A stretch of 20,000 nt of DNA from an uncultured virus (IMG/VR IMGVR_UViG_3300001346_000004) (lineage: Duplodnaviria; Heunggongvirae; Uroviricota; Caudoviricetes): IMG/VR virus record IMGVR_UViG_3300001346_000004. One strand, given 5' to 3'. Positions 1 through 20,000 of this stretch are shown here, one piece after another (positions within the stretch are counted from its first letter, which is position 1; every line of letters starts with the position of its first letter). The notes beneath the pieces were generated by a model. It ran no database searches and was not told the origin of the DNA. It worked only from the letters and a program-made list of their open reading frames with translations. The translations under genes and the position numbers were made by a program.

Positions 1-2
1 AT

Positions 3-419
3 AATTCGGATCCTAAGAATCCGGACTTCTTTTTCCAACCACTTATATTTTTAGAATCATTTAACAGCCCAGCCATACTGATGAAAATTGGTGGGCATGA
101 AGTTAAGATGCCTTTAGATTGGTCAATACTAGTTGGAGATAGTGAAAGCGGGTCTGACCCAGAAATATTGCCGCTTACATCTATCAACGAAAGAGGATTT
201 GAAGCATTTGTTTTTAATCCAATTAAAGGATATAAATTAGATTATACTGATATAGAAATAATTAACATCTATCAAGATGTTAGATGGTATTTTCCTAAAA
301 TGAAAAACGGACAATTACTATCAGTACCACTACACAACGAGTACAACCCACCATGTGCATTTTTTGTAAAAGAAATAAGCAGACAATCAGAAATAGTTTC
401 TGTGGGAGATTTGATGTGA
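3..419 (+). CDS. Phage hypothetical protein, 5'-truncated by the window edge; possible degenerate Hint-like beta fold
   Basis: The frame of ORF 81..419 is open back to position 3 (NSDPKNPDFFFQPLIFLESFNSPAIL-MKIGG...), so the real start lies upstream of the window. Stop TGA at 417-419. Confidence 0.75.
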   Translation, partial: NSDPKNPDFFFQPLIFLESFNSPAILMKIGGHEVKMPLDWSILVGDSESGSDPEILPLTSINERGFEAFVFNPIKGYKLDYTDIEIINIYQDVRWYFPKMKNGQLLSVPLHNEYNPPCAFFVKEISRQSEIVSVGDLM

Positions 420-455
420 TAAGTATTGATAACGCCGAAAAGAAAAGGAAGGTAT

Positions 456-824
456 ATGACTATGAAAGCAGGTAAAATATGGGGACAAACAGAACTCATT
501 CATGCGAACGGTGTACTAGAGTTTCATCGTATTGAATATAAAGCAGGTTATAAATGTTCAGAACACGAACATCAATATAAATGGAACGGATTCTTTGTTG
601 AATCGGGCAAGATGATTGTACGTGTTTGGCAAGATGCTGATCAAGAAGGACTAGTAGATGAAACTATTCTCGAAGCAGGTGAATTCACACAGGTAAAGCC
701 AGGAAAGATACATCAGTTTGAAGGACTAGAAGATGGAGTTGCTTTTGAATTGTACTGGGCTGAATTTAATCATGACGATATTGTTAGACGCACTGTCGGA
801 ACTAAAATTAAAGGTAACAAATGA
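456..824 (+). CDS. Cupin-fold protein (RmlC-like / sugar isomerase type)
   Basis: Cupin motifs CSEHEHQYKWNGFFVESG and GEFTQVKPGKIHQF. ATG 456 (or 462) follows AAGGAAGG. Confidence 0.8.
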   Translation: MTMKAGKIWGQTELIHANGVLEFHRIEYKAGYKCSEHEHQYKWNGFFVESGKMIVRVWQDADQEGLVDETILEAGEFTQVKPGKIHQFEGLEDGVAFELYWAEFNHDDIVRRTVGTKIKGNK

Positions 825-1582
825 AAGTAGGAATAATAGGTTACGGTTGGATAGGAAAGGCAACACAAAAACTCTTTCCAGATGCACAAGTATATGACAA
901 ATATATAGAAGGGTATACGAAACCTTTAGAAAATTGTGACATTGCATTTCTTGCTGTACCTACTCCATGGAATCAAGGAGACGGACTAGATTGTTCTGCT
1001 GTAGAAGATGCAATAGCAACATGTGGTGCTGACTTTATTGTAATTAGAAGTGCAACACAGCCAGGATTTGCAGACGAAATGGTTAAGAAATACAAAAAGA
1101 AAATAGTTGTACAACCAGAATACCTAGGCGAAACACCTAATCATCCTTTCTTACAGATGGATTCAAGACAGTTTATGATTATAGGCGGTGAAGCAGAAGA
1201 TAGAAGAAAAGTTATTGAATGCTATCAACAAGCCTACAATGCAAACGTCACTATTAGACAAGTAACAAGATACGAAGCAGAAATTATTAAATTTACAGAA
1301 AATCGTGCAATATTTTACAAGGTTATGCAGTGTCAAGAACTGTATGATGCATGTGAAGCAGCAGGAGTAGATTACTACACAATACGTGATGCAGTTTACG
1401 GTGACGACCCAAGACAAAACTTATGGTTCAGTTTTGTGTTTCCTAAAAATAGAGGAGCCAACAGTAAATGCATTCCTAAAGACATTTACGGATGGTGTGC
1501 ATGGGCAGAAAGCGTTGGTGTTGATCCTAAAGCAACAAAATCTTTACTAGAATACAATCAGTTTTTGCTCGGCAAAGATTAA
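821..1582 (+). CDS. ugd: UDP-glucose/GDP-mannose dehydrogenase family protein lacking the C-terminal UDP-binding domain
   Basis: Rossmann GIIGYGWIG, FLAVPTP, IRSAT, PEYL, AEIIKFTEN (catalytic Lys) and SKCIPKD (catalytic Cys). Only 253 aa. Confidence 0.85.
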   Translation: MKVGIIGYGWIGKATQKLFPDAQVYDKYIEGYTKPLENCDIAFLAVPTPWNQGDGLDCSAVEDAIATCGADFIVIRSATQPGFADEMVKKYKKKIVVQPEYLGETPNHPFLQMDSRQFMIIGGEAEDRRKVIECYQQAYNANVTIRQVTRYEAEIIKFTENRAIFYKVMQCQELYDACEAAGVDYYTIRDAVYGDDPRQNLWFSFVFPKNRGANSKCIPKDIYGWCAWAESVGVDPKATKSLLEYNQFLLGKD

Positions 1583-1588
1583 TCAGAA

Positions 1589-2218
1589 ATGATTAATAAA
1601 ATTACCACAGTTATAGCAGGCGATGCAAATTTTAAAAAATATGTAGACAAAGCAGTTGCATATTCTAAAAATGTTGGATATGATCCTGTAGTTTATGATT
1701 TAGGCGGACTAGGTTACGGAACTCCTTTCAATGCAAGGGTAAGTCCTAAAGTCGGAGCAAAAATACCGTCGAAACCAGGCCTAATTATGGAAACTTTGAA
1801 GACTGTCAACGACGGCGATTACGTTGTGTGGCTAGATGCTGACGCACTTATAGAACAACCTATAGATGAAATAATGTTTGACTATGATATAGGTGTTACA
1901 GTAAGACAACCTAAACAAATTGAAAATAGTTTGCCTATAAATGCAGGAATAGTGTTTGTAAGAAAAACAAAGGCTGCTTTAGACTTCGTAGAACGATGGA
2001 TGACACTGTGTGAGACAGGTATAAGCGACCAACAAGAACTAAACAAGTTGTGCAAAGTAACAACTGAACATACAGACACCACAGTAATTAGAGGATACGT
2101 AAGAATACGTGTGTTTCCTTGTAAAATCTATAATAATTTTTATTTTGCAAAAAAGAAAGTACCGCATGCAAAAATAAAACATTATAAAAGTAAACTAAGA
2201 CATCTTTGGCCGGAGTAA
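1589..2218 (+). CDS. GT-A fold glycosyltransferase (nucleotide-diphospho-sugar transferase)
   Basis: YVVWLDADA DxD motif, INAGIVFV, SDQQELN, C-terminal IKHY. Lies in the sugar-nucleotide cluster. Confidence 0.8.
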   Translation: MINKITTVIAGDANFKKYVDKAVAYSKNVGYDPVVYDLGGLGYGTPFNARVSPKVGAKIPSKPGLIMETLKTVNDGDYVVWLDADALIEQPIDEIMFDYDIGVTVRQPKQIENSLPINAGIVFVRKTKAALDFVERWMTLCETGISDQQELNKLCKVTTEHTDTTVIRGYVRIRVFPCKIYNNFYFAKKKVPHAKIKHYKSKLRHLWPE

Positions 2219-2220
2219 AC

Positions 2221-3042
2221 ATGAAAATATTAGTAACAGGTAGTAACGGATACATAGGAAAACATTTATGTAAAATGTTACATGGAAAGTATGAATTACA
2301 TGGAATTGATCTAGACGATGAAAGCCATACAGCGTATCTTACTAAGTATTTTCCAATTAATATTGATGAAAAATTTCAATTGACAGATGAATACGACTGT
2401 GTAATACACCTAGCAGCCTTAGTAAGAGTTGGAGAAAGTGTTAGCCACAGGTCAAGATACGAAAAAACAAATATAGTTGGAACACGCAACGTTTTAAACG
2501 GAGCAAATTACAAAAATTTTGTATTTGGATCAACTGGTGCTGCTGCAACACCTACATCTCCTTATGCTCTAACAAAATTAATGGCAGAAGGCGAAATAGA
2601 AGAAGTGTGTACCAATAATAACAAGCCGTACACTATGTTTAGATTTTATAATGTAACTGGTACCGATGGATTTGCTGCAACCAATCCAGATGGTTTGTTC
2701 TTCAAACTAAATGAAGCCATTGAAACTGGTGAATTTTCAATTTATGGTGGAGATTATGAAACTAGAGACGGTACAGCAATACGTGATTATGTACATGTCA
2801 ACGAAATTTGCAATGCATTAGAAAAAGCAATTACTGCACCTTCCAATTCTATAGAAAATTTAGGACATGGTAAAGGTTATACAGTAAAAGAGATAGTAGA
2901 CACTTTCAAAGAAGTAAACAAAGTGGAATTTGACGTAATTATTGAAGATAGACGTGAAGGAGATCCTCCAAAAAACGTTTTGGACTCAGTTTCAATTTAT
3001 ATGGAAGAACTTTACACATTGGAAGATTATCTAAAAATTTAA
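2221..3042 (+). CDS. galE: UDP-glucose 4-epimerase / NAD-dependent epimerase (extended SDR)
   Basis: ILVTGSNGYIG, VIHLAA, YALTK (YxxxK), RFYNVTG, DGTAIRDYVHV, RREGD. ATG 2221 follows GGAG. Confidence 0.9.
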   Translation: MKILVTGSNGYIGKHLCKMLHGKYELHGIDLDDESHTAYLTKYFPINIDEKFQLTDEYDCVIHLAALVRVGESVSHRSRYEKTNIVGTRNVLNGANYKNFVFGSTGAAATPTSPYALTKLMAEGEIEEVCTNNNKPYTMFRFYNVTGTDGFAATNPDGLFFKLNEAIETGEFSIYGGDYETRDGTAIRDYVHVNEICNALEKAITAPSNSIENLGHGKGYTVKEIVDTFKEVNKVEFDVIIEDRREGDPPKNVLDSVSIYMEELYTLEDYLKI

Positions 3043-3071
3043 TTGACAAACACTCTTTGTCATGTTAAAAT
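3043..3071 (+). promoter_or_regulatory. Sigma70-type promoter with extended -10
   Basis: TTGACA (3043-3048), 17-nt spacer ending TGt, TAAAAT (3066-3071); upstream of AAGGAG and ATG 3104. Confidence 0.8.
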
Positions 3072-3103
3072 AAAAGAGTAAATTTAACTAAAAGGAGAAG
3101 GTA

Positions 3104-3301
3104 ATGCTTCATAAAATTAGTCAAATGTGTGATAAAGTTAATGTTATGTACGATAAGTCCATGGTACTTAGACGTCTGAAATACGACACTCCAAAAGATC
3201 AAAGAGACAACGATCAAATAGATATGTTGGTTCAAGACATACAAGCACTAGCACGTGATATTGCAAATGACCAGTCGCCATATACAAAGTTGGATGACTA
3301 A
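3104..3301 (+). CDS. Hypothetical protein (65 aa, helical)
   Basis: Strong RBS AAAAGGAG and a promoter directly upstream. Confidence 0.75.
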   Translation: MLHKISQMCDKVNVMYDKSMVLRRLKYDTPKDQRDNDQIDMLVQDIQALARDIANDQSPYTKLDD

Positions 3302-3521
3302 GATATACGAATCTCCAGATAACGGAGAAACAATATTTGAACGTGATACAGAAACTGGAGTTAGAATCTGTATTGAAAAGAAAAAATATCCTGATTGGTA
3401 TTTGGACGATCATGATTTTTCTGAAATACAGCATCTTGCAAATAGGGGAAATAAGGCCTTGCAAAAAATGCTAAAAGAACTTAAACTAATATACAAATTG
3501 TCGAAGGATAGTGATGAGTAA
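3294..3521 (+). CDS. Hypothetical protein (MTKIYESPDNGETIF...)
   Basis: ATG 3294 overlaps the end of the previous gene; fills the operon without a gap. Confidence 0.7.
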   Translation: MTKIYESPDNGETIFERDTETGVRICIEKKKYPDWYLDDHDFSEIQHLANRGNKALQKMLKELKLIYKLSKDSDE

Positions 3522-3984
3522 AGACGCAAAATTAAAACTAAATGAAATACTTGGTGCTATTGATCTCAACGCAAAAGAAGTATGGGATGATTTGTCAGAA
3601 GAGCAACGTAAAAGTATTGTTTTCTTCACGCTTAACCGCTATATAAGCAACGTACAAGGGTCTAGAGAAGATAAGGAGCACTTTGTACTGCTAGGCAACG
3701 AACGCTTTAATAAGAACCTTTTCCTGCTGTTAAACAAGCATAATAAATTACTATGGCAACTAGCATGTAGTTGTGGTCATGAGTCAAAAAAGGTGTTTTT
3801 CCATAAATGGATGAAACTAACAAAAAGCAAAAACAAAAAGGCAGAGTTTTTAGGCAAACTGTATCCTAATATGAAACAGGTAGATTTGGATGCAATGAGT
3901 GAAATTACAACAGATAAAGAGATCAAAGAATACTGCAAAGAATTAGGCTGGGATAAGAAAGAAATCAATGCAATCAAATTATAA
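3511..3984 (+). CDS. T4 gp62-like sliding-clamp loader small subunit
   Basis: The pattern FTLNRYIS...NERFN...LLWQL...FHKWMK...FLGKLYP resembles the gp62 (clamp loader A subunit) family. Size (157 aa) and replication-gene context fit. Confidence 0.6.
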   Translation: MMSKDAKLKLNEILGAIDLNAKEVWDDLSEEQRKSIVFFTLNRYISNVQGSREDKEHFVLLGNERFNKNLFLLLNKHNKLLWQLACSCGHESKKVFFHKWMKLTKSKNKKAEFLGKLYPNMKQVDLDAMSEITTDKEIKEYCKELGWDKKEINAIKL

Positions 3985-4651
3985 ATGTCCATACTGTGGT
4001 AAGTCATTTTCAAAAGAGAAGACTCTGGCAGTACATGTGTGTGAACCGAAAAGACGTCATTTATCTAAAAACGAAAAGCATGTTCAACTGGCGCTTTTGA
4101 CATACCAACGATTTTATGAAATTAGTCAACAACAGCAAGGTAAGACATTTGACGAGTTTGTGAAGAGTCCATACTATAATGCGTTTGTAAAGTTTGGAAG
4201 TTTTATGTCTAACGCTAACCCTATATACCCAGAAAAATTTATAGACTTTGTTATAAAGAGCGGAGTGAAACTAGATCATTGGTGCCGTGATGAATTATAT
4301 GATACATATCTAAAAGAATTATTAAAAATTGAACCTGCTGATGGTGCAATACAAAGAACAATAAAAACTATGATGGATTGGGCAGACGATAATGAAGCAA
4401 CATGGAATCATTATTTTAGTTACTGCAATCTAAACAGAGCAACACACGATATTAAAGAAGGCAAAATATCTCCATGGTTACTTTTACAAAGTAAGACAGG
4501 AAAAAAGATGTTGAAAACTATGAATGATGAACAACTATCAATAATAGGAGATATTATTAGTCCCCAACACTGGATAGGCAGATTTAAAAAACTTCCTGCT
4601 GACGTTGAACTAGTCAAAGAAGTAATAGCGGAGGCAAAAATAGATGGATAA
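3968..4651 (+). CDS. N-terminal zinc-finger protein of unknown function
   Basis: YKCPYCGKSFSKEKTLAVHVC matches the classical finger consensus Y-x-C-x2-C-GK-x-F-x5-L-x2-H. Confidence 0.8.
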   Translation: MQSNYKCPYCGKSFSKEKTLAVHVCEPKRRHLSKNEKHVQLALLTYQRFYEISQQQQGKTFDEFVKSPYYNAFVKFGSFMSNANPIYPEKFIDFVIKSGVKLDHWCRDELYDTYLKELLKIEPADGAIQRTIKTMMDWADDNEATWNHYFSYCNLNRATHDIKEGKISPWLLLQSKTGKKMLKTMNDEQLSIIGDIISPQHWIGRFKKLPADVELVKEVIAEAKIDG

Positions 4652-5243
4652 TAAATTACATGCAGACATGTGGTTTCCTAGTATCTTGTGGAGTACAATG
4701 CTTGAAGACATAGATAATAAAGCACTAGTTGAGTATGCCAATCAATTAAGAAGCCAAGATAGTGAAGGGCAACATCATAGTAACAGAACAGGATATCATA
4801 GTACTTACATAGAAAACAGTAACAACAATGCTTATATTAAACTACTAGAAAGAATAAACAGTTGTGTAAATGAATGTGCAAAAAGTGTGCGATTAGGTGA
4901 TGTAAAATTGGCAAACATATGGTTCATGATTAATGGCAAAGGAGCCTACAATATTCCACATACACATCCTGGATCAATTCTAAGCGGAGTGTATTATCCA
5001 TATGCTATTCCAGGTATGGGTGCATTTGCATTTGAAAGAACAGACGGAGCAGAACACTATCTACCAACAGTTCCAGAACCTACTCCATTTAATGTAGGAA
5101 ATTGGCATTATCCAAGTGAGACTGGAAAATTACTTATATTTCCAAGTTGGTTACGTCACCATGTAGAACAGAATCAGATAGATGAAGAAAGAGTAAGTAT
5201 TTCATTTAATTTTTCTAGTACAAGGGAGTATCAAGATGCCTGA
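4644..5243 (+). CDS. 2OG-Fe(II) oxygenase (TIGR02466-like phage family)
   Basis: PHTHPGSILSGVYY, LLIFPSWLRHHV, RVSISFN. Confidence 0.88.
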   Translation: MDNKLHADMWFPSILWSTMLEDIDNKALVEYANQLRSQDSEGQHHSNRTGYHSTYIENSNNNAYIKLLERINSCVNECAKSVRLGDVKLANIWFMINGKGAYNIPHTHPGSILSGVYYPYAIPGMGAFAFERTDGAEHYLPTVPEPTPFNVGNWHYPSETGKLLIFPSWLRHHVEQNQIDEERVSISFNFSSTREYQDA

Positions 5244-5808
5244 TATAGATATAGATTTTTTAGATAGAGAAAAAGCATTATCTCATTTTAAACATGTTCG
5301 TGCAAGACGTGAAGATGATGGTAAGGTACTTAAACACAACACAGGAGTTTACATGCACGAGGTTCCTTTTGATCCTAAAAATAACTTGTGTAGTATAGAG
5401 TATGACAAAGCCGAAGATAACGGTTTGTTTAAACTTGATTTCTTAAATGTATCGTTATACAAAGGNATCAAGAACGAAGAGCACCTAACAAAATTAATGG
5501 ATAAGGAACCACTATGGGAACTACTAGAACAGGACGATTTCTCAAACTTGCTCTTTCACGTCAACGGACATGGTATCATATTAAGAAAACTGAAACCAAC
5601 AAACATACCACAGTTGGCAGCGGTACTAGCGATGATACGTCCGGCGAAGAGACATCTGATAGAAAAGACGTGGACGGACATTATGAACGAGGTGTGGACG
5701 AAGCCTAAAGGTAATGAATACTTCTTTAAAAAATCTCATGCAACAGCATATGCGGTAGCAGTTGTTGTACAAATGAACTTAATCTGCGAGCAATTATATG
5801 AACTATGA
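5236..5808 (+). CDS. dnaE: Miniature DNA polymerase III alpha (C-family) catalytic fragment
   Basis: MPDIDIDF, KHNTGVY, GLFKLDFLNV, LAAVLAMIRPA and YFFKKSHATAYA are the DnaE palm/finger motifs, in order, within 190 aa. Confidence 0.85.
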   Translation: MPDIDIDFLDREKALSHFKHVRARREDDGKVLKHNTGVYMHEVPFDPKNNLCSIEYDKAEDNGLFKLDFLNVSLYKXIKNEEHLTKLMDKEPLWELLEQDDFSNLLFHVNGHGIILRKLKPTNIPQLAAVLAMIRPAKRHLIEKTWTDIMNEVWTKPKGNEYFFKKSHATAYAVAVVVQMNLICEQLYEL

Positions 5809-6037
5809 AATGAACGATTATAGAAAACCCCCTAAAAAACCTAAGTTAGGTAAATGGCCTTTTTGGGTTGTTCCTGAATTCTGGGCATTACAATACGTAA
5901 CAAGACTTGCATTGGTATTGTTTGTCCTGCCATTCTTGTTCGGCATGGCACTAACACCCGGTGGTATATTCTTAATGTTTATAGTGTATGATTATGTGAC
6001 TTACCGCTCACTTAAGACGGCTTTCGGACTAGAGTAA
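5798..6037 (+). CDS. Small membrane protein
   Basis: Two hydrophobic segments (LALVLFVLPFLFGMAL; GIFLMFIVY). Overlaps the dnaE stop. Confidence 0.6.
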   Translation: MNYEMNDYRKPPKKPKLGKWPFWVVPEFWALQYVTRLALVLFVLPFLFGMALTPGGIFLMFIVYDYVTYRSLKTAFGLE

Positions 6038-6383
6038 TTGACTTACGTTTTATTCTTTTAATAATAATATTGTTTAAACTTGTAACCGGACCATGCAAAA
6101 CTCTTACATCTTTTGAAGTAAAATTGCGTATTGTGTATGCAAACTGTTGTATTTCATTGCGTAAAAATATATTGATAGGAACTTGCCTGTTTGACTCCCA
6201 CCACCATGCTTCTCCTAGCTCAAGCATCTTACTTTTCTCTTCATCAGTACTACACAATTCATAGTCATAGAAGCTCGTAACATTGCTGTCTTGGTTTATT
6301 ATTATTCCCACATATTCCTTGTCAGAGTGTGTTAATACGCTAATAAACGGGAAGTTCTCTTGTAAATTTTTTGTTATTCTCAT
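6012..6383 (-). CDS. Phage hypothetical protein (WWWESNR motif)
   Basis: 123-aa ORF with a globular, protein-like sequence; divergent from the gene at 6438. Confidence 0.8.
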   Translation of the reverse strand: MRITKNLQENFPFISVLTHSDKEYVGIIINQDSNVTSFYDYELCSTDEEKSKMLELGEAWWWESNRQVPINIFLRNEIQQFAYTIRNFTSKDVRVLHGPVTSLNNIIIKRIKRKSITLVRKPS

Positions 6384-6408
6384 TCTTTTTTTAGATAGCT
6401 CTCATCGA

Positions 6409-6414
6409 TAAATA
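6409..6414 (+). promoter_or_regulatory. T4-like late promoter core TAAATA
   Basis: gATAAATA in the intergenic gap, 23 nt before ATG 6438 (a probable virion gene). Confidence 0.55.
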
Positions 6415-6437
6415 GTATAAAGGTTCATGTTAAACAT

Positions 6438-7334
6438 ATGCAAATTAACTCAATATATTTATATCCAAACAAGTTGGATGTTTACACAAGTGACACAGCA
6501 ACTTGGACTGCGGAGAGAAACAGAATGGTATACAATCGTAATCTAAAGGTCTATAGAGGATCAGACAATCGCATTGATCTGCAACTACGAAACGGCGATC
6601 AAAAAGCGTATAATGCTACAGGCAGCACTATTATTTTTAATCTAGTGAACAACGAGACGCAAGATTTAGTTGTAAGAAAAGATTGTAGTGTAGATGACAT
6701 CAGTGTAGGCAGAGTATACGCTACTATTACAGAAGAAGAATTATTAGACATAGAAGCAGGATATTACTCATATAGTTTCCACAAAGAAACTAGAACTAAC
6801 GTAGATAGTACTGATTACAAAGTTGAGTCAAAGACACCGCTATACATGGATAGTCAATACGGTGCTATTGGCACTATAGAAATAATAGGTGGTATGGAAG
6901 GTAAACCTTATGATACTAAAACTGTTGACACATTCAGAAAAATTACTAATTTTGATGTACCATCAGAGAAATCATCTGGAGATCCATTAGATAGTCCACG
7001 TCCAAACTTTGCACAAAATTATAATACATCAGGATACGAAGAATATTTTATTAGTAGCACAATAGAAGCAAATCCAAGAATGTCTACACCACAAAGTTTA
7101 CACACATTCCAATTTTACTACAACAACTATATTGGAGATGTAATACTTCAAGGAAGTTTGGGAGAAGGTGGTAATCCAATTGAAGGATCATGGACAAATA
7201 TTAATACATTTACAATCACAGCAGCCAATTTAAATGAATTCCATAATGTTACAGGAAAGTATAATTGGTTTAGAATTAAGCATACTCCGGACGAAAATAA
7301 CACAGGAACAGTTGACAAAGTATTATATAGATAG
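6438..7334 (+). CDS. Probable virion structural protein (beta-rich, baseplate/BppU-N-like N-terminal half)
   Basis: T/N/S/Y-rich beta-strand pattern (NRIDLQLRNGDQKAYNATGSTIIFNL...GRVYATIT...GYYSYSF) with a late-promoter motif upstream. The function is inferred. Confidence 0.55.
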   Translation: MQINSIYLYPNKLDVYTSDTATWTAERNRMVYNRNLKVYRGSDNRIDLQLRNGDQKAYNATGSTIIFNLVNNETQDLVVRKDCSVDDISVGRVYATITEEELLDIEAGYYSYSFHKETRTNVDSTDYKVESKTPLYMDSQYGAIGTIEIIGGMEGKPYDTKTVDTFRKITNFDVPSEKSSGDPLDSPRPNFAQNYNTSGYEEYFISSTIEANPRMSTPQSLHTFQFYYNNYIGDVILQGSLGEGGNPIEGSWTNINTFTITAANLNEFHNVTGKYNWFRIKHTPDENNTGTVDKVLYR

Positions 7335-7340
7335 TATAAT
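7312..7340 (+). promoter_or_regulatory. Perfect-consensus sigma70 promoter for the primase gene
   Basis: TTGACA (7312-7317), 17 nt, TATAAT (7335-7340); ATG starts 7 nt after the last base of the -10. Confidence 0.9.
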
Positions 7341-7346
7341 ACATGT

Positions 7347-8378
7347 ATGACTTTGGTTCTAGATACATTTCAGACACTTATTCCGCCTCGGGCAAAAAGT
7401 AATCCAAGCGGTTGGACTAGTTTTAATGCTCCGTGTTGCCATCATCGCGGACATAGTACTGACAAGCGTAAGCGTGGTGGACTTAGATTTGATTCAGGTG
7501 TAGTTTTTAACTGTTTCAATTGTAAGTATACTGCTAGTTGGCAACCTGGCAGACCGTTATCTGAAAAGTTTAAATCTTTATGTAGATGGCTAGGCGCATC
7601 AGAAGATACTATCAATGTTATGATATTCGAAGCATTGAAAACAGAATCTCCTGAATACACGCCAAGAGAATCACAAGTCAGGATATCATTTGCAGAAAAG
7701 AAACTTCCTGATAACAGTTTGCCAATTGCTGAATGGCTCGACTCCGACTTTGCTGGCAATAAAAAACTTGAAGAAATGTTTGCAAAAGTTGTTGCATATA
7801 TCTATGACAGAGGATTTGATCCAACAAGTAAAGACTTTTATTGGAGCCCTCAAGAAGGATACCAAGACAGAGTAATAGTTCCTTTCTATTACAAAGGTAA
7901 AACAGTTGGTAACACAGCAAGAAAGGTAAGAAGCGGAAGGCCTAAATATCTAAGTGATCATCACAATAGTTTTGTATATAACATTGATGCACAAGAAGAA
8001 GATCAGAAATATATATTTGTTACAGAAGGTCCTTTCGATGCATTATCTGTCGATGGTGTAGCATTACTTACAAACAATGTAAGCGAGCAACAATATAGAA
8101 TTATCCAAGGACTAGGACATGAAGTAATTGTTATTCCAGATCAAGATGAAGCAGGAATAAACTTAATTAATAAGTCAATTGAATATGGTTGGAGTGTTGC
8201 TTTTCCTAATTGGGAAGATGATGTTAAAGATATAGCAGACGCTGTAATAAAGTATGGTAAACTATTTGTTATGATGGATGCTATTAAAACTGCACAAGCA
8301 GGATCAATAAAACTTAACATGGCAAAGCAGAAGTTTAAGAATAAGTTGGAGAAAATAAATGAAAAAGCAACTATGTAA
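7347..8378 (+). CDS. dnaG: DNA primase (T4 gp61/DnaG-like)
   Basis: N-terminal Zn-binding FNAPCC...FNCFNC, RVIVPF, PKYL, Toprim motifs VTEGPFDA and IPDQDEAG, KDIAD. Confidence 0.9.
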   Translation: MTLVLDTFQTLIPPRAKSNPSGWTSFNAPCCHHRGHSTDKRKRGGLRFDSGVVFNCFNCKYTASWQPGRPLSEKFKSLCRWLGASEDTINVMIFEALKTESPEYTPRESQVRISFAEKKLPDNSLPIAEWLDSDFAGNKKLEEMFAKVVAYIYDRGFDPTSKDFYWSPQEGYQDRVIVPFYYKGKTVGNTARKVRSGRPKYLSDHHNSFVYNIDAQEEDQKYIFVTEGPFDALSVDGVALLTNNVSEQQYRIIQGLGHEVIVIPDQDEAGINLINKSIEYGWSVAFPNWEDDVKDIADAVIKYGKLFVMMDAIKTAQAGSIKLNMAKQKFKNKLEKINEKATM

Positions 8379-8484
8379 TATATGGAATAAAGTAAAAAAA
8401 TACTTTACAGATATATATTTTAAATTTAAGATGAGAAAAAAGATAAAGGAAATGAAAAGGAAAGATCCGTTTATCTACAAATAA
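8359..8484 (+). CDS. Small basic protein, 41 aa, ending KRKDPFIYK (absent from the ORF track)
   Basis: MKKQLCNIWNKVKKYFTDIYFKFKMRKKIKEMKRKDPFIYK. GGAG RBS upstream; fills the gap between the primase and the next gene. Confidence 0.75.
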   Translation: MKKQLCNIWNKVKKYFTDIYFKFKMRKKIKEMKRKDPFIYK

Positions 8485-8507
8485 CAAGAATGGAAAGGAT
8501 ACATCGA

Positions 8508-8744
8508 ATGAAGAATGAGTTTCAAGTAGGAATATTTGAAGTATTCAAGAATTTACTAAAAGGAAATAGTATAACCTTAGCACTAATATATACAGCAGGA
8601 CATGTTATAATAGCAATGAATGTTGTGTATTGGATGACAGGCGCAAGTCTTTTCGAAGCAGGATTAGTTGCTTTGGTTGAGCCAAGTATCAACGGCGTTT
8701 GGTTTTACATTTTACATAAACTATGGAAAAAATATAACACATGA
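8508..8744 (+). CDS. DUF2061-like small membrane protein
   Basis: LALIYTAGHVIIAMNVVYWMTG...ALVEPSINGVWFYILHKLW pattern. ATG 8508 follows AAGGA (alternative start 8490). Confidence 0.7.
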   Translation: MKNEFQVGIFEVFKNLLKGNSITLALIYTAGHVIIAMNVVYWMTGASLFEAGLVALVEPSINGVWFYILHKLWKKYNT

Positions 8745-10213
8745 TAAGTTGGGGCATAAGTGCCAATAGTCACGATGGTTCATTAGCAGTATTTGATAAT
8801 AACGAATTAGTATTTGCTAGCCATACAGAAAGATTTAGCGGGTTAAAAAATGATCCGCACCTTAATAAACCATTGCTTGATTATGCAAGACAGTGGGGAG
8901 AACCTAACGAAGTGATATGGTATGAGAAGCCATTTAAGAAAACTGTAAGACAACTGTATGCTGGGCAAGGCTGGAACTGGAACGAAAACAATGTTAAAAG
9001 TTATCTAAAACAATTTAACATTAATGCACCCTTAGGTTACAGTAACCACCATGAAAGTCATGCAGCCGCAGGATATTACACTAGCGGATTTAAAGATGCA
9101 ACTGTTATAGTTCTTGACAGTATAGGTGAATGGGAAACTTATACTATCTGGGAAGGTAACGGAGACAAACTTAAGAAAGTATACTCACAAGAATATCCAC
9201 ACAGTGTAGGATTGTGGTATAGTGCAATGACACAGCGAGTAGGATTAAAGCCTAATGAAGATGAATATATTCTAATGGGAATGGCTGCATACGGAGATCA
9301 AAGAGAACACTATCATCATATGCGAGAAACATTCTTTGAACTTGGGCCGCACGATCACTGGACCTTTCCTGATGTAAAATTTAAACACAATTTACATAGA
9401 GGATGTAAATGGTATAGAGAAGGATACAATAAATGGACTGACAAACTTAATATTGCAGCAGCAACGCAAAGCATATACGAAGATATATTCATAGGGATAG
9501 TTGAACATTGCTTTAACAAATATAAAAGTAAAAATTTAGTTGTAATGGGCGGGTGTGCATTAAACTGTAAGGCAAATAGCAAAGCATCTGCATATTATAA
9601 AAATGTATGGATAATGCCTAATCCAGGCGATGCAGGTAGTAGTGTTGGTGCTGTATTAGCACACAAAGGCAAACATATTAAATGGCAAAGTCCTTATTTA
9701 GGATACGACATAAAAGGTGAATATCCTGTAGATAATCTATTTAAAAAACTTAAAAGTACAGGTATGGTAGGTGTTGCAAATGGAAAAGCAGAGTTTGGGC
9801 CTAGAGCATTAGGCAATAGAAGTTTACTTGCAGATCCGAGAGGGCAGGACATGAAGGACAAAGTAAACTCAATAAAGAAAAGACAAAAATATAGACCATT
9901 TGCTCCGGTAATTTTGGCAGAACATGCTGAACAATATTTTTATGGTGATGTAGGACCATACATGCAATTTACATCTAAATGTAGAAAAGCAAAAGACTTT
10001 CCTGCAATTGTACATGTAGACGGAACAAGTAGAGTGCAAACTGTTGGTAAAGATGATAATACAGGTTTACGAGAACTTTTGGAAAGATGGTATGGCAAGA
10101 CTGGATGCCCAATGTTACTTAACACTAGTCTAAATATCAAAGGAAAGCCGATGGTTAATAACGAAAAGGATGCAAAAAAGTTTGCTCATAAGTACGGTGT
10201 GAGTGTATACTAA
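8741..10213 (+). CDS. Carbamoyltransferase, NodU/CmcH family
   Basis: GISANSHDGS, HHESHAA, DSIGE, EYILMGMAAYG, GGCALNC, PGDAGSSVG, EFGPRALGNRSLL, RPFAP, HVDGTSRVQTV, LNTSLN. Confidence 0.95.
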   Translation: MISWGISANSHDGSLAVFDNNELVFASHTERFSGLKNDPHLNKPLLDYARQWGEPNEVIWYEKPFKKTVRQLYAGQGWNWNENNVKSYLKQFNINAPLGYSNHHESHAAAGYYTSGFKDATVIVLDSIGEWETYTIWEGNGDKLKKVYSQEYPHSVGLWYSAMTQRVGLKPNEDEYILMGMAAYGDQREHYHHMRETFFELGPHDHWTFPDVKFKHNLHRGCKWYREGYNKWTDKLNIAAATQSIYEDIFIGIVEHCFNKYKSKNLVVMGGCALNCKANSKASAYYKNVWIMPNPGDAGSSVGAVLAHKGKHIKWQSPYLGYDIKGEYPVDNLFKKLKSTGMVGVANGKAEFGPRALGNRSLLADPRGQDMKDKVNSIKKRQKYRPFAPVILAEHAEQYFYGDVGPYMQFTSKCRKAKDFPAIVHVDGTSRVQTVGKDDNTGLRELLERWYGKTGCPMLLNTSLNIKGKPMVNNEKDAKKFAHKYGVSVY

Positions 10214-10246
10214 TAGAATAATTATGTATGAAGGTAAAGAAAATTA

Positions 10247-11689
10247 ATGGCTGATACTAAAAATTACGATTACGAAGTCCAAAAAGTTTATTTGGAAATG
10301 ATGCTGGCTGACGCAGAAACATTTGTGCGTTGTCAAGGTATCTTTGATCATACACTATTTGACAGAAAATTGCAAGATGCTGCAGAGTTTGTAAATGAAT
10401 ACACAAAGCAGTATAGTGTAATGCCTGACTTTGAAACAGTAAATGCAAGTTGCAGAACTGATTTGAAAGCACCAAAAGAACTTAAAGAAGGACATCTACA
10501 ATGGTTAATGGATGACTTTGAAAGTTTTACAAGGCACAAAGCACTAGAACGTGCAATTATTAATTCAGCAGATTTATTAGAAAAGAATGACTATGGATCA
10601 GTAGAAGCCATGGTTAAAGATGCAGTTCAAATTGGACTGGCACGTGACATGGGTACAGATTACTTTTTAGATCCAAGAGCAAGACTTATGGGACTTAAAG
10701 ATAAGAACGGACAGGTTAGTACTGGTTGGGATACCATGGACAGAAAACTGTTTGGTGGTTTTAACAGAGGCGAACTGAATATTTTTGCAGGTGGATCGGG
10801 TGCAGGTAAAAGTTTATTCTTAGCAAACTTAGGTGTTAACTGGGCACTACAAGGATTGAATGTTGTTTACTTAACACTTGAACTTAGTGAGCAACTTGTA
10901 AGTATGCGTGTGGATAGTATGGTAACAGGTATTACTACAAGAGACATTTTCAAGAACATTGACGATGTTGAAATGAAAGTTAAGATGATTGGTAAGAAGT
11001 CGGGTGCATTACAAGTTAAGTATATGCCTAGTGGTAAAACTACAAACGATATTAGAGCGTATTTAAAAGAGTATGAAATTAAAGTAGGCAAGAAAGTAGA
11101 TGTATTATTAGTAGACTACTTAGACTTGTTGATGCCTGTAGGTAAAAAAATTAGTGCAGAGAACTTGTTTGTTAAAGACAAGTATGTATCAGAAGAACTT
11201 CGTAACCTAGCAATGGAATTACAGTGTGTGTTTGTAACTGCGGCACAGTTGAATAGAGGTGCAGTAGAAGAAGTAGAGTTTGATCACTCGCACATAAGTG
11301 GCGGACTTAGTAAGATTCAAACAGCAGATAATGTAATAGGTATCTTTACAAGTAGAGCAATGCGTGAACGTGGACGTTATCAATTACAACTTATGAAAAC
11401 ACGTTCTAGTAGTGGTGTGGGACAAAAAGTAGATTTAGAATTTAACATTGAGACACTAAGGATTACTGATCTTGATGAGGATGAACAAGAAGCAACGAAC
11501 GGTAACAATAGAGGCAGCAGTAGTATAATAGATAGCATTAAAAGAAAAACAGAAGTACAAAACACCCAAGATCCTACAAATGATGATCCAACACAAGGAG
11601 TATCAGTAGGTAAAATCAGAGGCAAAGTAGAGTCAACAAAATTGCGTGAGATTTTGAATAATATGGGTGATGATGATGAGGAACACTAA
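10247..11689 (+). CDS. dnaB: Replicative DNA helicase (T4 gp41/DnaB family)
   Basis: STGWDTMD, Walker A GGSGAGKS, YLTLEL, Walker B LLVDYLDL, TAAQLNR, MKTRS; acidic C-terminal tail. Confidence 0.93.
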   Translation: MADTKNYDYEVQKVYLEMMLADAETFVRCQGIFDHTLFDRKLQDAAEFVNEYTKQYSVMPDFETVNASCRTDLKAPKELKEGHLQWLMDDFESFTRHKALERAIINSADLLEKNDYGSVEAMVKDAVQIGLARDMGTDYFLDPRARLMGLKDKNGQVSTGWDTMDRKLFGGFNRGELNIFAGGSGAGKSLFLANLGVNWALQGLNVVYLTLELSEQLVSMRVDSMVTGITTRDIFKNIDDVEMKVKMIGKKSGALQVKYMPSGKTTNDIRAYLKEYEIKVGKKVDVLLVDYLDLLMPVGKKISAENLFVKDKYVSEELRNLAMELQCVFVTAAQLNRGAVEEVEFDHSHISGGLSKIQTADNVIGIFTSRAMRERGRYQLQLMKTRSSSGVGQKVDLEFNIETLRITDLDEDEQEATNGNNRGSSSIIDSIKRKTEVQNTQDPTNDDPTQGVSVGKIRGKVESTKLREILNNMGDDDEEH

Positions 11690-11918
11690 AGTTACATTGT
11701 ACCAATGGACCGGAAATAATCATCCAGACGAATACTTTGATATAGATTGGCCGGCTGTACACAAAGAATGTGGTGTAGATCATATAAACTGGCTAAACAG
11801 ACAACCCCATGATAAATGTCAATTAAGTTTAGAATTTTTCCGTGGCGGCAAAAGATTAATAGTAGAATTTTTCAACAAAGAGACAGCAAATAGATATTAC
11901 TTAATGTGGGCTAAATAG
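11667..11918 (+). CDS. Hypothetical protein (start uncertain among tandem ATGs)
   Basis: 83-aa ORF overlapping the helicase end and filling the gap to 11923. Confidence 0.65.
   Translation: MMMMRNTKVTLYQWTGNNHPDEYFDIDWPAVHKECGVDHINWLNRQPHDKCQLSLEFFRGGKRLIVEFFNKETANRYYLMWAK
11912..11917 (+). promoter_or_regulatory. Late promoter TAAATA, leaderless arrangement
   Basis: cTAAATA-gtagt-ATG (11923); no Shine-Dalgarno. Confidence 0.6.
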
Positions 11919-11922
11919 TAGT

Positions 11923-12636
11923 ATGCGCATACAGGACCTACTATTCGAGCAAGCAGATTTCGTTACAGTCAATAGAAGACTGAATCCTAAACTATGGAAA
12001 AATGACACTCTTAAACCTGAGATAAAAGAGCAATTAATTAAAATTGCAAAAGTATTTGAAGAGTTTATTGGTATTGACATAGAAGTAATCAACTATACAA
12101 TTACAGGATCAAATGCAAACTATATGTGGACTGAATACAGTGATTTAGATTTACATATTATTGTAAAAGGACTGCCTGATGAAAAAGAACGTGAATTGTT
12201 CAATGCTAAAAAAGCATTATGGGCAGAAGAACACAACATCACTATCAAAGGTTTACCTGTAGAATGTTATGTACAAGGATCAAAAGAAGAACACCATTCA
12301 ACAGGTGTTTATAGTATAGTTACTGATCAGTGGTTAGAAAAACCTAAAAAAGTAAAACCAGAAGTTGATGACGCGGCAGTAAAGGCTAAGAAGAACAGTA
12401 TTCATCATGATATAGAAACTGCACTTCTAAGTAAAGATATTACTAAACTTAGACAAGTTAAAACAAAGATTACACAGATGCGTAAAGCAGGGCTTGCAAA
12501 AGCAGGTGAATGGTCTGTTGAGAATCTTGTGTTTAAAATTCTTAGAAATTTAGGAATGATAGACAAACTTACACAAGAAATTAGAGATCTTGAAGACCAA
12601 GAATTAAGCCTAGAAACTGCACCAATCTTACAATAA
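11923..12636 (+). CDS. Pol-beta superfamily nucleotidyltransferase
   Basis: ITGSNANYMWTEYSDLDLHII (GS...DxD) and a third carboxylate in PVECYVQ. Confidence 0.82.
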   Translation: MRIQDLLFEQADFVTVNRRLNPKLWKNDTLKPEIKEQLIKIAKVFEEFIGIDIEVINYTITGSNANYMWTEYSDLDLHIIVKGLPDEKERELFNAKKALWAEEHNITIKGLPVECYVQGSKEEHHSTGVYSIVTDQWLEKPKKVKPEVDDAAVKAKKNSIHHDIETALLSKDITKLRQVKTKITQMRKAGLAKAGEWSVENLVFKILRNLGMIDKLTQEIRDLEDQELSLETAPILQ

Positions 12637-12687
12637 TTTTTCCAAAAAACTATTAAATATAATATAATAGAAGGAATATTCGAACGC

Positions 12688-13149
12688 ATGAGATTGCAAA
12701 AGATTAATGTTATAGATCCTTGGATACAAGAGATTATAAAAGACGATCCGGTAAGGGCTGAGATACCTATCGATCATCGAATCAATGAAGACGCTGAAAT
12801 TTACGCATTATGGAATGATACAGAACTAGGTGCTATAACCTGTGTATCATATACTGAAGGCATACCTGGAAGTGTAGAAGAAATGTACAGTCTATCAAGT
12901 CCTTTTATGGATACGGTTGTATTCTATACAATTTGGAGTTACACAAAAGGCTCTGGACGTGAATTAATTATCAATGCATCAAAAAGTATTCTAAAAGAAC
13001 ATCCTACAATTAAAAATATTGTAACACTTAGTCCCAAAACAGAAATGGCTGAAAAGTTTCATATTAGAAACGGTGCATGGTATTTTAGAGAAAACTCCGA
13101 CACAATAAATTACGCATACAAACTAGATGAAAGAATACATACCCTTTAA
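12688..13149 (+). CDS. GNAT-like fold protein
   Basis: YTIWSYTKGSGRELI (motif A-like) and TLSPKTEMAEKFHIRNG (motif B-like); RBS GAAGGA. Confidence 0.55.
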   Translation: MRLQKINVIDPWIQEIIKDDPVRAEIPIDHRINEDAEIYALWNDTELGAITCVSYTEGIPGSVEEMYSLSSPFMDTVVFYTIWSYTKGSGRELIINASKSILKEHPTIKNIVTLSPKTEMAEKFHIRNGAWYFRENSDTINYAYKLDERIHTL

Positions 13150-13333
13150 GGTAGTAGCAATATTATTGTTAAGCCTTGTCGTTAGTTGTTCTAATGGAAT
13201 TAAGAACTGTGACTTTAATCCTGGCGTAAAAATAGAATCCAAAACGCCTTCCGAAAATAAAGACGATGAATCTTTATCCAAAAACTTACCTGTACAAGTA
13301 TCGCCAAAAGGTGAAGTCGCCTGTACTTTTTAG
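13127..13333 (+). CDS. Small putative lipoprotein
   Basis: Hydrophobic signal peptide ending LVVS-C. Confidence 0.6.
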   Translation: MKEYIPFKVVAILLLSLVVSCSNGIKNCDFNPGVKIESKTPSENKDDESLSKNLPVQVSPKGEVACTF

Positions 13334-13362
13334 TTGACTTTCAATAACTTATATTATATAGT
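13334..13362 (+). promoter_or_regulatory. Sigma70-type promoter for the tRNA gene
   Basis: TTGACT (13334-13339), 17 nt, TATAGT (13357-13362); the tRNA starts at 13371. Confidence 0.75.
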
Positions 13363-13370
13363 ATAACTAT

Positions 13371-13447
13371 CTGCTCGTAGCTCAGCCGGATAGAGCACTA
13401 GTTTGCGGAACTAGAGGCCGGTGGTTCGAATCCACCCGAGCAGGCCA
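13371..13447 (+). tRNA. tRNA-Arg, anticodon GCG, encoded CCA
   Basis: Acceptor stem CTGCTCG/CGAGCAG, D arm GCTC/GAGC with A20, anticodon stem CTAGT/ACTAG with loop TT-GCG-GA, T arm GGTGG-TTCGAAT-CCACC, G73, CCA. Confidence 0.95.
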
Positions 13448-13467
13448 AAAACTAACAAAAGGAATGT

Positions 13468-13731
13468 ATGACATCAAAAACAATGTGGACAATAGTAGCA
13501 ACAATAACAATTGCATTTGTAATATTAGTAACTTCAACTAGTGCAAATGAAACAAAAACAATCAACAACAAAGTAAATCAATTTATCGTAGAAGAAAAGA
13601 ACGAAATAGTTGAGTACCAAAAAGAAAATTGGCAAAAGGGTAAAGAACAAATTGCACAAAATAAAAAACAAATTTCTGATTTTTGGATAAAGGCATGGAG
13701 ATTAGTAAGACTCTATACTACTGCTCAATAA
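13468..13731 (+). CDS. Hypothetical protein with N-terminal signal/TM segment and coiled coil
   Basis: RBS AAAAGGA; hydrophobic N-terminus ending TSA-N. Confidence 0.7.
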   Translation: MTSKTMWTIVATITIAFVILVTSTSANETKTINNKVNQFIVEEKNEIVEYQKENWQKGKEQIAQNKKQISDFWIKAWRLVRLYTTAQ

Positions 13732-13739
13732 ATAAGCAT

Positions 13740-14042
13740 ATGATCGGATCAATTATATTTTTTATAGGATTTACTGTAATGACGTTAAACGAAGGGTTCG
13801 TTATAATGCGTCATGTACATCCTTGGTTTGCAAACAAACGTGATGCACTGATTGCTAAACACGGCGCAGCGTGGAAGAAGTTTCATGCTACACTAGACTA
13901 CGTATGGATAGGTGGTGTAACAATAGGTATAGCAGTAGACTATACTAACTGGAAGTTTTACGCAACTGTGTTAGCAATCTTTTGGGGAATAGTTGCAGTA
14001 TTTGTCTACTTACCTTTACTAATTAAAAAACTTAAAAAGTAA
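13740..14042 (+). CDS. Membrane protein (about 3 TM segments); start revised to 13740
   Basis: TAAATA (13729-13734)-agcat-ATG 13740. This start removes the overlap with the previous gene. Confidence 0.72.
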   Translation: MIGSIIFFIGFTVMTLNEGFVIMRHVHPWFANKRDALIAKHGAAWKKFHATLDYVWIGGVTIGIAVDYTNWKFYATVLAIFWGIVAVFVYLPLLIKKLKK

Positions 14043-14068
14043 AGTTAATAGCACTATATAACCTATGC

Positions 14069-14114
14069 TAAACACCGTCTAAGACGCATTTTAAGCGTCA
14101 TACAGCGGTGTTTA
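14069..14114. other. Intergenic extended stem-loop
   Basis: TAAACACCG (14069-14077) pairs with CGGTGTTTA (14106-14114) and encloses GACGC (14083-14087)/GCGTC (14095-14099). Confidence 0.7.
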
Positions 14115-14199
14115 CTATACACTGCACCACAAACACTACAAGCACTAAAACAGACGTTTTACGTTAGGCTTATAGAATATCAAAACAGTTAAATACAGT

Positions 14200-14445
14200 A
14201 TGGATTGGGAAACAATAGGCGATTTTGAATGGCGCCAAGAAGTATGTAGCGAGGACGATTCAGTTTCTCCTCCACGTCCACTTTGGCGTGTGTTTATAAA
14301 AGGTGCTGCTGGAAATGTTTGTGCCGATGACATACTTTGGTGTGTAGGGCGTGAAGATATTTTGAGCACCTACTACTGGGAAATGATAGCAGTACTAGAT
14401 GGACACTATCACTGTTGCTTGTCTGGAAAGACTTTTACTTTTTGA
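14200..14445 (+). CDS. Hypothetical Cys/Trp-rich protein
   Basis: Preceded by TAAATA (14190-14195)-cagt-ATG; converges on ORF 14409..14630. Confidence 0.6.
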   Translation: MDWETIGDFEWRQEVCSEDDSVSPPRPLWRVFIKGAAGNVCADDILWCVGREDILSTYYWEMIAVLDGHYHCCLSGKTFTF

Positions 14446-14630
14446 TACTTCTTTTGTTGATACCACATCAGCCACGGTGAAATGTGTGCAAAGCACATTA
14501 TCAGCCACATAGCAGGCATTTCCCAATTTGCATGATGCAAGTGTCCTTGACTCATCACACTGTATATAAACCCTAATAGGAATGCTGGTGCTGGAGCAAG
14601 GCTAAAAAATACATTGATTTTTCTTATCAT
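14409..14630 (-). CDS. Small membrane protein (2 TM segments, His-rich loop)
   Basis: TAAATA-tatac-ATG on the - strand; two hydrophobic helices flank QGHLHHAN. Confidence 0.7.
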   Translation of the reverse strand: MIRKINVFFSLAPAPAFLLGFIYSVMSQGHLHHANWEMPAMWLIMCFAHISPWLMWYQQKKYQKVKVFPDKQQ

Positions 14631-14649
14631 GTATATATTTATTTAAATA

Positions 14650-14901
14650 CTATCTTTGCAATTTGGCCTTTAACGCAGCTCTTTTCTTTTCAGTTTCGAT
14701 TGCTTGTCTTATTTTTCTACCCCAAGGTAATTTTATTCTATCTACAATTTCTTTACCTTTTTTATTGATATACTCAACGCCTATAAACATATCTTTAAAG
14801 TCGCTTTGTACTGCTTTGACTGCTCTCGTTAAACTTAATTGCTCTGTATCTTTTTCATCACCTGCTTCGTTCCAAAAATGGAACTTTCTCATTTTTGCCA
14901 T
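14650..14901 (-). CDS. Hypothetical basic protein
   Basis: TAATG overlap with the upstream 47-aa gene; AAGGA RBS. Confidence 0.75.
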   Translation of the reverse strand: MAKMRKFHFWNEAGDEKDTEQLSLTRAVKAVQSDFKDMFIGVEYINKKGKEIVDRIKLPWGRKIRQAIETEKKRAALKAKLQR

Positions 14902-15044
14902 TATCTTCCTTGTCCTTTATAAAATTTGTGACTTCGCTTTTTGTGTTTGTTCATACTGCTCATTTTGCATCTTCCTTTAGTACCAGCAGTGCTAGATTTT
15001 TTAGGCGTGCTTTCATGTGCCACAAAGTGCTTGTGTATTTTCAT
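14901..15044 (-). CDS. Small highly basic protein, 47 aa, ending NKHKKRSHKFYKGQGR (absent from the ORF track)
   Basis: MKIHKHFVAHESTPKKSSTAGTKGRCKMSSMNKHKKRSHKFYKGQGR. RBS AAGGA; its stop overlaps the next ATG. The Y(K/R)GQG(K/R) C-terminus resembles peptides I recall from T4-like marine phages. Confidence 0.8.
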   Translation of the reverse strand: MKIHKHFVAHESTPKKSSTAGTKGRCKMSSMNKHKKRSHKFYKGQGR

Positions 15045-15091
15045 AACTATCCTTGGGTTAGGTTGATTTTAGTTATGTGAGTAGTTATCTC

Positions 15092-15316
15092 TTATTGGGG
15101 ATTATTACAGGTATTTGGTGCAAATACGCAGCCTAATGCGTTTGCTATACCTTGGAAGTTTGGAGGACTTGTTTGTAGTGTGCTATCTTCAACAGCGTGT
15201 TCTTGCTGATGAGCTTCTTCTATTTTATCTAGTATGGGTCGTTGACCACAGGCTTGTACACTGAGAAGGACCAGAACTAACATCAATGCTATTGCTAATC
15301 TAATCTCCCAATTCAT
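15092..15316 (-). CDS. Putative lipoprotein
   Basis: Signal peptide ending VQA-C; TAAATA-ccctgt-ATG upstream. Confidence 0.7.
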   Translation of the reverse strand: MNWEIRLAIALMLVLVLLSVQACGQRPILDKIEEAHQQEHAVEDSTLQTSPPNFQGIANALGCVFAPNTCNNPQ

Positions 15317-15325
15317 ACAGGGTAT

Positions 15326-16186
15326 TTAGCGGTTGTTAAAATACTTTTTATATACGCAGTTTGCGAAGTTTTTGTGATGTGTTACACTTGGATGCATGTC
15401 ATTTTCTGCTGTTGGTATACTAGGATCTAGTATTGCTTCACAACTGGTATGATCCACAGGTATCGTATACCATGTTCTAGGATCGGGTATTTCCCATGGC
15501 TCTTGCAGTGTAGGATCAAGGTCTAGTGCTGCACGTTCAAGTTGCTCTATATATGGATCTGTTTCAACACTTAGATGTATAACATTTTTAGTACGTGAAC
15601 GCAAAAAGCCATCAGTCATAATTTGTAGCAATAGACTGTTATGATATCTGTCGTATACTCCTAGTGGATTAAACGTGGTGTTTGTGCTATCGTGTATAAA
15701 CTTGTATAGTTCGTCATCAACTGCACTTACAATATTGCTGCCTCTAGCACTAGCAGTACTTGCACTCAATCCAAACAGTTTGTTGAATCCGGGCCACAGC
15801 ACTGTGCTTAGACTTTTTTTAGCATCTACATAATGATGTAATGGCACTGATGTTCTAGCAGGCCACTGCATGCTGACTCTGCCTAGATAGGTCCACATAA
15901 CAACCACTGTATCATCAGGTTGTACTTGTTGTTGTGCAACTGCACACTGTCTAGCAATCTGCTGAAAGCAACTGCCACGTCGAGCATGATTTACCACAGT
16001 CATGTCAAGAGCATCTCCAAGCACTTGAGGCCAAGCATGCTTGCTGGGTGTGCTTAACATTTCGTCCGACCAATGATTGTCTCTGTCTAGTTCTTGTTGT
16101 TGTTCACTTGTTAGTGGAGGTGCAACTACATCAGGTAGTGCAAAGCCTTGTGTTATACTGCAACCAAATGTGTGTAGTGTACTCAT
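15326..16186 (-). CDS. SGNH/GDSL-hydrolase-like protein
   Basis: TFGCSITQG (block I), NHARRGS (block II), DMHPS..HH (block V). Confidence 0.7.
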   Translation of the reverse strand: MSTLHTFGCSITQGFALPDVVAPPLTSEQQQELDRDNHWSDEMLSTPSKHAWPQVLGDALDMTVVNHARRGSCFQQIARQCAVAQQQVQPDDTVVVMWTYLGRVSMQWPARTSVPLHHYVDAKKSLSTVLWPGFNKLFGLSASTASARGSNIVSAVDDELYKFIHDSTNTTFNPLGVYDRYHNSLLLQIMTDGFLRSRTKNVIHLSVETDPYIEQLERAALDLDPTLQEPWEIPDPRTWYTIPVDHTSCEAILDPSIPTAENDMHPSVTHHKNFANCVYKKYFNNR

Positions 16187-16187
16187 G

Positions 16188-16802
16188 TTATTGTATTCCG
16201 GTTATGTCAAGTTCTTTGGTATCGTCACCTATTGCTCCAATGGGCATGGTGTTAAATGCTATGCTGTATCTATAGTCTGTGTCGCTAGGGTCTACATGGT
16301 GTTTCAGTCTACTGGGAAACAGTATTACGTATCCTTGCTTGATGGGCACTTTGAGTACCTGCCAAGTGTGCGGATTGTTTTCTTGCCATAGTACTGTAGG
16401 CCTAACCATGAATAGATCTTCTGTAAGCAGTGGATTGTGAAAGTTTAATGGAGCACCATCTGTAAGATAAAACACACCACTTACATAACTGTTTGGATGT
16501 GTATGCGTGTGTATTGGTTCCGACTTTCTCAGTGTGTTACCCCAACTGTTGCCTATCTGTACACCTGTGACTGTATGTCCTTGAGTGTGTACATACTCCA
16601 ATGCAAGCAGTTCAAGTTCTGATTTAGTCTGTGCAAATACCGGTGCATCCAGCAAGCGTTGCGACTGTGTGACTGCACCATTAGTGCCAGACTGCTTGTC
16701 AGTTTCTGGTATGCTCTGCAAGTACTCTAGTGCAGCACCTGTGTCCAAATTAACTATAGGGGCTACCCCAATCCATGTGCCAAATATCTGTATCATCTGC
16801 AT
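16188..16802 (-). CDS. 2OG-Fe(II) oxygenase (TIGR02466-like), second paralog
   Basis: HTHPNSYVSGVFYL, ILFPSRLKHHV, RYSIAFN; TAAATA-tagtc-ATG upstream. Confidence 0.88.
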   Translation of the reverse strand: MQMIQIFGTWIGVAPIVNLDTGAALEYLQSIPETDKQSGTNGAVTQSQRLLDAPVFAQTKSELELLALEYVHTQGHTVTGVQIGNSWGNTLRKSEPIHTHTHPNSYVSGVFYLTDGAPLNFHNPLLTEDLFMVRPTVLWQENNPHTWQVLKVPIKQGYVILFPSRLKHHVDPSDTDYRYSIAFNTMPIGAIGDDTKELDITGIQ

Positions 16803-16841
16803 GACTATATTTAACGATGAAGTGCAGGTGCAGGCATAAAA

Positions 16842-16919
16842 GCGGCGAAGCCGTAAGCGCAGATTTTGCCGCGTAGCGGTAAGCGAGATTAGAGCTGCGA
16901 AGCAGCAAGCGGTAGCGCA
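16842..16919 (+). repeat. Three tandem 26-nt units, each a GNA-triloop hairpin followed by AAGCG
   Basis: GCGGC-GAA-GCCGT-AAGCG (16842), GCCGC-GTA-GCGGT-AAGCG (16868), GCTGC-GAA-GCAGC-AAGCG (16894). Confidence 0.85.
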
Positions 16920-16993
16920 GCAAATTTGTAACGGTTTTTCTCGTGGCCCCGGAGACTGTCGTCACGGTGCTGCTAGTGTGTTAGTGGGAATGT

Positions 16994-17203
16994 TTAGGCT
17001 ACGTTAGTGCCAGGTGTATACTCTTCAACAAATCCTGTCCATGTGTCACCAGTGCGTCTGCTTAGTTTTGCTGCATATTGATCAGCAAAGTCTTGTGCCA
17101 GTTTCTTTTGTGACATAGTGAAGTTGTTGCTGTACTGATTGCGATTCTGTACAGTTAGTTTGGTAGTTTCGTTGCGAGCTTTTGCTATGAGTCTTGTTTG
17201 CAT
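16994..17203 (-). CDS. Hypothetical protein
   Basis: gATAAATA-caatc-ATG upstream; 69 aa. Confidence 0.72.
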   Translation of the reverse strand: MQTRLIAKARNETTKLTVQNRNQYSNNFTMSQKKLAQDFADQYAAKLSRRTGDTWTGFVEEYTPGTNVA

Positions 17204-17232
17204 GATTGTATTTATCCTTTGCGCAAAAGAGT

Positions 17233-17330
17233 AGAACTTGTTTGTCTAATTTAACACACGCTGTTTGTATCTAGCACATAACAGTGCGTATCTATCTGAC
17301 TTGAAGTGTGTATTATAACAACAAGTTCTT
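17233..17330 (-). ncRNA. Candidate structured small RNA (rod with paired ends)
   Basis: Gap with no credible ORF. A 10-bp perfect terminal inverted repeat AGAACTTGTT/AACAAGTTCT, a further ACACAC/GTGTGT stem and a central GCAC/GTGC hairpin. TAAATA-N5 places +1 at 17330. Confidence 0.55.
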
Positions 17331-17372
17331 AATAATATTTAACTAGTAACACAGTATACTGCTTGTAATAGG

Positions 17373-17588
17373 CTATTTAGACGCTATTTTAACAGTGTAC
17401 AACTCACTTGAACCTAGTATAGCACATGCTAGTGTACAGTCTTTAGCACTGTGTAGTATAATTGAATTATGACTGTTTTGACTGCTGTCTATGCCCTTTA
17501 CAAACAGTTCTATTACTGCACTGTGCGTAATGTTATCACAGTAGTCGTGCAGTTTGTTGTCTGGGTAGGCTAGGTGCAGTGTGTACAT
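17373..17588 (-). CDS. Hypothetical protein
   Basis: 71 aa; TAATG coupling with the upstream ORF. Confidence 0.6.
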   Translation of the reverse strand: MYTLHLAYPDNKLHDYCDNITHSAVIELFVKGIDSSQNSHNSIILHSAKDCTLACAILGSSELYTVKIASK

Positions 17589-17803
17589 TATGTGCCGCTA
17601 GAGTGATCCGTTTCTGCATCTACACAGTGCATGTAGTCTCTATAGTGTAGATAGAATGTTCTATGCTGTTTAAGACTGGTATCCAACCAAAAACGTGTTC
17701 TATTGATGTGTGCTTCAAACTTTACGTTGTGTTCTTGTATACGGTTGAACAGCAGTGGCGTGTTCACAAAGTCTCGGGTGTATACACAGTATTGTTTAAT
17801 CAT
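17588..17803 (-). CDS. Hypothetical protein (FEAHINRTRFW)
   Basis: 71 aa; AAGGA RBS; overlaps the upstream 40-aa gene. Confidence 0.7.
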   Translation of the reverse strand: MIKQYCVYTRDFVNTPLLFNRIQEHNVKFEAHINRTRFWLDTSLKQHRTFYLHYRDYMHCVDAETDHSSGT

Positions 17804-17918
17804 TCATGAATTTCCTTGCTATTAAGAGATTGCAAGTTACTACAACTACCCAACCATTTTCATATACCACATACTGGTCTGGTTTGCGATTGCGTCGATG
17901 TGTTACTAACTTGCGCAT
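17796..17918 (-). CDS. Small hypothetical protein, 40 aa (absent from the ORF track)
   Basis: MRKLVTHRRNRKPDQYVVYENGWVVVVTCNLLIARKFMND; preceded by gaTAAGTA-tacac-ATG. Confidence 0.65.
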   Translation of the reverse strand: MRKLVTHRRNRKPDQYVVYENGWVVVVTCNLLIARKFMND

Positions 17919-18069
17919 GTGTATACTTATCTTGAAATGGGTCTACAGGGATAAAAAAATTGCTGCGCAAAAAATTGTGGTGGAGTACTTTTCATTTCTG
18001 GGTGGTGATTCTAGACCACTAGCCAATCAAAATACACTATATGCGCATACGTACTATACCGGTCGGTGT

Positions 18070-18252
18070 CTATGTGACCACCACCTCATCATCGATGACA
18101 AAAATAATATTATCGAAACGGTCACGAACTTCTACTCTTTCAGCGTCGTAATCATCTGAGCAGTGAAGGGCAACCTCTTCGGCTTCTTCTTGTGTTTCGT
18201 AGAAGCCCTCGTATTGCTCTACTGTGTCCTGTGTGTAGTAGACTCTGTACAT
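18070..18252 (-). CDS. Small acidic hypothetical protein; start revised to 18252
   Basis: MYRVYYTQDTVEQYEGFYETQEEAEEVA...; GGGGA RBS; starts just after the stop of the upstream gene. Confidence 0.7.
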   Translation of the reverse strand: MYRVYYTQDTVEQYEGFYETQEEAEEVALHCSDDYDAERVEVRDRFDNIIFVIDDEVVVT

Positions 18253-18253
18253 G

Positions 18254-18481
18254 CTAGTCCCCACAGTCCTGATTGCGCATCCAACTGTAACGCTCTGCCT
18301 TGGGCACGCTGCATGCTCGCTTACGCAGTGCTTCACCTTCCCAGTTAGGGATCTGATCTATCAATTGGTTGCTGGTGAAGTTAGGATCATATGGACGATC
18401 CTTGTCGTATGGATACACACAGCCTCCTAGCGTGCATCCTATTAACAGTATTACTGCCCAACGGCTGATCGTATTTTCCAT
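18254..18481 (-). CDS. Putative lipoprotein
   Basis: Signal peptide with lipobox LGG-C; AAGGA upstream. Confidence 0.7.
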   Translation of the reverse strand: MENTISRWAVILLIGCTLGGCVYPYDKDRPYDPNFTSNQLIDQIPNWEGEALRKRACSVPKAERYSWMRNQDCGD

Positions 18482-18606
18482 ATTACTTCTTCCTTAATGT
18501 CTGCATTGCCATATAGGTTGTATGCATTAGTAGAGTGCTGTACATCACGTAGGCTACACGCACTACACAACATCACAGCACACACTAACAAGAATGCCTT
18601 ACGCAT
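18451..18606 (-). CDS. Putative small lipoprotein, 51 aa (absent from the ORF track)
   Basis: MRKAFLLVCAVMLCSA-CSLRDVQHSTNAYNLYGNADIKEEVIWKIRSAVGQ; GGAG RBS; overlaps both neighbours. Confidence 0.7.
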   Translation of the reverse strand: MRKAFLLVCAVMLCSACSLRDVQHSTNAYNLYGNADIKEEVIWKIRSAVGQ

Positions 18607-18802
18607 CCTCTTCTCCATTTACTGCAAGTATCATTCCACCAAACAGTGTCATAATTAAACCTACAAATGCTATTAACAGCATCTCACCAAATGTGTTAGC
18701 AGTCTCCATACATGCACCATCACAGTCATTAGCACTACCAGCCATAGCCATAATGCCTACTGCTATCAATACCATTGCTATTGTGTTTATAATCGTTTTC
18801 AT
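18599..18802 (-). CDS. Small 2-TM membrane protein with a DCDGAC loop; start revised to 18802
   Basis: AAAAGGAGCGATT-ATG; two hydrophobic helices. Confidence 0.8.
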   Translation of the reverse strand: MKTIINTIAMVLIAVGIMAMAGSANDCDGACMETANTFGEMLLIAFVGLIMTLFGGMILAVNGEEDA

Positions 18803-18832
18803 AATCGCTCCTTTTGTTTGTTTCATACTACT

Positions 18833-18861
18833 AATATATGACATTAGGGGCTGTTTGTCAA
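18833..18861 (-). promoter_or_regulatory. Sigma70-type early promoter, -35 enclosed by an 8-bp inverted repeat
   Basis: TTGACA (18861-18856), 17 nt, TATATT (18838-18833); inverted repeat ATTAGGGG (18843-18850)/CCCCTAAT (18862-18869). Confidence 0.8.
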
Positions 18862-18884
18862 CCCCTAATATCCAAAATGTAGCC

Positions 18885-19274
18885 TTAGTCTGCACGCGAA
18901 CCCATGTGCATTTTTACGCCATATTCACGCCATACAGCAGCATAAGCACTGGCACCCACTTCTTTGCAATCCATGCTCTGCCCTCTATGCTGTGCAGGAT
19001 CCCACAGTTGAAGAACACCACTTTGGTAGCTCTTACGGAAACCTATGCTCTGTAGAGCCTTGCCCAGTTTACTATTGCTTCGCTCTTTAACATCTACCCA
19101 AGCAAATCCACAATACATAGGCTCACCATACTGGTTGCCGCCTGTGCTTTCTGTCCATTCGTCCAGCATCTTAGCAACAGCAGCCTTAGCAGCACTGGTT
19201 GCTTCTGTGTGGATCATTTGGACCTTTACTGTGTCAAATGTTGGTGTCGCTGTTACGGTTTTTTCTACAAACAT
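18885..19274 (-). CDS. Phage hypothetical protein (CGFAWV motif)
   Basis: AAAAGGAGCGAAT-ATG with its own promoter; 129 aa. Confidence 0.85.
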   Translation of the reverse strand: MFVEKTVTATPTFDTVKVQMIHTEATSAAKAAVAKMLDEWTESTGGNQYGEPMYCGFAWVDVKERSNSKLGKALQSIGFRKSYQSGVLQLWDPAQHRGQSMDCKEVGASAYAAVWREYGVKMHMGSRAD

Positions 19275-19305
19275 ATTCGCTCCTTTTGTTTAAGTTAGTA
19301 AGTAT

Positions 19306-19334
19306 ATAATACTATCATTCTTCCAAAATGTCAA
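19306..19334 (-). promoter_or_regulatory. Sigma70-type early promoter
   Basis: TTGACA (19334-19329), 17 nt, TATTAT (19311-19306). Confidence 0.8.
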
Positions 19335-19557
19335 CCTCTTTAGGAGGTAAATTTCTCAGTTTTATGATCAAATCATAGAAGTTATTGAACGCTTTATCTT
19401 CCTGGTTTTGCTCGAAATACACAGTGGGCGCAGGTATGCATATGCTCTTCTGCTCTGGATAACTGTCGTTGATTACCGTTGCTGCCTTGGTGCAGGTGGC
19501 CTCTGTGTCGTATAGGGGTTGCCCGGCTAGCATAACACTCAGAAGCAGGAACTTCAT
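19315..19557 (-). CDS. Hypothetical protein with a short hydrophobic N-terminus and two Cys; start revised to 19557
   Basis: TAATG overlap with the upstream gene and an AAGGAGG RBS. Confidence 0.75.
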   Translation of the reverse strand: MKFLLLSVMLAGQPLYDTEATCTKAATVINDSYPEQKSICIPAPTVYFEQNQEDKAFNNFYDLIIKLRNLPPKEVDILEE

Positions 19558-19970
19558 TACGCTGCCTCCTTGATGTATTCCTCGCTCCACGCTTCACGCT
19601 CACCCTTAGGCAGCATCTTGTAGCTCTGGGCCTTGCCCTTGTAGCCAGGTTGCCAATAGTCTTCTGCCTTCACATAACGGCTGGCATAGAAGCCCATGTC
19701 CTCTGCATATATGGTCCACGGAGTTTCCCACTCTTCGCATATCACAGCGTCATCCTCTACAACCTCTGCGTTGAGAATGTATTCTTCGGACCCGTCGTCC
19801 TTGTACTCGATTAGGTCTCGCAGAGCGGGCACCAACAGTTCCGTGTCTACTCCTGGGAGCACGAAGGTCTCTCCGCCTTTGAACTTCCAATACTGTGGAC
19901 ACTCGCCTTCGCCGTCCCATGTGTGGGCGCCGTAGTTTTCTTTGAACTGTGTGTGGATTACTAATTTCAT
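19557..19970 (-). CDS. Acidic phage hypothetical protein (ENYGAH.WDG.GECPQYWKFKGG)
   Basis: AAAGGAGCGAGCAT-ATG; 137 aa. Confidence 0.85.
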   Translation of the reverse strand: MKLVIHTQFKENYGAHTWDGEGECPQYWKFKGGETFVLPGVDTELLVPALRDLIEYKDDGSEEYILNAEVVEDDAVICEEWETPWTIYAEDMGFYASRYVKAEDYWQPGYKGKAQSYKMLPKGEREAWSEEYIKEAA

Positions 19971-20000
19971 ATGCTCGCTCCTTTATTGTTTATACTTACA

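Follow-up and report, generated by a model that had tools for sequence, protein, structure and literature searches.

A gene of an uncultivated virus encoding the probable C-terminal half of a split, minimal DNA polymerase III alpha

Results

The locus and its gene content

The window, by which we mean the whole stretch of 20,000 nucleotides that was analysed, belongs to the record of an uncultured virus (IMG/VR IMGVR_UViG_3300001346_000004). The gene of interest, whose product is referred to below as the C-half, lies at 5236..5808 in the company of the following genes:

3968..4651, + strand: protein of 227 aa (phrog_11058) whose N-terminus bears a C2H2 zinc finger; its place upstream of the C-half gene is conserved
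4644..5243, + strand: 2OG-Fe(II) oxygenase, 199 aa (PF13759, E 8.8e-22; phrog_81)
5236..5808, + strand: probable C-terminal half of a split minimal DNA polymerase III alpha, predicted to be metal- and template-binding, 190 aa
6012..6383, - strand: small conserved gene, 123 aa (phrog_11637, E 1.6e-34)
7347..8378, + strand: Toprim DNA primase, 343 aa (PF13155; phrog_47, E 9.1e-33), in an order kept in relatives
10247..11689, + strand: DnaB/gp41-like replicative helicase, 480 aa (PF03796, E 2e-21; phrog_19, E 2.2e-71)

The C-half gene is intact, running from an ATG start to a TGA stop over 190 codons, and it shares 8 nt with the ORF before it (4644..5243) and 11 nt with the ORF after it (5798..6037), in agreement with the initial annotation, which had described an uninterrupted frame that overlaps both neighbours. 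The translation likewise bears the features named there, namely a protein that starts at MPDIDIDF and retains KLDFL, an RP motif and F.KSHA.AYA: MPDIDIDF occupies residues 1-8, FKLDFLN residues 65-71 with the third Asp at D68, IRPAK residues 134-138 and FKKSHATAYA residues 164-173. Base 5466 is an N, although the codon GGN reads as Gly regardless, and the L010 copy, which is 96% identical, likewise has G there. G001 is a near-identical record whose open frame comprises just 203 codons, leaving only 13 open codons upstream of the C-half start, and the frame of the C-half therefore has no upstream extension.

Homologues of the zinc-finger protein precede the C-half gene in the isolate phages PAC2 (adjacent, 36% identity, E 7e-53), Phosso (36%, E 1e-53) and 121Q (25%, E 1e-31). 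The link between this protein, named initially as a candidate DNA-binding partner, and the C-half is one of conserved synteny. In the same three phages an opposite-strand ORF of 117-132 aa directly follows the C-half gene, within a conserved block that has the order C-half, antisense ORF, structural-like protein, primase and helicase. The 2OG-Fe(II) oxygenase is missing from the corresponding position in Phosso, 121Q and PAC2, and for this reason it is probably a local insertion that stands outside the split-polymerase system. The helicase and primase of the window are arranged as in Rak2-like phages. The T4-type setting proposed initially is borne out for the primase and the gp41-like helicase downstream but is not confirmed for a gp62-type gene, as no match to a clamp loader of the gp62/gp44 type was obtained within the window. 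A B-family polymerase (PolB), which had been expected in such phages, was found in 6 of the 9 related records, both complete ones included, and measures ~900 aa in the two complete uncultivated genomes.

Homology and fold of the C-half

A PHROG profile search aligned C-half residues 3-186 with positions 8-194 of the 197 positions of phrog_11778 (E 1.4e-61), and C-half relatives are encoded in 537 of the 600 IMG/VR stretches scanned, which together place the relationship far above chance. The 80 IMG/VR loci that were retained align to query residues 1 to 185-190, all 96 matching records of the phage collection span at least 80% of the query, and the identity to the copies in 121Q, PA5oct-like phages, Atu_ph07 and Phosso amounts to 38-53%. 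A megablast comparison of window positions 3000-13000 with the phage collection gave no match. Pfam found no family in the C-half, PF07733 not being reached. The A1 profile, when compared with PDB sequences, matched DnaE chains only (E 2.7e-4) and did so in collinear segments, which on Mtb DnaE1 place residues 1-13 on 413-425, 52-137 on 565-663 and 160-174 on 773-787.

The AF2 model of the C-half (pLDDT 87.1) returned Pol III alpha in each of the top 11 rows of a Foldseek search, the best at E 2.2e-3 and none at E 0.001, and DnaE or PolC in each of the top 16 entries of VIA-align, with Z values of 9.4-6.0 over 171-188 aligned residues and the next row at Z 3.1. The clear separation of the C family was obtained with VIA-align, and not with Foldseek alone. 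Residues 1..190 of the model align to E. coli alpha 400..782, Taq 461..839 and PolC 971..1297, the C-half covering the E. coli span in half the length. It follows from this span that PHP, GRGS, most of the thumb, ~100 finger residues and everything past ~782 are absent, and the mapping bears out the losses listed in the initial annotation (PHP, the GRGS segment, most of the thumb and fingers, and the HhH, OB and clamp-binding domains). As compared to DnaE, the thumb region is shortened from ~133 to ~46 residues and one finger segment from ~105 to ~22. D3, D5, D7 and D68 are invariant in all 38 aligned C-half sequences, and we take D5, D7 and D68 to be the equivalents of E. coli alpha D401, D403 and D555. 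Judged from alignment and model, the C-half is homologous to the Mg-binding part of the palm and to the template-binding fingers of Pol III alpha, and it keeps the catalytic aspartates.

Selection on the C-half gene

The C-half gene is under strong purifying selection. Its dN/dS is 0.118 against the L010 copy (dS 0.097) and 0.06-0.12 in more distant pairs, so that the dN/dS comparison across homologues suggested in the initial annotation gave no indication of relaxed selection. An alignment of 38 C-half homologues contains 56 invariant columns, all motif residues among them, and every one of the 38 sequences begins M-P-D-I-D-I-D-F at residue 1 in spite of differing upstream genes. Full-length DnaE homologues alongside a decaying copy, which had been named as the finding that would speak against a functional gene, were not what the searches returned, as 149 of the best 150 C-half cluster representatives are 74-233 aa long. 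The C-half spans just ~1/6 of DnaE and Pfam is blind to it, features that could point to a decaying piece of full-length dnaE or to an assembly or gene-calling artefact at the 5′ boundary. We nevertheless hold such an origin to be extremely improbable in view of the 13-codon limit on the upstream open frame and of the coverage of the protein in the 537 IMG/VR stretches, the 80 retained loci and the 96 phage records, and it is refuted by the dN/dS values, the common length and the common start.

A GRGS-bearing N-half in relatives

The initial annotation had proposed an intein-free split subunit whose GRGS-bearing partner is encoded elsewhere. Relatives of the window carry such a partner, the N-half, as a separate gene of 168-180 aa at a distant locus, upstream of a gp44-like clamp loader. 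Its C-terminal end, WGVGRGSSVASY...W.EFLR, also written WGVGRGSSVASYVLYLIGVH..KYNLDW.EFLR, fits the motif that had been predicted for the partner, G.GRGS...S...Y..G...(F/W)..FL, and the GRGS loop is invariant among the aligned N-halves. PF07733 positions ~12-97 match separate 168-180-aa ORFs in all three isolate genomes (Phosso, 121Q and PAC2), where the N-half and C-half genes are 31-224 kb apart. The two halves sit in different replisome modules, the C-half with primase and helicase and the N-half with the clamp loader. The claim that intein ends are lacking is likewise upheld, as the C-half starts M-P-D with 13 open codons upstream and the N-halves of relatives stop at EFLR.

In the model of the N-half (pLDDT 89.1), residues 61..168 map to E. 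coli alpha 273..393, Mtb 303..413 and PolC 818..965 with Z 10.3-6.5 (next row 2.5), and the first 60 residues are without a structural match. The C-half counterparts span 400..782, 419..809 and 971..1297 of the same three proteins and are thus contiguous with the N-half. Aligned to L185, a DnaE of full length, the N-half reaches residue 402 and the C-half sets in at residue 409. A search of metagenome contigs gave two loci that represent ordinary bacterial DnaE of 1160 aa, and these served as a mapping reference only. The N-half profile (A2) found nothing among PDB sequences at E 0.01; placement of the N-half on DnaE relied on Pfam and on fold comparison.

Both halves were found in Phosso, 121Q and PAC2, in G005 and G006, in the L070/L135 contig and in G009 and G010, the last two being uncultivated records and both of the records rated 100% complete. 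In the phage collection the counts of records with the C-half and with the N-half, respectively, were 34 and 34 for Escherichia, 11 and 11 for Pseudomonas, 11 and 10 for Klebsiella, 8 and 8 for Salmonella, 8 and 8 for Erwinia, and 4 and 4 for Xanthomonas. The N-half was not detected in six C-half fragments that are 9-79% complete (G001, G002, G003, G004, G007 and G008), nor the C-half in three N-half fragments (G011, G012 and G013). The A2 profile gave no match on the related contigs G002, G003, G004, G007 and G008, a result that says little as all five are fragments, and in G001, a 33.6-kb fragment that is 9% complete, the only PF07733 signals were sub-threshold and fell within the C-half gene or immediately before it. 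The six fragments include the four longest contigs of the closest clade of the window, as well as G004 with its completeness of 79%. With the N-half known from relatives, the findings support the reading as a minimal C-family polymerase that is split without an intein.

Natural single-chain fusions

Three proteins of 375-376 aa (P0092, P0152 and P0153) combine the N-half and the C-half in one chain, joined in DnaE order through an 8-residue linker. The fused forms surfaced only in an exhaustive search of cluster representatives, and a word-based search for longer homologues of P0001 yielded none. Searches of viral and metagenome contigs did not recover the genomic surroundings of the fused forms.

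Discussion

We observed homology and a common fold with DnaE, two halves that exactly complement each other along its chain and occur together, purifying selection and natural fusions, and we consider it very likely that the gene at 5236..5808 encodes the C-terminal unit of a minimal DNA polymerase III alpha that the Rak2-like jumbo phages (group 2.2) encode in two genes. In this enzyme the C-half would supply the second part of a Pol-beta-like palm, bearing all three aspartates that bind metal (D5, D7 and D68), as well as a thumb region of much reduced length and the initial finger helices (IRPAK and FKKSHA.AYA), whereas the distant N-half of ~170 aa would supply the first palm part with the GRGS triphosphate-binding loop. 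As no intein is present, the halves presumably associate non-covalently. The joint catalytic core of ~300 residues would correspond to approximately residues 273-782 of DnaE, devoid of PHP, HhH, OB and the clamp- and tau-binding parts. A DnaQ-like epsilon subunit is annotated in 121Q and Atu_ph07, and the split core is devoid of the PHP domain, to which epsilon binds in E. coli alpha. The complex may represent an active template-dependent DNA polymerase, which would serve as an accessory enzyme in primer extension, gap filling or repair alongside the PolB replicase. Stable or processive synthesis by the split core is doubtful, because it is without most of the thumb and without the HhH and clamp-binding parts that hold DnaE on DNA. 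A literature search found no published experiments on the split mini-DnaE family, and the PA5oct omics paper contains no passage on this polymerase.

A bolder proposal is that the ~300-residue core, be it as two chains or as the 375-aa fusion, is a self-sufficient template-dependent polymerase, the smallest known of the C family, which couples to the primase for primer extension and hands over to a clamp-bound PolB in the Rak2-like replisome; this we regard as quite unlikely. Extension of RNA primers would mirror the part played by Pol alpha in eukaryotes and by DnaE in B. subtilis.

Two other functions have to be weighed against a polymerase. The two-gene core might be a repurposed nucleotidyltransferase with no real primer-template grip, engaged in untemplated tailing, end processing or the making of a nucleotide-derived product, and the contraction of the thumb and finger segments, the loss of HhH, OB and clamp-binding domains, the full ~900-aa PolB already present in related phages and the 60 extra N-terminal residues of the N-half without a structural match would all suit such an enzyme. 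However, the finger motifs specific to the C family, IRPAK and FKKSHA.AYA, are the very parts that have been retained and do not vary, and Iyer et al. 2021 (PMC7824862) assign them to template binding. Both genes, moreover, lie within replisome modules, next to primase and helicase or to the clamp loader, and no other nucleotidyltransferase family was matched by sequence or by fold, the rows below the C family having Z of at most 3.1, so that a nucleotidyltransferase seems to us a possible but rather unlikely explanation. A non-catalytic role, in which the C-half acts alone or with another partner (the C2H2 neighbour or the primase) as a replisome scaffold and the N-half is functionally unrelated, could draw on the 31-224 kb between the halves in the three isolates, on the several large fragments that hold one half only and on the conservation of the C2H2 gene as a neighbour. 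Set against this, the halves are contiguous pieces of one fold and neither possesses a complete palm, the fusions link them in DnaE order by the 8-residue linker, no variation is seen in the catalytic aspartates or the GRGS loop, and both halves occur in all genomes rated complete, which makes a scaffold very unlikely.

To our knowledge, the C-family polymerases, the main replicases of bacteria, are always large multidomain proteins. A conserved and selected core of ~300 residues divided over two genes bears on the question of how little of DnaE suffices to keep an active site, and Iyer et al. 2021 (PMC7824862) proposed the split core as a model of the ancestral C-family enzyme. As this idea is already in print, the window contributes only another, uncultivated lineage. 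As compared to what is accessible of that paper, the present analysis adds a residue-level map, on which the halves abut at E. coli alpha ~393/400, the dN/dS figures, and the three natural fusions of 375-376 aa, which offer a convenient construct for biochemistry and are not mentioned in the accessible text of Iyer et al. 2021 (PMC7824862).

Comparison with known systems

The bacterial DnaE and PolC enzymes of solved structure (E. coli 2hnh; Taq 2hpi, 3e0d and 4iqj; M. tuberculosis 5lew; G. kaustophilus PolC 3f2b) share with the C-half the palm and finger fold, the Asp pair of MPD.D.DF, K.DFL, RP(G/A) and F(N/K)KSHA.AY. Each of them is one chain of 900-1400 aa that includes PHP, a full thumb and fingers, HhH, OB and clamp- or tau-binding domains, whereas the phage core amounts to ~300 residues in two proteins. 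Assignment of the C-half as a canonical DnaE or PolC was rejected, given its 190 aa, the absence of any Pfam family and its restriction to the span equivalent to E. coli 400-782.

In cyanobacteria (Synechocystis and Nostoc), DnaE-n and DnaE-c are encoded by distant genes, each half carrying an intein fragment, and trans-splicing yields full-length DnaE. The phage system resembles this arrangement in having dnaE as two genes at distant loci, but in the phages a single residue follows FL at the end of the N-half, the catalytic motif opens the C-half and the break falls inside the palm. An intein-split DnaE was rejected, as the 13 open codons upstream of the C-half and the EFLR ends of the N-halves leave no room for intein fragments.

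DnaE of B. subtilis is a full-length, clamp-binding polymerase that extends primers and then hands over to PolC. It resembles the phage core in being a C-family polymerase beside a different main replicase, and it is the model behind the primer-extension hypothesis, to which the phage core may be tied solely through the position of the C-half gene near the primase.

The closest counterpart is the split, minimal Pol III alpha known from the Rak2-like jumbo phages (group 2.2), first described by Iyer, Anantharaman, Krishnan, Burroughs and Aravind (2021, Viruses 13:63, PMC7824862). According to that paper, the system comprises a short stand-alone C-terminal unit with Mg- and template-binding subdomains and without PHP or other DnaE domains, as is the case here, and an N-terminal NTP-binding unit at a distant locus, which in our analysis was seen in relatives. 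The family B polymerase, gp41-like helicase and primase reported for it correspond to the helicase and primase of the window and to the PolB of its relatives. The window presents no difference in kind from that system, being distinguished by its origin in an uncultivated lineage of low GC content (~35%) and by the oxygenase gene that lies between the zinc-finger and C-half genes.

The C-half gene is intact and selected

The gene under study is an uninterrupted frame whose 190-aa product, referred to here as the C-half, carries MPDIDIDF at its start, FKLDFLN (65-71), IRPAK (134-138) and FKKSHATAYA (164-173). At its two ends it shares 8 nt with the preceding ORF and 11 nt with the following one, and the frame, start motif, internal motifs and overlaps are all as the initial annotation had described them:

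4644..5243, plus strand: 2OG-Fe(II) oxygenase (PF13759, phrog_81), separating the C2H2 gene from the C-half gene
5236..5808, plus strand: C-half, ATG start, TGA stop, 190 codons
5798..6037, plus strand: 79-aa ORF, hydrophobic and membrane-like

Base 5466 is an N within a GGN codon, which encodes Gly whatever the base, and Gly is also present in the 96%-identical copy at the IMG/VR locus L010. The copy in the nearest related record (G001) has zero differences over the first 555 nt, the N codon aside, and as its open frame has only 203 codons the C-half frame cannot be longer. The dN/dS comparison across homologues proposed in the initial annotation gave Nei-Gojobori values of 0.118 against the L010 copy (dS 0.097) and 0.06-0.12 for eight more distant copies, for which dS is partly saturated (1.35-2.99); dS was not computable for five further copies, and the G001 copy was without differences. 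Values of 0.06-0.12 give no indication of relaxed selection. The C-half gene is under selection, and a pseudogene or boundary artefact was accordingly rejected.

A widespread family of short proteins related to DnaE

No Pfam family was reported for the C-half; in PHROGs it falls in phrog_11778, annotated 'DNA polymerase' (E 1.4e-61), which is a family of short proteins as its profile has only 197 positions. By tblastn it matched 96 phage records, all at no less than 80% query coverage and below 60% identity, the best matches being Sinorhizobium phage Phosso (53%), Agrobacterium phage Atu_ph07 (49%), Pseudomonas phages of the PA5oct type (46%) and Rak2-like phages of the 121Q/PBECO4 group (38%). 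Relatives are encoded in at least 537 IMG/VR stretches (537 of 600 pattern-matched), and the 80 loci retained are 60-96% identical and align with residues 1 to 185-190 of the query. When 1.84 billion cluster representatives were searched exhaustively in HMMER with a C-half profile built from 38 sequences, 527 matched at E<=1e-3, 344 at 1e-10 and 127 at 1e-30, and 149 of the 150 best representatives are 74-233 aa long. Aligning the window protein to 37 of the 80 IMG/VR loci shows 56 invariant columns, among them M1-F8, F65-V72 except 67, I134-K138, and F164-A173 except 167, 170 and 171.

Searched against PDB sequences, the family profile recovered DnaE chains only (four distinct sequences at E<=0.01), and on M. 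tuberculosis DnaE1 it is collinear, positions 1-13, 52-137 and 160-174 corresponding to 413-425, 565-663 and 773-787. The AlphaFold2 model of the C-half (mean pLDDT 87.1) gave nothing at E 0.001 in Foldseek against the PDB, the 11 best rows all being Pol III alpha (top E 2.2e-3). For this predicted structure, VIA-align separates the C-family matches cleanly from the rest: the top 16 entries are DnaE or PolC without exception (Z 9.4-6.0, 171-188 of 190 residues aligned) and the following entry has a Z of 3.1. The aligned spans (E. coli alpha 400..782, Taq 461..839, Mtb 419..809, PolC 971..1297) mean that the C-half covers approximately 380 DnaE residues in 190. On the 1160-aa bacterial DnaE of locus L185, residues 1-13, 60-137 and 160-174 map to 409-421, 555-644 and 750-764; segment 422-554, which by the E. 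coli domain limits is the thumb region, is reduced to about 46 residues, segment 645-749 is reduced to about 22, and the C-half has no counterpart of the residues before 409 or of those after about 780. C-half residues D5, D7 and D68 are presumably E. coli D401, D403 and D555, an equivalence which, like the E. coli alpha domain limits used here, we take from the structural literature.

The predicted partner protein in relatives

The initial annotation had predicted a GRGS-bearing partner encoded elsewhere. In the three complete isolate phage genomes, PF07733 gave one above-threshold match per genome (profile positions ~16-97), far from the C-half gene and within a separate ORF, here termed the N-half:

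Phosso: N-half at 97.5 kb, C-half at 321.3 kb
121Q: N-half at 44.5 kb, C-half at 13.3 kb
PAC2: N-half at 173.1 kb, C-half at 129.3 kb

These ORFs (168-180 aa; Pfam E-values 2e-9 to 9e-13) have the C-terminus ...WGVGRGSSVASYVLYLIGVHKIDSLKYNLDWREFLR or close variants, which matches the predicted partner motif. N-half relatives are encoded in 276 of 290 matched IMG/VR stretches, and across 32 aligned relatives 34 columns are invariant, G134, G136-V141 and F166-R168 among them. The N-half model (pLDDT 89.1) matched C-family polymerases only (14 entries, Z 10.3-6.5; next entry 2.5), residues 61..168 aligning with E. coli alpha 273..393, Mtb 303..413, Taq 292..455 and PolC 818..965; residues 1-60 had no structural match in this fold search, which aligned 61-168 only. 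This N-terminal extension of about 60 residues is conserved among N-halves (e.g. L091:1498-2004:-).

The mapped spans place the junctions at 393/400 in E. coli, 413/419 in Mtb, 455/461 in Taq, 965/971 in PolC and 402/409 in the L185 DnaE, so that in each the C-half takes over where the N-half stops. There is no space for intein fragments in either protein; intein-joined halves were accordingly rejected, and any union of the two would have to be non-covalent.

Natural fusions of the two halves

Among the 150 best C-half cluster representatives, P0092 is a 375-aa protein in which residues 14-180 match the N-half over its full length, its 60 phage-specific N-terminal residues included (37% identity, E 3e-26), residues 189-362 match the window C-half (33% identity, E 2e-31), and PF07733 spans the junction (residues 97-207). 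P0152 and P0153 (376 aa; 81% and 78% identical) are built in the same way, the fused chains following the DnaE order of N-half then C-half with a linker of about 8 residues. The nearest other relatives are 51-59% identical and 206-222 aa long, and of these P0154 and P0158 were aligned, each being a C-half on its own. The DNA context of the three fusions was not recovered from viral or metagenome contigs. As judged from their sequences, the fusions are good indirect evidence which suggests that the halves form one unit, and they represent the most useful new lead on the association of the halves and on enzymatic activity.

Co-occurrence of the halves and of a family B polymerase

Both halves are present in all three isolates, in G005, G006 and the 181-kb contig holding loci L070 and L135, as well as in the only two tested records with a completeness rating of 100%, G009 (383 kb) and G010 (365 kb). 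In the phage collection the numbers of records per genus with the C-half and with the N-half are almost equal: 34 and 34 for Escherichia, 11 and 11 for Pseudomonas, 11 and 10 for Klebsiella, 8 and 8 for each of Salmonella and Erwinia, and 4 and 4 for Xanthomonas; the N-half query matched 152 records in all, as it also picks up full-length DnaE genes, those of Bacillus phages among others, and 30 of the 40 C-half records listed recur among the N-half matches listed (60 of 152). The N-half was not found in six C-half fragments (G001-G004, G007 and G008; 9-79% complete), nor the C-half in three N-half fragments (G011-G013; 33-56% complete). Fragments can easily miss one half because the two lie approximately 160-185 kb apart in the uncultivated genomes with both; even so, G004 (280 kb, 79% complete) leaves a genuine gap in the evidence by lacking an N-half. 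Six of nine related records contain a family B polymerase with an open frame of 887-907 aa (G004, G005, G009, G010, G011 and G014); none was found in G002, G003 or G006.

Genomic setting

The window and the three isolates share the order C2H2 protein, C-half, small opposite-strand gene, structural-like protein, primase and helicase, and their C2H2 proteins are homologous (E 1e-31 to 1e-53). The 79-aa ORF has no family match, and its position is empty in the three isolates. Further features of the window are:

426..3042, plus strand: sugar-nucleotide gene run (cupin, dehydrogenase-like ORF, nucleotide-diphospho-sugar transferase, NAD-dependent epimerase/dehydratase)
7347..8378: Toprim primase, downstream of the C-half
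8490..8744: small DUF2061 membrane protein, between primase and helicase
8741..10213, plus strand: Nol-like carbamoyltransferase, 490 aa (PF16861/PF02543, phrog_1601), between primase and helicase
10247..11689: DnaB/gp41-like helicase, downstream of the C-half
11923..12636, plus strand: second Pol-beta-superfamily protein, 237 aa (PF01909 NTP_transf_2, E 2.7e-4; phrog_36119, E 2.8e-54), immediately following the helicase gene
13371..13447, plus strand: tRNA-Arg, anticodon GCG (ARAGORN; Rfam RF00005, 66.8 bits)
16188..16802, minus strand: second 2OG-Fe(II) oxygenase (PF13759, phrog_81)

Of the T4-type replisome cluster proposed in the initial annotation, the primase and helicase stand, and no clamp-loader match was found within the window. 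The N-half of the isolates lies in a conserved block with a small ORF and a GroES-like protein, and 1-3 kb past it are a gp44-like AAA+ clamp loader and a phosphatase. Given these primase-helicase and clamp-loader neighbourhoods, both halves are embedded in replication modules.

The carbamoyltransferase and DUF2061 genes are adjacent or nearly so in Phosso, 121Q and PAC2 also. The UDP-glucose/GDP-mannose dehydrogenase-like ORF is short (253 aa), with part of the N-terminal domain and the central domain only. The tRNA gene is at the end of the plus-strand gene block, and across 14001..20000 the GC content rises from ~0.34 to 0.42-0.46 and the AT skew changes sign, coinciding with a switch to mostly minus-strand ORFs with few family matches; this region may represent a different genome module or a junction.

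A probable split minimal polymerase and its known counterparts

The invariant aspartates and finger motifs are on the C-half and the invariant GRGS loop is on the N-half, and together the two constitute one Pol-beta-like palm with reduced fingers. We are highly confident that the C-half gene encodes a unit of a split minimal Pol III alpha. The two proteins would bind each other and act as a template-dependent DNA polymerase, probably a distributive one, that would assist the PolB replicase; activity of the complex as a DNA polymerase is somewhat favoured. The main rival, that these proteins represent a nucleotidyltransferase repurposed for another function, appears unlikely. The split minimal C-family polymerase, the first interpretation of the initial annotation, is supported and fits the published description.

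Iyer et al. 2021 (Viruses 13:63, PMC7824862) report this system from group 2.2 jumbo phages, where it accompanies a family B polymerase, and suggest cooperation in one-strand synthesis or repair. A full-text literature search found no other description of a split or minimal polymerase of this kind, and no biochemical test of it. For Atu_ph07, Attai et al. 2018 (PMC6102473) had annotated both a Pol III alpha (gp316) and an epsilon subunit, and Weinheimer and Aylward 2022 (PMC9123017) report PF07733 in 51.9% of marine cluster PGC_A. GenBank already labels both halves, for example as 'DnaE-like DNA polymerase III alpha' for both Phosso genes. The window copy is a new, uncultivated member of the published split-polymerase system.

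Follow-up and report, generated by a model that had tools for sequence, protein, structure and literature searches.

A conserved array of G-N-A mini-hairpins at the edge of a gene-insertion hot spot in uncultured phages

Introduction

What does a row of small GC-rich hairpins do in the gap between two genes of a large dsDNA phage, and does it act as DNA or as RNA? The question is raised by a 20,000-nt stretch of an uncultured virus (IMG/VR record IMGVR_UViG_3300001346_000004), hereafter the window, in which three hairpins capped by G-N-A triloops follow one another on the + strand. DNA mini-hairpins of the GCGNAGC type are described, in the accessible part of one source, as extraordinarily stable, with RNA versions much less so (PMC13037366). 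The same portion of text places mini-hairpin motifs at the complementary-strand origins of G4, St-1 and alpha3 and at ssiA of RSF1010, and describes poor SSB binding by a fragment carrying two of them (PMC13037366). It also gives the promoters of the N4 mini-vRNAP as hairpins whose stem measures 5 bp and whose 3-nt loop is GAA or GGA (PMC13037366).

A reading of the window made before any comparison with other genomes (the sequence-only reading) had described three units with an exact 26-nt period, under selection for structure, in what was taken to be a T4-like phage, and had proposed a strand-specific ssDNA signal, for example an origin or primase-loading site, a leftward-firing hairpin promoter or a packaging or injection signal. 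Here, we describe the array and the larger element of which it forms part, its relatives, its conservation and its gene contexts, and weigh the explanations that may account for it.

The array and the wider element

The three units lie on the + strand at 16842..16859 (GCGGCGAAGCCGTAAGCG; stem GCGGC/GCCGT with an outer G.T pair, loop GAA), 16868..16885 (GCCGCGTAGCGGTAAGCG; stem GCCGC/GCGGT, loop GTA) and 16894..16911 (GCTGCGAAGCAGCAAGCG; stem GCTGC/GCAGC, loop GAA), each ending in the tail AAGCG. In + strand order they read AAAA-GCGGCGAAGCCGTAAGCG, CAGATTTT-GCCGCGTAGCGGTAAGCG and AGATTAGA-GCTGCGAAGCAGCAAGCG, the A-run reported ahead of unit 1 being present in the window sequence. Every unit combines a 5-pair stem with a 3-base loop, in the form GC-N-GC/GNA/GC-N'-G with a GCG tail, and each unit begins exactly 26 nt after the one before. 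From unit 1 to unit 3, the third stem pair changes from G:C to C:G and then to T:A; these exchanges are as the sequence-only reading gave them, with pairing kept in all three copies.

When as many as three mismatches are allowed, GCNGCGWAGCNGYAAGCG is matched three times in the 20 kb against 0.10 matches expected, each time by an array unit, which bears out the array at 16842, 16868 and 16894; 0 of 200 shuffles gave three matches. GC-rich triloop hairpins with stems of at least 4 bp number 12 on each strand of the window, and G-N-A loops occur among them only in the three array units. GCGAAGC, GCGTAGC and GCGAAGC begin at 16845, 16871 and 16897, so that all three units contain the d(GCGNAGC) sequence. 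The surrounding 16800-16999 is a local GC maximum (GC 0.52, GC skew +0.25), and the array falls between two - strand genes, in the 191-nt gap that separates the stop of a 69-aa ORF (16994) from the start of an oxygenase gene (16802); the earlier description of a GC-rich non-coding island accords with this. Standard DNA folding predicts the three units together with a fourth small hairpin. Under the standard nearest-neighbour DNA parameters, which hold no bonus term for GNA mini-hairpins, the array folds no better than shuffles (z = -0.40 on the + strand, -0.46 on the - strand).

An alignment of 49 distinct sequences (alignment A1) delimits a conserved non-coding element within this gap, at 16838..16972 on the + strand, which scores 105.8 bits in the window with covariance model R1, built from units 1-4 and run over the collected loci. 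In it, units 1-3 are followed by a fourth mini-hairpin and, past an A/T-rich spacer, by a fifth hairpin that is interrupted; the three units of the sequence-only reading are there, in a structure larger than it had noted. The fourth mini-hairpin (16909..16918, + strand), taken from the folding prediction, may be read as GCG-GTAG-CGC or as GC-GGTA-GC, and is the same in 49/49 sequences, but lies inside the search pattern; L118 has GC-GAA-GC in its place. The fifth hairpin (16946..16970, + strand; 8 pairs), indicated by covariation, is separated by ~24 nt (16971-16993) from the codon at which the 69-aa gene stops. Five of its eight pairs vary on both sides, columns 138:156 being CG in 23 sequences and GC in 15. 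It is missing from L125 and L150, and poor alignment of the variant types leaves only 65% of its alignment cells paired.

Two further structures were considered and set aside. RNAalifold proposed that unit 1 pairs at long range with the fourth hairpin, which was rejected because a change in L195 breaks it and preserves only the local hairpin, and a palindrome (CAAATTTG/CAGATCTG) 3' of hairpin 4 has variants that are not palindromic throughout.

Occurrence in relatives and phage identity

Equivalent hairpins in relatives, whose absence had been named beforehand as grounds for abandoning the structural claim, are present in 72 viral or metagenome loci, corresponding to 51 distinct sequences (many records are duplicates). 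Pattern scans had returned 6 IMG/VR loci and 68 metagenome stretches; among the latter, L147 and L192 are chance matches in GC-rich DNA and L135 is a distant partial copy. A scan for two units gave at least 120 stretches and, among the matches listed, 6 loci passed the hairpin filter: new arrays at L257, L264 and L285, the L038 contig again, and L232 and L296, which are simple 7-mer or 12-mer repeats. Each of nine contigs searched (186, 41, 41, 39, 36, 31, 25, 19 and 15 kb) holds a single array locus.

In the divergent arrays, which have two or three units, the stems differ (GCGC, ACGC, GCCGC, TGCGC), the loops are all GAA, and most units have a GCG 1-3 bases past the stem. They score 48.7 (L038), 46 (L086), 45.6 (L089), 33 (L135) and 19.1 bits (L118/L119) with R1, and unit 3 is found in the reduced form of L118/L119 as well as in L135, L038 and L086.

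Among 50,697 deposited phage records, no DNA match was found for the 1.4-kb region or the 140-nt element, and no protein match for the 69-aa gene. Rfam covariance models gave 0 matches in 16000-18000 at E up to 10, and ARAGORN found no tRNA-like gene at the element, its sole find being a tRNA-Arg at 13371-13447. A single-protein search with the 69-aa gene for further loci returned no relatives, and one made from a 9-sequence alignment returned 7 loci.

The virus is an uncultured relative of the jumbo phages and no classical T4-like cyanophage: its DnaB-like replicative helicase is closest to those of the jumbo phages PA5oct and Atu_ph07 (51% identity), which makes the earlier label of a T4-like phage imprecise. 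CheckV rates related contigs of 35-41 kb as 10-11% complete, and the genomes should therefore measure roughly 350 kb. The element itself was found only in uncultured jumbo phages of marine and estuarine origin, and appears specific to this clade.

Conservation, pairing and strand

Over the 58 nt that lie beyond the search pattern, mean pairwise identity is 75%, against 57% for the adjacent 69-aa gene (300 pairs), which indicates that the non-coding DNA is more strongly constrained than the coding DNA beside it. Relatives differ by indels of 1-4 nt that are not multiples of three and break any frame, and a coding reading of the element is excluded on this ground; translation of the region, another finding that was to count against the structural claim, did not occur.

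The loop of unit 1 is GAA in 36 sequences, GTA in 8, GCA in 4 and GGA in 2 (GNA in 50/50), and that of unit 2 is GTA in 24, GGA in 12, AGA in 11, GAA in 3 and GCA in 1 (GNA in 40/51), such that the first and last loop bases are held and the middle base is free. Spacing is looser: across the 51 distinct sequences, the distance from unit 1 to unit 2 is 23-27 nt and that from unit 2 to unit 3 is 26-29 nt, with 49-56 nt between units 1 and 3 (52 nt in 23/50). The exact 26-nt phasing, correct for the window copy, is therefore a property of that copy alone, and the scan of related phages by pattern and covariance model divides accordingly, with position kept in the window family and spacing varying.

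Stems vary hardly at all within orthologous units. The four inner pairs of unit 2 are the same in 49/49 sequences, the invariance of unit 3 within the family is fixed by the search pattern, and a single sequence (L195) has a compensatory stem, CGCC/GGCG, in unit 1. Among 67 distinct units, whose rows were preselected for pairing at columns 5:15 and 6:14, the third stem pair (6:14) is C-G in 38, G-C in 23 and U-A in 6, and the second (5:15) is C-G in 60, G-C in 6 and A-U in 1. Without this preselection, both flanking pairs are complementary in 25 of 32 distinct 13-mers with a GC-RNA-GC core, and selection on pairing is for this reason well supported. The selection on structure proposed from the window thus extends to its relatives: stems differ between units and between relatives yet stay complementary, and substitutions rarely break pairs. 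In the same 67 units, columns G7, C8, A11, G12 and C13 are invariant and G9 almost invariant, with a GCG 1-3 nt past the stem in most units.

The two strands are not equivalent. G-N-A loops lie on one DNA strand, and in the array regions the opposite strand yielded no GC-RNA-GC core, in agreement with the strand asymmetry claimed earlier. At the stem base of units 1 and 2, a G.T pair occurs on the + strand in 72 cells and an A.C pair in 0. This leans towards the + strand as the folded strand, and reflects one or two events only.

Gene neighbourhood and insertion hot spot

On the right, the neighbour of the element throughout the window family is the 69-aa gene (16994..17203, - strand; no PHROG or Pfam match), and in all family loci with enough flank its stop precedes the element on the - strand. 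On the left are two cassette genes, the first encoding a 2OG-Fe(II) oxygenase (16188..16802, - strand; phrog_81; PF13759, E = 8.7e-17) and the second a 286-aa protein of no PHROG or Pfam family (15326..16186, - strand), followed by a small lipoprotein-like gene (..ACGQ; 15092..15316, - strand) that forms the conserved far border of an insertion hot spot. Between this border and the element, relatives hold 0, 1 or 2 different cassette genes. The intervening distance is 44-45 nt in L127, L130, L143 and L172, 82-123 nt in three loci, ~548 nt where there is one cassette (a family-2 sulfotransferase, PF03567), 624 nt in L189 and 1522 nt in the window, where the oxygenase and 286-aa genes intervene. 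The oxygenase (PF13759) and the sulfotransferase (PF03567) are the cassettes with an assigned family. A homologue of the 286-aa gene (53% identity) lies beside the two-unit array of L038 in the opposite orientation. The element thus sits at one locus, where it borders a conserved small-gene block and a hyperplastic zone.

Cassette genes begin close to the array. The oxygenase start is 36 nt past the A-run ahead of unit 1 and 40 nt past the hairpin stem, with the motif TTAAATAT (16807..16814, - strand) 4 nt ahead of its ATG, an instance of the recurrent gene start TAAATA(C/T)-N4-5-ATG. The TAAATA(C/T) motif also precedes the genes starting at 14630, 15316 and 17203, and is found at cassette starts in relatives; in many loci a TAAATAC motif stands ahead of the cassette start codon, which is only 8-13 nt away from hairpin 1.

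Ten gene contexts were compared, with orientation given relative to the hairpin (GNA) strand. Both neighbours are on the opposite strand in the window family and in L118/L119, and both are on the hairpin strand in L022, L089 and L285; the downstream gene is on the hairpin strand in L086. In L038, L135, L257 and L264 the genes converge, and the array begins 6-13 nt past the stop of the hairpin-strand gene. In L022, L089, L285, L038, L135, L257 and L264, a shorter array (two or three units) comes immediately past a stop codon, and L118/L119 has a reduced array between divergent genes, with no confirmed stop codon ahead.

The 69-aa gene is absent beside the arrays of L022, L089, L285, L038 and L135, a homologue of it (52% identical) occurs without an array, and in L201-L204 a 141-aa gene and the 69-aa gene converge directly, with no array between them. 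In L127-L130 the 141-aa homologue, also on the hairpin strand, is found 1.6-2 kb left of the array, and in the window it lies at 12715-13122. Most contexts would fit reduction to an ancestral junction in which the 141-aa gene, pointing rightward, and the 69-aa gene, pointing leftward, flanked the array, with later genes apparently inserted on one or the other side of it. Synteny breaks at the array edges, as in L086 compared with L195.

Transcription signals

A consensus scan of 16803-16993 found no sigma-70 promoter, and the element contains no canonical terminator (a GC-rich stem with a U-run within 0-2 nt). T-runs of at least 4 within 18 nt of a unit are present in 9 of 29 cases on the hairpin strand, usually past the 5-7-nt tail, and in 6 of 29 on the other strand; with T-runs this sparse, the array is not a set of canonical terminators. 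The arrays of L285, L264 and L038 do look terminator-like.

The element is spanned by contigs that a single study assembled from four RNA libraries (X1-X4). Assembled contigs carry no strand or end information, and the X4 contig that runs across the element (16645-17331) is no proof of transcription. The greater depth of a 204-nt X3 contig over the element is probably the sum of several strains.

What the array may do

We favour, tentatively and at a probability of about 0.35, the reading that a conserved, structured cassette, with the array at its core, marks a boundary both for transcripts and for recombination. On a single strand, each unit would form a GC hairpin with a stem of 4-5 bp and a G-N-A triloop as its cap, and the row of hairpins would part the conserved small-gene block from the hyperplastic zone. 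As RNA, the hairpins might delimit and protect transcript ends, or insulate the start of the next gene. Because the element is nearly invariant in sequence, it could also serve as a homology anchor for the exchange of cassettes between co-infecting relatives, much as is envisaged for the PeSL cassettes of T4-type phages. The single locus, the kept structure, the adjacency to an insertion hot spot and the position of arrays past stop codons in relatives all speak for such a boundary. Against it, an RNA hairpin that works in either orientation leaves the one-strand G-N-A rule unexplained, as it does the G.T pair at the base of units 1 and 2 (72 cells, never A.C). The lack of a canonical terminator or sigma-70 promoter in the window, and the L118/L119 array between divergent genes, sit badly with a transcript boundary, and PeSLs are multi-copy with a promoter, whereas the element is single-locus without one.

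The unexplained strand rule lends weight to a second reading, which we regard as somewhat improbable: a strand-specific ssDNA signal, in which the unwound + strand would extrude d(GC-GNA-GC)-type mini-hairpins that resist SSB and nucleases, marking a site of primase or helicase loading, fork pausing or recombination start and making an insertion hot spot of the neighbouring DNA. This would suit G-N-A loops with a free central base confined to one strand, the GC-RNA-GC core being absent from the other, and the G.T pair in 72 cells with A.C in 0, as well as a DnaG-type primase (7347-8378) and a DnaB-like helicase (10247-11689) encoded 5-9 kb away, one locus per contig and synteny breakpoints at array edges (L086 against L195). 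Such a role is plausible because GCGNAGC mini-hairpins have a far higher stability as DNA than as RNA and, as DNA, occur at primase-dependent origins, as set out in the accessible part of the source (PMC13037366). The position of the element, which the sequence-only reading had proposed to compare with GC skew, coincides with no skew inflection within the window, and it lies inside a co-directional gene block with no strand switch; the G.T pair may belong to the conserved tail and descend from one or two evolutionary events, and 11 of the 51 unit-2 loops are AGA, without a sheared G.A pair. A stronger form, which we think distinctly improbable, would make the array a strand-specific ssDNA recombination or priming site whose one-strand mini-hairpins recruit replisome or recombinase, the adjoining DNA acting as a cassette docking point and thus as the phage counterpart of integron attI. 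If instead one phage or host protein recognised the hairpin together with its single-stranded GCG tail, as RNA or as DNA, and so regulated downstream genes, the near-invariance of stems within orthologous units, unusual for a plain structural hairpin, would be accounted for, along with the five invariant columns, the near-invariant G9 and the GCG 1-3 nt past the stem in the 67 units, and the cassette start codons that in many loci lie 8-13 nt from hairpin 1. However, no one partner protein recurs across all contexts: the 69-aa neighbour is missing at L022, L089, L285, L038 and L135, its 52%-identical homologue occurs without an array, and the spacing between units varies; we consider a protein-binding array unlikely.

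Three further readings fare less well. A small non-coding RNA gene or leader on the + (hairpin) strand, independent of the flanking - strand genes, seems to us quite unlikely, even with a TATAAATA box on the hairpin strand ~18 nt upstream of the two-unit array of L285, T-runs of 5-7 after both of its units, and a hairpin strand that is the sense strand of both neighbours in L022, L089 and L285 and of the downstream gene in L086. The left flank differs between window-family loci, and a conserved + strand promoter is for this reason lacking in the family; nor was any + strand promoter found in the window, any Rfam match at E up to 10, or any strand information in the RNA-library contigs. A selfish or mobile hairpin repeat, REP/BIME-like or palindrome-associated, that moves between intergenic sites of related phages would explain partial copies in unrelated contexts such as L135 (33 bits), unit numbers of 2 to 4 and an element better conserved than its flanks; it is at odds with the one locus in each searched contig, that of 186 kb included, with contexts most of which lead back to one ancestral locus and with the lack of any transposase seen nearby, and is likewise of low probability. 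Most improbable is that the units are N4-type hairpin promoters, with the + strand as template, from which a phage single-subunit RNA polymerase would fire leftward into the cassette genes. The geometry of a 5-bp stem with a 3-nt GAA/GGA loop on one strand agrees with the accessible account of N4 (PMC13037366), the window copy has AAAA on the 5' side of unit 1, and window-family cassette genes run leftward on the - strand from starts 8-40 nt from hairpin 1. Yet the 5' flank is not conserved (TAAAA, TTTAA, TTTA, GAAT and others), the central loop base is free to be A, T, C or G where a specific base is required, and units 2 and 3 would fire into other hairpins. The 5'-side gene is co-oriented in only 2/10 contexts (the window family and L118/L119), and in 7/10 (L022, L089, L285, L038, L135, L257 and L264) the transcript would be antisense to it; the leftward promoter of the sequence-only reading is accordingly disfavoured. 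A search for a PF00940 polymerase gave no match in five partial contigs (4-53% complete), and this weighs little because control genomes were equally silent. CRISPR-repeat mimics, ToxI-like repeats, ANTAR, TRAP and boxB-type sites were considered and judged improbable on loop size, unit divergence or spacing.

Significance and comparison with known systems

The element is a non-coding sequence of ~135 nt that is better conserved than the gene beside it and has no counterpart in Rfam or among 50,697 deposited phage genomes, and it marks the edge of a site at which auxiliary genes, among them an oxygenase and a sulfotransferase, are swapped. Should the hairpins work as DNA, they would be, to our knowledge, the first case of the mini-hairpin motif serving as a conserved signal in a large dsDNA phage; should they work as RNA, they would represent a new kind of boundary cassette. 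In either case, covariance model R1 offers a means of locating the hot spot in metagenomes.

Several known systems share features with the element. The C(UUCG)G intercistronic hairpins of T4, reportedly described by Tuerk et al. in 1988, are likewise unusually stable mini-hairpins between phage genes; those are RNA tetraloops, whereas the element has G-N-A on one DNA strand and U-N-C in the mRNA of the window. REP and BIME elements resemble it as GC-rich short hairpins clustered past genes in either orientation. REPs are, however, dispersed in tens to hundreds of copies, and the element occupies a single locus.

PeSL cassettes offer a parallel as small conserved intergenic stem-loop cassettes in hyperplastic regions, beside indels and gene replacements, in the accessible parts of two sources (PMC4122927; PMC2839356). 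There they are described as multi-copy within a genome and as bearing an early promoter of sigma-70 type (PMC4122927; PMC2839356); the element has no promoter in the window and one locus per contig (9 contigs, 15-186 kb), and is therefore not a PeSL. The vRNAP promoters of N4, as far as the accessible portion of PMC13037366 describes them, share with it the 5-bp stem, the 3-nt loop and the restriction to one strand, to which the window copy adds a 5' A-run. The element differs in its variable flank, free loop centre and three tandem units, and in an orientation that suits only some of its contexts.

In sequence, the array resembles d(GCGNAGC) and d(GCGNNAGC), which have in common with the window units the GC-GNA-GC core, the C-G closing pair and the free middle base, as presented in the accessible text of PMC13037366. 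The predicted window hairpins have stems of 4-5 bp, a constant GCG tail and a conserved tandem arrangement in a dsDNA phage. The origins of G4, St-1 and alpha3 and the ssiA of RSF1010 are described in that same part of the source as acting on single-stranded genomes or plasmid strands (PMC13037366), and nothing observed here ties the element to replication. Like them, nonetheless, it is a non-coding cluster of hairpins with mini-hairpin cores (PMC13037366), in a window that encodes a DnaG-type primase.

Phage affiliation and genomic setting

The window encodes a DnaB-like helicase (10247–11689), which shares 51% identity with its counterparts in the jumbo phages PA5oct and Atu_ph07, and a primase (7347–8378). 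Judging by the completeness that CheckV assigns to related contigs, the genome would measure about 350 kb. Both the element, the non-coding stretch at 16838–16972 that holds the mini-hairpin array, and its conserved right-hand neighbour, the 69-aa gene (16994–17203, - strand), are absent from cultured relatives. The only N of the window, at position 5466, falls within an ORF matching a DNA polymerase PHROG (5236–5808).

The + strand gene block (1–14000) has a GC content of 33–37%, and the - strand gene block that carries the element (15000–20000) one of 38–47%. The two blocks converge near 14 kb, and there AT skew switches sign along with the direction of the genes; at this junction a 4-bp hairpin, CGTC-TAA-GACG (14076–14086), is followed by CATTTT; the hairpin may be a small terminator.

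Other mini-hairpin cores

A further mini-hairpin core, GC-GCA-GC, is found on the - strand between T-runs at 17950–17985, as TTTTTTGCGCAGCAATTTTTTT, in an intergenic gap other than that of the element. In two other viral contigs (L232, 1500–1600; L296, about 300–350), the heptamer GCGAAGC or a 12-mer containing it forms pure tandem repeats.

Signals at gene starts

The relative L118, whose array is reduced to two hairpins, has a perfect TATAAATA box (2950–2965) approximately 35 nt upstream of the oxygenase ATG; a GAGG ribosome-binding site follows the box. Several small genes and inserted cassettes, the exchangeable genes beside the element, have (A/T)TAAATA(C/T) 4–5 nt upstream of their ATG; in the window this motif precedes the - strand gene starts at 14630, 15316, 16802 and 17203, and it also occurs in the related loci L089 and L139. 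It may serve as a signal for translation to start, or it may be a promoter from which leaderless mRNAs are made. The motif is similar to the T4 late-promoter box, however the start codon lies too near for a normal leader.

What the first reader, a model, noticed from the sequence alone, without database searches (positions are those of the whole stretch)
17233..17341. Candidate novel ~100-nt phage small RNA starting exactly at a late-promoter +1
Seen (- strand): TAAATA (17341-17336) plus 5 nt puts +1 at 17330, but the text there is AAGAACUUGUU rather than ATG. This 5' end pairs perfectly (10 bp) with AACAAGUUCU at 17242-17233. The rod continues through an imperfect stem to ACACAC/GUGUGU. It then opens into a large internal loop carrying the same heptamer UAGAUAC on both sides (+ strand GTATCTA at 17267-17273 and 17288-17294) of an apical GCAC-UGUUAU-GUGC hairpin. 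CUCUUUU and a TTTGCGCAAA palindrome (17218-17227) follow. There is no credible ORF, and I do not recognise the fold as tRNA, tmRNA, a riboswitch or a ribozyme. Inference: a standalone structured RNA, possibly a decoy presenting two sites to a dimeric RNA-binding protein, or a miniature 6S-like rod-and-bubble.
Basis: partly seen in the sequence, partly recalled or inferred. Interest (0 to 1): 0.72.

Follow-up and report, generated by a model that had tools for sequence, protein, structure and literature searches.

The report
Conserved folded RNA leader in phage
A stretch of about 100 bases in front of a small gene of an uncultured giant marine phage is better conserved than the genes beside it and can fold into a rod, most likely as the start of that gene's messenger RNA and not as a free-standing small RNA; what it does is untested.

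Summary
In this one sequence they are no more than chance gives: fold z is -1.67, and perfect 10-bp inverted repeats occur 2 times against 3.5 in shuffles. The element is nevertheless real. I found 16 distinct variants in marine metagenome and virome contigs. All lie directly upstream of homologues of the 69-aa ORF 16994-17203. All keep the TAAATA box, both arms of the closing stem, ACACAC/GUGUGU, the GCAC/GUGC hairpin and a second box, GGATAAATA, before the ATG. The rod is more conserved (0.86 identity) than the flanking coding DNA (0.69).

Covariation is not significant, because the stems hardly vary. The few changes mostly keep pairing as U-G on the gene's strand.

The UAGAUAC heptamer pair (4 of 16), the TTTGCGCAAA palindrome and the TGTTATAAT box (7 of 16) are clade-specific. 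No terminator follows the rod. RNA-library contigs from three studies run from inside the rod (17306/17310) through the ORF.

Best reading (0.45): a conserved structured 5' leader of the ORF69 late mRNA. A stand-alone sRNA (0.2), a DNA-level site and a processing rod remain open. No Rfam family matches.

The parts
17336..17341 (-). Box 1: TAAATA, a late-promoter-like box. It is conserved in 16 of 16 variants, and sequence conservation begins sharply here.
   Evidence: the upstream spacer has 0.56-0.58 identity and the rod 0.76-0.86. The same box lies 4-6 nt before 7 ATGs in the window and before the terminase ATG.
17330..17330 (-). Predicted transcription start: the A that lies 5 nt after box 1. 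This is inferred, not mapped.
   Evidence: The geometry is shared with the TAAATA-N5-ATG boxes. RNA contigs reach only 17310.
17320..17329 (-). 5' arm of closing stem P1 (AGAACUUGUU).
   Evidence: Invariant in 16 of 16 variants. This is partly by ascertainment, because three of the search patterns contained it.
17233..17242 (-). 3' arm of closing stem P1 (AACAAGUUCU).
   Evidence: 14 of 16 variants are identical. L108 has one A-to-G change and L157 has two, and all three give U-G pairs.
17312..17320 (-). TGTTATAAT, an extended -10-like box inside the 5' half of the rod. It is present only in the window clade.
   Evidence: Found in 7 of 16 variants. Its count in the window is at chance level. 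RNA contigs stop at 17306 and 17310, just downstream.
17306..17313 (-). 5' strand of helix P2 (AUACAC/ACACAC).
   Evidence: 6 pairs, with U-G in 8 variants and C-G in 8 at one of them.
17254..17259 (-). 3' strand of helix P2 (GUGUGU).
   Evidence: There is one C-A mismatch, in L029.
17296..17304 (-). Conserved unpaired block UCAAGUCAG (CAAGU, one variable base (C or A), AG in all variants). It could pair with ACUUG of the 5' arm as an alternative.
   Evidence: Invariant columns. The alternative pairing is my reading of the sequence.
17274..17287 (-). Apical hairpin GCAC-loop-GUGC. The loop length varies. In the distant clade there are two more pairs, one of which changes U-A / U-G / C-G.
17267..17294 (-). 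The two UAGAUAC heptamers (17294-17288 and 17273-17267) that flank the hairpin. They are clade-specific.
   Evidence: Both copies are present only in WIN, L003, L006 and L011. The variant seen in RNA contigs changes 17267 and 17271.
17218..17232 (-). 15-nt spacer of variable sequence and fixed length. Its pyrimidine-rich start can pair with the purine-rich AAAGGA.
   Evidence: The length is 15 nt in 13 of 13 measured variants and 16 nt in L003. A small hairpin appears in the fold.
17209..17217 (-). Box 2: GGATAAATA, 5 nt before the ATG of ORF69. It is invariant in 16 of 16 variants.
16994..17203 (-). ORF69, a 69-aa protein of unknown function (strand-strand-helix-strand model). It lies downstream of the element in every variant.
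   Evidence: No Pfam or PHROG family and no fold match with E of 0.001 or better.
16985..17310 (-). The stretch covered by contigs of three metatranscriptome runs (X17, X18, X19). They carry the L007-type variant.
   Evidence: table 8.
17373..17588 (-). Upstream ORF of 71 aa. Its stop lies a fixed 31 nt before box 1.

Best explanation
The element is the structured 5' domain of the ORF69 messenger RNA. This phage is an uncultured giant T4-related marine phage.

Inferred steps:
- Late in infection, transcription starts about 5 nt after the conserved TAAATA box, at or next to 17330.
- The first ten bases pair with 17242-17233 and close a rod of about 100 nt. The rod has a terminal stem, a weak middle helix, AUACAC/GUGUGU and a GCAC/GUGC hairpin, and it folds on its own.
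- No terminator follows, so the RNA runs on through a short hairpin and the second box into ORF69.
- A 5' end buried in a helix would shield the message from decay that depends on a free 5' end. The invariant unpaired blocks (CAAGU, one variable base (C or A), AG; GUUAGA; GCUA) would be a docking site for a protein not yet identified.
- In the window's own clade, an internal change created TGTTATAAT. This may add a host-type start near 17305 that yields a leader without the 5' arm.

What is shown: the conservation, the linkage to ORF69, the absence of a terminator-like site, and RNA contigs that join the rod's 3' two-thirds to ORF69.

What is inferred: the start site, the fold and the stabilising role.
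For: 1. Sixteen distinct variants all sit directly upstream of an ORF69 homologue in the same orientation, with a fixed 15-nt gap to GGATAAATA.
2. Conservation starts at box 1. Identity within the distant clade is 0.86 for the rod, 0.69 for both flanking coding stretches and 0.58 for the upstream spacer. Across clades the figures are 0.76, 0.68 and 0.56.
3. Box 1 has the same layout as the other boxes. TAAATA-N4-6-ATG occurs 7 times in the window against 2.0 expected, and 0 of 200 shuffles reach 7. All 7 are at ORF starts. The layout also precedes the terminase gene and a virion protein gene of the same virus. NATAAATA/TATAAATA is the published late promoter of T4-like phages (PMC2984593, passages read).
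4. No terminator-like site lies on the - strand between 17200 and 17345.
5. Contigs of three RNA libraries from three studies cover 17002-17245, 16985-17173 plus 17163-17310, and 17126-17306. They therefore join the rod to ORF69.
6. 99.4% of 329 cells pair in the 21-pair model, and 98.4% of 243 cells in the 27-pair model of the distant clade. Of 10 single-step variant pair types, 6 keep pairing as U-G on this strand and 4 break it (binomial 0.02 at an expectation of 0.25). One pair changes on both sides, U-A to C-G, in L157.
7. There is one copy in 42 kb of this virus and one in each of three ~40-kb relatives.
Against: 1. Covariation is not significant. The observed values are reached by 96 of 500 shuffles and 168 of 500. 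alifold found 0 compensated pairs among 23. Invariant stems fit a sequence-specific DNA site as well as an RNA fold.
2. No RNA contig reaches the 5' arm. X18 and X19 stop at 17310 and 17306. X10, an RNA-library run, covers everything in one 3154-nt contig, but that contig may be DNA.
3. Box 2 sits 5 nt before the ATG. If it is a promoter, it gives a leaderless message that needs no leader. Four ORF69 homologues (L019-L022) have no such element.
4. The predicted openness of the start region is the same with and without the 5' arm: 0.56 against 0.54 at the AUG. No control mechanism is visible in the fold.
5. Fold z-scores are modest, -1.4 to -3.2 in 14 variants.
6. The sense-versus-antisense preference is weak: 6 of 8 transition types, p = 0.14.
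Confidence: 0.45

Rival explanations
1. Stand-alone late small RNA. Transcription from box 1 ends at the U-rich tract just after the closing stem (about 17225), giving a rod of ~105 nt with paired ends that acts in trans, for example by holding a protein. ORF69 is then made separately as a leaderless message from box 2.
For: - Box 1 is conserved without an ATG behind it, whereas the other boxes sit on ATGs.
- The closing stem is followed in all variants by ACU/AGU plus U-rich letters.
- Box 2 offers ORF69 a promoter of its own.
- The rod folds independently of the ORF69 start region.
- Standard metatranscriptome libraries under-sample RNAs of ~100 nt (my knowledge, not tested).
Against: - The scan found no terminator-like site.
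- The stem base is A/U-rich. Only 3-5 of the 8 bases after it are U (my count on the sequences). The two arms lie ~80 nt apart.
- RNA contigs of three studies run through the supposed end into ORF69.
- The two-heptamer feature that suggested a dimer decoy is present in 4 of 16 variants.
Confidence: 0.2
2. A DNA-level control region. The nested, purely Watson-Crick inverted repeats (AGAACTTGT/ACAAGTTCT, ACACAC/GTGTGT, GCAC/GTGC) and the fixed spacings would be binding sites for a phage protein that governs the two TAAATA boxes. One arm lies at the start of the box-1 transcript. The other lies at about -38 to -30 of box 2.
For: - The arms and inner repeats are invariant while the sequence between them drifts, and there is no significant covariation.
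- Spacer lengths are fixed at 31 nt and 15 nt despite 0.56-0.70 identity.
Against: - The changes that do occur in the arms give U-G pairs, which matter only in RNA of this strand (L108 and L157).
- The distances between the repeats are asymmetric (about 18-20 nt on the 5' side against 12-14 nt on the 3' side of the hairpin; my count on the alignments).
- Other TAAATA boxes of the virus have no such arm upstream.
- T4-type late promoters are known to need no upstream site (established knowledge, recalled).
Confidence: 0.12
3. A processing rod. The ~25 near-continuous base pairs make a double-strand-specific nuclease site of the RNase III type, as between the early genes of phage T7. It would cut ORF69 RNA free from upstream RNA. 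The RNA contig ends at 17306 and 17310, inside helix P2, would be the cut.
For: - Two RNA contigs from two studies stop 4 nt apart, inside the 5' strand of P2, with no loose end.
- 17310 is too close to TATAAT (17317-17312) to be a start from that box (spacing rule recalled).
Against: - Contig ends at a depth of 3-4 are poor markers of RNA ends (warning).
- This reading does not explain the conserved box 1.
- T7-type sites are not conserved in sequence in this way (recalled).
Confidence: 0.1
4. An ordinary host-type promoter plus leader. TGTTATAAT would drive ORF69 from about 17305, and the inverted repeat would be incidental.
For: - The box is a perfect extended -10.
- RNA contigs stop at 17306 and 17310.
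- Overlapping early and late promoters are described for RB49, S-PM2 and Syn9 (PMC2984593, passages read).
Against: - The box is absent from 9 of 16 variants, which nevertheless keep the whole element.
- The motif is at chance frequency in the window.
- The scan found no -35 partner.
- X18's contig reaches 17310, upstream of the expected start.
Confidence: 0.08

Closest known systems
T4-type late promoter (TATAAATA; NATAAATA in cyanophages), read by gp55 with gp33 and the gp45 clamp
   Same: Box 1 and box 2 carry the TAAATA core. The same box precedes the terminase gene and a virion protein gene of this virus. Source for the motif: PMC2984593, passages read.
   Different: The two bases before the core are not TA at box 1 (GT, TT or TG). 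Most boxes here sit 4-6 nt from the ATG, which T4 does not do according to earlier notes of this scan. No start site is mapped. Genes for gp55, gp33 and gp45 were not looked for.
5'-terminal stabiliser stem-loops of bacterial and phage messages (ompA 5' UTR; T4 gene 32 leader). Recalled; no paper read.
   Same: A helix that begins within one or two bases of the predicted 5' end. The structured domain lies well upstream of the start codon and is independent of it. It precedes a small gene recovered in RNA libraries.
   Different: This rod is much longer, is irregular and has invariant loops. No pseudoknot was tested. The stabilising effect is not measured. The 5' end is not mapped.
Lambdoid PR'-tR' '6S' leader RNA and HK022 put RNA (short structured RNAs made just downstream of a phage promoter). 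Recalled.
   Same: A conserved structured RNA that starts at a phage late-type promoter, upstream of the gene it precedes.
   Different: No terminator and no Q-like or Nun-like partner is known here. There is no sequence or Rfam similarity.
PeSL cassettes of T4-type phages (promoter-early stem-loops; PMC2839356, abstract read)
   Same: An intergenic cassette among small ORFs. In the window clade it combines a host-type promoter box with an inverted repeat.
   Different: PeSLs are many near-identical copies with strong sigma-70 promoters and terminator stem-loops. This element is single-copy. The sigma-70-like box is in 7 of 16 variants, and no terminator was found.
T4 translational-mask hairpins with an internal late promoter (genes e, soc, 49).
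   Same: A late box lies just downstream of RNA structure, so longer and shorter transcripts differ in their 5' structure.
   Different: The predicted openness of the ORF69 start region does not change with the 5' arm. The rod does not include the start codon.

Membership tests
T4-type late promoter (box 1) | TATAAATA-like core at about -13 to -6 | tested here: met
   The TAAATA core is present in 16 of 16 variants. The two upstream bases differ from TA.
T4-type late promoter (box 1) | The same motif stands in front of late (virion, packaging) genes of the same virus | tested here: met
   It precedes the terminase large subunit gene and a virion structural protein gene, and 7 ORF starts in the window.
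T4-type late promoter (box 1) | A transcript 5' end a few bases downstream of the box | tested here: inconclusive
   RNA contigs reach only 17310. Contigs cannot show starts.
T4-type late promoter (box 1) | The phage encodes gp55, gp33 and gp45 homologues | not tested
   Only 42 kb of a genome of perhaps 270-350 kb was on hand. UvsX-like, gp32-like and DnaB-like genes are present.
Terminator-ended bacterial/phage sRNA | An intrinsic terminator (G+C-rich hairpin plus U run) at the 3' end | tested here: not met
   The scan found none on the - strand at 17200-17345. The stem base is A/U-rich, with 3-5 U in the next 8 bases (my count on the sequences).
Terminator-ended bacterial/phage sRNA | A discrete short transcript | tested here: inconclusive
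   RNA contigs are continuous into ORF69. Short RNAs may have been missed by these libraries.
6S RNA | A match to the 6S covariance models; a long rod with a central bubble that mimics an open promoter | tested here: not met
   No 6S hit at the gathering threshold or at E up to 10.
Any Rfam 15 family | A score at or above the family's gathering threshold | tested here: not met
   In the window only tRNA-Arg reached threshold. The best weak hits were RT-9 at 14.7 bits against 46.1 and mir-460 at 11.7 against 52. Nothing was found in 12 related loci.
PeSL regulatory cassette | Many near-identical copies per genome flanking small ORFs | tested here: not met
   One copy in the window plus 21.9 kb upstream, and one copy in each of three ~40-kb relatives. 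These are only parts of the genomes.
PeSL regulatory cassette | A strong sigma-70 promoter plus a terminator stem-loop | tested here: not met
   The extended -10 box is in 7 of 16 variants, with no -35 partner and no terminator.
T4-type translational mask hairpin | The longer transcript sequesters the ribosome-binding site or start codon and the shorter one frees it | tested here: not met
   The unpaired probability of GGA, the box and the AUG is the same from 17330, 17305 and 17420 (window sequence only).
Structured RNA supported by covariation | Compensatory changes beyond what shuffles give | tested here: inconclusive
   One pair changes on both sides. Shuffles reach the observed values in 96 of 500 and 168 of 500 trials. 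Power is low because the stems hardly vary.

The most novel reading that the evidence does not exclude
In a group of giant marine T4-related phages, late genes mostly seem to start on their AUG. Here one conserved late promoter would instead fire into a gene-less rod RNA of ~105 nt with paired ends. That RNA would act in trans late in infection, for instance by binding a phage or host protein through its invariant loops. It would sit immediately upstream of the leaderless promoter of a small, abundantly expressed protein, and so would be an undescribed phage-encoded late small RNA class.
Probability: 0.2. Interest if true: 0.7.

Novelty: new member of a known kind. Interest (0 to 1): 0.45.

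Why it matters
Non-coding RNA elements of uncultured marine phages are almost unknown. This one is widespread: the stretch was found in runs of 12 studies. It is under stronger constraint than its neighbouring genes. It is also the one place in the window where a late-type box is conserved with no start codon behind it, so its transcript ends would test directly whether these TAAATA boxes are promoters. That in turn tests whether the phage group really makes leaderless late messages, an inference this scan has made repeatedly without RNA data. The RNA contigs laid here already show that at least some ORF69 RNA carries sequence upstream of box 2.

Tried and rejected
- **Relatives by protein.** ORF69 found nothing in viral contigs or by tblastn in cultured phages. 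Distant blastn of 14000-20000 against phages gave only two short hits in Pelagibacter phages, away from the element.
- **Exact apical pattern.** The 28-nt pattern gave 0 hits in viral contigs.
- **Pattern scans are mostly chance.** 72 of 74 loci (scored), 4 of 6 and 51 of 55 lack the inner motifs. Searches returned only the same four contigs.
- **Own genome.** It is not held. The nearest record, G001, ends at window position 11754. The record behind L005 is not held.
- **Repeats.** The window has no other copy.
- **ORF69 function.** No Pfam or PHROG family. The model has pLDDT 81.7. No PDB match has E of 0.001 or better. The best viral matches are uncharacterised proteins. So nothing shows that ORF69 binds the rod.
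- **Mask hypothesis.** Rejected for the window sequence.
- **A small ORF inside the rod.** Rejected: the frame is closed after 3 codons in the window, and the indels are not multiples of three (my reading).
- **Pairing of the 5' arm with ORF69 codons 2-4.** Only 6 bp, and not conserved in L010, L011 or the distant clade (my reading).
- **Parts of the laid stretch without RNA-contig cover.** In X17, X18 and X19 nothing covers 17311-17850. I do not use this as evidence of silence (rule).
- **X10.** It covers the whole stretch in one contig and may be DNA or this DNA's source.
- **Earlier notes of this scan.** None for this genome or this sequence.
- **Literature.** searched the three element motifs. 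None of the 10 papers listed holds the 5'-arm motif, and none is about phages. One search searched small-RNA, late-promoter and marine terms. None of its 12 listed titles and abstract openings describes this element. One search was the leaderless/late-promoter search.
- **Not done.** A covariance model was not built, because the invariant arms had already allowed exhaustive pattern searches.

Full report
**1. Setting**

The window is a fragment of an uncultured marine phage related to T4.
- It carries a DnaB-like helicase, a Toprim primase, a carbamoyltransferase and two 2OG-Fe(II) oxygenases.
- The 21.9 kb upstream in the nearest held record carry a terminase, a gp32-like SSB and a UvsX-like recombinase.
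- Related contigs are rated 11-12% complete at ~40 kb, and one contig with the same gene is 266 kb long. The genomes are therefore very large.
- Positions 14000-20000 are a block of small - strand ORFs. Some have TTGACA-17-TATxxT promoters and AAGGAG ribosome sites.
- The finding lies in the 169-nt gap 17204-17372, between a 71-aa ORF (17373-17588) and a 69-aa ORF (16994-17203, here ORF69).

**2. The observation**

Taken alone, none of them is remarkable.
- The 136-nt fold has z = -1.67.
- The 106 nt from the predicted start have z = -2.57.
- A perfect 10-bp inverted repeat within 100 nt occurs twice in the window, against 3.5 on average in shuffles.
- TGNTATAAT occurs at chance frequency.
- Rfam gives nothing but the tRNA-Arg at 13371-13444.

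**3. Relatives**

The ORF69 protein found 23 loci in metagenome contigs.
- Seventeen carry the element upstream of the homologue.
- L009 is cut off inside the element.
- L019-L022 (44-50% identity to ORF69 in the alignment) have the upstream gene abutting and no element.
- L024 is a weak partial match that shows no element in its upstream stretch.

Pattern scans of viral contigs added four contigs: L029, L073, L108 and L157. Most other matches were chance: 72 of 74, 4 of 6 and 51 of 55.

In all there are 16 distinct variants, 7 close to the window and 9 in a more distant clade.

The stretch itself is held by sequencing runs of 12 studies of marine samples.

**4. What is conserved**

These are invariant or nearly so in the 16 variants:
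- TAAATA (box 1) and its distance to AGAAC.
- AGAACUUGU and ACAAGUUCU.
- ACACAC/AUACAC and GUGUGU.
- CAAGU, one variable base (C or A), AG.
- GCAC and GUGCUA.
- ACU plus U-rich letters after the stem.
- GGATAAATA (box 2), 4-7 nt before the ATG.

Identity by segment:

| Segment | Within distant clade | Between clades |
|---|---|---|
| Rod | 0.86 | 0.76 |
| Flanking coding stretches | 0.69 | 0.68 |
| Upstream spacer | 0.58 | 0.56 |
| 15-nt spacer | 0.70 | 0.60 |

Spacer lengths are fixed: 31 nt in 11 of 13 measured variants and 15 nt in 13 of 13. The loops of the rod, by contrast, vary in length.

Three features are not conserved:
- The two UAGAUAC heptamers (4 of 16 variants).
- The TTTGCGCAAA palindrome (window clade only).
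- TGTTATAAT (7 of 16). The distant clade has GUGUUCACACACA at that place, which pairs with UGAACA on the other side.

**5. Is it an RNA fold?**

The consensus fold has the terminal stem, AUACAC/GUGUGU and the GCAC/GUGC hairpin.
- On the 16 variants, 21 pairs are 99.4% paired with one double-sided change. That is no better than shuffles (96 of 500).
- On the 9 distant variants, 27 pairs in four helices are 98.4% paired (168 of 500 shuffles).

So there is no statistical covariation, because the stems hardly vary. The changes that do occur lean towards RNA on the gene's strand.
- L108 and L157 change the 3' arm only from A to G, giving U-G pairs.
- One apical pair runs U-A, U-G, C-G.
- L003 and L011 carry an inserted GU in the 5' arm together with an A-to-U change opposite, which lengthens the stem to 11 pairs (my reading).
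- Of 10 single-step variant pair types, 6 keep pairing and 4 break it (p = 0.02 if a quarter were expected, 0.08 if a third).
- The preference for the sense strand over the antisense strand is weak (239 against 231 of 243 cells; 6 of 8 transition types, p = 0.14).
- Single-sequence folds give a competing inner structure, GCAC with GUGU and UGUU with AACA. The inner architecture is therefore not settled.

**6. The box**

TAAATA followed by 4-6 nt and ATG occurs 7 times in the window against 2.0 expected, and 0 of 200 shuffles reach 7.
- All seven are at starts of ORFs of 69 aa or more that lack a ribosome site.
- The same layout precedes the terminase gene, a 982-aa virion protein gene and other genes, and it is kept gene by gene in relatives.
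- Earlier notes of this scan describe the layout in many related aquatic phages as late promoters fused to start codons, without RNA evidence. These are unchecked leads.
- The published late promoter of T4-like phages is TATAAATA or NATAAATA (PMC2984593, passages read).
- Box 1 has the same geometry, with a T before the predicted starting A. What follows is AAGAAC, not ATG. It is the only conserved box of this kind in the window without a start codon behind it.

**7. RNA evidence**

Contigs of four RNA-library runs were laid on 16950-17850.
- X10 covers the whole stretch in one 3154-nt contig. It may be DNA or the source of this DNA.
- X17, X18 and X19 come from three studies and all carry the L007-type variant. 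They cover 17002-17245, 16985-17173 plus 17163-17310, and 17126-17306.
- These contigs join the 3' two-thirds of the rod, the spacer, box 2 and ORF69.
- X18 and X19 stop at 17310 and 17306 without loose ends.
- That place is just downstream of TATAAT (17317-17312). But 17310 is only 2 nt past the hexamer. A host-type start near 17305 does not explain X18. A start further upstream with thin end coverage does, and so does a cut inside helix P2.
- The contigs do not show the 5' arm as RNA.
- They do show that these molecules are not leaderless.

**8. Mechanism**

- No terminator-like site follows the rod. Its base is A/U-rich and its arms are ~80 nt apart, so efficient termination is unlikely.
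- The rod folds on its own. The predicted openness of GGA, box 2 and the AUG is the same whether the RNA starts at 17330, 17305 or 17420. A T4-style mask of the start site is therefore not supported.
- The element is single-copy, where I could look, and always tied to ORF69. This rules out a PeSL-type repeated cassette (PMC2839356, abstract read).
- ORF69 has no known family or fold. Nothing links it to RNA binding.

I therefore favour a structured 5' leader domain of a late ORF69 message, with its 5' end buried in the terminal stem. It probably acts in message stability or as a protein docking site.

The window clade may have gained an extra host-type start inside the rod. That would resemble the overlapping early and late promoters described for RB49, S-PM2 and Syn9.

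**9. Rivals**

- A stand-alone late sRNA remains possible (0.2), because box 2 gives ORF69 its own promoter and the libraries laid would miss short RNAs.
- A DNA-level site (0.12) fits the invariance and the fixed spacings. It does not fit the U-G changes or the asymmetry.
- A processing rod (0.1) fits the contig ends.
- A plain host-type promoter and leader (0.08) cannot hold for the 9 variants without the box.

**10. Verdict**

It is a new member of a known kind, a conserved structured RNA element at the 5' end of a phage late transcription unit. Interest is moderate, mainly because its RNA ends would test the leaderless-late-message inference for this phage group.

Noticed in passing
window 11912-11925, 13729-13742, 14190-14202 (+); 14628-14641, 15314-15328, 16800-16813, 17201-17214 (-); L105 911, 2512, 11319: TAAATA followed by 4-6 nt and ATG stands at 7 ORF starts in the window (2.0 expected; 0 of 200 shuffles reach 7). 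It also stands before the terminase gene and a 982-aa virion protein gene upstream. These genes have no ribosome-binding site. This points to late promoters fused to start codons, that is, leaderless late messages. Earlier notes of this scan report the same in related phages. The RNA contigs laid here cross the box in front of ORF69, so those molecules are not leaderless.
   Followed up: partly
window 17918-17929 (-): A 40-aa ORF (17796-17918) is preceded in relatives L010 and L011 by TAAATA-N5-ATG. In the window the box reads TAAGTA. The block CCCTGTAGACCCATTT upstream of it is conserved.
   Followed up: no
window 17342-17372 (-) and the same place in 12 relatives: The spacer between the stop of the upstream 71-aa ORF and box 1 is 31 nt in 11 of 13 variants measured, although its sequence is only 0.56-0.58 identical. 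The 15-nt spacer before GGATAAATA is also fixed in length. No explanation was tested.
   Followed up: no
window 18833-18861 and 19306-19334 (-): There are two near-consensus host-type promoters (TTGACA, 17 nt, TATATT or TATTAT), each followed by an AAAAGGAGCGA ribosome site and a small ORF. This block (18001-20000) has 0.44-0.47 G+C, against 0.33-0.37 in the first 14 kb.
   Followed up: no
window 13371-13447 (+): tRNA-Arg (anticodon GCG), the only Rfam or ARAGORN hit in the window.
   Followed up: no
L019-L022 (metagenome loci): ORF69 homologues of 44-50% identity occur without the element. The upstream gene ends one base before their ATG. So the protein family is wider than the element.
   Followed up: partly
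window 16750-16965 (-): The stretch after the ORF69 stop that looked like a conserved non-coding block (GTGACGACAGTCTCCGGGGCC) is the start of a GTG-initiated 71-aa ORF. Its relatives differ in a codon-wise manner.
   Followed up: partly
window 5466: A single N in the window sequence.
   Followed up: no
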